Assembly: GCA_963803805.1 (NCBI GenBank)
Contig: CAWDOD010000011.1
Span: 544,001 to 608,000 of the forward strand
DNA length: 64,000 nucleotides
Direction of reading: 5' to 3'
Source of the DNA: an uncultured cyanobacterium
GTDB taxonomy: Bacteria > Cyanobacteriota > Cyanobacteriia > Cyanobacteriales > CAWCAG01
Below the pieces are notes generated by a model. That model did not search any database, was not told where the DNA came from, and was given only the letters and a program-made list of their open reading frames with translations. The position numbers and the translations under genes are program-made. Below, in pieces: positions 1 to 64,000 of the stretch (positions are counted from its first letter, which is position 1; each line of letters opens with the position of its first letter).

Positions 1-170
1 ACTTCTTCGGCTGGCAACCAATTACGTACAGCTTCATAGGTTAACCAACGCCCCAATTCTGTCATAGCACTTTTGAACATCACAGAAGGAGTTTGGCGAT
101 CGCGGGCTACCGCTAGCCAATGCTTGATTAAAGGATGATCGGGAACGTAAACACGTAATTGCAAAGGCAT
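1..170 (-). CDS. upp: Uracil phosphoribosyltransferase, 5' part (runs off window)
   Basis: Hand translation MPLQLRVYVPDHPLIKHWLAVARDRQTPSVMFKSAMTELGRWLTYEA, typical cyanobacterial Upp N-terminus; not in the ORF track. Confidence 0.92.
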   Translation of the reverse strand, partial: MPLQLRVYVPDHPLIKHWLAVARDRQTPSVMFKSAMTELGRWLTYEAVRNWLPAEE

Positions 171-173
171 ATT

Positions 174-211
174 CAGGGAGCAGGGAGCAGGGAGTAGGGA
201 GCAGGGAGTAG
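174..211. repeat. Heptamer short tandem repeat (C/T)AGGGAG x5 (STRR-type)
   Basis: Seen directly; a related tract lies at ~53150-53175. Confidence 0.9.
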
Positions 212-278
212 TGAAGAAATAGTTAATTGATTTATGGCAGTAGTGCCATAAAACGAGCAGTCGGGTATTGGATATTTA

Positions 279-668
279 CTATTTAGCGATCGCCCTTATA
301 AACCAACTAGCCACACTAATATTTGTCCCTTCGTTCAAACGTACCAGAGTTTGGTTAAGCAAAGCAATGGGCAACCCCAGCAAAGCTAGAGAATGAGTAA
401 TTTGTTGATATCTCCCATCTTCTTGCAAACCAAATGCTATTACTCTTACTCCTTGCACATCTATTACCCAATATTCAGGTATTTTAAAATCGGCATAGAG
501 TCGTTTCTTTTCATCCAAATCCGTTGCCAGAGTAGTATCACTAATCTCTCTTACTAAATCTGGTACTCGCCACTTATCTAAATTAATCCGACGCTTTTCT
601 CCTTGTTGCCATTGGGGAATATCTTGGTTAGAAGCTCTGGAATTAGCTATAGAAGTTGAAGCTACCAT
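279..668 (-). pseudogene. N-terminally truncated Uma2-family endonuclease
   Basis: PDLVREISDTT...K..LY...IPEYWVID motifs; N-terminal part of the family missing. Confidence 0.7.
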
Positions 669-749
669 AAATCCAAGCGGTTTGGTAAGGATTCATTCGT
701 ATCTTAACTTGACTCCAACTTTTAGTCTCTTACTGCCAACCCAAGAATT

Positions 750-802
750 TATTGAGAAATATTTGCATTAGTATTGACATATTATCTCAATAAGCCTATA
801 TT
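750..802 (+). promoter_or_regulatory. Sigma70 promoter with overlapping Fur-box-like sites
   Basis: TTGACA 774-779, 17 bp spacer, TATATT 797-802; AT-rich inverted elements TATTGAGA...TCTCAATA. Confidence 0.75.
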
Positions 803-808
803 GAATTT

Positions 809-890
809 CAGTGTTCTCCTCTCTTAAGAGATCGGCAGGTAAGATTGGTTAGCGGGCAAGGCATAGCTAACCAATCTCCTCTTTCTTTTT
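809..890 (+). ncRNA. isaR1: IsaR1-like iron-stress activated sRNA
   Basis: 5' CAGTGTTCTCCTCTCTTAAG(A)GATCGGCAG resembles the conserved IsaR1 5' region as I recall it; perfect 12-bp stem (842-853/866-877) plus U-rich tail; Fur-type promoter. Confidence 0.8.
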
Positions 891-943
891 ACCTTTAAGA
901 TAATAAGGTTAGAACAAGATACTCACCCATTGGGGACAAAGGT

Positions 944-1753
944 ATGATTCGCTGGATATTAAGTCTATTTTGCTTTTGCTACTTTTTAAGTATTGCCCCT
1001 CCAGTTATGGCACAAGAAGCTGATTTACCTGCTGTAACGCAACAAAAACTACAAAAGGGGGAAGAAATAGCTCAAAAAGCTTTAAATGCTGCGGAGAAGG
1101 GAGATTTTGCTACCGCAGAGGAGTATTGGACAGAATTAACCGAAGAATTTCCTACTAACCCAGCAGTATGGAGTAATCGAGGTAATACGCGAGTTGGCCA
1201 AAATAGATTAGCAGAAGCGATCGCCGATTTTGATAAATCTATCGAATTAGCCCCTGATGCAGCAGATCCTTATTTGAATAGAGGTGCGGCTTATGAAGGG
1301 CAAGGGCGTTGGCAAGAAGCTTTAGCCGACTATGAAAAAGTTTTGAGTATTGCTCCAGAAGAACCTTTAGCCTACAATAACCGAGGTAATGCTAAAGCAG
1401 GGCAAGGACGCTGGGAAGAAGCCCTACAAGACTATAAAAAAGCAGCAGATATGTCTCCTGACTTTGCTTTTGCCCGCGCCAATTATGCCTTAACAGCTTA
1501 TCAAACAGATCGTCAAGAAGAGGCAGTGCGTACCATGCGTAACCTAGTACGCAAGTATCCTATGTTTCCTGATATGCGAGCAGCCCTAACAGCAGTTCTC
1601 TGGCAACAAGGACAACAAGGAGAGGCAGAAAGTAACTGGGTAGCAGCAGTGGGTATTGACAATCGCTATCAAGATATTGATTGGGTGAAAAACATCCGGC
1701 GTTGGCCTCCTAAAATGGTTGTAGCTTTGGAAAAGTTTCTTAATTTGGAATAA
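944..1753 (+). CDS. Conserved TPR protein with signal peptide and C-terminal RRWPP motif
   Basis: TPR repeats (WSNRG, YLNRG, YNNRG). Confidence 0.85.
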   Translation: MIRWILSLFCFCYFLSIAPPVMAQEADLPAVTQQKLQKGEEIAQKALNAAEKGDFATAEEYWTELTEEFPTNPAVWSNRGNTRVGQNRLAEAIADFDKSIELAPDAADPYLNRGAAYEGQGRWQEALADYEKVLSIAPEEPLAYNNRGNAKAGQGRWEEALQDYKKAADMSPDFAFARANYALTAYQTDRQEEAVRTMRNLVRKYPMFPDMRAALTAVLWQQGQQGEAESNWVAAVGIDNRYQDIDWVKNIRRWPPKMVVALEKFLNLE

Positions 1754-1883
1754 TTTTAACTATTTTGGGCAACTCTTGAGGAATAGTAGTTGTACCACTT
1801 ACTAATAACTATCACTAAAACCAAGCAAAATAAGCTTTCTAAATATCATTTATAGCAATGGAGAACTTATTAGTTATTACTTA

Positions 1884-2870
1884 TTATTCAATTTCCCGAA
1901 CTCTTTCTGAATAATCTTGAGGGCGCGATCGCCGGAAGGTATTTAAAGCGGCTTGCCGTAAAGTTAAAGGTAGGTAAGATAAAAAGAAACCAAAGGTTGA
2001 TTTTTGAGAATTTCCTAACACAGCATTTGCTTCTTGTAAAAGTTTTCTTCCTGCTGCTGCTTCACCACTTTCAATTAGCCTTAAACCCAAAGCTTGTTGA
2101 GTACCTGCTAATTTGTATTGCCTGTCTTTTTCTAACTCTAAATCAGGAAATCGATAACTATCAATACAAAATACTTTTGCTTTTAAGAAATGGAGATTTT
2201 GCCTTAAACTAGTTTGCTGTCCGTGGAAGCGATATTCCATTAATAATTCCGGCAAGAAATAACCTTTTTTCCCCGCTAAAGCTAAGCGTACTAACAAGTC
2301 AAAATCCTCACAACCATCAGCTTCAGGACGCATATAATCAATTTCTTGTAAACAGCTATGGCGAAAAAGAGTAGAACCAACTTGTAAGCTTTGTTTTTGG
2401 AAAGTTTCTCTCATTAAATCGGGAATTATTCCTGCTTGAAGATTATCTTTTCCCCACTTAGCAGAATTCTCCTTAGTTGCTTCTAAATCCCGTTTCCCTT
2501 TACTATTAATAACCCAGTGATCGCTACAAACAAAATCCACTTCAGGATGATGATCTAAAACCGCTACAGTTTTAGCTAAAAACTCTGGAGTTAAGCCATC
2601 ATCGTCGTCAAATTTAATAAAATACTCCCCCTTTGCTGCCTCAAAACCGGAACGCATATTACGACTGCGGCCAATATTTTGGGGATGACGAAGATAATTA
2701 AGGCGAGGATCTTCCCATTTACCAACAACTTCTGGAGTATCATCGGTGGAACCATCGTCGCAGATAATTAGTTCAAAATCTTTGTAAGTTTGGTTGAGTA
2801 CACTGTCGACAGAATAAGCTAAATAATCAGAACGATTATAAGTAGGTATACAAATACTAACTTTAGGCAT
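1884..2870 (-). CDS. Glycosyltransferase family 2
   Basis: VSICIPTYNR, DDGS, DDDD, EDFDL motifs. Confidence 0.9.
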   Translation of the reverse strand: MPKVSICIPTYNRSDYLAYSVDSVLNQTYKDFELIICDDGSTDDTPEVVGKWEDPRLNYLRHPQNIGRSRNMRSGFEAAKGEYFIKFDDDDGLTPEFLAKTVAVLDHHPEVDFVCSDHWVINSKGKRDLEATKENSAKWGKDNLQAGIIPDLMRETFQKQSLQVGSTLFRHSCLQEIDYMRPEADGCEDFDLLVRLALAGKKGYFLPELLMEYRFHGQQTSLRQNLHFLKAKVFCIDSYRFPDLELEKDRQYKLAGTQQALGLRLIESGEAAAGRKLLQEANAVLGNSQKSTFGFFLSYLPLTLRQAALNTFRRSRPQDYSERVREIE

Positions 2871-3004
2871 GATAGGCGATTTGCAAAAGATAACTGATAA
2901 GCTGACAACTGAGTTATAACGGTATAGGACTTTAAGCGTAGCATCCGTATTTACTCATCATCTCTTCTATTACACCCTGACAAATGTTAAATGGTAAATG
3001 TTAA

Positions 3005-3976
3005 ATGATACTACCCCCAGTTGCAGTTATTATTCCCATTTACAATGGTGAGGCAGATGTACCTAATCTCGTTGATTGTTTATTGTGCCAAACTTATCCT
3101 CCGGAATTGGTGGAGTATTTATTGGTAGATAATAATAGCAGCGATCGCACCGCAGAACTTATTAAGGATGCCCAGGAAAAAGCTAAACTTCAAGGCCTTA
3201 CCCTACGTTACCTCACTGAAGACCAAATCCAAAGTTCCTATGCAGCAAGGAATAAAGGTATTCAAGCTACTAAAGCAGAAATTCTCGCTTTTACCGATGC
3301 TGATTGTCGCCCCCAACCGGATTGGTTGATGAAGCTAATTCCCCCCTTTGCAAAGCCGGAAATTGGTTTGGTGGTAGGGGAAATCCTGGCTTTACCTGGT
3401 AAGACTATTTTGGAAAAACACGCTGAGGGACAGGGCATTTTATCCCAGAAGAATACCTTAGCACATCCATTTTGTCCCTATGGTCAAACAGCTAACTTAG
3501 CAGTCAGGAAAAAAGCTTTCGCAGAGGTTGGTTTATTTCGTCCCCACCTTACCACAGGGGGAGATGCAGATATGTGTTGGCGCATCCAAAAAGAAGCAGC
3601 TTGGCAACTCCACTTCGCCGAAGATGCCATCATCCGTCACCGTCACCGTGAAACAATTAAAGAATTAGCCAGTCAATGGCGTAGATATGGGCGTTCAAAC
3701 CGTTACTTAAACCAACTCCACGGTATTCCCCTACGCCCTAAAGTTGAGAACAAACATTATCTTTTTTTGCTGACTCGCTGGTTATTAAAAGAACTACCTT
3801 TGAATATAGTTAAAGCCATAATGGGGAAAACTAATTATATAAATGCGATCGCAACTCCGATTAATGTTTTTTGTATCAAAGCTAGGGATGAAGGTCAAAC
3901 TCAAGCAAGTTTACCAGAAGAAGCCAAACAAATTCCCGCTTATTTTGACGGGGTGACTGGGGGAAGTAATAAGTAA
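3005..3976 (+). CDS. Glycosyltransferase family 2
   Basis: IIPIYN, VDNNS, FTDAD, QWRRY motifs. Confidence 0.9.
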   Translation: MILPPVAVIIPIYNGEADVPNLVDCLLCQTYPPELVEYLLVDNNSSDRTAELIKDAQEKAKLQGLTLRYLTEDQIQSSYAARNKGIQATKAEILAFTDADCRPQPDWLMKLIPPFAKPEIGLVVGEILALPGKTILEKHAEGQGILSQKNTLAHPFCPYGQTANLAVRKKAFAEVGLFRPHLTTGGDADMCWRIQKEAAWQLHFAEDAIIRHRHRETIKELASQWRRYGRSNRYLNQLHGIPLRPKVENKHYLFLLTRWLLKELPLNIVKAIMGKTNYINAIATPINVFCIKARDEGQTQASLPEEAKQIPAYFDGVTGGSNK

Positions 3977-4043
3977 TAAGTTAAGAATATACTATTCCCT
4001 AGCACGATTAGCAATTAGCCACTAGCCACTATCCACTAGCAAT

Positions 4044-4955
4044 ATGAAAATTTCTGCCATCATTTGTACCCATAACCGAGATAATTATCTTGGCGCAGCT
4101 ATTGATAGTTTGTTGGAACAAGACTTTGTTGATTATGAGGTTTTGGTTGTTGATAATGCTTCTACTGATAATACCCGTAAAGTAGTAGAAGATCGTCTTG
4201 ATCATCCTCGTTTGCGTTATATTTATGAATCTACCCTCGGTTTATCTGCGGCTCGTAATCGGGGTGCAAAAGAGACAACCGGGGAGATTATTGCTTATTT
4301 AGATGATGATGCTGAAGCAAGCCCTCAATGGTTAAAAGAATTAGTTATTGCTTATGAAAATAACGAGAAATTAGCCGTTGCTGGGGGCAAAGTTACCTTG
4401 ATTTGGCCTGAAGGTATCACTCCTCCGCAATGGATTTCCCAGGAATTATCAGGTAATTTAGGTTACTATGATTTAGGAGATGAAGTAGTTTTAATTACCG
4501 AGCCGGGCTTAACTCCTAGAGGGCTAAATTATTCTTTGCGTCGCACTTTCCTAGATTCTATTGGTGGCTTCGATATCAACTTAGGCAGAGTGGGAAAAAA
4601 CTTACTTTCTAACGAAGAATTATATATGACCGAACTTGCCTTACAAAAAGGTTGGCAAGTCGCCTATATTCCCAAAGCATTAGCTGCCCATAATGTCTCT
4701 GTTGAGCGTACCAAACCGGGTTGGTTTTTGTCTCGTAGTTGGTGGCAAGGAATTAGTGAATGTTACCGTGAAGAGGTGGCAGGAAGAACAGGTTGGCAGC
4801 AAATTGAAAGAGGCTCAGAACGTATTATCCGGGGGTTATATAAGTCTCTAAAATACTTCCGTAACCCGGCAGTGCGTTTTGATAATTTCGCCTATGCTTA
4901 CGGTCAATTTGGTTATTTAAAAGCCGTTATTCAGCATCTAGTTAATAGAAAGTAG
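4044..4955 (+). CDS. Glycosyltransferase family 2 (polysaccharide synthesis cluster)
   Basis: IICTHNR, VDNAS, YLDDD motifs. Confidence 0.9.
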   Translation: MKISAIICTHNRDNYLGAAIDSLLEQDFVDYEVLVVDNASTDNTRKVVEDRLDHPRLRYIYESTLGLSAARNRGAKETTGEIIAYLDDDAEASPQWLKELVIAYENNEKLAVAGGKVTLIWPEGITPPQWISQELSGNLGYYDLGDEVVLITEPGLTPRGLNYSLRRTFLDSIGGFDINLGRVGKNLLSNEELYMTELALQKGWQVAYIPKALAAHNVSVERTKPGWFLSRSWWQGISECYREEVAGRTGWQQIERGSERIIRGLYKSLKYFRNPAVRFDNFAYAYGQFGYLKAVIQHLVNRK

Positions 4956-5065
4956 ATGCTACATTTTTTATGCTAGGGAAAATTGAAAAAAGCGGGGGAT
5001 TTATCGACGATAGCTACCAAGTAAGACTGATAGAAATTAGTTTCTAAAGGTATAATGAGATTTAT

Positions 5066-5897
5066 ATGTCTTTGGAGGGTTGTTTTTCTATCATGGTAGA
5101 GATAGGAAAATTGTTTCGTGCCTGTAATCCTAATAAAACTCTAGACTTAAGTAAAGCTGAAGATTGGAGGTATTACATCGACTTTGCCAAGGTGAGAGGC
5201 AATAGTATCATTCAAGAGTTACAACGTACTATTGTTCTCTCAGAAGATGAACCGACTTGCCAATTATTCACTGGTCACATTGGTTGCGGCAAATCCACGG
5301 AGTTATCTAAATTGAAGACACAGTTAGAAAAAGAAGGCTTTCATGTCGTCTATTTCAAGTCTTCCCAAGATTTAGATATGGCTGATGTAGATATTAGTGA
5401 TATTTTACTAGCGATTACCCGCCAAATCAGCCAGAGTTTAGAGGATGCAGGAATTAAGCTGCAACCTAGTCGCTTTCAGGAGTTACTCCAAGGTGCAGCT
5501 ACTTTACTGAATTCTGATGTCATGGGTTTAAATGTTAAAGTCCCCAAGGGAGGTAATTGGGGATTAAAAGCGGAGAGTGATAAATTCAATCTTTCTCTGG
5601 GTATTGCCGAAATTACGACCAAAGCTAAGAATAGCACAACAATCCGTTCTCTTTTGCGGCAACATCTCGAACCAAGAGTTAATAGTATTTTAGAAGCCCT
5701 TAATCAGGAATTGATTGCCCCGGCACAACAACAACTTGAGGAGCAAAACAAGCCCGGATTAGTGGTAATTGTTGATAATTTAGATTGCATTGATAATAGA
5801 ATCCGTTTGGGAGACAAATCTCAACCGGAGTACCTATTTATTGAACGAGGGGAACAACTCAACAAACTTCAATGCCATGTTGTCTATACTATTCCCC
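5066..5897 (+). pseudogene. P-loop ATPase (GHIGCGKSTEL family), 3' end cut by IS
   Basis: Walker A GHIGCGKS, Walker B VVIVDNLD; the frame runs into the IS terminal repeat and stops. Confidence 0.85.
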
Positions 5898-7225
5898 CTG
5901 GTTGACTGACAAAACTTATGTTGTTGGATAAGAGTAAGTCTGCACCTGGAACTCAAATTGATAGAGTCGTTTTTGGTGCTGCTTTCGTGAAGCCATAGCA
6001 GGTGAGGGGTCTTGGTTTGTCCTAAAGCAAACCCTATCAATAAGTTTCCATCCTTGAATTAATGCTCCTTTAACCCAATCCCAACCAATACGAAGATAGC
6101 TGTTGCCACGAAACCAATGAGTATCAACCCATCTTCGCTTTCGGGACTCGACAACCTCAACCCCTTGTGCGCTGAGATAGAGGGTAGCCACAGCTAAAAT
6201 AAAAAATAACCTGGACAAGGCACAGACATTTCTGATTGATGAGCGTTGAATATTCCATGCTTGAGACTGGTCATCAAGAAAGTTTTCTTCAATATCAAAG
6301 CGTAACCCATATTCAGCAAAAGTCTGTAGAGTTGTTTTTTCATCACTGACGATAGCCCAAAACTCGCCATTAACGTTATTACGACCCACAATGACATTGA
6401 TTAGTTGGGATTGGGAGTGTTTATATAGCCTGACATGATGTAAACAAAGTGCCTCTCCTCGATTAAAGTGGAAATGCTTGAGTTGACACCAACCTTTACC
6501 TCCTCGAAATATCCAGCTATTACTTTTGAGCCTGATTCGGTAATGCCATCCCAGTTGGTTGGTTAACATTTCCATCAACTCACTATGAACAAATCCTCTA
6601 TCTGCCAAGAGTATTACCTTTAACCCTGCCGGTAATCTTGTCTTTGCTTGTTGAAGTATTTCTTGATAATCTTGGAAAGACACACTCGCACTTTTGTGTT
6701 TCATCACTCGCCACACGATTGGTAATGCTCTCCCCCGATGAATGACACATAAGCGCACCAAGCAGTATTCTTCCCAAAACATTGATGTATCCAATCCCAA
6801 ATACATTTTCTGCTCTTCCCAGTCAGCTAGTGCTGCTGTGATTAGAGGTTTATAGAGCCTATGTATATTGATTCGAGGATTATTCAACCATCTTTGAACA
6901 CGCCTTTGCTTACTTTGAGCATATAACCCTCGACAAGGTATATAAACAGACCATTTAGTTAGATTCACGCTACCTGTATGGACTAAGGCAAATATTATCC
7001 AGATGCAAGTTTTTAGATGTGTTTGATGTTTCCAATTACTACCTTGACCCAGCCATGATTTCAAGGCACTGTAAAGAGGGGAGTTCTTTTTCATCGTATT
7101 GCGAAAGATTTGAGTGGTTTCTTCTCTTTCACAATCGGAGGCTCCCCTCCTCTTTGTCAACTCCCTCAATCTCTTTCTCTTTCTTCCGTTTCCTCTCTCC
7201 CTACCATCTTTTGTCAGTCAACCAG
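5898..7225 (-). mobile_element. IS4-family insertion sequence, copy 1 (1328 bp)
   Basis: 17-bp terminal inverted repeats CTGGTTGACTGACAAAA; same length as copy 2 and identical transposase. Confidence 0.95.
5916..7169 (-). CDS. IS4-family DDE transposase (likely start at MKKNSP)
   Basis: LGLDTS, LLADRGF, Y-x2-R-x3-E (YGLRFDIEENF) signature. Confidence 0.92.
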   Translation of the reverse strand: MRELTKRRGASDCEREETTQIFRNTMKKNSPLYSALKSWLGQGSNWKHQTHLKTCIWIIFALVHTGSVNLTKWSVYIPCRGLYAQSKQRRVQRWLNNPRINIHRLYKPLITAALADWEEQKMYLGLDTSMFWEEYCLVRLCVIHRGRALPIVWRVMKHKSASVSFQDYQEILQQAKTRLPAGLKVILLADRGFVHSELMEMLTNQLGWHYRIRLKSNSWIFRGGKGWCQLKHFHFNRGEALCLHHVRLYKHSQSQLINVIVGRNNVNGEFWAIVSDEKTTLQTFAEYGLRFDIEENFLDDQSQAWNIQRSSIRNVCALSRLFFILAVATLYLSAQGVEVVESRKRRWVDTHWFRGNSYLRIGWDWVKGALIQGWKLIDRVCFRTNQDPSPAMASRKQHQKRLYQFEFQVQTYSYPTT

Positions 7226-8813
7226 GGCTGGCACAGTGAGTTTTAGCCCTGATGGGGATATATTGGCTTCCGGTCACTATGGCGGCATAATTAAGTTGTG
7301 GAACACAGAAACAGGAGAACAAATTCGCATCTTCGACAACAGATCAAATTATAGTGAAAGAGAGATTGTGGATTTTAGCCCTGACGGTAACATAGTAGTT
7401 TCTGGTAATGCCAGCGGTGGTATAACTTGGTGGAGTGTGGAGAAAGGAGAAGAGATACACTCCGATATCCGTAGCGGTCATGATGGCGGCAACCCTGTCT
7501 CCAGCGTAGAGTTTAGTCCTGATGGAAATATATTAGCTTCTGGTGGTGAAGATGGAACTATCAAACTATGGAGTGTAGGAACAGGAAACGAAATTATCAC
7601 CCTCCGGGGTCATGATGATGTTGTACATAGCATCAGTTTTAGTCCTCATGGAAAGGTATTAGCTTCTAGCAGTAACGATGGAACTATCAAATTGTGGAAT
7701 TTAGAGAAAGGAAGAGGAATCGATATTATTGGCAGGGGTAACGAATCTAGAATTACAGAAAGTTTTAATCTTGATGGTAATGTGTTGGCTCTTGTTAGTA
7801 ATGACGGAACTGTCATGCTATGGAACGTGGAGACAGGAGAAGAAATTATCACTATTCCAGTATACTTTTATACTGTCGATGGCGTAAAGTATTTGTTCAA
7901 GGTGCGTAGTGTAATTTTTAGCAACGAGGCTAAAGTATTAGCTCTTATTCATGATGACCAGGCTGTTAAATTATGGGATGTAGAGAAAGGAGAGGAATTT
8001 TCCACCATCCCACAGCATACTTACACTTCCAACAATGAAACTTATATTGCCAATTTCGGGAGCGCAGCTTTTAGCCATGATGGGAAGATATTATCCCTCA
8101 AATACAGCGACGGTACGATTAAGCGATGGGATATAGAGAAAGGAGAAGAAGTAAAGACTTTCCAAGGTAATGAGGATTACAGGAATCTAAGCTTTAATTC
8201 AGATGGAAGATTACTAACTTTTTCCATTAGTGAGAACAATATTATTACGTTATGGGATGCAGAGAAAGGAGAACAAATTACAACTTTCCAGAGAGGTAGA
8301 GGCAGTTTAGAGCATGTAGATTTTAATTCAGATGGAGAGTTATTAGCATATTTTGTTGATGAAGATAGCAATATTACGCTATGGGATATAGAGAAAGGAG
8401 AACAAATTAGCACTTTCCCAATAAACGAATACTACAACGTCAGTTATGGCAGCTCAGCCGGGGAAGTATCAGCTAAATTTAGTTTAGATGGAACAATGTT
8501 AACAGCGTTTACAGGTCAAGATTATACAAGTACAACCTTCAGACTCTGGGACATAGTGGGAGAGGAAGAAATCTTTACTCTTCAATTTGCATGGTATGAC
8601 ATGAACCTATATTCCAGACCCAATGATATATTTCTTACTAATAAGGAATTATTGGTATTTGATTTTGGCCAAGGGATTCTCCAATTTAGGCATACGAACT
8701 TGAACTTTTTAATAAAACGCAGTTGCGATCGCATCCGCAATTACTTAAAGTACAACCCCAACGTTAAAGAAGAAGATAAACGCTTGTGTGATGGTATTGG
8801 TATGGCAGATTAG
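7226..8813 (+). pseudogene. WD40-repeat protein, 5' end removed by IS
   Basis: Multiple FSPDG/GH...LW repeats; C-terminal CD...YL..NP...LC motif; the predicted ORF start lies inside the IS. Confidence 0.88.
8748..8802 (+). repeat. Direct repeat copy A (WD40 gene 3' end)
   Basis: 47/55 nt identical to 9616-9670 by hand alignment. Confidence 0.85.
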
Positions 8814-8871
8814 AGAAGGAAATTTCTCACGAAACGCTATACTCATCCGTGAGTGCAACTAAATCACAACC

Positions 8872-9288
8872 ATGCCAGCCAAAGACATCTATCATCACCA
8901 ACTCAAAAATGCTCTGATTAAAGATGGCTGGACAATTACCGATGACCCCTTAATTTTATCCATCGGTAAAAAGGATTTATTTGTTGACTTAGGAGCAGAA
9001 AAAATAATTGCTGCGGAAAAAAATAATCGCAAGATTGCGGCGGAAATCAAAAGCTTCGTTGGTAGATCGCAAATTAATGACTTAGAAAATGCTGTAGGTC
9101 AATATATGGTTTACCATCAGGTTTTATTGGAAACTAAAAGTGAGCGAGTTTTATATTTAGCGATTAGGCAATCATCTTATCAAGAAGTATTTGAAGAAAC
9201 TCTAGGTAAAATATTTTTAAAAAAGAAGCTGATTAACTTAATTGTTTTTGATGAAAACAAGGAGAGTATCTTACAGTGGATAGACTAA
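8872..9288 (+). CDS. xisH: XisH-family protein (restriction-endonuclease fold)
   Basis: MPAKDIYH...KDGWTITDDP...DLGAE...EIKSF...GQY. Confidence 0.93.
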   Translation: MPAKDIYHHQLKNALIKDGWTITDDPLILSIGKKDLFVDLGAEKIIAAEKNNRKIAAEIKSFVGRSQINDLENAVGQYMVYHQVLLETKSERVLYLAIRQSSYQEVFEETLGKIFLKKKLINLIVFDENKESILQWID

Positions 9289-9611
9289 CGGAACTTTATA
9301 ACATCATCTATCCTATTCTCAAGGAATATGCAGACTTGCCCTATGCAGACCGGAATTTAAAACATAAATTAGTCATCAGTGATGATCACAAAGACTATCT
9401 ATTAATGACCATCGGCTGGCGAGATGATGTCAAAATACATGGTTGTGTGGTTCATCTAGAAATTATTGACCAGAAGGTGTGGATACATCGGGATGGCTTA
9501 GAAGATGGTATTGCCGATGATTTACTCAGAGCCGGCATCCCTCCAAATCAGATCGTCCTGGCTTTTCATCCTCCCAAAATTAGACACTATACTGAATTTG
9601 CTGTCAATTAA
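9276..9611 (+). CDS. xisI: XisI-family protein
   Basis: YLLMTIGW...HGC..H.EI...KVWIHRDG.EDGIA..L...GIP...IVLAFHPP; overlaps xisH. Confidence 0.93.
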   Translation: MDRLTELYNIIYPILKEYADLPYADRNLKHKLVISDDHKDYLLMTIGWRDDVKIHGCVVHLEIIDQKVWIHRDGLEDGIADDLLRAGIPPNQIVLAFHPPKIRHYTEFAVN

Positions 9612-9615
9612 ATGC

Positions 9616-9670
9616 AAATACAATCGCAACATCAAAGAAGAAGATAAACACTTATGTGACGGTATTGGTA
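9616..9670 (+). repeat. Direct repeat copy B (orphan WD40 C-terminus KYNRNIKEEDKHLCDGIG)
   Basis: Matches 8748-8802; starts just after the xisI stop. Confidence 0.85.
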
Positions 9671-9895
9671 AAAATAAGCAGAAAAAAGTATAAATTAAGG
9701 TTTCCATGAAGAACAAACAGAATTAACCACCTCTTAACAGTGCATCTGTAGCCTCACAAGGAGCCAACCGTAAAGCTGAGTTCGATTTAGAGTTGGAAAT
9801 TTCTCTTGATTTATCGTTTCACTACGGAAGTCCTATAATTGATAATCAGTAACTAACAATTTCCTTTACCTAAAACCCACTACCTAAAATCTAAA

Positions 9896-11248
9896 ATGAC
9901 TCCCCAAAACTACCACATAACTACCTTCGGCTGCCAAATGAACAAAGCCGACTCTGAACGTATGGCTGGTATTTTAGATGAGATGGGTTTAGTACATTCA
10001 GCAGATCCTAACCAAGCGGATTTGATTCTCTACAATACTTGTACCATTCGTGATAATGCCGAACAAAAAGTTTATTCTTATTTAGGTAGGCAAGCTAAAC
10101 GCAAACATCAACAACCTAACTTAACTTTAGTGGTGGCGGGTTGCGTTGCACAACAGGAAGGAGAAAAGTTGTTGCGACGAGTTCCAGAGTTGGATTTAGT
10201 CATGGGGCCGCAACACGCTAATCGTTTAGAAGACTTATTAAACCAAGTCTTTGACGGTAATCAAGTGGTTGCCACTGATCCTATTCATATCGCCGAAGAT
10301 ATCACCAAACCTCGGCGGGATAGTAAGGTGAGTGCTTGGGTGAATGTCATTTATGGTTGCAATGAACGCTGTACTTATTGCGTTGTTCCCAATGTGCGAG
10401 GGATAGAACAATCTCGCACCCCGGAGGCGATTCGGGAGGAGATGGAAGAGTTGGCCAGACAGGGTTATAAAGAAGTTACCCTGTTGGGGCAAAACATTGA
10501 TGCCTATGGTAGAGATTTACCAGGCAGCACCCCAGAAGGTCGTCACCAAAACACCTTGACAGATTTACTCTATTATGTTGCAGATATTCCCGGCATTGAA
10601 CGCATCCGCTTTGCCACCAGCCATCCTCGCTATTTCACAGAAAGATTAATCCGTGCTTGTCAAGAAATTCCCCAAGTTTGCGAACATTTCCACATTCCCT
10701 TTCAATCGGGGGATAATGAGATTCTCAAGGCGATGGCGCGGGGTTATACCCAAGAAAAATATCGCCGCATTATTAATAAGATTAGGGAATGTATGCCCGA
10801 TGCAGCCATTAGCGCTGATGCAATCGTGGCTTTTCCTGGGGAAACAGAGGAACAGTTTAACAATACCCTTAATTTAGTTGCAGACATCGGTTTTGACCAA
10901 CTAAATACAGCAGCCTATTCACCTCGCCCCGGCACTCCTGCGGCTTTGTGGGACAATCAATTAAGCGAGGAGGTAAAGAGCGATCGCCTGCAACGTATTA
11001 ACCGTTTAGTTGAGGTAAAAGCAATCGAGCGATCGCAGCGTTATTTAGGTAGGATTGAAGAAGTTTTAGTCGAAGATATCAACCCCAAAGATCCCAGCCA
11101 AGTAGTGGGGCGTACTAGAGGTAGTCGTTTAACCTTTTGTCAGGGAGATATTGAGGAGTTAAAAGGAAAAACAATTAAGGTGAAAATAACCGATATTAGA
11201 GCCTTTAGTTTAACAGGAGAAAGGGTGCTTGAGAAGGTGAGTGTTTAA
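9896..11248 (+). CDS. miaB: tRNA-2-methylthio-N6-dimethylallyladenosine synthase
   Basis: TFGCQMN, NTCTIR, radical [12 protein letters not shown]-terminal TRAM domain. Confidence 0.97.
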
Positions 11249-11299
11249 GTTTTGAATTTGAGAGTTTTTGTTAATAGAAAAATAACCAGCAAGCTACTT

Positions 11300-11860
11300 T
11301 TATTCAGGAGGTTCAAAAATACAAATAGATTGTGGCTCAATAGGACAAGTTTGATTAATAAGCTTCGGATTTCCCGACAGTCCAAGCGAAGTCAAATTAG
11401 TCAAGGAAGATAGAGGTGTTATATCTTTTATTTGGTTTTCTGCCAGTCCAAGCGAAGTCAAATTAGTTAAGGAAGATAGAGGTGTTATGTCCTCTATTTC
11501 ATTTACCCCCAAGTCAAGCGAAGTCAAATTAGTTAAGGAAGATAGAGGTGTTATGTCCGTTATTCCATTATTCCACAGGAAAAGGTCAGTAAAATTAGTC
11601 AACCGCCTCTGAGCAAGCTGGCAATCTTCAGTTTCAGCTTGTGTTAACAACACTTCAACAGTATGTTGAGCTTCATTAGTTAAACCTTCTTTATTTTCGC
11701 ACCATTCCGCAAAGCTTTCAAACTGCTGCCCTTGAGCCATTGCTTGATGCCCACCACCTCCCACCGTTAGCAATACAATTGCATAGGCAAAGCCCTTAAT
11801 AGACTTCGTGATTATCTCTTCACTCTGTTTAAACCACTGTTTTTGTTTTCTACTAATCAT
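11300..11860 (-). CDS. Secreted internalin-like LRR protein
   Basis: Signal-like N-terminus, FAEWC cap, three near-identical 22-aa DITPLSSLTNLTSL repeats, C-terminal CP..PQSIC cap. Confidence 0.88.
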   Translation of the reverse strand: MISRKQKQWFKQSEEIITKSIKGFAYAIVLLTVGGGGHQAMAQGQQFESFAEWCENKEGLTNEAQHTVEVLLTQAETEDCQLAQRRLTNFTDLFLWNNGITDITPLSSLTNLTSLDLGVNEIEDITPLSSLTNLTSLGLAENQIKDITPLSSLTNLTSLGLSGNPKLINQTCPIEPQSICIFEPPE

Positions 11861-11927
11861 GGGCTAACTCTTTAACCTGAAGAAATTTTATTATATTTAC
11901 TATGAGTCTTTATTTTGAAATAAAGAA

Positions 11928-11945
11928 GATGAAACCCGCCCCTAC
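11928..11945 (-). repeat. GTAG-type REP half element overlapping the caspase stop codon
   Basis: GTAGGGGCGGGTTTCATC, identical to the end of the 16545-16606 element. Confidence 0.7.
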
Positions 11946-13135
11946 TCCTTAACGATTAGCAAATCACCAGCAGAAACACTCCCCTCAACATTACCAATAG
12001 CCAACAAACCATTGCGAGTTTGATATCTTACCAAGCCTTGTTTACCAGGGACACTAAACTTCATCCCTCGTTCAACTTCACCAGGATCGATGCCACCTAA
12101 CCAGAATTTAGCCTGTCTGCCTTCAATTCTGGTTACTATAGCATGGGCTGCTGCTCTGGTGGGGGATGCAAAATAAATTGGTTGTTCTTCGTAACCGCTA
12201 CCTACTTCCACATTCAAAGTGGGAGTTTGTACAAAATCATCGGGAAGGTACTTTGTGATATTTTTTACTACATAAGCAATGGCTTCTTCTGGGTTGGTGT
12301 TTTCTTGCCAAAGATACTGGGTTAAGGCATAGGTGAATGCCCCGGCTGAGAAGCCATTAATCCAAGCATCCGCAGCGAGTTGATTAGGATTAGTTGAGGC
12401 AATAACTACTCCCTTAGCAACCCCTCGGCGATAACCAGCGATGAACTCTTGAGGAGAAATGTTTAATTTACTAAGCAATTGTTCTTGATAAGCTTTTTCT
12501 TCACCAGAAACCAGAGTTTCCTTACCTCCATCACGAGAGCGAATACGAATTTTTCTGTTAGCAGCCCCCGAAAAACAGCTATCTAAAACCGCCGTAAAGT
12601 TTTCTGTAGGTACAGCAGACATGAGTAAGTAGAGAGTATGACCCATAATATCTTTAACTGACCCTGATTGTTCTGGATATCCTGGGGGAAGAGTTGCATC
12701 GATGGGGACGAAAGTGCCGTTTAAATTGCTTTCTTCCTTGCTGAAGTCGGTAACAATGGGGTTAGGGTCAAAAATGCGCGAACCATGGCCAGAATAGTGA
12801 TAAACAGCCACATCCTCCGGTTTAACTTGGTTGATTAAGTATTCTTCAAAAGCCCCTAACATTCCTTTGCGGGTGGCATCTTGATTCAGGAGGAGATGAA
12901 TATCTTTGGGGTTAAAACCAAAGCGGTGAATTAATAATTCTCGCTGCATAAAAACATCGTTGATGCAACCTCTAAGAGGACTTTGGCTATAGTCATTGAT
13001 ACCAACCAAAAGGGCAACTTTACGGGGTGTACTTTGGGCTAAAACTTTACCGTAGCGTTCCCATTTACTTAAGCCCAAAGTGCTTAAGGTTGCCCCAGCC
13101 AATTGCAAGAAATGGCGACGAGATAGTTTACTCAT
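11942..13135 (-). CDS. Caspase-family (peptidase C14) protease with Tat signal
   Basis: SRRHFLQ twin-arginine motif; ALLVGINDY, HYSGHG and DSC catalytic dyad. Confidence 0.9.
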   Translation of the reverse strand: MSKLSRRHFLQLAGATLSTLGLSKWERYGKVLAQSTPRKVALLVGINDYSQSPLRGCINDVFMQRELLIHRFGFNPKDIHLLLNQDATRKGMLGAFEEYLINQVKPEDVAVYHYSGHGSRIFDPNPIVTDFSKEESNLNGTFVPIDATLPPGYPEQSGSVKDIMGHTLYLLMSAVPTENFTAVLDSCFSGAANRKIRIRSRDGGKETLVSGEEKAYQEQLLSKLNISPQEFIAGYRRGVAKGVVIASTNPNQLAADAWINGFSAGAFTYALTQYLWQENTNPEEAIAYVVKNITKYLPDDFVQTPTLNVEVGSGYEEQPIYFASPTRAAAHAIVTRIEGRQAKFWLGGIDPGEVERGMKFSVPGKQGLVRYQTRNGLLAIGNVEGSVSAGDLLIVKE

Positions 13136-13176
13136 ATCTAGATAGATTCTTATCTAATTGGTACTGGTATCTTTTT

Positions 13177-13238
13177 AATTTAGCCTGCCAATCAACATAA
13201 AAAACAGTTCGTTTCAAAAACTGTAACCTAAGTCAATG
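13177..13238 (-). promoter_or_regulatory. Conserved upstream module, copy 1 (before caspase)
   Basis: Aligns with 16471-16531 and 53006-53060; core AACGAACT-N-TTGGCA on the sense strand. Confidence 0.65.
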
Positions 13239-13319
13239 ATGTCTATGACAAGGGATGGATAGACTTCAAAACTGTCAATGATCCAAAGTGATCATTGTTC
13301 ATTGATAATTAATTATTGT

Positions 13320-16300
13320 TCACTGTTCCCCTTGAATAGTGAAAGCTGCCCAGTAATAAGGATCTTGCCAGTTACTGTCTTTTTGCCACATTTCTAATTG
13401 TGCTTCTCTTAAAGCAGCAGCAGGTTTTAGTTTTTCTTGGTACATTTTTTTGTAGAATGTACTCATCAACTCAGAGGTGGAACGGTCATTAACCGCCCAA
13501 AGACTGACCACAACTCGCTTTGCCCCTGCATACATAAAACCTCTGGTTAAGCTAACTAATCCTTCTCCGGCTAACTCTGACCCTAAGCCAGTTTCGCAGG
13601 CACTCAATACTACTAACTCCGCCGGGAGTTCGAGGTTATAAATAGTATCTAAACGTAACAAAGGGTCTTGTAATTCTCCTTGGGAATTATATACCGACAG
13701 TGCTAAACCAGAAAACTGAGGTACATCTTTGTTGAGACAACCGTGGGTGGAAAAGTGAACGGTTTGATACTGAGAAAGTTGAGGGCTGGTAGCGGTGGCG
13801 AGGGAAGCATCATAGCCAAAAGCTGCAAAGCTTTCATTTTCTGGTACAAGGGCAAGAATGTTTTCTGCTTCAGTGCGGGTATATTGTAGGTTTGGTAGGG
13901 AGAGGCAGACATTTTGGGCTGATCGGGTTAAGTCTCTTAAGTCTACGGTTTGTTGTCCTTCTAGTTCATAAACAGGGTCAGCAAAGACAGCAAGCTGTTT
14001 AGGGGCGAGGGGACGACCTTTGACCTGTTGGCGCAATGCCTCTAAACTGGAAGCAGAAGGGAGAGTGATGATTTCGTGGTTGGCGATTAGGGGCTTTTGA
14101 GCTAGGGAGTTGGGGAGAGGTAGGGCGGCGAAGGGGATGCTTTGTAAGGTTCCGTCGCCGACAATTAAAAGGCGTTTGTTGCCTAATTCCTGAACAGCAG
14201 GTCCAAGAATTATTTTGCTGAGTTGTTTGACTATTTCTGGGTTGTTAATGGTTTCACTGGCCATGTCGTTGCGAAATTTGTTAGCGAGTTGCTCAATTTC
14301 TGCTTGGGGAGGAAGTTCATAACTACTAACTTTGTCTTTACTAACCACCCAAAGATAGCTACCCTGCTCGCTGAGGTGGTATTCTAAGAGGAGGGTATCA
14401 TCATCAAGAACTTGCTCTTGAATTTCTCTAGTTTGTAGGGTAAACTTGGTTGGTTGATTAATGGCAGCATAGGCAGGACTTTGCAAACGAATAGTTGTTT
14501 CTATTTGGTCAAGTTCAGCCACAAGAGAATTGATTTCTTGGTTGAGGTTTGCTTGTTCTTTGGTTCTATAGGAACCTCGCAAAAGCTGGGCTTGCTCTTC
14601 TAATGCAGTAGCAAGTTGCTTAGTTGATGCTTTTTCGGCTTGAACTAGTTTTGGGTCTACTCCTTGGCGAATATCTACCCTAGCTTCTTGGAGTTCGGTG
14701 AGGAGTTGACGGGCGCGGATTCTTTCACTGTAGTAGAGTGCCTGACTATGGTATCCTTGGGAAGAATCTTTTTGGTGCAATTCCATCAGCAGCCTGATTT
14801 GAAAATCATAGTATTCTTCAACAGTTAGGAAAAAGGAAGTTTGCAGCCGGGGAGTAAGAATTTGGTTGCGAAGAAATTCAATATTTTCAATGGCTTGTTC
14901 CATAGACTCAGAGGCAGGGAGGAGATTATTTTGTTCGTATTGCAAGACAGCAATGTTTCTGAGGGTATTAGCTTCTCCGCTACGATTCTTGACTGCACGG
15001 TATAGGGATAATGCCTGGTTGTAATATTCTAAACCTCGCTGCTTTTCTCCTAAATTGTAATAAACAAGCCCAATGTTATTAAGAGTAACCGCTTCCCCAT
15101 CTTGATCCTCCACGGCAAGATACAAAGGTAAGGCTCGATTATAGTATTCTAAGGCTTGTTGCTTCTCTCCTAAATCTGAATAGATACCGCCAAGATTATT
15201 GAGAATACTAGCTTCCCCGCTGCGATTTTCCACAGCTAGGAAAAGAGGTAACGCCTGGTTGTAGTATTCTAATGCCTGCTGCTTTTCTCCTAAAGCGTTG
15301 TAAATACCACCAATGTTGTTGAGGGTGATAGCTTCTCCTTGGCGATCGCCTACAGCCCGACGAAGGGTTAAAGCTTGGTTATAATATGCTAATGCCTGCT
15401 GCTTCTCTCCTAAAATGTCGTAGACACTGCCAATATTGTTGAGGGTAGTAGCTTCTCCTTGGCGATCGCCTACAGCCTGACGAAGGGGTAAAGCCTGGTT
15501 ATAGTATTCTAATGCCTGCTGCTTTTCCCCCAACCCGTCATAGGCAGCACCAATATTATTAAGGGTAGAGGCTTCCCCATCTTGATCCCCTACAGTACGG
15601 AAAATAGGCATTGCTCGATTATAATATTCTAAGGCTTGCTGCTTCTCTCCTAAATCGGAGTAGACACGACCAATGTTATTAAGGATATTGGCTTCTCCGT
15701 TGCGATCGCCGATAGTAAGATAAAGGGATAATGCTTGATTATAGTATTCTAAGGCTTGCTGGTTTTCTCCTAAAGCTTTGTAAGTCAGGCCAATGTTGTT
15801 GAGGGTATCTGCTTCTTTGTCTCGATATTTTAGGGTACGAACAAGGAGCAAAACTTGATTATAGTATTCAAGTGCCTGCTGATTTTCTCCCCAAGCTTTG
15901 TAGATAGAAGCAATGTTATATAGTGCAGCAGCTTTACTATCGTGATCACCTACTGCACTATACAAAGACAATGCTTGTTTATAGTATTCAAGTGCTTGCT
16001 GATTTTCTCCCAAAGCATTATAAGCAAAGCCAATACTGTGGAGAGTAAGTGCTTCTCCATCCTGATCACCTACTGTACGATATAGGGACAATGCTAGGTT
16101 ATAGTATTCAAGTGCTTGCTGGTTTTCTTCTAAAGCATTGTAGGCACGACCTATTCCTAGTAAGATCAGGGCTTGTTGAGATTGATCTCCTTGTTGTTGC
16201 CAAAGTTGAAGGGCTTTCTCCCATTCAATGATACTTTGTCTTAGAGATGCTGTTGTTCCTTCTTGGTAAAGTCGTAATCCTTGTTCATAAGCTTCTTCAG

Positions 16301-16427
16301 CAGCAACAGAACTTTTCTGGGCAATTTCTGTTGGGTATGGGTTTGCAATGACAGTATGAATTGGAGAAGCTAGAGAGAGAAAGAAGGCGAGAAAAGCTTT
16401 CGACTTTGGACTTGAAGATGGAGTCAT
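13320..16427 (-). CDS. TPR-CHAT domain protein with signal peptide
   Basis: About 11 40-aa TPR repeats; CHAT motifs HFSTHG, LSACETG, PYYWAAF. Confidence 0.92.
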   Translation of the reverse strand: MTPSSSPKSKAFLAFFLSLASPIHTVIANPYPTEIAQKSSVAAEEAYEQGLRLYQEGTTASLRQSIIEWEKALQLWQQQGDQSQQALILLGIGRAYNALEENQQALEYYNLALSLYRTVGDQDGEALTLHSIGFAYNALGENQQALEYYKQALSLYSAVGDHDSKAAALYNIASIYKAWGENQQALEYYNQVLLLVRTLKYRDKEADTLNNIGLTYKALGENQQALEYYNQALSLYLTIGDRNGEANILNNIGRVYSDLGEKQQALEYYNRAMPIFRTVGDQDGEASTLNNIGAAYDGLGEKQQALEYYNQALPLRQAVGDRQGEATTLNNIGSVYDILGEKQQALAYYNQALTLRRAVGDRQGEAITLNNIGGIYNALGEKQQALEYYNQALPLFLAVENRSGEASILNNLGGIYSDLGEKQQALEYYNRALPLYLAVEDQDGEAVTLNNIGLVYYNLGEKQRGLEYYNQALSLYRAVKNRSGEANTLRNIAVLQYEQNNLLPASESMEQAIENIEFLRNQILTPRLQTSFFLTVEEYYDFQIRLLMELHQKDSSQGYHSQALYYSERIRARQLLTELQEARVDIRQGVDPKLVQAEKASTKQLATALEEQAQLLRGSYRTKEQANLNQEINSLVAELDQIETTIRLQSPAYAAINQPTKFTLQTREIQEQVLDDDTLLLEYHLSEQGSYLWVVSKDKVSSYELPPQAEIEQLANKFRNDMASETINNPEIVKQLSKIILGPAVQELGNKRLLIVGDGTLQSIPFAALPLPNSLAQKPLIANHEIITLPSASSLEALRQQVKGRPLAPKQLAVFADPVYELEGQQTVDLRDLTRSAQNVCLSLPNLQYTRTEAENILALVPENESFAAFGYDASLATATSPQLSQYQTVHFSTHGCLNKDVPQFSGLALSVYNSQGELQDPLLRLDTIYNLELPAELVVLSACETGLGSELAGEGLVSLTRGFMYAGAKRVVVSLWAVNDRSTSELMSTFYKKMYQEKLKPAAALREAQLEMWQKDSNWQDPYYWAAFTIQGEQ

Positions 16428-16470
16428 GGGATGGTAAGAGGCAGTAGATTAATTCACTAGCATATTTCTA

Positions 16471-16531
16471 AATTTACTTGCCAATTTTAGTAAAGAACAG
16501 TTCGTTGCCAAAAATGTAACCTCAGTCAATG
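16471..16531 (-). promoter_or_regulatory. Conserved upstream module, copy 2 (before TPR-CHAT)
   Basis: Aligns with 13177-13238 and 53006-53060. Confidence 0.65.
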
Positions 16532-16544
16532 GTCAATCAGATTT

Positions 16545-16606
16545 GTAAGGGCAGGTTTTCGTAAATCTCGGTTGTTGTCTAAAATCTTGATGAAACCCGC
16601 CCCTAC
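16545..16606. repeat. ~62-bp REP doublet/MITE-like element
   Basis: GTAAGGGCAGGTTT...AAACCCGCCCCTAC imperfect inverted ends; related to 50475-50535. Confidence 0.75.
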
Positions 16607-17286
16607 TAGGGTCTAATTTCCACTTTTGTACCCACCTCAACTACTTTATATATTTCCTCAACATCAGTATTCCTCAAAGAAACACAACCCCAAGTCCAAT
16701 TATCCCCTTCCTCGATTAAATTATCTTGTCCTGGGGGAACACCATGAATACCAATTTGCCCACCAATGGTAGCTAAAAGACTAATTTCTCCCTTTCTTTT
16801 TGCCTGCCAATGTTCACCCCAAGAATCAGCGTTAGGATAATCTAACCAGAGAAATTTTGACCAATTAGGGTGGGGATAAAGGTCACGAATAGAGTAAATT
16901 CCCTCTGGAGTTTTCATATCTCCTTCCTTAAGTTTATCTCCTTGAGGATTAGGACCAAAAACAACCGGATAAGCTTTGAGAGGAGTTTGTTGATAGTAAA
17001 TTGTGAGGCGGTATTTACTTTTTTCAATCAAAATAGAAGTGGCACTTTTGTCCAGGGGTTGATTGATTAGTTCGTTTAAAGATTGTTCGTAGTTGAGTAA
17101 ATCGTTGTTGGCTAAGGCAATATGTTGAGGTTTTTGCAACGACGAATTATCAAGATTGAGTAATTTTGCAAGCTGAGGAGGAGGAGGTAAATAACCTCTT
17201 TTATAAGCAAAGAAGTAAAATAATAAACCACTTATAAGTAATGTAGAGAACCAAAAAACAATCTTTTTTGTCTTGTATTTATTCAT
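16606..17286 (-). CDS. L,D-transpeptidase (YkuD) family protein with membrane anchor
   Basis: GD.KTPEG, IGIHG...WTWGCVSL catalytic motif. Confidence 0.9.
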   Translation of the reverse strand: MNKYKTKKIVFWFSTLLISGLLFYFFAYKRGYLPPPPQLAKLLNLDNSSLQKPQHIALANNDLLNYEQSLNELINQPLDKSATSILIEKSKYRLTIYYQQTPLKAYPVVFGPNPQGDKLKEGDMKTPEGIYSIRDLYPHPNWSKFLWLDYPNADSWGEHWQAKRKGEISLLATIGGQIGIHGVPPGQDNLIEEGDNWTWGCVSLRNTDVEEIYKVVEVGTKVEIRP

Positions 17287-17388
17287 AAGTTTAAGGGTAA
17301 GGCAGCAGATAGTAAGCTGTCTAGCGTTTAATTTACAATAGTGAGATGACTGGGTGATAGTCTGGCTTTGGCTATTTTTAGAAAATAT

Positions 17389-20300
17389 TTAATAATAAGC
17401 GTCACAGAGTTTGCGATCACTTTCTTTTACTTTAGGATTGTTTTTGAGATAGCCTTTTATTTTGTCACACCCATGTTGCAATAATTCGTCTAATTCTAAG
17501 CTTTTAGATATTAAGCCTTCGTAAGTTGCAAAAGCTATAGATTTGCCATCCGGACTAAAGCTTACATCTCGACCACTAAAACTACTGAAGGGAACATATC
17601 TTTCAAACATACCATCAATTAGCCAAAAAGCAACTATTTCTGATCTATTTTCTTCCTGTATAAAATTCACTGCTAACAATTTTCCATCAGAACTAAAGTT
17701 GATATTTTTAGCAGAATAGTTCTCATAATATTTTAAGGTTTTCACCGAAGTAGTGCCATTTGGCTTCCAAAGCTTTACTGTCCCGTCATCACTTGCTGAA
17801 ACAATTAAGTTCCCTTTAGGAGTAAATTTAGCATCATTAACTTCTTTTGTATGTTCATCAAAAGTTTTAGTTAAAGTACCATCTAGCTTCCGAAGCTCAA
17901 TGGTTTTCTCATCGCTAGCTGAGACAATTGATTGACCATTTGGGCTAAAGTCAATACTATTTACCCTCTCTCCGTGGGTTGCGATGTTTTTGAGTAAAGT
18001 TCCATCAGATTGCCAAATTTGTATTTTTCCGTCATTGCTACCAGAAGCAATTAGTTTACTGTCAGGACTATAACTAATTGCATTTATTTGATTGTCGTAA
18101 ATTTTAAATCTTTGAACAGATGTACTGTCACCTTTCCATAGTTTGATCCTACTATAGGGAGTCGTAAAAACAAAGTTGCTGCTATTAGGAAGAAATTTAA
18201 ACTGTCCACTGTATTCTTCAAAAGAATTAATTAAATTACCGCTACGACTTAAAATACTGACTTGCTTGTTATTGCTGCTGACCGCAATGAAGTCTCCTTG
18301 AGAGCTAAACACAATATAATTACTAATATCATCACTATAATCGCCTTCAAACTCTTCTAACAAAGATCCATTTCTATTCCAAATTTTTATTGTGTCCTGA
18401 TTTTCTTTGTCAAAGATTGCAGCTATTAAATCACTGCCAGGACTAATAATAATATCTTTGACATTGCTATCATCTTTATTAAGCGTTTTACTTAAACTGC
18501 TGCTAAGATGCCAAATTTTAATCTGATCGATTTTATCAACTGTTACTACAAGCTGACCATCTGAACTAATTTTAATCATTTTATAGTCTTTGAATGTTTT
18601 GACTTTACTTAAATTATCTTTCGTATTTACAATATTCAGTTGCTCACCAAATTTAAAAACTGAACCATTAGAATTACGTGAGACTAATTGATCATTGATA
18701 AAAACAAGTTCGCTATCATTGCTAAAGCTGATAATTTCTCCTCTCAAGCTTTTAAGAAGTTGTCCATCTTGCTGCAAAATATCCACTTGATTAAACTTTT
18801 GAATAGCAATAAGTTGGCTATCAGGGCTAAAGATTACTTTTTGCGCCTCGTCAAATTCTTCTAAAGAATTACTACCCCTTTTCCAGATAGCTATCTTCTT
18901 ACCATTACCAACAGCAATAAGTTGGCTATCCGGACTAAACTCTACTTCTGTTACATCTTTGAATTTTCTTAATACGCTGCCATCTTCTCTCAAAATTGCT
19001 GTCTCTTTATAGTTACCAATAACAATAAGCTGGCTATCCGGACTAAACCTGACTACTACTTTATTTTCCAATTCTTTCGGTTCAATGGCAATTCTTCTTA
19101 AGGAATCGCCATCTCTTCGCCATATTCCTATTTCTTTATCGTTGCTAATAGCAATAAGTTGACTATCCGGACTAAATTTGACTGTTGTTCCACCTTCAAA
19201 TTCTTTCAATAAACTACCATCTCTCCGCCATATTTTGATACTATCACCAGTGTTAGCACCTATAAGTTGACCATCAGCACTATATTCTATATTGCTGAGA
19301 ACTGTCTCAGATTGTATAGTTTCTAGTTGTTTAGAATCCGCAGACCAAATATTGATATTATCACTAACGCTAATAAAGGCAAGATTGTTATTATTAGGAC
19401 TAAAAGCAATATCACTAGCATACTCTCGGATACTTTCTATTAATTTACCGTTAGATTGCCATATATCTATACTGAATTCACTCAAGGCAGCAATCCTTTG
19501 AGAATCATGACTAAATTCGACTCGATAAAATTGATCAATATAATAAGGTTCCACTTTAAAAGTTGATACAGCAGCTTTTTGAGAATCAGGACTAAATTTA
19601 ACTTGATAATATTTCTCGAACGGTTTTATTTGTGAACTTAATAAAGTGATATCGTTACTGTTTTCTTTAATTTTTGCAGTTATACCAAAACCTGATTCAA
19701 AACTATTCTGTGGTGTTGAACTATCAATTGTAAGGGTTGGATTTACGACAATAGTATTTTCCTGACTTGTTTCTATTTCATTTAAGTCTTGCCTCAGCAA
19801 ATTACCTTCTTCATCCCAATACTGCTGATCTCCTTTCGTATCAGTGCTAACTAAAAAGAAATCATCTTCAGGTAGACCCAATCTAAAATCATATATATCG
19901 GAATGGTCAAGTTTCTTGTGTTTGTTATTCTTCAAGTCCCAAAGCATTACTATATTATCTTTAGCAACAGAAACAAGGGTTTGACTATCTTGGCTAAAAC
20001 GGATTTTAGTTGCTTTACCTTTGTGTCCAATAAAAGTCTTATCTATCGTGCCATCAATATTCCATAACTTTATTGTTGTATCATCACTCGCAGAAGCAAT
20101 TTTTTTACTATCCGAGCTAAATTCTACATCATTTACAGTCTCAGTATGACCTTCTAAAGTGTCAATATATTTACCTTCAATAGTCCAAAGTTTAACCGTT
20201 TTATCTTCGCTAGCAGACACTATATGTTTTTTGTCAGTACTAAAAGAAATATCTTTTATTGATCTAGTATGACCTTCCAAACGATTGATTTCTGAGTCAT

Positions 20301-22539
20301 CATAGAATGCCCTATGCAACGATATTAAAGTAAACATCTTGGCATCAAAAATTTTCCAGGGGGCAAGCTTAAGGAATTTGCCTGCTTTTATGTAAGTTAT
20401 CGTTCTATCTATCCCATCTTGTGAAGCTTGAAGAGATAGTGTTGCTGCAAAGCCGTTTAAAGCTGCTGTTGCTGCCACAAATGCAATTCCTGCTATGCCA
20501 GTTGCTACTAAACCCAATCCTATTAATGATCTACGGGCTGTCTTCAACTGCTTCTTAAGAGCATCATTGTATCTTGCTTCCGCAATCCTTCTTTGTTCCC
20601 TTTCCTTCTCTAATTCTTTGATCCATTTTTCTGACTGTAGCTGACGGACGAAAGGTACTAAGTAATCATGAACTAACTGATATCTATCGGATGGATTTGC
20701 AGGAACTCTCAAAACCATTCCTGATTGAACTAAAATATCTAAAACTAAATCAAAAGTTTCTTCTTTTCCTTTGAAATCAGGCTCTAAAATTGTACGAGTC
20801 TTTAAAGGACGGGTATTATTTTCATCAGTTAATAAATACAACACTAACTTAGTTACTTGCTCATTTCCTTTGCCACAATCTTTGACAACATCATCTAAAA
20901 ACCTATTTACCAACTGCTCCTTAGAACCCAGTTCCTCATACTTCGCCAATTGAGTTATGTTTTCTGCTTGTAATTGCGCCCCTACGACTTGTAACTCAAT
21001 CGGACTAACTTCCCCTAAATCACTAGCTAAATCTTTTACCAAAACATCTAATAATTCAGGTTCTAAGTTAAACTGAGTTTTAGCAGTAAGGTTTTCAATT
21101 ACCAACTTTGCTTCTACTTGAGAGAAGTTACCTAAATAACAGAGAATGTTTTTATTGAGAATGTCGTTATTAGCAACATCTAAACTAACTATGCGGTTGT
21201 TGCACTCCAATAAATAAAAAAGATAGTCTTCTCGCAAAGAGAGAATGATTTTAGTAAAAGGAATATTTAAACAGTCTTGCAGAAACTTATAAAAAACTTT
21301 CCTTTGCTTTGGTTCTTTGTAAACGAAGAAAAACTCTTCAAACTGGTCAAAGATAATTACAGTTAGTAAGTTGCTGTAGCTGTTTTCCCTTAATTGAGCC
21401 AAAATTGTTGCTAGGGAATCAAGATTTTTCTTCTGATTTTGTTGAAAAACAGTTTGTTGTAAGCAGCGTCCTAATTCTTTAACCCAACCTGCATAAACAC
21501 GCTGCAAAACAGGTAAAACTTGCCTTGCTTCTATTCTTTTTTGCTGCAAAGCTGGGATTAAGCCTGCTTCAATTAAGGAACTTTTTCCTACTCCCGACTG
21601 ACCATGAATAATTGTTAGTCTGTAATCACTACGTTCAACTCTTGCTACTAATTTATTAACATCCTGTTCCCTTCCCGAAGCTTTAATTTCTAAAGATATT
21701 TCTCCGGGGATAACAGGAGGTAAAGCAGGATTAGTAACCAACTGTTTTGCTTTTAACCGACTTGCACCAGTGAAGGCACGGAAACCAAACTGAGTTTCTC
21801 TGGTTTGTTGTTCTTGCTTAAGTTCAAAAGCTGTGAGATACTCCCCTTGTTGGAAATAAATTTGCCATAAGGTACTTAAAATATTAATGTAAAGTGCCGG
21901 ATCATAGCGAGGTTTGGTTGTCTCTTTTGCAGTTAATAAGGTTTCCTTTGCTGTTGTTTTTTCTCCTAATTGCTGTTGGGCTTTCCCTAAAGAAAAAAGA
22001 TACCAACCTTGATGAAAGTGGCGTTCCCATTCTAAGGAAGTAGCTGTATCTTCTTGCTTTTCTTGTAAAGCTTTTTCTTCAGCCTGGGCAAATAAATTTA
22101 AAGCTTGTTGAGACTGTTGTCGTGCTTTTTCTGGTGCAGATTTAGCTAAAGCAACTTCTGCCAGAAAACCATACATTCTTGCTTGGCGAAACGGGCTTGT
22201 TTTAATCTGCTCTAACTGCAAAGCTTCTTTAGCAATCCTTTCTAACTCTTGCCACTGCTCTAACCGATGTAATACTTCTGCTAAATAACTAATATACTTG
22301 CTAACAAAATCCTGACGATCAGCATCTTTGAAAGTCGCGATCGCTTGCTGAAAATACTTCCTTGCTTGTTGGCAAGCTTCCTCATATTCGCGACGTTGCT
22401 GTAGTGCATAACTGCGCCACCACAAACCCAAGTGTAAGTAAACAATTCCTTTTTTAACTTGGTTGCCAGTTACGGGATATAAAGCTAAACTACGTTTGTA
22501 ATGCTGCCTTGCTTCTGCTTGGTTATTTGTCCATCTACC
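17389..22539 (-). pseudogene. TPR - STAND (nSTAND1-like) NTPase - TM - WD40 protein, 5' end cut by IS
   Basis: GQSGVGKSSL, IIFDQFEEFF, LSLREDYL, YQLVHDYL, hydrophobic helix, many WD40 repeats; the predicted start lies in the IS. Confidence 0.88.
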
Positions 22540-23867
22540 CTGGTTGACTGACAAAAGATGGTAGGGAGAGAGGAAACGGAAGAAAGAGAAAGAGATTGAG
22601 GGAGTTGACAAAGAGGAGGGGAGCCTCCGATTGTGAAAGAGAAGAAACCACTCAAATCTTTCGCAATACGATGAAAAAGAACTCCCCTCTTTACAGTGCC
22701 TTGAAATCATGGCTGGGTCAAGGTAGTAATTGGAAACATCAAACACATCTAAAAACTTGCATCTGGATAATATTTGCCTTAGTCCATACAGGTAGCGTGA
22801 ATCTAACTAAATGGTCTGTTTATATACCTTGTCGAGGGTTATATGCTCAAAGTAAGCAAAGGCGTGTTCAAAGATGGTTGAATAATCCTCGAATCAATAT
22901 ACATAGGCTCTATAAACCTCTAATCACAGCAGCACTAGCTGACTGGGAAGAGCAGAAAATGTATTTGGGATTGGATACATCAATGTTTTGGGAAGAATAC
23001 TGCTTGGTGCGCTTATGTGTCATTCATCGGGGGAGAGCATTACCAATCGTGTGGCGAGTGATGAAACACAAAAGTGCGAGTGTGTCTTTCCAAGATTATC
23101 AAGAAATACTTCAACAAGCAAAGACAAGATTACCGGCAGGGTTAAAGGTAATACTCTTGGCAGATAGAGGATTTGTTCATAGTGAGTTGATGGAAATGTT
23201 AACCAACCAACTGGGATGGCATTACCGAATCAGGCTCAAAAGTAATAGCTGGATATTTCGAGGAGGTAAAGGTTGGTGTCAACTCAAGCATTTCCACTTT
23301 AATCGAGGAGAGGCACTTTGTTTACATCATGTCAGGCTATATAAACACTCCCAATCCCAACTAATCAATGTCATTGTGGGTCGTAATAACGTTAATGGCG
23401 AGTTTTGGGCTATCGTCAGTGATGAAAAAACAACTCTACAGACTTTTGCTGAATATGGGTTACGCTTTGATATTGAAGAAAACTTTCTTGATGACCAGTC
23501 TCAAGCATGGAATATTCAACGCTCATCAATCAGAAATGTCTGTGCCTTGTCCAGGTTATTTTTTATTTTAGCTGTGGCTACCCTCTATCTCAGCGCACAA
23601 GGGGTTGAGGTTGTCGAGTCCCGAAAGCGAAGATGGGTTGATACTCATTGGTTTCGTGGCAACAGCTATCTTCGTATTGGTTGGGATTGGGTTAAAGGAG
23701 CATTAATTCAAGGATGGAAACTTATTGATAGGGTTTGCTTTAGGACAAACCAAGACCCCTCACCTGCTATGGCTTCACGAAAGCAGCACCAAAAACGACT
23801 CTATCAATTTGAGTTCCAGGTGCAGACTTACTCTTATCCAACAACATAAGTTTTGTCAGTCAACCAG
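22540..23867 (+). mobile_element. IS4-family insertion sequence, copy 2 (1328 bp, inverted relative to copy 1)
   Basis: Same 17-bp terminal inverted repeats; identical transposase. Confidence 0.95.
22596..23849 (+). CDS. IS4-family DDE transposase (likely ATG at 22671)
   Basis: Identical protein to 5916-7169. Confidence 0.92.
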   Translation: MRELTKRRGASDCEREETTQIFRNTMKKNSPLYSALKSWLGQGSNWKHQTHLKTCIWIIFALVHTGSVNLTKWSVYIPCRGLYAQSKQRRVQRWLNNPRINIHRLYKPLITAALADWEEQKMYLGLDTSMFWEEYCLVRLCVIHRGRALPIVWRVMKHKSASVSFQDYQEILQQAKTRLPAGLKVILLADRGFVHSELMEMLTNQLGWHYRIRLKSNSWIFRGGKGWCQLKHFHFNRGEALCLHHVRLYKHSQSQLINVIVGRNNVNGEFWAIVSDEKTTLQTFAEYGLRFDIEENFLDDQSQAWNIQRSSIRNVCALSRLFFILAVATLYLSAQGVEVVESRKRRWVDTHWFRGNSYLRIGWDWVKGALIQGWKLIDRVCFRTNQDPSPAMASRKQHQKRLYQFEFQVQTYSYPTT

Positions 23868-24055
23868 TCTTGCACCATTGACTTACGACCCTCAGAATCT
23901 GGCTTCTTTTCCAATTTGTCAACAGCATCAACTAGATCGCTTTCTGAGCCAAACTTTTTCTTTAAAGCAGATTTAAGAGCATTGTAACTGTCTTTGATAG
24001 CATCTTTACTAAGGGCCGCTAGAGCAGCCACAATTGCTGTAGTTATGGGGTCCAC
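23868..24055 (-). pseudogene. Small helical protein or N-terminal domain (MDPITTAIVAAL...) truncated by IS
   Basis: GTG start; reading frame runs into the IS end. Confidence 0.7.
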
Positions 24056-24157
24056 GTTGAGCCTCAACCGTTTACTAAATTTGGCAACAAAGTTATTTTA
24101 GATAATATTATAAATACCTTGCCACTTTGTGAAATTACTGATCTTCTTTAGGGAAGT

Positions 24158-24226
24158 GGTGCGTTACGCAGGAGAAAAAATTAGGGAATTTTCGATAGGT
24201 ATTATTTGCCTGCTAACACACCCTAC
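24158..24226 (-). repeat. GTAG-type REP doublet
   Basis: GTAGGGTGTGTTAGCAGG ... CCTGCGTAACGCACC inverted arms. Confidence 0.7.
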
Positions 24227-24376
24227 TGGACTTTTGGATTATAGCGGAGAAGAAGCGCGAATCCATCTTCTAAGAATAGGGTTTTAGACCTTTTTTTATT
24301 TTGATAAATTTAGCTACAGTTTGCGATCGCCTCTTTTGGCAGTCTATAAAAGTATTAGATTGTTCCTAAGCAACTA

Positions 24377-25492
24377 ATGAATCAACATCATATCGAAGTC
24401 AAAGTTTCTGCACCCACTTTCGCCCATAATATTCGTAATCTGCGCGCCAAAGTTGCTCCTTCCCTGATTTGTGTTGTCATGAAGGCTAACGCCTATGGAC
24501 ATGGTTTGCAGGCATTAGCACCCACAGCCGTTGCAGCAGGGGCTGATTATTTAGGTATTTGCACCAACCCCGAAGCGGCGATTATTCGAGATTTAGGGTT
24601 GAATGTGAAGGTTATGCGCCTACGTATGGGCTTTCCCCAAGAATATGAAGAATCACTCTCTAGCTTGGATATAGAAGAACAAGTGGGTTCCTGGGATGCT
24701 GCAACTTACCTAGCCGATGCCGGGGTGAAACGGGGTAAAAAGGTTCGAGTTCATTTAAACATTGATACAGGTATGGGGCGTAGTGGTTTTTTCTCAACAG
24801 AGGTGGAAACCATTAAAAGAATCTGTTCCCTACCCGGCATAGAAGTTGTAGGAATTATGACTCACTTCGCCACTGCTGATGGTGAGAATCTCGATTTTAC
24901 TACCCAGCAAATGGAAGACTTTTATAAGTTACGAGAAGCTTTGGATGATTGTTTACCTGATGGTGTCTTAACCCACACCCACAACAGTGCTGCAACGGTA
25001 CGCTTAACCCCAAAATGCAATAGTTTGGTGAGGATTGGGGCTGCTTGTTATGGGGTACGAACTTCCCAAGATTTTACCAATCCCCCAGAACTAAAACCAG
25101 TTATGTCTGTGAAAACCAAAGTAGCCCAAGTAAGGAAAGTTCCCGCCGGGCGTACTATTGGTTACGGCAGTTTATTTACAACGAAGCGCGATAGTTTAAT
25201 TGCTTCTTTACCTGTAGGTTTTGGTGAAGGTTATCCGCGATCGCTATTTAACAAAGGTATTGTTTTAATTAAGGGCTATCGCTGCCCGGTGGTAGGTAGA
25301 GTTTCTTTGAACATTACCACGGTGGATGTAACCGATGTTCCCCAAGAGGTGCAATGGGGAGATGAGGTAGTCTTGGTGGGTTGCCAAGGCAAAGAAGAAA
25401 TTACTTTCGAGGAACTAGCAGATAAGTTTGCTAGCGTTCATACAGAAATCAACTTAATGGCTGGTTTTATGAATGAGGTTAGTTATGTTTAG
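24377..25492 (+). CDS. Alanine-racemase-family PLP enzyme (divergent)
   Basis: VMKANAYGHG, IDTGMGRSG, MTHFA, IGYG, VVGRVS motifs. Confidence 0.88.
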   Translation: MNQHHIEVKVSAPTFAHNIRNLRAKVAPSLICVVMKANAYGHGLQALAPTAVAAGADYLGICTNPEAAIIRDLGLNVKVMRLRMGFPQEYEESLSSLDIEEQVGSWDAATYLADAGVKRGKKVRVHLNIDTGMGRSGFFSTEVETIKRICSLPGIEVVGIMTHFATADGENLDFTTQQMEDFYKLREALDDCLPDGVLTHTHNSAATVRLTPKCNSLVRIGAACYGVRTSQDFTNPPELKPVMSVKTKVAQVRKVPAGRTIGYGSLFTTKRDSLIASLPVGFGEGYPRSLFNKGIVLIKGYRCPVVGRVSLNITTVDVTDVPQEVQWGDEVVLVGCQGKEEITFEELADKFASVHTEINLMAGFMNEVSYV

Positions 25493-25591
25493 GAAATAGC
25501 GTCTGGCAAAAGTAATAAGTAATAAGTCTAAGTTTGAACTAGATATTATTACTTGTTACCTAAGATTTAAACTGAGTTTAAATCTTTATAC

Positions 25592-25768
25592 TTAACATCT
25601 TAAGAGTTTGAACTTAGTCAATCTATGGGAAGAGATTTCACTTTCATCATCAGACATTACTGTTGATAAATTGGGCATTTTTTCACGGCAATGAGAGCAA
25701 AACCAATAAACATTACTATGGGCAATATGACGTAGCATTAAGCGGGAGCAACAAGGACACTTGTTCAT
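25592..25768 (-). CDS. 58-aa Zn-ribbon microprotein (not in ORF track)
   Basis: MNKCPCCSRLMLRHIAHSNVYWFCSHCREKMPNL...; CPCC...WFCxxC pattern. Confidence 0.8.
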   Translation of the reverse strand: MNKCPCCSRLMLRHIAHSNVYWFCSHCREKMPNLSTVMSDDESEISSHRLTKFKLLRC

Positions 25769-25829
25769 GATTTTTAGGTAAAATAAAGTTTGTAAAAAAA
25801 GCGATTAAATTGGATGGGGCAACAATCTA

Positions 25830-26129
25830 TCAATCTAACAATCGTTCTTTGTTATTGGTATGTCGTGTTTTTGGGAATCCACTTTTCTTCACCTTTCTAG
25901 TTTTCCATTCACTTTTTAGCTTTTGGGTACAATAACTAGAAAATTCCCTAAATTCTTTCAATGAATATTGATTTTTCCAACCACAAGCAAGACAATCAAA
26001 TCCGAATTGCCGATTTACTGCCAATTCGCGATATTTAATTTTTTTAGAAGAACAGTAAGGACAGCAACCTCCTAATACAAAATGCTGTAACTCTTCTTGA
26101 TAGTTTTTTTTCTGAATTTTATTGTCAAA
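25830..26129 (-). CDS. Small Zn-ribbon protein, start unresolved
   Basis: Frame stays open upstream of the called start and adds CCPYC to pair with CLAC. Confidence 0.55.
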   Translation of the reverse strand, partial: FDNKIQKKNYQEELQHFVLGGCCPYCSSKKIKYRELAVNRQFGFDCLACGWKNQYSLKEFREFSSYCTQKLKSEWKTRKVKKSGFPKTRHTNNKERLLD

Positions 26130-26226
26130 TTACTTGGTTAATTAAACTAATGATTACACAACCATTCTTGCTTTGTCTGTACAATAATGCACTCTACTGA
26201 TTACTGATTACTGATTGCTGACTTAC

Positions 26227-26973
26227 TCATCCTCGCCTCGAACCTAATAAGCGGATAAACTCACTTTGCACCAAGCGATAACATTCACAGGCAGTTGCTT
26301 CTAAGTCTTCTTGATTGAGGATCTTAATTATACCACGGTGATAGGATATCATTCCTGCTTGTTGAAGGGTTCCTGCTGCCACCGTTACACCGGAACGACG
26401 TATACCTAGCATATTGGCAATAAATTCTTGAGTGAGGGGTAACTCGTTTTTGAGTACACAATCTTGAACAGATAGTAACCAACGAGCCAGTCGTTCTTCA
26501 ATGGTATGCTGACGATTACAGGCTGCACTTTGAGAAACTTGAGTTAATAAGGCTTGGGTGTAAAGTAGCAATAGCTTTTGCAGTTTTTCACCCCGATTAA
26601 ATTCTTGCTGAACAATATGGGTAGGGAGTTTCACCGCTGTACCAGCAATTTGTACAATGGAACGACTAGTAGTGCCACCACCTCCCAAAACAGCAGAAAG
26701 CCCAATCATACCTTCATTACCAATTAAACCAATTTCAGTAGTTGAACCATCCATCATAATTGAAACCAGAGAAATCATCGCTTGTTGAGGAAAATAGACT
26801 TCTTTAACTGGTTCATTGGGTTCAAGGAGAACTTTACCGAGGGGAAGTAAGACAAACTGTAAATGAGGGGCTAGACGCTGATAGTCTGTTTCTGATAAAG
26901 CTGCTAATATCTGATTAATTGGCCTTGTAATTTTCTCAGACTTGTCTATTTCGTCGGGCATCTGGAAGTACAT
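26227..26973 (-). CDS. Crp/Fnr-family transcriptional regulator
   Basis: cNMP-like domain, RLARWLL, LTQEFIANMLGIRRSGVT HTH, ACECY tail. Confidence 0.93.
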   Translation of the reverse strand: MYFQMPDEIDKSEKITRPINQILAALSETDYQRLAPHLQFVLLPLGKVLLEPNEPVKEVYFPQQAMISLVSIMMDGSTTEIGLIGNEGMIGLSAVLGGGGTTSRSIVQIAGTAVKLPTHIVQQEFNRGEKLQKLLLLYTQALLTQVSQSAACNRQHTIEERLARWLLSVQDCVLKNELPLTQEFIANMLGIRRSGVTVAAGTLQQAGMISYHRGIIKILNQEDLEATACECYRLVQSEFIRLLGSRRG

Positions 26974-27162
26974 AAGTCTTGATTAATTGGGTTGAAGTAC
27001 AAAAAATAACCCTAGTGCTTATGTCCAGATTAAGTTAAAGAATAGCTTTATTAACTGGATAGTTGTTAATTATCTAATTACTGAACTATTGACCAATTAA
27101 TTCAAAATTGACAGGCTACTAGTTATTTTGTTTAAAAAATTATACCGAAGTACAACCCCTTG

Positions 27163-27220
27163 CTTCAGTACGTTACCGTACATCAAGTTTTATTTTCTAC
27201 TTCAGTACGTTATCGTACAT
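27163..27220. promoter_or_regulatory. Two 21-bp direct repeats, each with a GTACG-N4-CGTAC palindrome
   Basis: CTTCAGTACGTTACCGTACAT (27163-27183) and CTTCAGTACGTTATCGTACAT (27200-27220). Confidence 0.75.
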
Positions 27221-27244
27221 AAATTTTAACTTATTCCAATTCTT

Positions 27245-27961
27245 TTAAAGCAGTTTGGTCTTCAGCAAACGCTTGTACTCAGATTTAATTGTGCCGTAAC
27301 ATTCACAGGCCATGTCTTCCAAGCTAGGGCGATTGATGATAATAATGTTACCGCGACTGTATCGGATCATTCCTTGCTTCTGGAAGGAGATAGCTATTTC
27401 AGTAACGCTAGCACGGCGTACTCCCAACATCAGAGCAATAAATTTTTGTGTTAAAGGCAAAGTATCTTCTTGCAGGGAGTCGTGAACTAATAATAGCCAG
27501 CGCGCAAATCGTTTTTCGATGCTATGGTGAGATCGACAAGCAGCAATCTGGGAAACTTGACTAAATTGTGCTTGGGTATAAAGTAGCAATAACTTTTGTA
27601 GTTCTTTCCCTCTTTGAAACTCCACTTTAATTACCTCCGCAGGAAGTTTCCAAGCAGTACCAGGAATTTGCACAATTGTGCGAGTTGTAGTTGAATTTCC
27701 ACCCCAAATAGCAGTTAATCCTACCATGCCTTCATTGCCCACCGAGGCAATTTCGGTGGTAGATTGATTAGATAGCACTAAAACCAGAGAAAATATGGCA
27801 TCTTGGGGAAAGTAAACCTCTGTAATCGTTTCGCTAGATTCGTGTACAACTTGCCCCCTATTCAGGGAAATCTTTTCTAAGTCGGGTAATAGATGCTGGT
27901 AAGTAGAGGCAAATAAACTAGCTAGTAGTTGATTATTCAGAGCAAAAACCGCGTTAAGCAT
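27245..27961 (-). CDS. Crp/Fnr-family transcriptional regulator (paralogue)
   Basis: Same architecture; HTH MLGVRRASVT. Confidence 0.93.
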   Translation of the reverse strand: MLNAVFALNNQLLASLFASTYQHLLPDLEKISLNRGQVVHESSETITEVYFPQDAIFSLVLVLSNQSTTEIASVGNEGMVGLTAIWGGNSTTTRTIVQIPGTAWKLPAEVIKVEFQRGKELQKLLLLYTQAQFSQVSQIAACRSHHSIEKRFARWLLLVHDSLQEDTLPLTQKFIALMLGVRRASVTEIAISFQKQGMIRYSRGNIIIINRPSLEDMACECYGTIKSEYKRLLKTKLL

Positions 27962-28215
27962 AAATTTGTTAGTCTCCTAATGCTATTTTGTTATTAGCCC
28001 AAAAAAGCTAAGCATTAAGAAAAAATATCGACAATAATAACCCAATGTCAGGCAAAATTTGCTTTAGGAATAGTGGAGAAATATTATTATTGCTAAGATA
28101 GCTAACTTCACTATATAGTCATCTTAAAGCTATTTGAGTAAACTATTGCAAATTTACTAAATTTGTCTATCTTTTATTATCTAAATAGCACTTAAGTTTG
28201 TACTCTTGTAAATAA

Positions 28216-28231
28216 AGTACATAATCGTACA
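28216..28231. promoter_or_regulatory. Related operator-like site AGTACATAATCGTACA
   Basis: Same AGTAC-N6-GTACA spacing as the 27163/27200 sites. Confidence 0.55.
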
Positions 28232-28270
28232 GACAAAAATTATCTGATCCCAATTTTTTTGATAGTTTAA

Positions 28271-29257
28271 TTAATTAGCTTCCTGGGGAGAAATCACATA
28301 TTCAGAAGGAACTGCTTCTGCCTTACCAGCTTCTACTAAAGCTTGGTAAATCATCGCTGCTACTTCTGCGCGAGTTGCTGCTTGTTCTGGTTTTAGCAAG
28401 TTGGGATCGGGATGATTAACCACTAAACCATTTTCTGTTGCCGCAGCAACTTGATTTGTTGCCCATTGTGGGAGTTGATTTTTATCTTGAAAAATATCTA
28501 AAGTTTTAGCTGGTTCTGAAGGGGGTTGTAAAGTAAAACCAGAAGCTAAGGCGACAAGAACTTGGTAGCGGGGTATTTCTTGTTGGGGGCGAAAAGTATT
28601 TTGAGGATAACCTTTCAAAAAGCCAGTCTTTACTGATTTAGCTATTTGAGTAAAAGAGTCATTTTGGGTAGTAACATCTTCAAATTGAACTTCAGCAATT
28701 GCTTCGGCTTCATCACCAAATGCCCTAGATAATTGGATAGCAAATTCTTCCCTAGTTACAGGTTGATCGGGATAAAAATTACCGTCTTCTGCTCCTTTAA
28801 CAATATTTTCTTCCGCAACTTTTTCAATAAAAGGATAAGCCCAATAATCTAAAGGAACATCAGGAAATCTTAATTTTTTCTCAGTATCTTCTGGTGCAGT
28901 TTGTTGGGCTGTTGCTTCCTCTTCTCTTACTAAAGGAGGAAGCATATATAAGCTTTCTGGTCTATTTCCTACGGCTTTTTTTTCTCCTTCAGCATCTACT
29001 TTAGGAACTACAGTTTTTTTAGGTTCTTCAATAACTTGAGACTCTTCTTCCCCCCCTGGAACTTCCTCAATCCCCGGTTTAATTGCAATTACGGGAGTAT
29101 CGTTATTAAAAAATTTATTGAGGAACCTAAACCTACTACCATTTCTCGTTAAGCCCCAAAAAAGCAAAGCACCAACAGTTAAAAATGCGACGATAATTGC
29201 AATTAATTCATCTAAGCTTAGTCTTCTTCTCGGAGATGGAGGTGGGGAGTTAGTCAT
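28271..29257 (-). CDS. S-layer homology (SLH) domain protein with N-terminal TM
   Basis: FPDVP..YWA, TREEFA, ATRAEVAAM. Confidence 0.9.
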   Translation of the reverse strand: MTNSPPPSPRRRLSLDELIAIIVAFLTVGALLFWGLTRNGSRFRFLNKFFNNDTPVIAIKPGIEEVPGGEEESQVIEEPKKTVVPKVDAEGEKKAVGNRPESLYMLPPLVREEEATAQQTAPEDTEKKLRFPDVPLDYWAYPFIEKVAEENIVKGAEDGNFYPDQPVTREEFAIQLSRAFGDEAEAIAEVQFEDVTTQNDSFTQIAKSVKTGFLKGYPQNTFRPQQEIPRYQVLVALASGFTLQPPSEPAKTLDIFQDKNQLPQWATNQVAAATENGLVVNHPDPNLLKPEQAATRAEVAAMIYQALVEAGKAEAVPSEYVISPQEAN

Positions 29258-29403
29258 AAGTAATAAGTCATAAGTAATAAGTAATAAGTAAAGAATATAC
29301 TTATTACTGCTAGAGAGTCAGCATACGTCTTTTGAAGTTTAATTTCAAGTTTGGGCAATACCAATCTTAATTAAAAACTAGCCATTAGCCATTAGCAAAT
29401 ATA

Positions 29404-31194
29404 TCAATCAATGCGAAAATCAAACGGTAAGCGGGTATAAGAATTTTTAGGATCATTCAAGCTGCGGAGAACATCTAAATCTTTCTTTAACCGGAGAAAT
29501 TCTGCTGTTAAAGGATCAAGCTGCTTAGTTTCTGATTCCCCAAGTAAGTTTTCTAAAAGTTCTTCTTCTAAAGTACGCTGTTCAGGATACTCTGTTAATT
29601 CCCAATCATCTTCTAATTCAGCTTTTTGGGCAGCATAGGCGATCGCCGCATCAACTCCACCAATTTGATCCACTAAACCAATTTCTTTCGCATCTTTCCC
29701 TGACCAGACTCTACCTTGGGCGATTTCTGCTACCTTTTCTTTAGGTAAGTTACGAGACTTAGCAACCTTATCAAGAAACTTATTATAAATATCGTCAACA
29801 TATTTTTGATAAATAGCTAACTCTTCAGGAGTTTTCGGGCGATCAACTCCCTCTGTATCAGCGAAGGTTCCTGTTTTAACCACATCCCAATTTAGCCCGT
29901 TATCAGTAGCCAACTTTTGAACATTGGGCAACAAACCAAATACACCGATAGAACCAGTGATAGTATTGGGTTCAGCGAAAATCTGATCAGAAGCAGTAGA
30001 AATCCAATAACCTCCCGAAGCTGCCACATCCCCCATAGAGATAATTACAGGCTTATCTTCCCGAATCAACTGTAACTCCCGCAAAATGATTTCAGAAGCA
30101 GTAGCACTTCCCCCAGGGCTATTAACCCGCAAAACTACCGCTTTGACATCTTCGTCGCGACGAATTTCTCTCAACTCCTCTGCAAAGCGACTGCTACCAA
30201 CTTCTTGGAGTTGCCCTTCTCCATTCACAATTGCCCCTTCAGCATAAACAACAGCTATTTTATTACCCGAAGATCGCCCCTTATTTTCTACCGCTTCGGC
30301 ATAGGTACTCAGGGAGATTTTGCGAAAAGATTCATCTTCCTTTTCTTCGATATCCGTTAGTTCCTTAAGCTGATCTATAACCTCATCAAAATAGGCTAAC
30401 TGATCTACTAAACCTGAAGCTTTTGCTTCTTCTGGCAACAATAATCCTTTAGTACTAGCAATGGTTTGAAGTTGCTTTGCCGGCAATTCCCGGCTTTTAC
30501 CCACTGTGGTAAGAAATTCTCCCCAAAGATCCCACAATAAATCCTGGGTTTGTTGGCGATTTTCCTGGCTGAAACTAGTGTTAATAAAAGGTTCTACCGC
30601 AGATTTATATTTCCCCACCCGAATTACTTGTACCCCAACTCCATACTTTTCTAGCGCCCCAGCCAGAAAAAGTTGTTGAGAACTTAAACCATTAATTTCC
30701 ATCCCTCCCATGGGATTAACGATCACCTGATCCGCAACAGAGGCTAAATAATAGTCTCTTTCTCCCCAATCTAGGTTATAAGCAATAATCGGTTTTCCTG
30801 CGGCTTTAAACTCTTCTAAGGCTGCCCTCACTTCCGTTAAAGTGGCGTAGCCTGTAGCAATGTCACCTTCATTGCTACCATCCAAAAACAAACCGACAAT
30901 TCTCTCATCATCCTTAGCTTGTTCCAACGAATCAAGAACTTGACGCAGGGTAATCATACTGTTTTCTTCCCCAGCGAGGGCTTCTCCTAAACTAGCAGGG
31001 GGATTAGTGTCTCGAATGGGTAACGAAAGATTCATCACCAAAACCGACTCATTTTTAACTTTTGGCCCTTCTTCTTCAACGGTGGCAGCAACTAAAATAG
31101 CGATTAACCCTGCTGCACCTAAAGCCATAAACAGGAATAAAGCAATAAGAGTACCAACGGTGCTAGCGAAGGTTTGTTTGAGAAACTGTTTCAT
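29404..31194 (-). CDS. sppA: Signal peptide peptidase SppA (67K type); true start MKQFLKQ
   Basis: GKYKSAVEP, RVNSPGGS, AASGGY; the track's longer start is in a tandem repeat. Confidence 0.93.
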   Translation of the reverse strand: MKQFLKQTFASTVGTLIALFLFMALGAAGLIAILVAATVEEEGPKVKNESVLVMNLSLPIRDTNPPASLGEALAGEENSMITLRQVLDSLEQAKDDERIVGLFLDGSNEGDIATGYATLTEVRAALEEFKAAGKPIIAYNLDWGERDYYLASVADQVIVNPMGGMEINGLSSQQLFLAGALEKYGVGVQVIRVGKYKSAVEPFINTSFSQENRQQTQDLLWDLWGEFLTTVGKSRELPAKQLQTIASTKGLLLPEEAKASGLVDQLAYFDEVIDQLKELTDIEEKEDESFRKISLSTYAEAVENKGRSSGNKIAVVYAEGAIVNGEGQLQEVGSSRFAEELREIRRDEDVKAVVLRVNSPGGSATASEIILRELQLIREDKPVIISMGDVAASGGYWISTASDQIFAEPNTITGSIGVFGLLPNVQKLATDNGLNWDVVKTGTFADTEGVDRPKTPEELAIYQKYVDDIYNKFLDKVAKSRNLPKEKVAEIAQGRVWSGKDAKEIGLVDQIGGVDAAIAYAAQKAELEDDWELTEYPEQRTLEEELLENLLGESETKQLDPLTAEFLRLKKDLDVLRSLNDPKNSYTRLPFDFRID

Positions 31195-31296
31195 AGGGAG
31201 ATAGGGAGATAGGGAGATAGGGAGATAGGGAGATAGGGAGGTAGGGAGGTAGGGAGGTAGGGAGATAGGGAGATAGGGAGATAGGGGGGTAGGGGG
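31195..31296. repeat. Octamer tandem repeat AGGGAG(A/G)T x~12
   Basis: Seen directly, abutting the sppA start codon. Confidence 0.92.
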
Positions 31297-31321
31297 AAAA
31301 AACAATCTTACCCATTACCTA

Positions 31322-31365
31322 TTAGCAACTAGCAACTAGCAACTAGCAACTAGCAATTAGCAATT
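31322..31365. repeat. Heptamer tandem repeat TAGCAA(C/T) x~6
   Basis: Seen directly. Confidence 0.9.
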
Positions 31366-31369
31366 AACC

Positions 31370-32398
31370 CTATCCTAACTTTTGTAGAGAATTTGAGTTT
31401 TGTAAATCAACTAAATTAGCATTACCAGTACAAAAAAGGACGGTGGTAATTTCGGCTATGAGGAGATTAACCAATTCTTGTAAAGCTTCTGGAGAATCAG
31501 TTGCTGCTTGTAGAAAAGGCCAAGCTAAACCTGCTAAATCTGCACCAAGGGCGATCGCCTTCGCTACTTCTAAACCATTACGCAACCCTCCGGAGGCAAT
31601 GAGGGGAATATGAGGGAAAAGATTGCGAATCTCCACCAAACATTCAGCAGTGGGTAAACCCCAGTCAGCAAAGGTTTGTCCTAAGCGCCTTTGCAAAGGA
31701 TTTTCTGCCCGTTCACTTTCTACTTTTGCCCAAGAAGTTCCCCCCGCCCCAGCAACATCAATAGCCCTTACACCAATATTAATTAGCTGTTGTGCCATCG
31801 GTGCAGAGATGCCATTACCTACTTCTTTAACAATTGCTGGCACTGGTAGTTTTCTACATAAAATTTCGATTTTGTCAAGAAGCCCGCGAAAATTTGTATC
31901 ACCATTACTTTGAATACACTCTTGGAGAGGATTGAGATGTAAAATCAGTGCATCAGCTTCGAGGAGATCCACTACCTGCAAACATTGCTCAATACCATAA
32001 GTATAATTAAGTTGCACAGCCCCCAGGTTAGCGAGAAGAAGAATATCCGGGGCGACAGAACGTACAGCAAAAGTATGACCAAGTTCTGGCTTTTCTACAA
32101 CAATACGTTGGGAACCTACCCCCATAGCTAATTTATACTCTTGAGCAACTTCAGCTAAGCGGTAGTTAATAGTTTTAGCTTGCTCTGTTCCTCCTGTCAT
32201 GGAAGAAATGAGTAAGGGCGCACCTAAATTTTTCCCCAAAAAACTAGTTTGGATGTTAATATCCTGCCGATCTAATTCCGGCAAGCAAGCGTGCATAAAT
32301 CGATAGTGTTCTAACCCATTGGTGAGGCGGCGAAACTGCACATCCTCTTCCAGACAAATTCGCAAGTGATCGGCTTTGCGCGTCTGGGTATTACTCAT
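31370..32398 (-). CDS. fni: Type 2 isopentenyl-diphosphate delta-isomerase
   Basis: RKADH, SSMTGG, MGVGSQR, HLNPLQE, KEVGNG, GAGGTSW. Confidence 0.95.
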
Positions 32399-32714
32399 AA
32401 TTTCTTTTGGTTAGCGGTAATTTTTTTCAGCCTAGGTCAACTCTTATTATTATGCTTTAATTCCCATTTCACCTGAAGTATTGGCAATTCTTTATGTTTA
32501 GCTGAAAGATGATCGCCGTTGACATCCTCCCTGCTGCTACTCTCATCGTCTTATTACCTTCCTCTTTTTGTTTTGATAAAATCGGTGAATATTGGCTACG
32601 GAGGATGAGATAAAGTGATTTATAGGTAGCATTTTTGTTTTCATTCCCTACTCAAAACTGGTCATCCCTAACTTGATTTGGGCATAATGGACTAACACAT
32701 TACTAACCCTTTCT

Positions 32715-33047
32715 TTGTTACTATTTTGTACCACCGTAAGCTGTAGTGGCACTGAACTATTTTCTGAGGAAAAAGAATTAGCTACCAGTACTCAAACTCA
32801 AAAAGTTCAGCAAAGATTTGATAATGTTGCTCTTGATATTATGACCTTTGAGGGGCCTGTTAATCGCTATGCCCGTGATTTTGAAGCTTTAACTGGGGCA
32901 ACTATTAATCTCAAAATCTTTCCCTTCCCAGAAGTGCATGATGCCATCTTCCAAGACTTAGGTAGCAAAACCAATCAATACGGAATTGGGCGCGAGGCTC
33001 AACTTGCTGCTTATCGTCACAGTTTAGGATTAACCCCCCAGGAGTAA
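32715..33047 (+). pseudogene. Internally deleted extracellular solute-binding lipoprotein
   Basis: Lipobox-like VSC, SBP-like N-terminus joined directly to an SBP-like C-terminus IGREAQLAAYRHSLGL; only 110 aa. Confidence 0.6.
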
Positions 33048-33051
33048 ACCC

Positions 33052-36000
33052 ATGCGGCATTGGAAACTCAGCACCAAGGTTGTTGCCTCTTATTCTCTAC
33101 TTATTGCTCTAATAGCAGGGGGCTTATCCTCGGCAATGTATTGGCAATTGCGCTTAAGTCAGCGTCAAAACATTCAAGAGCGGCTTTTACAAACCCTCAG
33201 ACTTGTAGTTCCTCAAATTGACAGTGACTACCATAGTTTAATAGTGACTGCTAAAGATCAACGGACACCCTATTACAATATCAGTCAAAATATTCTCAAA
33301 GATATTTCGGCCACTAGTCAAGATATTAAACGAATTTATACACTCCGTTCCGATTCTGCAAATGGTTTTACTGATGTGCTGAGTTACAATCGGGACTCAG
33401 AAGGGAAGAAAGTGGGGGTTAGGGATGTACCTAGTTATGTTTCTGAGCGCTTAAAAAAACATTCTCTTGAGGAAGCCTTTGTTGAAAAAAGATTCCAGCG
33501 CAATGAAGCAGGGGAAGTGATTTTGTACGGCTACGCACCAATTCAAGATGATTTTGGTAAAACAGACGGTATTTTAGTTATCGAACTTGATGCTACCTCA
33601 ATTATTCAAAGGGAATTTCAACTAGGGGCGATCGCGATTCTAATTTTTGTGGTTGTCTGGGGTGGAACTGTTGCTGTGGCTTGGTGGCTGGCGCGATCGC
33701 TAGTTATTAAGCCTACCTTACAGCTTAACAACGCAGCTAAACAATTAGCGGCTGGTAACTGGCAACATCCCTTACCGACAGAACGTCAAGACGAGTTTGG
33801 AGAGTTGGCTCACTCTTTTAAGATTATGGCCAAACAACTTCAAGAATCCTTCGGAAAACTAGAAGAATATTCCCAAACTTTAGCAGATAAAGTTGAAGGG
33901 CGAACCCAAGAACTAGAAGACTCATGGAGATTTTTACAATTAATTATTAATTCAATTCCTGAGTTTGTTTTTTGGAAAGATCGCGACTATAAATATATAG
34001 GTTGTAATCAAAAATTTGCTGAGGTAGCAGGAGTTGCTTCCCCCGAAGAAATTGTTGGTAAATCTGATTATGATTTACCTTGGAAAAAAGAAGAGGCTGA
34101 TTGGTTTCGTGAGTATGATCGCCGAGTGATGGAATTAGATAGTTCTGAATTAGGAATTATTGAACCTCAATCTCAAGCCAACGGTAAGCAAACTTGGTTA
34201 GAAACTAGCAAAGTACCTTTACATGATGCCCATGGTAATGTAATTGGTATTTTAGGAACATTTCAAGATATTGCAGAGCGCAAGAAAGCTGAAGAAAACC
34301 TCCAGCATTTGAACATTGAATTAAAAGAATCACGGCAGTTTTTACAGCTTATTATTGATTCAGTTCCTGAGTGTGTTTTCTGGAAAGATCGCAATTCTAT
34401 TTTGCTAGGCTGCAACCGAAAACTAGCTGAAATAGCCGGACTTAATCACCCGGAAGAAATTGTTGGTAAATCTGATTATGATTTGCCTTGGAAAAAAGAA
34501 GAGTCTGATTGGTTTCGCGAGTGCGATCGCCGGGTGATGGCATCAGATACTCCTGAATTAGGAATTATTGAACCTCAATCTCAAGCTAATGGTAAGCAAA
34601 CTTGGCTAGAAACAAATAAAGTGCCATTGCACAATTCTCAAGGTGAGGTGATTGGCATTTTAGGGACATTTCAAGATGTTACTGAGCGTAAACAAGCTGA
34701 AGAAAACCTCCAACATTTGAATGTTGAACTGCAAGAATCACGGCAATTTTTACAATTGATTATTGATTCAATTCCTGAGTTTGTTTTCTGGAAAGATCGC
34801 AATTCTCTTTATTTAGGTTGCAATCAGAAATTTGCTGAGGCGGCAGGAGTTGATTCCCCTGAAAAAATTGTTGGTAAATCTGATTATGATTTGCCGTGGA
34901 AAAAAGAAGAGACTGATTGGTTTCGCGAGTGTGATCGTCAGGTGATGACATCAGATACTCCTGAATTAGGAATCATCGAGCCTCAATATCAAGCTAGTGG
35001 CAAACAAACTTGGCTCGAAACCAACAAAATCCCTCTCCATGATGCTCAAGGTGAGGTGATTGGCATTTTAGGGACATTTCAAGATGTTACTGAGCGTAAA
35101 CAAGCGGAAGAAAACCTCCAACATTTGAACGTTGAATTAGCCCAAGCGAAGGAAAAGGCTGATTTAGCCAATAAAGCAAAAAGTGAATTCCTCGCCAACA
35201 TGAGTCACGAATTGCGTACCCCCCTTAACGGCATTCTTGGTTATGCCCAAATTTTGCAACAGGAGGACTCTTTATCTCAACGAGGTAAAAAAGGTATTAA
35301 AATCATCTACCAATGCGGTGAACATCTGCTCAACCTGATTAATGATGTACTAGATATTGCGAAAATTGAAGCCCGAAAAATGGAATTGCGTCCTACAGAG
35401 ATTCATTTCCCAGGCTTTATTGAAGGTATTGCTGAGATTTGTAGCATCCGTGCAGAACAAAAAGGAATTTTGTTTAACTACCAATTAGAAAAAGAAATTC
35501 CTCTAGGGGTATCAGTTGACGAAAAACGCTTGCGGCAAGTTTTAGTTAACCTCCTGGGTAACGCCATTAAGTTTACTGATGAAGGTGTCGTAACTTTCAA
35601 GGTAATTAAGTTAGCTACAGAACAAGCCCATATCCAACTACGCTTTCAAGTAGAAGATACAGGGGTAGGTATGACACCAGAGCAAATGGAGAAAATCTTT
35701 CAACCCTTTGAACAGGTTGGTGATGGTGAAAAACAATCTCAGGGAACTGGTTTAGGACTAGCTATTAGTACTCAAATCGTTTCTCTGATGGCAAGTAAGC
35801 TAGAACTCAAAAGCATACCGGGGCAAGGTAGTACTTTTTGGTTTGATGTTAAGCTGCCCCAAGCTAAGGAGTGGACAGTAAGCTCAACATTAACCCCTAA
35901 AGGCAAAATAGTTAGCTACGAAGGGGCTAAATTAACCATTTTGGTGGTAGATGATCATTGGGAAAATCGCTCAGTTGTTGTTAATTACCTTGAACCTTTA

Positions 36001-36585
36001 GGTTTTGAACTGATGGAAGCGCAAAATGCTGAAGAAGCATTAATAAAAGCCCAAACTGTTATTCCTGATTTAATGATCATAGATCTGATGATGCCTGTTA
36101 TGAATGGTTATCAATTAATGGAACAGATGGCTAAAATTCCCCAACTAAAAGCAATACCAATTATTGTTTGCTCTGCTGATGTTTTTAAGAGTGATCAGCA
36201 TAAAAGTTTAGATTATGGTGCAAATGCTTTTCTACCCAAACCCATAGATACAGTAGAACTGCTCAAGGTTTTAGAAAAGCATTTGCAATTGAGCTGGGTT
36301 TACCAGAGTGATGCAACCACAAGAGAAACTGAAACGGCATCTTCAGATCCTACAGAGTTAATTTTCCCCCCCCAGGTATTACTGAACACTTTATATGATT
36401 TTGCTTTACAAGGACGTATTCAAGGGATTAACAACGAACTTACTAAGTTAGAAAAAGTAGATAAATGTTATCAGCCATTTATCCAGGATCTAGCTACTTT
36501 GACGAAGACATTCCAAGTGAGAAAGATTCAAAAGTATTTAGCCAAAGCCATTGCCGCAGCAGATAGTTCAACTCAACAAGGATAA
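33052..36585 (+). CDS. Hybrid sensor kinase: TM-sensor-TM-HAMP-3xPAS-HisKA-HATPase-REC
   Basis: FLANMSHELRTPLN, NAIKFT, GTGLGL, VVDDH...DLMMP. Confidence 0.95.
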   Translation: MRHWKLSTKVVASYSLLIALIAGGLSSAMYWQLRLSQRQNIQERLLQTLRLVVPQIDSDYHSLIVTAKDQRTPYYNISQNILKDISATSQDIKRIYTLRSDSANGFTDVLSYNRDSEGKKVGVRDVPSYVSERLKKHSLEEAFVEKRFQRNEAGEVILYGYAPIQDDFGKTDGILVIELDATSIIQREFQLGAIAILIFVVVWGGTVAVAWWLARSLVIKPTLQLNNAAKQLAAGNWQHPLPTERQDEFGELAHSFKIMAKQLQESFGKLEEYSQTLADKVEGRTQELEDSWRFLQLIINSIPEFVFWKDRDYKYIGCNQKFAEVAGVASPEEIVGKSDYDLPWKKEEADWFREYDRRVMELDSSELGIIEPQSQANGKQTWLETSKVPLHDAHGNVIGILGTFQDIAERKKAEENLQHLNIELKESRQFLQLIIDSVPECVFWKDRNSILLGCNRKLAEIAGLNHPEEIVGKSDYDLPWKKEESDWFRECDRRVMASDTPELGIIEPQSQANGKQTWLETNKVPLHNSQGEVIGILGTFQDVTERKQAEENLQHLNVELQESRQFLQLIIDSIPEFVFWKDRNSLYLGCNQKFAEAAGVDSPEKIVGKSDYDLPWKKEETDWFRECDRQVMTSDTPELGIIEPQYQASGKQTWLETNKIPLHDAQGEVIGILGTFQDVTERKQAEENLQHLNVELAQAKEKADLANKAKSEFLANMSHELRTPLNGILGYAQILQQEDSLSQRGKKGIKIIYQCGEHLLNLINDVLDIAKIEARKMELRPTEIHFPGFIEGIAEICSIRAEQKGILFNYQLEKEIPLGVSVDEKRLRQVLVNLLGNAIKFTDEGVVTFKVIKLATEQAHIQLRFQVEDTGVGMTPEQMEKIFQPFEQVGDGEKQSQGTGLGLAISTQIVSLMASKLELKSIPGQGSTFWFDVKLPQAKEWTVSSTLTPKGKIVSYEGAKLTILVVDDHWENRSVVVNYLEPLGFELMEAQNAEEALIKAQTVIPDLMIIDLMMPVMNGYQLMEQMAKIPQLKAIPIIVCSADVFKSDQHKSLDYGANAFLPKPIDTVELLKVLEKHLQLSWVYQSDATTRETETASSDPTELIFPPQVLLNTLYDFALQGRIQGINNELTKLEKVDKCYQPFIQDLATLTKTFQVRKIQKYLAKAIAAADSSTQQG
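33931..35140 (+). repeat. Three tandem ~408-bp PAS-coding repeats
   Basis: Units start at 33931, 34339 and 34747 with high DNA identity. Confidence 0.9.
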
Positions 36586-36622
36586 GATTGTTAAGGCAAT
36601 TCAACCATCCAACATTATCCTC

Positions 36623-36840
36623 AATAAATTAGCGATTCTCTCAGATACTTTAACTGATGCTGGTTTGGGATTTGCGATCGCAACGAGGGGGTGAATCGGC
36701 TCTAGAATAACTCAAGCACGTTGTGGTTTCCTTAATCTTACTAGATGTGACGATGCCGGGAATTATGGAAACAGAAGCCGGGGATTTCTACGGAGTTGAT
36801 GATTACTTTGCTGAAGAAAGCAGGAGTTTTTCAGCAATAA
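36623..36840 (+). pseudogene. Decayed response-regulator receiver gene
   Basis: NKLAILSDTLTDAGLGFAIAT / frameshift / GESALE*LKHVVVSLILLDVTMPGI. Confidence 0.7.
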
Positions 36841-37274
36841 GTAATAAGTTAATTTAGTAGTGTTCATTATTAAATATTCTGAATTTACATAACTTCAAGT
36901 TAAAAAATGTCAAGGCCAAAAAAATTTGCTTCACAACGTATTTGTGTGGTTTAATGGCTTTATTAAAAAATAATGCTAGCCTCCTTGTACCTCAAATTAA
37001 AACAGGTCTTCTGGAACCTTGATAAATCGTTGTAAATCTCCTATTTTCTCTCGAAATCCTAGCAATATGAATTGCTAAGTTGAACAAATTTTTAGAGAGT
37101 TGAAAAAGTTTTTTTGACACATTACAAGTTTTGTGGTAATAAGCGATTTGATGGTAACGGGAGTAATTTCTGCTTTTTTCTATTCGACATCTCCTAAAAT
37201 CAAAAATAAAATCAATTCTCATATCTCATATCGAAAATCATTAATTATTCCTTACTATTCCCTTATTTCCATTT

Positions 37275-39158
37275 ATGTCTAGTTCCATAGATACAGGAGA
37301 AATTTTAAGCGATCGCTATCAAATTTTGCGGCGGTTAGGGCAAAGCAAATTTGGTTACACTTACTTAGCAGAGGATATCAGTGATGGTAGTGGTACTTTT
37401 GTTCTCAAAGAGTTATTAGTTCCAGGGGGAGATAGTTGCTATAGAGCCAAAGTAGAAAAATTGTTGACAATAGAGGCTAAACTACTCCATCAACTCAAAC
37501 ATCCCCAAGTTCCTAAGTTTCGAGAACTATTCCACCACAAACAAGCAGAAAAAAAGCGCTTCTTTTTAGTGCAAGACTACGTAGAAGGTCATAGCTATCG
37601 TACCTTTTTAGAAACCCGCAAAAGCCAAAGCTATTGCTTCAATGAAGAAGAAGTAATTAAATTATTTAAACAAATTTTGCCTCTATTACAATACATTCAT
37701 GACCAAGGGGTCATTCACGGTTGTATCTGTCCAGATAATATTTTGCTCCGGACTTGGGATCTTTTACCGGTATTGATTGATTTTGGAGGCATCAAAAAAG
37801 TTGTCGCCAATATCTCCTCTCAAAATCGTCCTGGTTGGGGAAAACTAGGCTATGCTCCCCCAGAACAACGAACTGAGGGTGTTGTGGCAACCCATAGCGA
37901 CTTATATGCCCTAGCAGTGACAGCCTTAGTACTGTTAAGCGGGAAATTGCCCCAGCAGCTTTTTAATCGTCAAACTCGAGAGTGGGATTGGCAAAAAAAC
38001 CATCTTAGTCCCCAATTGCAACCAGTGGTAAAAAAGATGCTTACCCCAGAACCAAGGGAGCGCTATCAAAAAGCCAGTGAAGTTCTCCATGATCTTGATA
38101 ATCCTCCTAAGCCCTCCCCTAAAAACTTGCCAACAATAGTTAAGTCCCCATCTTCATACCTCCTTGCCAAAAGTAGACCTGTAGGCAAGTTATTCGGTCA
38201 AGCTTCCCTTCTATTACTGCTCATCACTAGTTCCGCTTTGATAGGTTGGTTTGCTGGACGTATTTGGCTCAAACAGCAAGTAAACAGAACCGAGAAAAGC
38301 CTCGAATTAGAAGAACCTAAACGACTTAGCTTTCCTGATATTGATGATGCAGAACCACCATCTTCCCTTAATCTTCCCCCAGAAGAACAACAACGCAAAC
38401 AAAAATTAAGGGAAAAGCGCCTCAACTTAGGCATAGACTACGATTTTTACTTAGATTTAATCAATCAGCAATTTTGGCAAAAATATTCTGCCCAAGAAGG
38501 GCGCATCCTCACCGAAGAACCAGAAGATGCTCAATTACGTACAAATTGGGATAGAATTGCCTCAGAAATGTTAAAGAAACTGGAATTCCTCAGCCCTGAA
38601 GCCCGTCGAGGTTTGGGAAAATATCGAGAAGCTGATCGTCAAGGTTGGCAGCGAGAGGCTAATGAATTAAACCTGAGCAGTAAAGCTCTTTTTGATCTAG
38701 CTGATGGGGCATTCTTACAATACTTTCCTCAACAAGCCCAAGAAGATTTTCTTGATACTTCCCTTGGTCAAATCTGGCATGGCATTGTGTTAGATAAACT
38801 CAAAGCTTTACAATCTCGACAAGCTTTAGAACAAGTTATCTTAACAGCAAATAAAACTTCCTATGAAGATAGTGGGGAATTAAAATCAGGAGAGGGGCAA
38901 GTTTATATTGGAGAATTCAAGGCCGATGAGTTCATCAGAGTAGATTTAACTGCACCGAGGGGAGTAATTTTTTCCATTTACCCTCCCGCCGGAGGTGAAG
39001 CCATTTTAGAAGATTCCCCAGAGCATAGTTGGTGGACTGAATTACCCGAATCGGGAGTTTATGAGTTTGTTATAGTTTCTCAAGCAGGAGAACCTGTCAA
39101 CTACCAACTCGATATTTCCATAACACCAAAATTAGATGAAGAACCTGAGTTTTATTAG
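37275..39158 (+). CDS. Ser/Thr kinase-like membrane protein (probable pseudokinase)
   Basis: VLKE, DFG and GYAPPEQ present; HRD replaced by HGC; TM helix. Confidence 0.88.
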   Translation: MSSSIDTGEILSDRYQILRRLGQSKFGYTYLAEDISDGSGTFVLKELLVPGGDSCYRAKVEKLLTIEAKLLHQLKHPQVPKFRELFHHKQAEKKRFFLVQDYVEGHSYRTFLETRKSQSYCFNEEEVIKLFKQILPLLQYIHDQGVIHGCICPDNILLRTWDLLPVLIDFGGIKKVVANISSQNRPGWGKLGYAPPEQRTEGVVATHSDLYALAVTALVLLSGKLPQQLFNRQTREWDWQKNHLSPQLQPVVKKMLTPEPRERYQKASEVLHDLDNPPKPSPKNLPTIVKSPSSYLLAKSRPVGKLFGQASLLLLLITSSALIGWFAGRIWLKQQVNRTEKSLELEEPKRLSFPDIDDAEPPSSLNLPPEEQQRKQKLREKRLNLGIDYDFYLDLINQQFWQKYSAQEGRILTEEPEDAQLRTNWDRIASEMLKKLEFLSPEARRGLGKYREADRQGWQREANELNLSSKALFDLADGAFLQYFPQQAQEDFLDTSLGQIWHGIVLDKLKALQSRQALEQVILTANKTSYEDSGELKSGEGQVYIGEFKADEFIRVDLTAPRGVIFSIYPPAGGEAILEDSPEHSWWTELPESGVYEFVIVSQAGEPVNYQLDISITPKLDEEPEFY

Positions 39159-39174
39159 TTGTACTCAACCCCAA

Positions 39175-39651
39175 TCACTGCACCATAAGTACTGAACAAG
39201 AAGCATGGTGTAAAACATAACTGCTGACACTACCTAAAATCATCTCTGTTAAACCACTGCGCCCTCGATGTCCCACCACAATCAAATCAGCTTCTTCTTC
39301 CCCAGCTAAGTCACAAATAGTTTTACCAGGATTACCTGTAATTTGATGATAATCTGCCCTGACTCCTACTTGAAGAGCTTTTTTCTGTCGCGATCGCAAA
39401 AGTTCAATCCCTTGTCTTTTAAATTCTTCCCATTCTTCTCGCCACATATTGAGGGTTTTATCATTCCCCACCGCAGGATACAGCTCTTGTAAGTCACTAG
39501 GAATAGGCATAGGGGCTTCTTCCTCTTCTTCTGAAAGAACATGGAGCATAATTAACTTAGCCCCCACTAACTGAGCGAGGGAAAGGGCTTTTTCAAAAAC
39601 CAGATTGTCTGTTTCTGAATTTTCTGTAGCTACAACGATGGTATTGAACAT
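39175..39651 (-). CDS. Universal stress protein
   Basis: DLIVVGHRGRSG...LGSVS.YVLHHA.CSVL. Confidence 0.93.
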   Translation of the reverse strand: MFNTIVVATENSETDNLVFEKALSLAQLVGAKLIMLHVLSEEEEEAPMPIPSDLQELYPAVGNDKTLNMWREEWEEFKRQGIELLRSRQKKALQVGVRADYHQITGNPGKTICDLAGEEEADLIVVGHRGRSGLTEMILGSVSSYVLHHASCSVLMVQ

Positions 39652-39768
39652 GAGGGAGTGAGGAGCAGCGTTAATTAAAAATTAAAAATTAAAAATTAAA
39701 AATTAGGATTTGATACATATATTAAGAGCTTATTTTATAAAGGACTGAAAAAGCACTTCTTGACAAGC

Positions 39769-42700
39769 TCACGATTTTACAGAGGTTTCAGCAAGTGATT
39801 CTTGAATAGGAATCCTAATTTCAAAGGTTGTTCCTTGAGCAACTTGAGAATGGCATAACAAATTACCACCATGCTTTTCAATGATAATCTGATAGCTGAT
39901 GGCTAAACCTAGTCCTGTACCTTTACCAATAGCTTTGGTAGTAAAGAAGGGATCAAAAATGGAGTTGAGAATAGACTCAGCCATGCCCATACCATTATCG
40001 CTTATTTCTATAACGGCTTGGCAACTTTCTTCTAATTCCTTTGGTTGTGCTAGTTTTGTTGTGATCGTAATTTGCCCTTTGTCAGTCCCCATTTTTCCAG
40101 CTTGTACTGCTTCTTCAATGGCATCAATGGCATTGCTGAGGATATTCATAAATACTTGGTTCAGTTGTCCTGCATAACAATCTATTTCAGGCAACTTGCC
40201 ATAGTCTTTAATTATATCTATACAAGGGTAGTTAGGCTTTGCTTTTAAGCGATGCTGCAAAATTAGTAAGGTGCTATCAATACCTTCATGTAAATCAACT
40301 TTTTTCCTTTCAGCTTTGTCGTGGTGAGAAAAATTGCGCAAAGACAAGACCATTTGCCTAATACGTTCTGCCCCAACCTTAAGAGAGTCAATAATTTTAG
40401 GTAAATCTCTTTCTAAAAAGTCTAAATCAATAGCTTCAATTTGTGCCGCTATTTGGTAAGTTGGTTGGGGATAAGCCATTTTATAGAGATGCAAGAGTTT
40501 CAGTAAGTCACAGGAATAGGATTTTAAATGGTTAAGGTTGCCATAAATAAAATTAACTGGATTATTGATTTCATGGGCAACTCCTGCTACTAACTGCCCT
40601 AAGCTAGACATTTTCTCTGATTGGATTATATGGGCTTGTGCCTGACGCAAATCTTCTAAAGCTTTGGCTAACTTTTCTGTTTGTTGTTGGGCTTGGAACA
40701 AAAGAGAACTTTGCTGCAACGCAACTCCTAAATGGGTGGCGATTTGTTGAGCAAATTTAATTTCCGAATCTTGCCATTCCCTTACTTGTTGACATTGATG
40801 GATGCAAAGCAAACCCCATAATCTATCCCCTTTAAGCAGAGGAAGTGCTAGATTAGCTCGTACTTGGAACTGTTCTAATATTTGCAAATGGCAATTACTT
40901 AAAGCAGCATCGTTTATATCAGCAACAGCATGATATCTTCCATCTTTGTATTCTTGGGCATATTGCTCAGCAAAACATTCGTCACGAACCTGAATAGCTA
41001 ATACCGAAGAAAAACCAGCTTTAACATCTTCAGAAACAAACTTCCCTTCCTGCCAACCTAAATCCCCGAAGCGAAATACTGCTACCCTATCGGTTTCTAA
41101 GAGGGCGCGTACTTCTTTGGTAGCCGTTTGAAAAATGGTTTCCAAATCCAAAGATTCCCGGATCTTACTCACTACTCTAAATAAGGACTGTCGTCTTTCA
41201 GCAGCTTTTTTGAGCTGTCGGGCTTTTTCTTTAGAAGCTTGTGCTGCTATTAAACTTTGTTGGTAAAGTTCTCCTTGATTAATGGCAACAGCCGCTTGAT
41301 CTGCTAGCTGTTGCAAAAGGTTAATTTCCGTATCTTGCCAAACCCTTGTCCCATTACATTCATGGGCAATGAGTAAACCCCATAGTAAATCTCCAGTTTG
41401 TACTGGCACAACTAAATTAGCTTTAACTTCCAAACTTTGGAGGAATTCCTGGTGTTGGGGTTTTAACTCTTCTTGGGAAACATCGTTCATCGCCCTCACT
41501 CTACCTCTATTGGAGTGGAAGTATCCCGCTTCGCAATCAAAAAATTCCTGGGGAACTTTGCTCCCTAGAGCCGAAGGCCAATTTTGATCTACTTCTTCGG
41601 CAATAACTTCTACTTGCAATTCATCATTGAGTTGATAAATAACTACTCTATCTGTGTGTAGTAAAGTCCTTACCTCTCGCACCAAAATTTCTAAGGTAGT
41701 TCTTACATCCAAAGTACTACGAATTTGGTTAGTCACTCGCTTCAGGGCATCTTGCAAGTTTAAGGACTTTTGTAATTGAGCAGTGCGTTCTCGGACTTGC
41801 TGTTCTAAATTACTATTAAGAGACTGTATTTGTTGATAGAGTTTGCTTTGTTGAATGGCAGTAGCAAAGGGATTGCTCAACGCTTGAGCTAACAGCCGAT
41901 CTTCGGTTGTCCATTCTTGGGCTTGACCTTTTTTAAGTTCTCGCCAAGCTTCAAAAGAAAGTCGCGGCAAAGCTTGTTTTTGATTGGGATCAAAACGTCC
42001 TGCCCAAAGGGTTTCTGTGTCTATTTCGTCGCGAAATACTGTTAAACTGCCAAAAAAAGTGGTGCGATAGTAAAGAGGAATAGTTAATAAACCACGAATC
42101 TGAGTTGAAGTGAAAGCTTGGCTCAGTACTCGTAACTTGGGGTCTTTATAAAGGTCTACAATAGTAACTGGTTCTGGATTCTCCCTTTGGATTTGTTGAG
42201 AAAGGAAACTTTGCCAAACAGGATGCTCTTCTAAAGGAATGTTTGGCTGGTGGTGAATAAGAGTTTGTGGTTGACTTCCCCAGGTATGTACCTGGCTTAT
42301 CGAGTTCTGCCCTGAAGCTACAATATACACCCTCCCCCCTGAACCTTTTAAAGCTATGACAGTCTCCTCTATAGCTTCTTCTATCTCCATTGTTGGTAGG
42401 GAGTGAAGCAGGGTTGAGATGCAGTTGATGGTGGCTTCTCGCTTAGCTTGCTCTCTGGTAGTAGCTAGAAGGGATGATTCTGCGATCGCCATAGTTACTT
42501 GATCAGCTACCCATTGGAGAACTTCTAATTCTGAGGGGTTAATTTCCCGCGCTTGGCTGTGGTGAGAAATTAATAGTCCCCAAAGATACTGCTTCTCTTC
42601 TCCTACTGTTTTATTAATTTGTAGGGGCAGTACCACAGAAGATTGCACTCCCATAGCTCGGAGATACTCTAAGTGACAAGCATCCACTTGACGATAAATA

Positions 42701-43089
42701 ATTGTTTCTTCTTGTGAAAGTGTTTCTACAGGTCTGTTACTGAAACCTACAGAACCAGAAGCAACATCGGTAATTGCCCGCATTCCTAATTTAATAAAGA
42801 GTTCCCGAACCCGCCGGGGAATATCATCGGCAGGAAAATTTAGCCCGACTAAAGAAGGTAAGCGATCGCTATCTCTCGATTCAGCAATAACTTTACCACT
42901 ACTATCTTGATTGAAACGATAGACCATTACTCTATCTGTTTTAAGGACGTGACGAACTTCTGCCACCGTCGCTTCCAAAATTTCTGATAGCTCTAAAGAT
43001 TGCCGAATATGCCGAGTAACTTGTTGAAATAAGGCTACTTTTTTTGTTTGTGCTAACTCAGATTTCACTCTGTCATTTGTTAAATACAT
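39769..43089 (-). CDS. Knotless phytochrome (GAF-PHY) with two further GAFs and a histidine kinase
   Basis: PADDIP, CHLEYL, PRLSF tongue; DECF...CH GAF; AHEINNP kinase. Confidence 0.9.
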   Translation of the reverse strand: MYLTNDRVKSELAQTKKVALFQQVTRHIRQSLELSEILEATVAEVRHVLKTDRVMVYRFNQDSSGKVIAESRDSDRLPSLVGLNFPADDIPRRVRELFIKLGMRAITDVASGSVGFSNRPVETLSQEETIIYRQVDACHLEYLRAMGVQSSVVLPLQINKTVGEEKQYLWGLLISHHSQAREINPSELEVLQWVADQVTMAIAESSLLATTREQAKREATINCISTLLHSLPTMEIEEAIEETVIALKGSGGRVYIVASGQNSISQVHTWGSQPQTLIHHQPNIPLEEHPVWQSFLSQQIQRENPEPVTIVDLYKDPKLRVLSQAFTSTQIRGLLTIPLYYRTTFFGSLTVFRDEIDTETLWAGRFDPNQKQALPRLSFEAWRELKKGQAQEWTTEDRLLAQALSNPFATAIQQSKLYQQIQSLNSNLEQQVRERTAQLQKSLNLQDALKRVTNQIRSTLDVRTTLEILVREVRTLLHTDRVVIYQLNDELQVEVIAEEVDQNWPSALGSKVPQEFFDCEAGYFHSNRGRVRAMNDVSQEELKPQHQEFLQSLEVKANLVVPVQTGDLLWGLLIAHECNGTRVWQDTEINLLQQLADQAAVAINQGELYQQSLIAAQASKEKARQLKKAAERRQSLFRVVSKIRESLDLETIFQTATKEVRALLETDRVAVFRFGDLGWQEGKFVSEDVKAGFSSVLAIQVRDECFAEQYAQEYKDGRYHAVADINDAALSNCHLQILEQFQVRANLALPLLKGDRLWGLLCIHQCQQVREWQDSEIKFAQQIATHLGVALQQSSLLFQAQQQTEKLAKALEDLRQAQAHIIQSEKMSSLGQLVAGVAHEINNPVNFIYGNLNHLKSYSCDLLKLLHLYKMAYPQPTYQIAAQIEAIDLDFLERDLPKIIDSLKVGAERIRQMVLSLRNFSHHDKAERKKVDLHEGIDSTLLILQHRLKAKPNYPCIDIIKDYGKLPEIDCYAGQLNQVFMNILSNAIDAIEEAVQAGKMGTDKGQITITTKLAQPKELEESCQAVIEISDNGMGMAESILNSIFDPFFTTKAIGKGTGLGLAISYQIIIEKHGGNLLCHSQVAQGTTFEIRIPIQESLAETSVKS

Positions 43090-43523
43090 TTTTATTTACC
43101 CAAGGGATAAATAGGGAACTACTATCGATCTCCGTATTTACTCTTATATTCTGATTTTTTTGCCTAGTTTCAGGACTTCTAAGTAGCACACCAAAAAATA
43201 CTTCTAATTGTAGGAGATCGCAATCATTTTGCCTCGAACTTTTACTATTTTTTTATAATAGGGATCACTATTATATCAGATTGTTCAAAATACTGGTTTC
43301 TATCCCCTGAAAGTATCTAATAACAGTGATCCCTATACTTATCCTTCTATATTCTTTATCAATAAATATTCCCCATTTGCAGGTAATATAAACTGTTTTT
43401 ACTACTTATTTTTAGAGCTAAATTTCCTATCCAAAAAAGCAATTATACCTACGAAGAAAGGTATGTGGAGATAATAAGTAATAAGTAACAATACTATTAC
43501 CTATTACCTATCAGCAATAGCCG

Positions 43524-44873
43524 TTAGCCGTTATCCAGTAACAATTTATGCCAACTTTCTTCACCAAAAATTCCTTCATCAGGCAAACCATGTTCCTTTT
43601 GGAACTTGCTTACCACCTCACCGGTTCTTTGGTTATACTCGCCGTCAGGCTCCATACCTAAGCGGTATTGGACATATTGTACTGCTGCACCGTCGGCATG
43701 ATTAACACGCAGTCTTGGCTGTTCTAACACAGCTTCTAGGGCTTCCCAAGTTGCTGCACCCGCGGCTTTAAAATCTCCTAGCCCCATGATTTCATTAAAT
43801 TGGCAAATAGCATATTCGGTGGTAGAATCTAACACACCATCTTCTGGTAGAGATTTACCTTGCTGATCCTTGATTTGCAGCTTATTGAGAGATTTTTGTA
43901 GTTGCAAAATAGTTTCATCGACTTCAGAGGTACTTTGGAAATTGGCAAGGGTAACTTCTGATTGTTCAGAAGAGGTTGGCAAATTAGCTAAACTCACTTC
44001 TTGCTCTACATTTGGCACTAATTCTGCGACGATAAATTCCTCTGCTTCGAGATTCAAGCTACTGCTACTAACTGCTGTAGAGTTTTGACCGGTTAACCCC
44101 CTAACAATGGCATTAGCCATAGCTTCAGCATTAAAAATATTCATATCTTGCCGAGAATCGAGGAAACAGCATTCAATCAGGATGGCTGGCATATTAGTAT
44201 TTTTCAACACATATAAATGGGAGCCGTTTTTCACCCTGCGGTTGACAAAACCTAGACTAACAATGTTATTTAAAACAGGTTGAGCAATTCTTCTGGCTGC
44301 ATCGCTAACAGCAAAAACTTCCGTACCGTTAGCTCTACCATTAAAGGCATTAAAATGGATAGAAACATAGTAATTCACTTTTTGGGCATTAGCCGTTTGT
44401 ACTCTCCTCCTCAAAGAGTCAATAACGCTGTAAGCTCTTGAAGGAGTGCAACTAATAGCGGTGTGACCAAGATTCCTTAACTTACTAATAACCCGATAAC
44501 CAACTTCTCTAGTTAAAGTATCTTCAACAGCAATTCCCCTCGCCCCTGTATCGGGAGGGGCATTATGACCCATATCAATACCAAATTTCAGTCTGGATGC
44601 TTGAGGCTTAATAGTTGCTGCATTAGCCGTTAAAGGTTTGCCATCCCGCCATATTTCTACGTGGCCACTATAGGCATACCAAGTATTTAAACCGTTAAAA
44701 CTTGTTTCTGCTAAAGCTACCTTAATATGACTTCCTTCCTTTTTCCAACTATGTAAAACTAGTTCCGCACCGCCATTGATGTTGTACTTAAGCTTAGGAT
44801 CTTTGATCTGGCTGCTATCAACGGGTTGTTGTTTGAGAATAGTATCAACAAGAATTTTGAGAGTATAAACCAT
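43524..44873 (-). CDS. N-acetylmuramoyl-L-alanine amidase with PG-binding domains (copy 3)
   Basis: IDMGH, SIHFNA, LIECCF. Confidence 0.9.
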   Translation of the reverse strand: MVYTLKILVDTILKQQPVDSSQIKDPKLKYNINGGAELVLHSWKKEGSHIKVALAETSFNGLNTWYAYSGHVEIWRDGKPLTANAATIKPQASRLKFGIDMGHNAPPDTGARGIAVEDTLTREVGYRVISKLRNLGHTAISCTPSRAYSVIDSLRRRVQTANAQKVNYYVSIHFNAFNGRANGTEVFAVSDAARRIAQPVLNNIVSLGFVNRRVKNGSHLYVLKNTNMPAILIECCFLDSRQDMNIFNAEAMANAIVRGLTGQNSTAVSSSSLNLEAEEFIVAELVPNVEQEVSLANLPTSSEQSEVTLANFQSTSEVDETILQLQKSLNKLQIKDQQGKSLPEDGVLDSTTEYAICQFNEIMGLGDFKAAGAATWEALEAVLEQPRLRVNHADGAAVQYVQYRLGMEPDGEYNQRTGEVVSKFQKEHGLPDEGIFGEESWHKLLLDNG

Positions 44874-44959
44874 TTTTCAAATTATCAATTATAAAACGGG
44901 GAGTAGGTAGCAGAGTAAGTCATATATTTATTATTGCCTTTGATTTATTGCCTAGCAGC

Positions 44960-46174
44960 TTAACCAATTAACTTACCCCAACTTTCTGCCCCCAAAATGC
45001 CATCTGCGGTTATTTTTAGCTTTTGTTGAAAAGTCTCTACCGCTTTAGCTGTTCCTGAACCATAGATTCCATCTATATCAGCCCCAACTCGATATTGAAC
45101 GTAGCGTACTACTGCACCTTGGGCGTGATTTTCCCAGAGGACAGGTTTGATAAAAACCGCTTCAATGGCATCCCAAGTAGCTAAACTGGCATTATCAGAA
45201 TTACCTAAACCCATGATGCTATTAAACCTAGCTGTAGCAGATTCTGTTGCTGGGCCAGTAAAGCCATCTTCTGCTAAAGATTTACCATTGCGATCGCGAA
45301 TTTGTAAGCGATTGAGGGCTTTTTGTAGCTTGAGGATACTAGGATTAGGTTTAGTTCCACCACCACCGGAACCACCACTAGTTACAGGGTTTTGCCCCGT
45401 TAGACCTTTGACAATAGCATTAGCCATAGCTTCGGCGTTATAAAGATTCATATCTTTTTGAGAATCTACAAAGCAACCTTCAACAAGAATGGCTGGCATA
45501 TTGGTACTTCTTACTACATATAAATGGGAGCCATTTTTCACCCCACGATTTACAAAACCCAAGCTAACAATATTGTCTAAAACAGGTTGGGCAATTCTTC
45601 TGGCTGTATCGCTAACAGCAAACACTTCTGTACCATTGGCCCTACCATTGAAAGCGTTGAAATGTATAGACACATAGTATTGTACGTTTTGAGCATTAGC
45701 TGTACCAACGCGGCGGCGCAGAGAGTCTGAAACACTGTAGGCACTTGAGGGGGTGCAGTTTATGGCAATGTGACCAAGATCTCTTAACTTACTAATAACC
45801 CGATTGCCCACATCTCTAGTCATAGTATCTTCAAAGCCAAAACCCCTGGCCCCTGTATCAGGGGGGGCATTATGACCCATATCAATACCGAATTTTAATT
45901 TGGAAGCAAGGGTTGTAACTTGTTGCTGTTCTAAGGGCAAACCATCTTGCCAAATTTCTACGTGGCCACTATAGGCATACCAAGTATTTAAGCCATTAAA
46001 GCTTGTTTCAGCAAAAGCGGCTTTGATATGATTTCCTTCTTGTTTCCAACTTTGTAAGACTAATTCCGCCCCTTCTGTTATTTCGTATTTCTGTCTGGGG
46101 TCGCTAATTAAGCCACTATCAATAGGTTGTTGTTTGAGAACGGTATCTGCGAGTATTTTTAAGCTATAAACCAT
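44960..46174 (-). CDS. N-acetylmuramoyl-L-alanine amidase with PG-binding domains (copy 2)
   Basis: IDMGH, SIHFNA, LVEGCF, DGIYG...FQ...ADGI. Confidence 0.9.
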   Translation of the reverse strand: MVYSLKILADTVLKQQPIDSGLISDPRQKYEITEGAELVLQSWKQEGNHIKAAFAETSFNGLNTWYAYSGHVEIWQDGLPLEQQQVTTLASKLKFGIDMGHNAPPDTGARGFGFEDTMTRDVGNRVISKLRDLGHIAINCTPSSAYSVSDSLRRRVGTANAQNVQYYVSIHFNAFNGRANGTEVFAVSDTARRIAQPVLDNIVSLGFVNRGVKNGSHLYVVRSTNMPAILVEGCFVDSQKDMNLYNAEAMANAIVKGLTGQNPVTSGGSGGGGTKPNPSILKLQKALNRLQIRDRNGKSLAEDGFTGPATESATARFNSIMGLGNSDNASLATWDAIEAVFIKPVLWENHAQGAVVRYVQYRVGADIDGIYGSGTAKAVETFQQKLKITADGILGAESWGKLIG

Positions 46175-46259
46175 TTTTCAAATATCAATTATCAATGACC
46201 AGTTATAAATTTAGGAGCAACCTACTTTTAGATTAAGTTGCCCCTATACTTCTTTTAGA

Positions 46260-47213
46260 TTAGCCGATTAGTTGCTGCCAGCTTTGGGGTCCGATGATAC
46301 CATCGGCGGTTAAACCTTGGGACTGTTGATATTTTTCCACTGCCTTAGCCGTAGCGGGTCCATAAATACCGTCAATTTCCATGCCGATAATGTACTGAAT
46401 ATATTTGACGGCCAAACCGTCGGCATGGTTCATGCGGAGTATAGGTTGAGCGAAAATACTTTTAATAGCATTCCAAGTTGCTACACCCGCAGCACTGGAA
46501 TTACTAATACCCAAGGCAATATTAAATTTTTTAATAGCGGCTTCTGTGGCAGTATTCAAAAAACCATTTTCTTCTAAAAGTTGTTCTTGGTCATCGCTGA
46601 ATTTCAAGCTATTGAGGGATTTTTGTAGTTCTAATAAACGAGGATCAGCATGAGGAGTTGCTTCAGCTTCTTCTTTGCTATTGGTGGGGGAACTTTTTTG
46701 AGGATCTTGTCCGGTTAAACCTCTAACGATGGCATTAGCCATTGATTCCGCTTCAAAAATATTCATATCTTTTTGGGAATCAATAAAACAACACTCCACT
46801 AAAATTCCAGGCATATGAGTATTTCTAACCACATATAAATGGGAACCATCCTTAACTTTGCGGTCAAAAAAACCTAAGTTGACAATATTATCTAAAACAG
46901 GTTGAGCAATTCTTTTACCTGATTCACTAACAGCAAAAACCTCCGTCCCATTGGCTTTACCGTTGAAGGCATTAAAATGAAGGGAAACGTAAAAATCTAC
47001 ATCTTGAGAATTAGCTGTTTGTACCCTCTTTCTTAAAGATTCTCCTACACTAGAAGCGCGTTTGGGGGTACAGTTAACTGTTTTGTGACCAAGTTTAGTT
47101 AACTTTTCAATAACTCTTTGACCAACATCCTTAGTAAGATTATCTTCAAAAGCAATACCGCTTGCTCCTGTATCAGGAGGAGCATTGTGTCCCATATCTA
47201 TACCAAATTTCAT
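46260..47213 (-). CDS. N-acetylmuramoyl-L-alanine amidase with PG-binding domains (copy 1); likely start MKFGIDMGH
   Basis: Same motifs; AAAGGA RBS before the ATG at 47213. Confidence 0.9.
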   Translation of the reverse strand: MKFGIDMGHNAPPDTGASGIAFEDNLTKDVGQRVIEKLTKLGHKTVNCTPKRASSVGESLRKRVQTANSQDVDFYVSLHFNAFNGKANGTEVFAVSESGKRIAQPVLDNIVNLGFFDRKVKDGSHLYVVRNTHMPGILVECCFIDSQKDMNIFEAESMANAIVRGLTGQDPQKSSPTNSKEEAEATPHADPRLLELQKSLNSLKFSDDQEQLLEENGFLNTATEAAIKKFNIALGISNSSAAGVATWNAIKSIFAQPILRMNHADGLAVKYIQYIIGMEIDGIYGPATAKAVEKYQQSQGLTADGIIGPQSWQQLIG

Positions 47214-47323
47214 GGTTATTCCTTTCTTGAAAAAGTAGATGCACTCTTGCTCTCCCAAGATAGATCATTTTTAGTTATTGGTCATGCTGACCGCCCCCTG
47301 CTCCCTACTCCCTTATCCCAATG

Positions 47324-47872
47324 TTATTGTTGTTGCAAGCGAAGCATTTCACTTTGAATACGCTTTTTTAACTGAGGATCTGCTTGGGCGCTGTTGGTAA
47401 TAGCATTAAAAAGACTTATTTCTAGACCGCTGTTGATCACAATTTGCTTAGAGCTATCACAGTAATTTTCAGCTATTTCCCTGACTTCTCTAGATAGTTT
47501 ACGTAGAGATTGATTACAAGCAATGTTCGGTATAGGTTGACCACTACCAATAATTTCTTTAATCTCTCTATATGCCTGTTGGCGGCGGGCTTCCATACCC
47601 AAAACAGCCCTGGCATAGCTTCTTAATTGGGCATTGGTATAGCTGTCTGCGTAGGCACTGGAACTAAAGCTTGCTCCTTGATTAGTGATACTAGGTACAA
47701 CACCTAGGCTTACTCCTGTAATAGCTAAGGCTGCAACAGCTAAAATACGGATACTTTTGTTTAACTTTAAAGATAAATTTAAGGGCATAAACATATTAAA
47801 GGGAAAGGAAATAAGTGAAGACTGGTTTTTCAACCACTCAGATATATAAATATTTGAACCATTCTCGGTCAA
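47324..47872 (-). CDS. DUF4168-like exported protein
   Basis: YARAVL.ME..RQ.AY...FNAIT...DPQL pattern. Confidence 0.7.
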   Translation of the reverse strand: MTENGSNIYISEWLKNQSSLISFPFNMFMPLNLSLKLNKSIRILAVAALAITGVSLGVVPSITNQGASFSSSAYADSYTNAQLRSYARAVLGMEARRQQAYREIKEIIGSGQPIPNIACNQSLRKLSREVREIAENYCDSSKQIVINSGLEISLFNAITNSAQADPQLKKRIQSEMLRLQQQ

Positions 47873-47911
47873 CTATGTTCCTGGTACATCTATCTAAGGG
47901 TTATCAAGTAA

Positions 47912-48892
47912 TTATTGGCAAAGCTGACAAAGTTTGATGACTTGGGTTTGTAAGGTAGGTAAGGGGCTTGCTCCTTTTTTTAAATTTACCTCTAACTCTA
48001 ATAAAGCAGGTAAAGTGGCTAATAATTTTTGTCCAGAAAGATGGCTAACTTCTTGACGCAGAAAGTAAATTCTTTTGGGGTTATGAATTTCTGCTGCAGT
48101 TGCGATCGCCTTTTCATCTCGTTCGCCTTTTTCCAGCATCAGTTTAATGATTAACCAAGTGCGAAATTGTTTGGTGAGGGTGGCAATAATCCTCAAAGGG
48201 TGTTCATCACGATTAATTAACTCAGTTACTAGCTTTAAAGCCAGGGTTTGATTCCCTTTCCTAATGGCATTAGCTAACTCTAGGCTACTTTGGGTATGGG
48301 AGGTGATCAGATTGGCCACTATATTTAGCGCCAATGCCTGGGGCTGAGATTCCCCATAAAGTTGCAATTTATTTAATTCCTGTTCTAAAAGTCTAGTATT
48401 ATTACCCACCGCCTCAGCTAAAAATTCCTTTGCTTCAGGAGTTAAGTTAACGCCATATTCTCCACAAAATCGTTTAACTTGATACAGAATCTCTTCTGTT
48501 TTCCAAGGAGGGATGGTAGGAAATTCTGCAATTTCTCCATACTTTTTCAATAGTTTAGTAACTTTGCCCCTACCGTCAGGCTTTTTGCTACTAGTTAGCA
48601 GTAAGTGAGAATTCTCAGGAAGTTGAGGTAAAGTTCTTGCCAATTCAGCTAGTAATGTTTCTGAACAATGCTGCCCTAAATTAGTATCAGCCACCCAAAC
48701 TAAACGCCCCCCCATACCAAAAGCGGGGGTTAAAGCTTGATTAAGCCCTTCTACTGTTGCTTGAGCATTATCTTCCGGTATCTTTGTATAGTTGAACTGA
48801 CTCCAATTAGGATCAAGGACTTTTTGCCGCAGTTTCTCAACGGCTTTGCCCATCATGTAGTCATCTTCTCCCCAAAAAAAGTAAAGTGGCAT
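47912..48892 (-). CDS. holA: DNA polymerase III delta subunit
   Basis: MP.Y.FWGEDD, PAFG.G.RLV, ELNKL.LY. Confidence 0.92.
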   Translation of the reverse strand: MPLYFFWGEDDYMMGKAVEKLRQKVLDPNWSQFNYTKIPEDNAQATVEGLNQALTPAFGMGGRLVWVADTNLGQHCSETLLAELARTLPQLPENSHLLLTSSKKPDGRGKVTKLLKKYGEIAEFPTIPPWKTEEILYQVKRFCGEYGVNLTPEAKEFLAEAVGNNTRLLEQELNKLQLYGESQPQALALNIVANLITSHTQSSLELANAIRKGNQTLALKLVTELINRDEHPLRIIATLTKQFRTWLIIKLMLEKGERDEKAIATAAEIHNPKRIYFLRQEVSHLSGQKLLATLPALLELEVNLKKGASPLPTLQTQVIKLCQLCQ

Positions 48893-49082
48893 GGGTTTAA
48901 GTCAATCATCCATTGGCGTAAGCCTTCTCACTTATAGTAAGCCAAAAGCTAAGACCATTTTTCATTTCTAATTTCTAATTTACACTGCTCCCTTAATTAA
49001 AATTAAGTGCGGCTTTAGCAAATTTTGTCTATCTTAGTTCTTAGATGAAAATATATATTTTGCTGGGGGAGGCAATTCAAGA

Positions 49083-49856
49083 TTGGACGAAACATATCAA
49101 ACTTATCTTAACCGTGTAGCAAAGTTAACTAGACCTGCTAGTCAACGTTCTCAACTGGAGAATATGCAACAGTCTCCTAAATTCAAAGAGGGCAAGGTAC
49201 AGCCTTTTCCTGGTTATAGCATTGTTAACCTTCCTGCTGCTGAAGATTCAGAAAACACAGCTTTCTATAATCTGTTGAAATCTTACCAACAGCAGTTAGT
49301 AGATAAACTCCCTGAAGGGTTAGTTGTCCCTGTCCCACCAGAAAGTTTTCATCTTACTCTAGCTGATTTAATTTGGGAAAGTAGCTTTCGAGATGCTTTA
49401 GCACAGAATGAAGCTTTTGAGAGTCGCTTAACCAGTTCTATAGCAGCTAGCTTTGAGCAGTACAAACAGGCTGAGTTTGAGAGTAAACCGCTATGCTGGC
49501 AGTTGTTAGGTTTAGCAATTAGACCTAGGGCAATTTTTGTGGCCTTAGTTCCCCAAGATGAAGCCACCTATCGTCGTGTCCTCGCTTTACGCCGTTCTGT
49601 TTACCAAAATTCTCAATTGATTGGTTTGGGTATTGAACAGCAATATTTATTTACTGCCCATATTACTTTGGGCTACTTTGGTAAAATAGCCCCTGGCTTA
49701 GATCGAGAAAAGTTAGCTGCTACTTTGGCTAGTTTAGATGAACAATGGCTGGAGAGTGAGTTGCCAACTTTGGCTGTTAAACAGTTGCAGTTACGTAAGT
49801 ATGATGATATGACGCGCTTCTATCGAGAAGAGGATTTTCCTGTTTTAGAATTTTGA
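49083..49856 (+). CDS. 2H-phosphoesterase-like protein (DUF1868-like)
   Basis: Two HxT motifs: FHLTL and AHITL. Confidence 0.75.
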   Translation: MDETYQTYLNRVAKLTRPASQRSQLENMQQSPKFKEGKVQPFPGYSIVNLPAAEDSENTAFYNLLKSYQQQLVDKLPEGLVVPVPPESFHLTLADLIWESSFRDALAQNEAFESRLTSSIAASFEQYKQAEFESKPLCWQLLGLAIRPRAIFVALVPQDEATYRRVLALRRSVYQNSQLIGLGIEQQYLFTAHITLGYFGKIAPGLDREKLAATLASLDEQWLESELPTLAVKQLQLRKYDDMTRFYREEDFPVLEF

Positions 49857-50478
49857 AACCTCTTAATCATCCTATTTTAGAAGAAAGTTTCGCCATCATC
49901 GACCAAGAAATTGGCCCCATAACTTCACCCCTGCTGAGTATGCGATCGCCCGGCGAGTTATTCACGCCACAGCAGATTTTGAGTTTGCTCAGTTGCTACA
50001 ATTTAGTGCTGGTGCGATCGCCTCTGGAATTGCCTCTATGGCTAACCAGGTTCCCATTGTCACCGATGTTTCTATGGTGAAACAGGGTATTGCAGGTATG
50101 GTTGCCAAAACCTATGGTAATCCAGTTATCAGTGCCATAGAAAAGGCTGAGGTGGCAAATCCCGGAAAGACAAGGACAGAAACTGGTTTAGAAAAATGCT
50201 GGCAAAAATATCCCCAAGCCATTTATGTTATTGGTAATGCACCCACAGCTTTATTAGCTCTTTGTAATTTAATAGCGAAAGCAGAGGTAAAGCCAGCTTT
50301 AGTTATTGGTGTTCCTGTGGGTTTTGTTTCTGTAGTTGAAGCTAAACAAGCTTTGGTAAACACTAATGTAGAACAAATTTTAGTTGCCGGGCGTAAAGGA
50401 GGTTCCCCCACAGCTTCAGCAATAGTTAATGCTTTGTTGGTTTTGGCTTGGGAAAACCATGCAAACGGGTCTTCCTAG
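49853..50478 (+). pseudogene. cobH: Precorrin-8X methylmutase with 1-nt frameshift near 49915-49918
   Basis: ESFAIIDQEIG in one frame; RRVIHATADF...GNAPTAL...GRKGGS in another. Confidence 0.85.
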
Positions 50479-50535
50479 AGGCGGGTTTTTGTACTTATTG
50501 GTGATTATCTAAAATCTCGATAAGCCCGCCCTTAC
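50475..50535. repeat. ~61-bp REP doublet/MITE-like element
   Basis: TAGAGGCGGGTTT...TCTAAAATCTCGATAAGCCCGCCCTTAC; related to 16545-16606. Confidence 0.75.
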
Positions 50536-50560
50536 ATTGATTATCCAAACTGATCATTGT

Positions 50561-52963
50561 TCATTGTTCCCCTTGAACAGTAAAAGCTGCCCAGTGATAG
50601 GGATCTTGCCATTCACCTTCACTTTGCCACATCTCTAATTGTGCCTCTCTCAAAGCCGCAGCAGGCTTGAGTTGTCCTTGGTACATTTTCTCATAAAACT
50701 TGCTCATCAATTCAGAAGTCGAACGATCATTAACCGCCCAAAAACTGACTACCACACGCTTTGCCCCTGCATACATAAATCCCCTAGTTAAGCTAACCAA
50801 TCCTTCTCCGGCCAACTCTTTGCCTAAACCAGTTTCGCAAGCGCTTAATACAACCAACTCCGCAGGCAAAACTAAATTATAAATGTTGTTGAGGCGCAGT
50901 ATATTATCTTGAGCTTTTCCTTGGGAATTATATGCCGACATTGCCAAACCAGAAAACTGGGGTTTGTCGCTGTTGAGGCAACCGTGGGTAGAAAAGTGAA
51001 CAGTTTGATATTGGGAAAGTTGAGGATTAAGGGCAGTGGCGAGGGAAGCATCGTAACCCAAAGCAGCAAAGCTTTCATTTTCCGGTACAAGGGCGAGGAT
51101 GTTTTCGGCTTCGGTGCGAGTATATTGTAGATTTGGTAGGGAGATACAAGCTTCTTGGGCTGCCCGACTGAGGTCATCTTGATTGATTTGTCCTGTTTGT
51201 AACCCTTCCCTTTCATAAACCGGATCGGCAAGGACAGCCAGCTTTTGGGGGGCGAGGGGACGACCTTTAACTTGTTGGCGCAATGCCTCTAAACTGGAGG
51301 CAGAGGGGAGGGTGATGAGTTCGTGGTTGACAATTAGGGGCTTTTGAGTTGGGGAGTTGGGGAGAGGTAGGGCAGCGAAGGGAATGCTTTGTAAGGTTCC
51401 GTCGCCGACAATTAAAAGGCGTTTGTTGCCTAATTCCTGTGCAGCAGGGGCAAGAAGTATTTTGCTGAGTTGTTGTCCTAATTCTGGCTTGTTTTCGGTT
51501 TCGCTAGCGATGTCGTTGCGGAATTGTTGAGCAAGTTGTTCAATTTCAGCCTGGGGAGGGAGTTCGTAACTGCTAACTTGGTCTTTGCTGATTACCCAAA
51601 GATAACTGCGTTTTTCGCTGAGGTAATATTCCAGGAGGAGAGTGTCATCATCAAGAAGTTGTTGAATTTCTTGGCTTTGCAGGGTGAATTTAGTCGGTTG
51701 ATTAATGGCAGCGTAGGCAGGACTTTGTAAGCGAATGGAGGCTTCGACTTGATCTAGTTTAGTAAGGAGATTGTTAATTTGGTTGTTAAGATTTTCTGCA
51801 TCTTTATTGCTATAGGAACCCCGTAGGAGTTGCCCTTGATTTTGTAGGGCAGCAGTAAGTTGTTGATTGAGTTGTTTTTCTTCTGCCAAAAGTTCTGCAT
51901 CTACCCCTTCTTTAATATCTACACTGGCTTCCTGAAGTTCAGTAAGGAGTTGACGGGCGCGGACTCTTTCGCTGTAATGGAGTGCCTGGGCGTTGTATTG
52001 TTGTGCAGGGTTTTGTTGGTGCAACTCCATCAGTAAGTTGATGTGGAAGTCGTAGTATTTCTCGACGGTTTCGTAAAAGGAGGTTTGCAGTTGGGGGTTA
52101 AGGATTTGGTTGCGGAGGAATTCTATTTTTTCAATGGCTTGCTGCATAGTTTCGGAGGCAGCAATGAGGTTTCCTTGCTTATATTGAAGCAGGGCAATAT
52201 TATTGAGGATAGTTGCTTCTCCTCTGCGATCGCCTACTGCACGATATAAAGGTAAAGCTTGGTCATAGTAATCGAGTGCTTTTTCCTTTTCTCCTAAATC
52301 ATCGTAGACAGCACCAATATTGTTGAGAGTAGTTGCTTCCCCACCGCGATCATCCACTGCACGACGTAAAGGTAAAGCCTGGTTATAGTAATTGAGTGCT
52401 TCTTGCTTTTCTCCCAACGAACTGTAAACAAAACCAATATTGTTAAGAGTATTTGCTTCCCCTCTGCGGTCGCCTACTGCGCGAAATAGAGGTAAAGCTT
52501 GGTTATAGTAATTGAGTGCTTCTTCCTTTTCTTCTAAATCATCGTAGATAGCACCAAGATTGTTGAGAGTATTTGCTTCTCTTCCGCGATTACCTACCGC
52601 ACGATACAAAGGTAAAGCTTGGTTAAAGTATCCAAGGGCTTGCTGTTGTTCTCCTAAATCATCGTAGACACGGCCTATTGCTAGAAATAACAAGGCTTGT
52701 TGAGGCTGATCTCCTACCTGCTGCCAAAGCTTAAGTGCCTCCTCCCATTTAACAATCGCCTCCCTCAAAGACTCTGCTGTCCCCTCCTTGTAAAGCTGCA
52801 ACCCTTCCTGATAAGCTTCCTCAGCCGCAGCGTGAATATCTTCAGCATTTGCATCACTTTCTTGGGCAATCTCTGTTAAAGATGGGTTTGCCACAACAGC
52901 AGTAATGGGAGCAAGAAAAGAAATCAAGAAAGCAAGAGAAATAACAGAGAGATTTTTATTCAT
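50561..52963 (-). CDS. TPR-CHAT domain protein with signal peptide (paralogue of 13320-16427)
   Basis: Fewer TPR repeats; very similar CHAT domain with HFSTHG and LSACETG. Confidence 0.92.
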   Translation of the reverse strand: MNKNLSVISLAFLISFLAPITAVVANPSLTEIAQESDANAEDIHAAAEEAYQEGLQLYKEGTAESLREAIVKWEEALKLWQQVGDQPQQALLFLAIGRVYDDLGEQQQALGYFNQALPLYRAVGNRGREANTLNNLGAIYDDLEEKEEALNYYNQALPLFRAVGDRRGEANTLNNIGFVYSSLGEKQEALNYYNQALPLRRAVDDRGGEATTLNNIGAVYDDLGEKEKALDYYDQALPLYRAVGDRRGEATILNNIALLQYKQGNLIAASETMQQAIEKIEFLRNQILNPQLQTSFYETVEKYYDFHINLLMELHQQNPAQQYNAQALHYSERVRARQLLTELQEASVDIKEGVDAELLAEEKQLNQQLTAALQNQGQLLRGSYSNKDAENLNNQINNLLTKLDQVEASIRLQSPAYAAINQPTKFTLQSQEIQQLLDDDTLLLEYYLSEKRSYLWVISKDQVSSYELPPQAEIEQLAQQFRNDIASETENKPELGQQLSKILLAPAAQELGNKRLLIVGDGTLQSIPFAALPLPNSPTQKPLIVNHELITLPSASSLEALRQQVKGRPLAPQKLAVLADPVYEREGLQTGQINQDDLSRAAQEACISLPNLQYTRTEAENILALVPENESFAALGYDASLATALNPQLSQYQTVHFSTHGCLNSDKPQFSGLAMSAYNSQGKAQDNILRLNNIYNLVLPAELVVLSACETGLGKELAGEGLVSLTRGFMYAGAKRVVVSFWAVNDRSTSELMSKFYEKMYQGQLKPAAALREAQLEMWQSEGEWQDPYHWAAFTVQGEQ

Positions 52964-53005
52964 AGGTAATAAGAAGCAGTAGATTAATTCACTGGCAGAT
53001 CATTC

Positions 53006-53060
53006 AATTTACTTGCCAACTAACATAAAGAATAGTTCGTTTCAAAAACCTTAACTTATA
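53006..53060 (-). promoter_or_regulatory. Conserved upstream module, copy 3
   Basis: Aligns with 13177-13238 and 16471-16531. Confidence 0.65.
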
Positions 53061-53241
53061 CCAAATAAGGGAGTGGTAGTAAAATGCCGAAGAAAGTCAA
53101 GTTGGTCAATCATATCAGATCCGGTTCATACCATAGGTTATTGGTAAGGGTAGGGAGCAGGAAGCAGGGAGTAGGCAGCAAGGTTCCGTTATAGAAATTC
53201 TTCAGACCCAACAGATAAGAAAAATTAGGAGTCTGCTAAAC

Positions 53242-53274
53242 AAAAATCCCCCGCTTGGTAGCGAGGGATTTTTT
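53242..53274 (-). terminator. Rho-independent terminator after psaB
   Basis: AAAAATCCCCCGCT-TGGT-AGCGAGGGATTTTT stem-loop with A/T tails. Confidence 0.85.
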
Positions 53275-53301
53275 AATTACTAAGGCTAGGTTTAATAACC
53301 G

Positions 53302-55527
53302 TTAACCAAACTTACCTGCTGTTGAAGCAATTAAGAAGGCTGCGTAAGTCAGGACATAACCCACAGTGAAGTGGATTAAACCAATTAAGCGACCTTGAAC
53401 AATAGACATAGCCACAGGCTTGTCCTTCCAGCGAACTAAGTTAGCTAGAGGAGTACGCTCGTGGGCCCAGACTAAAGTCTCGATTAACTCTTGCCAATAA
53501 CCACGCCAAGAGATGAGGAACATGAAACCTGTTGCCCAAACTAGGTGTCCAAAGAGGAACATCCAAGCCCAAACAGACAAGTTGTTCATGCCATAGGGGT
53601 TGTAACCGTTGATTAACTGGGCAGAATTGAGCCAGAGATAATCTCGGAACCAACCCATCAAATAGGTGGAAGACTCATTAAATTGAGCCACATTACCTTG
53701 CCACACCCCTAAGTGTTTCCAGTGCCAGTAGAAGGTTAACCAGCCCAAGGTGTTTAACATCCAGAACATGGCTAAGTAAAACGAATCCCAAGCTGAGATA
53801 TCGCAAGTACCACCACGACCAGGACCGTCACAAGGGAAGGCAAAACCGAAGTCTTTCTTGTCTGGCATTAATTTAGAACCACGAGCATCTAAAGCTCCTT
53901 TAACCAAGATTAAAGTTGTGGTGTGTAGACCAAGGGCGATGGCATGGTGAACTAAGAAGTCCCCAGGGCCAATGGTCAAGAATAAAGAGTTAGTACCGCT
54001 ATTAATTGCATCTAACCAACCAGGCAACCATACGTTACCGTAGTTAGGCCAAGCCGTAGTCGCAATACTATCAGGACTAGAAAGCAATACGTCCATGCCG
54101 TAGAGCATCTTACCGTGGGATGCTTGGATGAACTGAGCAAATACAGGCTCAATGAGAATTTGCTTTTCAGGAGTACCGAAGGCAACTACAACATCGTTGT
54201 GTACATACAAACCTAAGGTATGGAAACCTAAGAACAAAGACACCCAAGAAAGGTGAGAAATGATTGCTTCCTTGTGTTGCAATACGCGGTCAAGCACATT
54301 ACCTTTGTTTTGCTCCGGATCATAATCCCGTACTAGGAAAATTGCTCCGTGGGCAAAGGCCCCCACCATAATGAAACCAGCGATGTACTGGTGATGGGTG
54401 TAAAGAGCTGCTTGAGTGGTATAGTCCCTAGCGATAAAGGCATAGGGAGGTAGGGCATACATATGTTGTGCCACCAAGGAAGTAATAACCCCTAAAGCTG
54501 CCAGGGCAAAAGCCAACTGGAAGTGCAAAGAGTTATTCATGGTGTCGTATAACCCTTGATGGGGCAGGTTAAACTGACCTTCTGTTTCTTTGCCAAAGAA
54601 CTTTTTGGCATTGACCATCTCTTTGATGCTGTGGCCTAAGCCCCAGTTTGTGCGGTACATATGACCAGCCACAATGAAGATAACAGCGATCGCCAAATGG
54701 TGATGGGCAATATCTGTTAACCAAAGAGATTCGGTTTGTGGGTGAAAACCACCCAAGAAGGTTAAAATTGCTGTTCCTGCACCCTGGGAAGTTCCAAATA
54801 CGTGGCTAGCTGTATCGGGATTTTGGGCATAAGCTCCCCAGTTACCTGTGAAGAAGGGCCCTAATCCTGCGGGGTGGGGTTTGACGGAGAGGAAGTTATC
54901 CCAACCGACATGAACACCACGAGATTCAGGAATAGCGACGTGAACTAAGTGTCCTGTCCAAGCTAAGGAGCTAACACCAAACAAACCAGCTAGGTGGTGA
55001 TTGAGACGGTGTTCTGCACTCTTGAACCAGGTCAAACTAGGACGGAACTTGGGCTGCAAGTGTAGCCAGCCAGCAAACAGCATTACTGCTGATAGCAATA
55101 ACAAAAATACTGACCCCATGAACAGGTCATTATTGTTGGTCATACCAATGGTATAGAACCAGTGATAAACCCCTGAGTAGGAGATATCAACTGGGTAAGA
55201 AGCTCCACCTTGGGTGAAAGCATCTACCGCTGGTGCGCCAAATTGAGGGTCCCAAATCGCATGGGCGATGGGACGGACGTTGAGAGGATCTTTGATCCAC
55301 TGCTCGAAATTACCTTGCCAGGCTACGTGGAACAGGGTGCCGGAAGTCCACAAAAAGATGATGGCGATGTGACCAAAATGAGAGGCAAAAATCTTTTGGT
55401 AAAGATTTTCCTCGGTCATACCATCATGACTTTCAAAGTCGTGGGCTGTGGCAATTCCGTACCAAATCCGACGAGTAGTCGGATCTTGAGCTAAATCCTG
55501 GCTAAATTTGGGAAATTTAGTTGCCAT
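53302..55527 (-). CDS. psaB: Photosystem I P700 apoprotein A2
   Basis: [32 protein letters not shown]. Confidence 0.99.
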
Positions 55528-55604
55528 AAGTCTTTTAGGGAATTCTCCTCGCTTAAAAATGAGGTTAGTAGCTTTTATGGCTGCTCATTTTTTGCTTTAG
55601 ATTA

Positions 55605-55633
55605 CCTCCTGGAACTGTTGAAGTTCCAGGGGG
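55605..55633. other. Stem-loop in psaA-psaB spacer
   Basis: CCTCCTGGAACT-GTTGA-AGTTCCAGGGGG. Confidence 0.6.
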
Positions 55634-55707
55634 CAAAAATGTTTAAAAAATCGGCTTTTAACTTAAGTTTATTTCAACTTTAGCTCGACCGTTTTCAAAG
55701 GAAACAT

Positions 55708-57960
55708 TTATCCTACTGCGAGCATTCGCGCTAGGAAAAATGCCCAGGTTGTTACGATTCCTCCTAAGAGGTAATGAGCTACTCCGACAGCACGGCCTTG
55801 AATAATACTTAAGGCACGGGGCTGAATAGCAGGAGCGACTCTTAGTTTGTTATGAGCCCAAACAATAGACTCAATTAGCTCTTGCCAGTAGCCACGACCA
55901 CTGAAGAGGAACATAAGGCTAAAGGCGAATATAAAGTGACCTGCTAAGAACATGATGCCATAAGCAGATAGAGCTGAACCGTAAGAGGTGATTACTTGAG
56001 AAGCTTGCGCCCATAGGAAGTCGCGTAACCAACCATTGATGGTGATTGCACTTTGGGCAAAGTTACCGTTAGTAATGTGGGATACCGTACCGCCGTCAAC
56101 TGTTCCCCAGACATCTGATTGCATTTTCCAACTAAAGTGGAAAATTACGATCGATAGGGAGTTGTACATCCAGAATAGACCAAGGAATACATGGTCCCAA
56201 CCAGATACTTGGCAAGTACCACCACGACCCGGACCATCACAAGGGAAGCGGAAACCGAGGTTGCTCTTATCAGGAATTAAACGAGAATTACGGGAATACA
56301 GCAAGCCCTTTAAAAGAATCAGTACGGTGACGTGAATTGTAAAGGCATGGATATGATGAACCATGAAGTCTGCTGTACCCAGAGTGATAGGCATCATTGC
56401 TACTTTACCGCCGACAGCAACGATGTCTCCTCCAAATGCGTAACTAGCTGGTTCCAAAGCACCAGGGGCAGTTCCACCAGGAGCTAAGGTATGGATATGT
56501 TGTATCCACTGAGCGAAGACGGGTTGTAATTGGATTCCTGTATCCGAGAACATATCTTGGGGGCGACCAAAAGCACGCATGGTGTCGTTGTGGACATAAA
56601 GTCCAAAACTGTGGAAGCCCAGGAATATACATACCCAGTTTAAGTGGGAAATAATTGCATCGCGGTGACGAATTACCCGGTCTAGCAAATTATTGACGTT
56701 CTTGGCTGGATCGTAATCGCGCACCATGAAGATGGCTCCATGAGCGCCAGCACCAACAATTAAGAAGCCACCAATCCACATATGGTGGGTAAACAACGAT
56801 ATTTGAGTACCGTAGTCAGTTGCCATATAAGGATAGGGAGGCATCGCGTACATATGCTGTGCCACGATGATGGTTAAAGAACCTAGCATTGCTAAGTTAA
56901 TAGCTAGCTGGGCGTGCCAAGAAGTGGTCAGAATTTCATAAAGACCTTTGTGTCCTTCACCAGTTAGAGGGCCTCTATGGCTCTCTAAGATTTCTTTCAT
57001 GCTATGGCCAATGCCCCAGTTAGTCCGGTACATATGACCCGCAATGATGAACAATACAGCGATCGCTACGTGATGGTGTGCTGTATCGGACAACCACAAG
57101 CCTCCAGTTACTGGATTTAAGCCCCCCTTGAAGGTTAAAAAGTCGGCGTAAGTTCCCCAGTTTAAGGTGAAGAAGGGTTTTAGTCCTTCTGCAAAACTAG
57201 GATACAACTCGACCATTAAGTCTTTGTTGAGGATAAATTCATGAGGCAAGGGAATATCTGCTGGCGCAACCCCTGCATCTAGAAGTTTATTGATGGGCAG
57301 AGAAACATGAATTTGGTGTCCTGCCCAACCAAGGGAACCTAGACCTAATAACCCGGCTAGGTGGTGGTTCATCATCGACTCCACGTTCTGGAACCATTCC
57401 AGTTTAGGAGCCTTTTTATGATAGTGGAACCATCCGGCGAAGAGCATCAAACCAGCCATTACTAGTCCACCGATGGCGGTGCAGTAAAGTTGGAATTCAT
57501 TGGTGATGCCAGAAGCTCGCCAGAGGTAAAATAACCCAGAAGTTATCTGGATACCGCTGAAGCCGCCACCCACATCAGCGTTCAGGATGCCTTGGCCGAC
57601 GATGGGCCAGACTACTTGAGCGCTTGGTTTAATTACGGTGGGGTCTGTTAACCAAGCTTCATAGTTGGAAAAGCGAGCGCCATGGAAATACATCCCACTT
57701 AGCCAGACAAAAATCACGGCTAAGTGACCGAAGTGGGCGCTGAAGATTTTCCGAGAAATATCTTCTAAATCACTTGTTTGTGTATCAAAATCGTGGACGT
57801 TAGCGTGAAGGTTCCAAATCCATGTAGTGGTTTGGGGACCTTTAGCCAAGGTACGGTCGAAGTGTCCTGGTTTACCCCACTTCTCAAAAGAAGTAGGAAC
57901 TGGATCTTTGTCAACCGTGACCCTGACTTTCGCCTCTTTTTCTGGAGGACTGATTGTCAT
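55708..57960 (-). CDS. psaA: Photosystem I P700 apoprotein A1
   Basis: [21 protein letters not shown]. Confidence 0.99.
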
Positions 57961-58144
57961 GAGGGCTCTCCTCTCTAGACAAGGGAATAGGTTTTCCCGA
58001 TAGGGCGTTTTGTATGTTGTGCCAGAAAAGATTAGTTTAAAAAACTGCTTTTCTAGCGTTGATAGGATATCCGCTTAAAAATGAATAAAGGGAACACCTT
58101 ACCTTGTAGATGATAAAACCTACTTACCCTTGTTTTCGTAAGGA

Positions 58145-58162
58145 TTAACAATATTTAAAATT
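58145..58162. promoter_or_regulatory. Candidate HLR1 (RpaB) site upstream of psaA
   Basis: TTAACAAT-AT-TTAAAATT resembles the HLR1 direct repeat found at PSI promoters. Confidence 0.4.
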
Positions 58163-58379
58163 AGCTCAATCTTTTATTTAATCGCGATTATAGCCTCCAT
58201 TGCTCTAGCGAGAAGTCAAGGGGTAAGGCCTTTATCGTTACAAAACACAACATTTTCTCAAAACCACCCTGAAGTTAATAGAGTCATTTTGCTTAACCAA
58301 AATGTTTTGTCTCAAGATGAGGGAAGATTGACTAAAGATATAGAGTTTCTCTCAAATGTAGACTATAGCTAAGGAGGGT

Positions 58380-59801
58380 ATGGGCGTGTTGGGTTTTAAT
58401 CGCCAATTAAAAAAGCAAAGGGAGCAGAAGTTGAGAGTTTTTTTACTCAATTTGCATCAAGTAATCCGATTTGGTACGAAAGCAGTTTTTTCTTCTTTGA
58501 TGGTGTTGATGTTGAGTTTCGGTTTAAGCAGTTGTAATGACTCTCTGGGAAATAAGTTAGCTTCAGGTACAGAAACTGCCACTGGTTCCCAAACTTCTCA
58601 AACCCGCTTAACAAGACAATTAACCGAGGTTGCACCGCCTCCGGTTATTCAACAGTTACGTCAAAGTTTGGAACAATATAAACCTCAAGTTACGATTGTT
58701 AGCCCTAAAACTGATGAGGTGCTTGAAGATACAAAGGTTAGTGTTGAACTCCAAGTTCAAGATTTACCAACTTTCAAAAATTCTGATTTAGATATGGGGC
58801 CACATCTCCACCTGATCCTTGACAACAAACCCTATCAAGCTATTTATAATCCAGAAGAACCGGTAATACTAGAAAATCTAGAACCAGGAACCCATACTTT
58901 AAGGGTATTTGCCTCCCGCCCCTGGCATGAAAGCTTTAAAAATGAGGGAGCTTATGCCCAGGCAACTTTTCATATCTTTACAAAGACTACCCGCAATCAT
59001 CCTGACTCTACTTTACCCCTGTTGACTTACAGCCGTCCTAAAGGGCAGTATGGGGCAGAGCCAATTATGCTCGATTTTTATCTTACTAATGCTCCTTTAC
59101 ATTTAGTTGCTCAAGAGAGTATTGAAGATAATATTGTAGATTGGCGAGTTCGAGTGACCATCAATGGGCAAAGTTTCTTTGTTGATAGTTGGTTGCCAAT
59201 TTATTTACAAGGATTCAAGAAAGGCAACAATTGGGTAGAGTTAGAATTTCTCGACGAGCAAGGTAATCTTATTGATAATGAATTCAATACGACAGTTCGT
59301 TTGATTAATTACCAACCCAAGGGACAAGATACTCTTTCTAAGTTGGTGAGGGGAGAGATTTCCTTTACAGAAGCTCGCGGTATTGTTGAAAAAGAAGTTC
59401 CTGTTACTGAAGCTGAACCTTTAGTTGAAGAAGAAGTAACAGAGGAAATTAAAGAAACCCCAGCAGAAATTGAGGCTCCTGTTGAAGAAGAAATAATAGA
59501 AGAGATTCCTGTTGAGGAGGAAACCACGACTCAAGAAGTTGAAGAAGTTCCTATACAACAAGAAGCCACAACTCAGAAACTTGAAGAAGTTCCTGCACAA
59601 CAAGAAACTACAACTCAGAAACTTGAAGAAGTTCCTGCACAACAAGAAACCACAACTCAGAAAGTTGAAGAGGAAGTTAGTCTAGAAGAGTCAGAAGAAG
59701 CAGTTGAGGAAGTTGAAGAAGTTGTTCCAGACTATTTTGAAGAACTTGATTTAGAACCGGAAAAGATTGAGCTAGAACAAAGTTTGGCTGAACCTTCTTG
59801 A
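58380..59801 (+). CDS. Conserved cyanobacterial lipoprotein-like protein with acidic repeat tail
   Basis: LSSC lipobox, GPHLHLILDN, RPWHESFKN; 42-bp repeats encoding EEVPAQQETTTQKL at ~59500-59670. Confidence 0.8.
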   Translation: MGVLGFNRQLKKQREQKLRVFLLNLHQVIRFGTKAVFSSLMVLMLSFGLSSCNDSLGNKLASGTETATGSQTSQTRLTRQLTEVAPPPVIQQLRQSLEQYKPQVTIVSPKTDEVLEDTKVSVELQVQDLPTFKNSDLDMGPHLHLILDNKPYQAIYNPEEPVILENLEPGTHTLRVFASRPWHESFKNEGAYAQATFHIFTKTTRNHPDSTLPLLTYSRPKGQYGAEPIMLDFYLTNAPLHLVAQESIEDNIVDWRVRVTINGQSFFVDSWLPIYLQGFKKGNNWVELEFLDEQGNLIDNEFNTTVRLINYQPKGQDTLSKLVRGEISFTEARGIVEKEVPVTEAEPLVEEEVTEEIKETPAEIEAPVEEEIIEEIPVEEETTTQEVEEVPIQQEATTQKLEEVPAQQETTTQKLEEVPAQQETTTQKVEEEVSLEESEEAVEEVEEVVPDYFEELDLEPEKIELEQSLAEPS

Positions 59802-59828
59802 GTTAAACTAATTCTTCCTTTATTTGAG

Positions 59829-59859
59829 AGCGGCGGATTTAATTATTTGCCGCTTTTTT
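59829..59859. terminator. Terminator-like hairpin between convergent genes
   Basis: AGCGGC...GCCGCT followed by T run. Confidence 0.7.
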
Positions 59860-59864
59860 GTTCT

Positions 59865-59975
59865 TTAACCTAAGAAGCCTGCCAGAATTAAAGGTAAACC
59901 AATTATTAAAGAAACAATTACAAACATTGTTACAGGATCAATTTTGATGATATAAGGGTCTTTTTTATTTGTCAT
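59865..59975 (-). CDS. 36-aa single-TM microprotein (not in ORF track)
   Basis: MTNKKDPYIIKIDPVTMFVIVSLIIGLPLILAGFLG; ends at the terminator hairpin. Confidence 0.65.
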   Translation of the reverse strand: MTNKKDPYIIKIDPVTMFVIVSLIIGLPLILAGFLG

Positions 59976-60057
59976 TTTCGTAGTTTTATTTTAGATAAAG
60001 TACCAAGTTTTGACTATTAAGAAAGAGAAGGTAGGCAATAGTGTTAGTTATTTTTCT

Positions 60058-60933
60058 TCAAGTTCCTAAATAACGCTGCAAGAAACTCTCTAAAGATTCC
60101 ATTTCCACACCATAAATTAATTGCAAACGACTAATTTCTTCAGGAGTACAGTAAAACTCATTAGCTAAAAGAGTTCGGAAAGTTCCTAATGATTTTTGTA
60201 ACTTAGGATTAATTAAGCCTAAACTGCTTCGCAACCCATCTACTAACATTAAAGGGATATTAATTATTAGTGGTTCTTGCTGAAAAACACGGGCGAAGAT
60301 GCGAGGAATATCTTCTCGTTTGAGAACATCAGGTCCCCCAACGGTAAAAGTTTGATTTTTTGCCCCTTCTAAAGTAACAGATTTAATCGCAATTTCCGCT
60401 AAGTCATCAGTACTAACAATAGAAGAACGGTTTTGGGTATTACCTATTAATAAATAAATGCCTGTGTCCCGAAATTGTTCTGCTAAACGAAGTATGTTAG
60501 AAGCAAGTCCAGAAGGGCGGAGGATAGTATAGTTTAAACCGCTAGTTCTGAGGTGTTTTTCTACTTCACGTTTGGCTTTAAAAGTTGGTGCATCTTCATA
60601 GTTTCTATCTGCACCTAAAACAGAAATTAAAACAAAATGTTCGATATTGCTTTCTTTGGCACGATCAATTAATTCAATATTGGCGCGGTAATCTAAGGCA
60701 AAGGCATCACCGTCTGAACCATGGGCGCTAATTACATATTTTATTCCCTCCATAGCTTTTTTGATATCTTTGTCGTAGCGCAAGTCTCCTATAAAAGTTT
60801 CTGCACCGCGATTTTCTAATTCTTGATAGCGAGAACTTAAGCGAACAAAAGCCCGCACTAGTTGTCCCTGTTCCCTCAACAACCTGACAACTCTCCTACC
60901 AATATCTCCCGTTGCTCCTGTTACTAAATACAT
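60058..60933 (-). CDS. NAD(P)-binding atypical SDR/NmrA-like protein
   Basis: LVTGATGDIG, YTILRP. Confidence 0.9.
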   Translation of the reverse strand: MYLVTGATGDIGRRVVRLLREQGQLVRAFVRLSSRYQELENRGAETFIGDLRYDKDIKKAMEGIKYVISAHGSDGDAFALDYRANIELIDRAKESNIEHFVLISVLGADRNYEDAPTFKAKREVEKHLRTSGLNYTILRPSGLASNILRLAEQFRDTGIYLLIGNTQNRSSIVSTDDLAEIAIKSVTLEGAKNQTFTVGGPDVLKREDIPRIFARVFQQEPLIINIPLMLVDGLRSSLGLINPKLQKSLGTFRTLLANEFYCTPEEISRLQLIYGVEMESLESFLQRYLGT

Positions 60934-61032
60934 GATTTCTACTCCTAAATAATTTGTATATATTCAGATCCTAGCTTGAAATTTAGTTGTCTGGCATTTG
61001 TCGTGAGTAAGAAAAAGTTAACTAATAAAGTA

Positions 61033-61120
61033 TTGTATTTTTTCCCTTGAGGTGATATTATGTATATGGTGGAAAAGGTGCGCTCCTGAAAAACCTTTTC
61101 TATAACTATTCTTACTCTTC
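61033..61120 (+). ncRNA. Candidate sRNA: consensus promoter followed by hairpin
   Basis: TTGTAT-17-TATTAT with extended TG; stem GAAAAGGT/ACCTTTTC; no plus-strand ORF in the track. Confidence 0.4.
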
Positions 61121-61270
61121 AATGATTCTTAGCCAAGAAAATCACGGCAATATTTTGGCAAAGTTTTTAATAAGCTAATTTGCATTTAAACTACATTAAG
61201 CTGTCAGGTATTTATATTACTTGCTAGAGCAAGGGAACTAGCAACAGGAACGAGCTACCGCACTTATTAC

Positions 61271-62077
61271 TTATTGCTTCCCCCTGTCAATCTCAACAAT
61301 AACTGGAGTATGATCACTCGGTTTGGTTAGCTTTCTTGGTTCTATATCAATAGTACAACTAATAGCTTGCTTATATAGCTTAGGAGTAAGATAAAGGTGA
61401 TCAATACGCCAACCTCTATTACCTGAAAAAGCACGGGTGCGATAGTCCCACCAACTATAATGTCCTGTTTCTGAAGTGAATTTACGGAAAGAATCTTTTA
61501 AGTTTATTAAGGTTAAAACTTCCTGCAAAGCTTCTCTTTCAGCAGGAGAAGACATGATATGTTTATCTTTGTTTTTAGGATTATGAATATCTTTATCTTC
61601 TAAGGCAACATTAAAATCTCCACAAACGCATAATTCTTCATTATTTTGCTCTTTGAGAGCTTGCAAATAGAGTTGTAAGGTTTTCAACCAACGCAGTTTA
61701 TAATCATATTTATCACTGGCGATCGCAGAACCATTGGGAACGTAGAGATTGATAATCCTGATATTGTCAATTGTCCCAGTAATTACTCGCTTTTGTTCAT
61801 CAAATTCTCCTGCTGCTTTTTCACCAATAATAGGTGCGAATCCAGCAATCACATTTATTAAAGGGGCTTTACTAAAAATAGCTACTCCGTTATAGGCTTT
61901 TTGTCCTGAAATATAAAGTCGGTAACCTAAGTCCAAAAAGCTTTCTTGAGGAAAATCTTGATCTACTACCTTGGTTTCTTGCAAACAGAGAACATCTATA
62001 GAATTATCTTTTAACCAATTAGTTACTAATTCTTTACGGCTGCGAATTGAATTAACGTTCCAAGTTGCTATTTTCAT
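61271..62077 (-). CDS. xth: Exodeoxyribonuclease III
   Basis: WNVNSIR, LQETK, GDFN, WWDYR, RIDH, SDH. Confidence 0.95.
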   Translation of the reverse strand: MKIATWNVNSIRSRKELVTNWLKDNSIDVLCLQETKVVDQDFPQESFLDLGYRLYISGQKAYNGVAIFSKAPLINVIAGFAPIIGEKAAGEFDEQKRVITGTIDNIRIINLYVPNGSAIASDKYDYKLRWLKTLQLYLQALKEQNNEELCVCGDFNVALEDKDIHNPKNKDKHIMSSPAEREALQEVLTLINLKDSFRKFTSETGHYSWWDYRTRAFSGNRGWRIDHLYLTPKLYKQAISCTIDIEPRKLTKPSDHTPVIVEIDRGKQ

Positions 62078-62244
62078 AAAGATTATTTTTCTTGCTTCAA
62101 GAAAGTATATACAGTTAAGTCGTGTTGCTGACTAAAAAAAAGCTAGAATAGAGTCAGGGATTGAACCACTCTATGACCATAAGCCTTACCCTCTACAGCG
62201 ACTGCTAATTTCAGACCAATTTAATTTTAAAAAGCATAACTAAT

Positions 62245-63210
62245 ATGGAATGGACTCCGGTACTAATTGAGAAAAAAATCAAAATTGATTTTAAAGACAA
62301 GGAACTCCTACGTTTAGCATTAATGCACAAATCCTATGCTCAATTAATTGGTGATCCTGAAGGCAATAATCAGCGTTTAGAATTTTTAGGAGAAACGCTC
62401 TTTAACTTAATAATTACTGATTATTTTTATCATAATTTTGGTTATATGGAAATCAATAAGCTCAAAGCTGTTCGGGAAAAACTGACAGCAGGAGAGCGGC
62501 TGACTAAATTATGGTATAACTTGGACTTAGGAGAAGCTTATCCTTTTTTAGGTCTAAAAGAGGAAAGGCATCGTTTGCGAGTTAAGCCTCAAAATCCTTT
62601 TGCCGATGCTTTAGAAGCATTAATAGCGGCAATTTCTTTAGATAGAGGTTTCTCTCAAGCCCGTAATTGGAGTGTTAAGAATTTAATTGCCCCTGTATTA
62701 GAAAAGCACCTCCAAGATGATCAAGAACGTCTTGACCCCCAAAAGCAACGTAACTTGCTGAGTAATGCCCTCTTAAAAGCAATTGTTAGCAACTATTTGT
62801 ACAATAATTTCCCTAGTGTAGAAGTAAAAAGACTGAAGGGATTATGTAAAGAAATAACAGCCAGCCAAGCTATAGCTGAATACAATAATCAGCTCAAACC
62901 AGAAGACTTAACTATATTAGAAGAAAAGCCAGAAAAGGTTCCTGATAAACCATTTAAGGCTTTATTAGCAGCAATTTACTTAGACTATAATGCTACTAAT
63001 ACTAAAAGTAGTTTTAACCGAACTAGTGAATGGTTTATAAATAAGTTTATTGATCAAGAAGACTTGTTGCGTAGGACTATTTTGTTATTACTCAAAGATG
63101 AAAAACCACAAAAATGGATTATTCACAATGTGATGGGTTACGAAAGCAGGGATTATCATGCAGGAAGGGATCGTTTCAATGAATTGGTTGGAGAGAAAAT
63201 AGAAACTTGA
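62245..63210 (+). CDS. RNase III-family protein with a second degenerate RNase III-like domain
   Basis: ALMHKSY, QRLEFLGE, ADALEALIAAI; no recognisable dsRBD. Confidence 0.8.
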   Translation: MEWTPVLIEKKIKIDFKDKELLRLALMHKSYAQLIGDPEGNNQRLEFLGETLFNLIITDYFYHNFGYMEINKLKAVREKLTAGERLTKLWYNLDLGEAYPFLGLKEERHRLRVKPQNPFADALEALIAAISLDRGFSQARNWSVKNLIAPVLEKHLQDDQERLDPQKQRNLLSNALLKAIVSNYLYNNFPSVEVKRLKGLCKEITASQAIAEYNNQLKPEDLTILEEKPEKVPDKPFKALLAAIYLDYNATNTKSSFNRTSEWFINKFIDQEDLLRRTILLLLKDEKPQKWIIHNVMGYESRDYHAGRDRFNELVGEKIET

Positions 63211-63320
63211 TAAGCTGTTACCCTTCTAAACGACATATTATTTAGTTAAAAGTTATTTTTGTAAACATTGCAACAATTGGGAAATATTCTTACCTAACCC
63301 CCTCTACGCTTCAACAATTA

Positions 63321-64000
63321 TCAATTGGCTAAATCTGCCTGTAAAAAATCTACAAACTGCCTTGCAGAACGTCCTGAACGCCCGTTATGCCTAGTCGCCC
63401 ATTGTTTTGCGCGGTATTCTAACTCCTCTGAAGGGAGTTTGATTGCTGCTTCCGTGGCTAAATGGTGAACAATGGTGAGATAGGTATTTTGATTCGCAGG
63501 TTCAAAGGTTAATGTTAAACCGAAGCGATCGCTAAAAGATAGTTTTTCTTGCATAGTATCCCAACTATGAACTTCATCATTATCTCTAGGACGAGGGCGA
63601 TCAGCAAAAAACTCTCTAATTAGATGTCTGCGGTTGGAAGTGGCGTAAACCACAACATTATTAGCCCTGGCGGTGACACTACCTTCTAAAACAACTTTCA
63701 AAGCTTTGAATGCGTCATCATCTTCTTCAAAGGAAAGATCATCAACAAAGATGATGAATTTTTGAGGTAAGGGACGCAATCTCTCTACAATTAAGGGTAA
63801 ATCCTGCAATTGCAACTTACTCACCTCAATTAAGCGTAAACCGCGATCGCCATACTTTTGTAATAATCCCTTAACCAAGGAGGATTTACCTGAACCTCGA
63901 CTACCATAAAGAATGACGTGGAGGGCATTATAGCCGTTGAGGAGGAATTCTGTATTTTTTAGCAAAGCCTCTTTTTGAGACTCATAACCCACCAGGGAGT
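63321..64000 (-). CDS. DUF815-type AAA ATPase, 3' part
   Basis: GSRGSGKSS, FVDDLSF, YATSNRRHL, GRSGRSA. Confidence 0.88.
   Translation of the reverse strand, partial: SLVGYESQKEALLKNTEFLLNGYNALHVILYGSRGSGKSSLVKGLLQKYGDRGLRLIEVSKLQLQDLPLIVERLRPLPQKFIIFVDDLSFEEDDDAFKALKVVLEGSVTARANNVVVYATSNRRHLIREFFADRPRPRDNDEVHSWDTMQEKLSFSDRFGLTLTFEPANQNTYLTIVHHLATEAAIKLPSEELEYRAKQWATRHNGRSGRSARQFVDFLQADLAN

Follow-up and report, generated by a model that had tools for sequence, protein, structure and literature searches.

A caspase-CHAT gene pair with putative export signals, conserved side by side across filamentous cyanobacteria

Csx29 of the type III-E CRISPR system and separase are both built from a helical-repeat array and a C-terminal CHAT protease of the caspase fold, and their activity depends on a bound partner. 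They act in the cytoplasm or nucleus, under the control of an RNA-guided complex or of securin. Within the C14 family, in-silico surveys of orthocaspases treat the true members as cell-death enzymes that are cytoplasmic or anchored by a TM segment, and the accessible portions of these surveys do not mention a CHAT neighbour (PMC7475262, PMC8283722). The YS pseudo-orthocaspases carry a Tat-like N-terminus; according to the available part of that study, Tyr and Ser replace the His/Cys pair and the proteins are presumed inactive (Klemencic et al. 2019, PMC6426788). Proteins bearing nSTAND1 have been described among NLR-like STAND conflict proteins, again in the part of the source at hand (Kaur et al. 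2021, PMC8195603). No description of a caspase-CHAT pairing was found in the literature searched.

The window, i.e., the whole 64,000-nucleotide stretch of cyanobacterial DNA analysed here, contains five neighbouring genes that a first-pass annotation had proposed to form a single system (Table 1). The five co-oriented open reading frames are present in the ORF list, separated by short gaps of 81-184 bases, and Pfam recovers the domains ascribed to them. Kyte-Doolittle profiles also place a hydrophobic segment at each spot where an export signal or TM helix had been noted; signal calls are based on motif, hydrophobicity and conservation. The five neighbours are not one conserved system. The best explanation is that three unrelated units are juxtaposed in an arrangement specific to one genome, and that the caspase and TPR-CHAT genes form the functional unit, a module of two genes.

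Table 1. Features of the locus, in window coordinates.
Feature	Coordinates	Strand	Remarks
Small secreted-type LRR protein, 186 aa	11300..11860	-	Pfam LRR_4, E 1.2e-18
Tat-signal metacaspase-like protease (orthocaspase), 397 aa; signal predicted	11942..13135	-	Pfam PF00656; core of conserved pair
Sec-signal TPR-CHAT protease, 1035 aa; signal predicted	13320..16427	-	Pfam TPR_12 and CHAT; second half of pair
Membrane-anchored YkuD-type L,D-transpeptidase, 226 aa	16606..17286	-	Pfam YkuD PF03734, 77.3 bits
3' part of NLR-like STAND gene	17389..22537	-	Pfam nSTAND1 and WD40; open reading frame 17389-22746
IS4-family insertion sequence, 1330 bases	22538..23867	+	Terminal inverted repeats CTGGTTGACTGACAAAA; splits STAND gene
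5' piece of STAND gene, 62 residues of HetE-N domain	23868..24055	-	Pfam PF20701
Third TPR-CHAT paralog, same subfamily, 800 aa	50561..52963	-	Pfam CHAT, 223 bits

The caspase, one of 10 C14 matches in the genome, matches Peptidase_C14 over residues 38-307 (78 bits vs a cut-off of 21.4). Its SRRHFLQ twin-arginine motif precedes a caspase fold of p20/p10-like type, and the C-terminal end (~330-397) is taken up by a small beta domain. Its catalytic motifs read SGHGS and LDSC: H117, G118, D185, S186 and C187 are invariant among 20 relatives, and among 100 relatives G118, D185 and C187 remain invariant while H117 is at least 90% conserved. As the first-pass annotation had suggested, the protease appears catalytically intact. 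Arg/Lys-directed cleavage is predicted because of the invariant D185 beside the catalytic Cys and an acidic residue near position 256. In the AF2 model (mean pLDDT 87), residues 1-34 score below 50 and the disordered stretch precedes a confident fold; Foldseek returns Arabidopsis metacaspases 4 (AtMC4 6w8r, E 8.1e-16) and 9 (AtMC9) as top matches, as well as GSU0716. The profile of the protein matches yeast Yca1 (E 6.6e-22), aligned in two stretches. The modelled fold is metacaspase-like, i.e., a caspase-hemoglobinase with p20 and p10-like parts, and the sequence retains 55-62% identity between distant families.

The second protein runs from an N-terminal hydrophobic signal through a TPR array (TPR_12, E 9e-81) and a helical linker to a C-terminal CHAT domain (PF12770, 222 bits vs a cut-off of 24). 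The H895/C944 dyad, in THG and SAC motifs, is invariant among 31 orthologs; this protease, too, looks competent for catalysis, in line with the earlier reading. The genome holds 39 CHAT matches, among which are three TPR-CHAT paralogs, and it contains two caspase-CHAT pairs. The third paralog shares 74% identity with the 1035-aa protein across 735 residues and lies directly downstream of psaA-psaB (PsaA_PsaB neighbours), where it has no caspase neighbour. The TPR-CHAT subfamily occurs in 48 of 301 sampled genomes and the short caspase in 12 of the 301. Since this CHAT subfamily is more widely distributed than the caspase, and since the third paralog has no caspase beside it, the CHAT protein does not require the caspase. 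In other lineages, some caspase-linked CHAT proteins carry WD40 arrays instead of TPR.

The caspase and TPR-CHAT genes are a pair conserved side by side across many, distant filamentous cyanobacteria. With the caspase as anchor, 80 related loci were compared, whose source organisms are related and which do not count as independent samples; an orthologous CHAT gene (CHAT domain of at least 200 bits, ~50% identity, same strand) adjoins the caspase in 45, with the caspase first in 30 and the CHAT gene first in 15. The neighbourhood conservation across cyanobacteria that the annotation had put forward as a check is found for this part of the block and supports a functional link between the two proteins. 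Among the 35 loci without such a gene, 29 have a flank below 6 kb, cut by contig ends, and the other six, whose flanks reach 6 kb or more in each direction, show no orthologous CHAT at the set threshold. Clustering of ORFs from 82 sources yields only three recurring clusters: the caspase, the TPR-CHAT protein and a Doc/Fic gene. Contig C2 of this genome carries a second, paralogous pair, whose ortholog retains the PFK-SRAP-caspase-CHAT synteny in a same-genus genome. In the phylum sample, this CHAT subfamily is likewise encoded in 11 of the 12 genomes that have the short caspase. The best 120 longer relatives include no caspase-CHAT fusion. The two genes are 184 bases apart in this block and 460 bases apart on C2, and in 17 loci a Phd-Doc pair is interposed between them; co-transcription is therefore not assured. 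Promoter and terminator scans gave chance-level results.

Both N-termini carry putative export signals, as had been proposed, and in both cases the motif or hydrophobicity is conserved in relatives. In the caspase, R6, R7 and F9 are invariant among 100 relatives, and the RR regular expression matches 75 of 81 caspase ORFs, the other six being variants or partial ORFs. Genome-wide, an RR motif of this kind with a hydrophobic stretch is rare: among 2999 ORFs with a minimum length of 200 aa, only 13 have one, and three of these 13 are caspases. The SRRHFLQ motif is followed by a weak hydrophobic segment (12-22, KD 1.44), about 15 conserved residues and V-L-A (small-x-small) at 31-33, the likely cleavage site; the weakness of the segment and its distance from that site count against export. 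By its S/T-R-R-x-F-L-K type motif, mild h-region and small-x-small site, the caspase has the sequence features of a Tat substrate, and the genome encodes TatC (PF00902, 221.7 bits, C4:213973-214584). The TPR-CHAT protein has a hydrophobic segment at 11-29 (KD 2.15 for 11-21), with Lys before it and V-I-A after it; a hydrophobic N-terminus is found in 35 of 36 assessable orthologs and in all seven long WD40-CHAT forms. The premise that CHAT and caspase systems are mostly cytoplasmic fails in this genome, where among CHAT ORFs 18 of 35 have a signal-like N-terminus, as do 4 of 10 among C14 ORFs.

Altogether, a conserved pair with putative export signals suggests that the two proteases work as a team outside the cytoplasm, and it appears reasonably probable that the two exported proteins act in one pathway. 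In the model considered here, the CHAT protein would cross the membrane unfolded via Sec, while the caspase would cross it folded via Tat, and once exported both would contribute to a single proteolytic route. Target or partner binding may fall to the repeats of the CHAT protein, which are TPR here and WD40 in some lineages. The caspase might then process either the CHAT protein or the target they have in common, in a two-step cascade; this specific order of events is put forward tentatively, and we regard it as rather doubtful.

One can ask whose proteins such a team would cut. A secreted conflict module serving defence, competition or kin discrimination would strike foreign or neighbouring cells and not the envelope or lumen proteins of the cell itself. 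The variation in copy number and domains is typical of conflict genes: besides the multiple paralogs and pairs of this genome, several loci carry tandem CHAT duplicates, TPR and WD40 arrays are swapped, TPR numbers vary, and Phd-Doc, embedded in the loci counted above, is an addiction module. The patchy occurrence of the short caspase and the signal-like N-termini of many other CHAT proteins point in the same direction. However, PADLOC-DB 2.0 returns no system-specific matches, and the models that do match are generic ones for caspase (E 3e-16), TPR and repeats; the loci contain no recurrent immunity-like small gene, and the caspase is well conserved between distant families, which would suit a housekeeping role too. 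A conflict function is an unlikely reading of the pair, albeit the strongest competitor.

It is less likely still that the N-termini are not cleaved signals at all, which would leave the proteins in the cytoplasm, or anchored with their catalytic domains inside, like cytoplasmic orthocaspase or CHAT cell-death effectors. Such an arrangement has a precedent, since the available text of one survey treats as membrane-bound a few orthocaspases in which a TM segment precedes p20 (PMC7475262), and the weak h-region of the caspase would suit it. Against it stand the invariant S/T-R-R-x-F-L motif, its rarity in the genome, the V-L-A that follows it and the retention of the signal in the CHAT orthologs. 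Moreover, basic residues precede the h-regions, so the mature parts would be placed outside.

The extension of the two-gene module to all five genes fares worse. In that scheme, TPR, LRR and WD40 arrays would sense ligands, the STAND protein would signal, execution would fall to the caspase and CHAT proteases, and wall remodelling to YkuD. The shared orientation, the short gaps and the signal or TM helix of each product speak for it, as do the WD40 arrays of some caspase-linked CHAT proteins and an enrichment of LRR loci near C14/CHAT genes: of the seven LRR loci of the genome, four have such a gene no more than 5 kb away vs 0.72 expected (P ~0.003; 0.017 without the window). However, among the 80 caspase-anchored loci, the LRR gene is found in none, YkuD in three with weak similarity (26-27% identity) and a STAND NTPase homolog in one, on the opposite strand. 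Linkage of all five genes was also sought in the same-genus genome G001 and is absent: there contig C5 carries YkuD and contig C1 the caspase-CHAT pair, and no STAND ortholog was found, the best match being 45% identical. The paralogous pair on C2 is likewise devoid of LRR, YkuD and STAND genes. The missing conservation largely refutes the five-gene cascade with wall remodelling, which we now hold to be very improbable.

Each neighbour can be accounted for separately. The LRR gene, 81 bases downstream of the caspase, encodes a protein with a hydrophobic segment at 23-33 whose internalin-like LRR matches are far under cut-off. It lies outside the conserved module and is possibly, at most, a lineage-specific associate; the enrichment near C14/CHAT genes is a lead that favours a looser LRR link. 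The YkuD protein is an ordinary wall enzyme and an independent neighbour, with an N-terminal hydrophobic segment (9-27, KD 2.07) and the H...G-C active-site motif (IHG ... WGCVSLRN). In G001, G008, G017 and G033, the fetched flanks of its orthologs are free of the other window genes.

The STAND gene is a separate, self-contained NLR-like gene of HetE-N-nSTAND1-TM-WD40 layout that was recently split by an insertion sequence. Its 3' part comprises a TPR-like region, the nSTAND1 NTPase (PF20703, 121 bits), one TM helix and ~1000 aa of WD40 repeats; the TM segment is internal, between the NTPase and the WD40 array (KD 2.25), with basic residues before it. It had been described as IS-truncated but proves to be interrupted: the 5' piece lies beyond the insertion and matches HetE-N with an E value of 9.6e-10 (profile positions 1-59 of 102). 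The domains are present, the single reading frame is broken, and by reading of the junctions, excision of the insertion sequence would be expected to restore the frame. An identical copy of the insertion sequence (100%) lies at window positions 5898-7227 on the other strand and further copies (86-88%) are found on contig C1; the transposase matches NF033591 below the model cut-off (E 5.5e-36). The HetE-N piece has no paralog in the genome. Three STAND paralogs do occur, none with a caspase or YkuD nearby, one being ~6 kb from an unrelated CHAT gene; these and the HetE-N domain of its own set the STAND gene apart from the block. As for the caspase-CHAT adjacency itself, the abundance of CHAT and C14 matches would produce some by chance, but the neighbour always belongs to the same CHAT subfamily (~50% identity vs ~30% for other CHAT genes) on the same strand in more than half of the loci, in many genera and both gene orders, which refutes chance and leaves it practically negligible.

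Compared with the systems introduced above, the locus combines familiar parts in a different setting. The gene spanning 17389-24055 shares with NLR-like STAND conflict proteins an N-terminal adaptor/effector domain (HetE-N), an nSTAND1 NTPase and a repeat array, whereas it is IS-split, has a TM helix predicted to place the WD40 array outside the cytoplasm, and shows no conserved link to the protease pair. The MALT1 paracaspase (caspase-Ig3) resembles the caspase in that a caspase domain is followed by a small beta domain (structural E ~1e-10), but at 13-17% identity to this eukaryotic cytoplasmic signalling protease the resemblance is one of layout only. The TPR-CHAT protein has in common with Csx29 and separase the fusion of a helical-repeat array to a C-terminal CHAT protease; it differs from them by its putative signal peptide and by a partner gene encoding a second caspase-fold protease. 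Its match to NCBIfam Csx29 is weak (E 7.9e-5, 21.7 bits vs a cut-off of 300), and membership in that family was rejected. With metacaspases and cyanobacterial orthocaspases (C14), the caspase shares the Pfam family, the His/Cys dyad, the Asp beside the catalytic Cys and a single-chain p20 and p10-like fold, the best solved relatives being Yca1 and Arabidopsis MC4/MC9; it departs from them in its invariant, predicted Tat signal and small C-terminal beta domain. In contrast to the YS pseudo-orthocaspases, it keeps the His/Cys dyad and is accompanied by the gene of a protease partner.

Five ORFs, all on the minus strand, occupy positions 11300-22746 of the window. The first-pass annotation had described them as co-oriented genes, each with a signal-like N-terminus or TM segment, and this observation is confirmed because the ORFs, the Pfam domains and the hydrophobic segments were all found: a hydrophobicity scan finds an N-terminal hydrophobic segment in the LRR, caspase, TPR-CHAT and YkuD proteins and, in the STAND protein, a single internal TM segment that separates the NTPase from the WD40 array. 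A XisH/XisI gene pair lies between a neighbouring WD40 ORF and the MiaB-type gene.

Features of the window discussed in the text (window positions)
Feature	Position	Strand	Basis
P-loop ORF, 277 aa	5066-5897		Weak AAA_22, KAP and nSTAND5 matches
Identical copy of the 1330-base element	5898-7227	minus	
WD40 ORF	7228-8813		
XisH/XisI gene pair	8872-9611		Pfam E 1.5e-54 / 5.2e-37
MiaB-type radical-SAM enzyme (flanking)	9896-11248	plus	Pfam
LRR protein, 186 aa	11300-11860	minus	Pfam
Caspase (peptidase C14), 397 aa	11942-13135	minus	Pfam 78 bits
TPR-CHAT protein, 1035 aa	13320-16427	minus	Pfam CHAT 222 bits
YkuD L,D-transpeptidase, 226 aa	16606-17286	minus	Pfam 77.3 bits
Long nSTAND1-WD40 protein	17389-22746	minus	Pfam nSTAND1 121 bits
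1330-base element	22538-23867		Search of own genome
62-residue ORF piece	23868-24055	minus	Pfam HetE-N, E 9.6e-10, profile positions 1-59 of 102
Alanine racemase (flanking)	24377-25492	plus	Pfam
Third TPR-CHAT paralog, 800 aa	50561-52963		74% identical
Third paralog with psaA-psaB	50561-57960	same strand	

The further proposal, that these genes form one extracytoplasmic surveillance and proteolysis system, is not supported by sequence comparison. With the caspase as anchor, a 20-relative alignment found 404 relatives in a species-representative genome collection, and the window proteins were compared by tblastn with the best 80 of these 404 loci. The LRR gene was found at none of the 80 caspase-anchored loci, YkuD at three (all at 26-27% identity) and the STAND NTPase at one, on the opposite strand and about 8 kb off. 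When YkuD served as anchor, an ortholog was present at E <= 1e-20 in five of 41 related genomes, the window's own included, and no other window gene lies near the orthologs of the remaining four within the flanks examined (17-20 kb to either side in G001, the same-genus genome; about 10 kb to either side in G008 and G033; a contig of just 3.2 kb in G017). In G001, YkuD (90% identical) is on contig C5, the sole short Tat-caspase on C1 and the best LRR match (62% identical) on C9, apart from the caspase; the top STAND match there has 45% identity. The G001 caspase shares 89.5% identity with the second copy in the window's genome, on contig C2, and both stand in PFK-SRAP-caspase-CHAT synteny; the window pair is thus a lineage-specific duplicate that ended up beside YkuD. 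Linkage of the five genes recurring across cyanobacteria is absent from the 80 loci and from G001 alike.

Seven LRR loci of this secreted type occur in the genome, and at four of them a C14 or CHAT ORF is no more than 5 kb away, where random placement expects 0.72 (P about 0.003); with the window locus excluded, the count is three of six (P 0.017). None of these neighbourhoods looks like an operon: one LRR gene and a signal-less CHAT gene are convergent, another LRR gene is parted from a long Tat-caspase by a membrane-protein gene, and one lies 3.7 kb from a CHAT-CHASE2 gene. Of the five LRR loci of G001, judged from their coordinates only, one has a CHAT match at about 0.6 kb and a second has one at about 5.2 kb. 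Such figures amount to a weak association at the level of the lineage and do not speak for the five-gene model. In annotation, a conservation test should come before any dense group of caspase, CHAT, STAND, WD40 and LRR genes in such genomes is called a single system.

The STAND gene has an N-terminal domain of its own, and its disruption is recent. Searching the genome with positions 22300-24400 bounded the 1330-base element, whose ORF matches an IS4-family transposase (NF033591, E 5.5e-36, under the family cut-off); other copies are 100% identical in the window, on the opposite strand, and 86-88% identical on contig C1. Since the frame is kept when the 1330 bases are taken out, both junctions having been read, and since the ORF piece past the element matches HetE-N, the gene once encoded a complete NLR-like protein, whose ancestral layout is predicted to be HetE-N, a TPR-like region, nSTAND1 (defined by Kaur et al. 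2021, PMC8195603), a TM helix and WD40. The gene was therefore hit by an IS, as had been noticed, and is split, not truncated, because its 5′ piece survives past the element. Lys and Arg stand ahead of the TM segment, which would leave the NTPase inside and orient the WD40 array outwards. No paralog of the 62-residue N-terminal piece was found in the genome, where an effector sharing that piece was sought. The identical IS copy on the minus strand parts the P-loop ORF from the WD40 ORF, and by coordinate arithmetic the two share one frame once 1330 bases are removed; a second NTPase-WD40 gene (5066-8813) may thus have been split by the same IS.

The caspase and the TPR-CHAT gene, by comparison of their loci, form a real and widely conserved module encoding two predicted signal-bearing caspase-fold proteases. 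The genome holds 10 C14 and 39 CHAT matches, and a second pair on contig C2 (a caspase of 400 aa and a TPR-CHAT protein of 1001 aa) has the order and strand of the window pair, with no LRR, YkuD or STAND gene at that locus. At 45 of the 80 loci, a CHAT domain belonging to the subfamily of the window protein (200 bits or more, about 50% identity) is found on the caspase strand within about 6 kb; the order is caspase-then-CHAT at 30 and CHAT-then-caspase, the window's order, at 15. Among the 35 loci without it, 29 have a contig end less than 6 kb away on one side, and six have full flanks, one of which (L035) retains a CHAT fragment. All-against-all ORF clustering of 82 sources (the 80 loci, the window and the C2 locus) yielded only three families present in more than 11: the caspase in 81, TPR-CHAT in 42, with partial and long forms besides, and Fic/Doc in 17. 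The organisms of the 80 loci are nearly all filamentous cyanobacteria; Anabaena, Tolypothrix, Nostoc and Arthrospira have relatives, and Trichodesmium, Planktothrix and Arthrospira are among the organisms with the pair. Because the carriers span several orders, the linkage is old, and because the organisms are related, the loci are not independent counts. No caspase-CHAT fusion was found among the best 120 longer caspase relatives, all of which are caspase-DUF4384 proteins. Promoter and terminator scans of 11000-24400 gave counts at or below shuffle expectation, uninformative on operon structure, and a complex prediction with CHAT 500-1035 and caspase 34-397, each as an alignment (score 0.00, mark 0.32), speaks neither for nor against a contact.

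Export-type N-termini and intact catalytic dyads, both proposed for the two proteases in the first-pass annotation, are upheld as far as sequence conservation can tell. R6, R7 and F9 of the caspase motif S-R-R-H-F-L-Q are invariant in 100 relatives, and a Tat-motif regex matches 75 of 81 caspase ORFs, the misses being two RR N-termini with a variant next position, one ORF cut at a contig end and three partial ORFs. The motif followed by a hydrophobic stretch occurs in 13 of the 2999 genome ORFs of at least 200 aa, three of which are caspases, and TatC is encoded in the genome. In the 100-sequence caspase model (mean pLDDT 87, pTM 0.85), for which a first model from 20 sequences (mean pLDDT 60.6) was dropped, residues 1-34 fall below pLDDT 50 and the fold begins at 39, which would fit cleavage after V-L-A (31-33). 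For TPR-CHAT, 35 of 36 assessable ORFs, i.e., those in which the first conserved TPR motif could be placed (24 partial or variant-motif ORFs were left uncounted), have an 11-residue window of Kyte-Doolittle hydrophobicity >= 1.8 upstream of that motif, and all seven long CHAT forms have a hydrophobic N-terminal window. This measure discriminates, as 18 of the 35 CHAT ORFs scored in the genome pass a threshold of 2.0 and 17 fail (four short fragment matches were omitted). Together with RR-type N-termini on four of 10 C14 ORFs, this suggests that signal-bearing caspase-fold proteases are common in the genome, for which the premise that caspase and CHAT proteins are mostly cytoplasmic fails. Several very long CHAT proteins of the genome, of 1100-2660 aa (e.g., C4:62547, C11:222750, C9:217872 and C8:44878) carry a signal-like segment and then an A-x-D-G-T-G-T stretch, which we take to resemble the secretion domain of two-partner-secretion exoproteins.

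As to catalysis, caspase H117, G118, D185, S186 and C187 are invariant in a 20-sequence alignment; with 100 sequences, G118, D185 and C187 remain so and H117, the dyad partner of C187, is at least 90% conserved, and the CHAT dyad, H895 and C944, is invariant in 31 orthologs. The caspase profile matches Yca1, the yeast metacaspase (4f6o, E 6.6e-22), across the p20 as well as the p10-like stretch, and the Foldseek ranking for the model is headed by Arabidopsis metacaspases 4 and 9, with Geobacter GSU0716 and MALT1 caspase-Ig3 next. After the caspase fold comes a small beta domain (about 330-397), and longer relatives keep all of this region and add DUF4384; the beta domain has no Pfam match, and an ESM Atlas look-up with residues 322-397 gave best scores of 0.82-0.83, within the chance range. 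The CHAT half, in a sequence search against solved structures, gave only a chance-level coat-protein match (E 0.0016).

The module can exchange its repeat array, to judge from its variants: in some lineages, as at L018, about 22 WD40 repeats replace the TPRs of the caspase-linked CHAT protein. Long caspase-linked CHAT proteins with a signal-like N-terminus occur at L016, L018, L032, L034, L040, L049 and L076; the ORFs of L040 and L049 end at the locus edge, and the other five, which are complete, have 1657-1945 aa. A widespread sister family (P0121-P0240) has a Tat-signal caspase of about 710-810 aa with the same C-terminal beta domain and DUF4384; its member in this genome has 725 aa (G000 C7:84019-86196, L082:6020-8197). 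A Doc/Fic toxin gene lies near the caspase on the same strand at 17 loci (L006, L027, L030, L033, L039, L040, L041, L059, L061, L062, L064, L066, L067, L068, L072, L075 and L076; Pfam Fic E 1.7e-18 for L064), preceded at 15 of them by an antitoxin-like small ORF with a conserved C-terminal tail, and the window contains no such gene. Where a CHAT match exists, Doc usually stands between caspase and CHAT, in both gene orders, with L027 and L072 as exceptions. That a Phd-Doc pair, where present (17 sources), is usually lodged between both genes, and that the module varies in copy number and repeats, keeps a conflict role of the exported pair a live alternative; PADLOC, however, yields generic domain matches only.

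In an even phylum sample of 301 genomes, the short caspase was found in 12 (the window's genome included) and the long form alone in eight more (E 1e-100 or better), and the TPR-CHAT subfamily in 48 (E 1e-90 or better, five candidates scored per genome), among them 11 of the 12 short-caspase genomes; some sampled genomes are also among the 80 loci. By coordinates, the pair is adjacent in six of the 11 other short-caspase genomes, and in G092 a long-form caspase gene adjoins two TPR-CHAT genes. The relation is asymmetric: the caspase is nearly always accompanied by this CHAT protein, which also occurs without the caspase. The third paralog in the window, an example of CHAT alone, follows psaA-psaB at a distance of 338 bases, on its downstream side. 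This adjacency was considered as a pointer to a role in the thylakoid and dropped, since the same-genus genome does not share it.

The gene pair, its export motifs and its dyads are thus conserved in sequence. The CHAT repeat array might bind a partner or target, and the orthocaspase, predicted to be of the Arg/Lys type, could process the CHAT protein or the same target. A further reading, which is rather improbable, has filamentous cyanobacteria running a caspase-type proteolytic cascade outside the cytoplasm: the active, Tat-exported orthocaspase would encounter the Sec-exported, repeat-guided CHAT protease in the periplasm shared along the filament, or in the lumen, and one would activate the other on ligand binding. 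The cascade would then control a multicellular trait, for instance the formation of sacrificial cells and the breaking of filaments, or a defence at the envelope.

A Tat-like signal has been proposed for inactive YS pseudo-orthocaspases (Klemencic et al. 2019, PMC6426788), and orthocaspase surveys (PMC7475262, PMC8283722) report accessory domains and TM segments, in passages that mention neither a Tat signal on true orthocaspases nor a CHAT neighbour. No description of a Tat-signal true orthocaspase paired with a signal-bearing TPR-CHAT protein was found in the literature searched; the supplementary tables of PMC8283722 and PMC6426788 may list clade members. The signal-bearing TPR-CHAT gene is a fixed partner, and the protein pair is open to cleavage, localisation and knock-out tests. 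Cyanobacterial orthocaspases are usually treated as cytoplasmic cell-death enzymes, and to our knowledge hardly any has a known substrate or partner; a widely conserved, apparently active clade with an invariant Tat signal would offer a handle on orthocaspase function.
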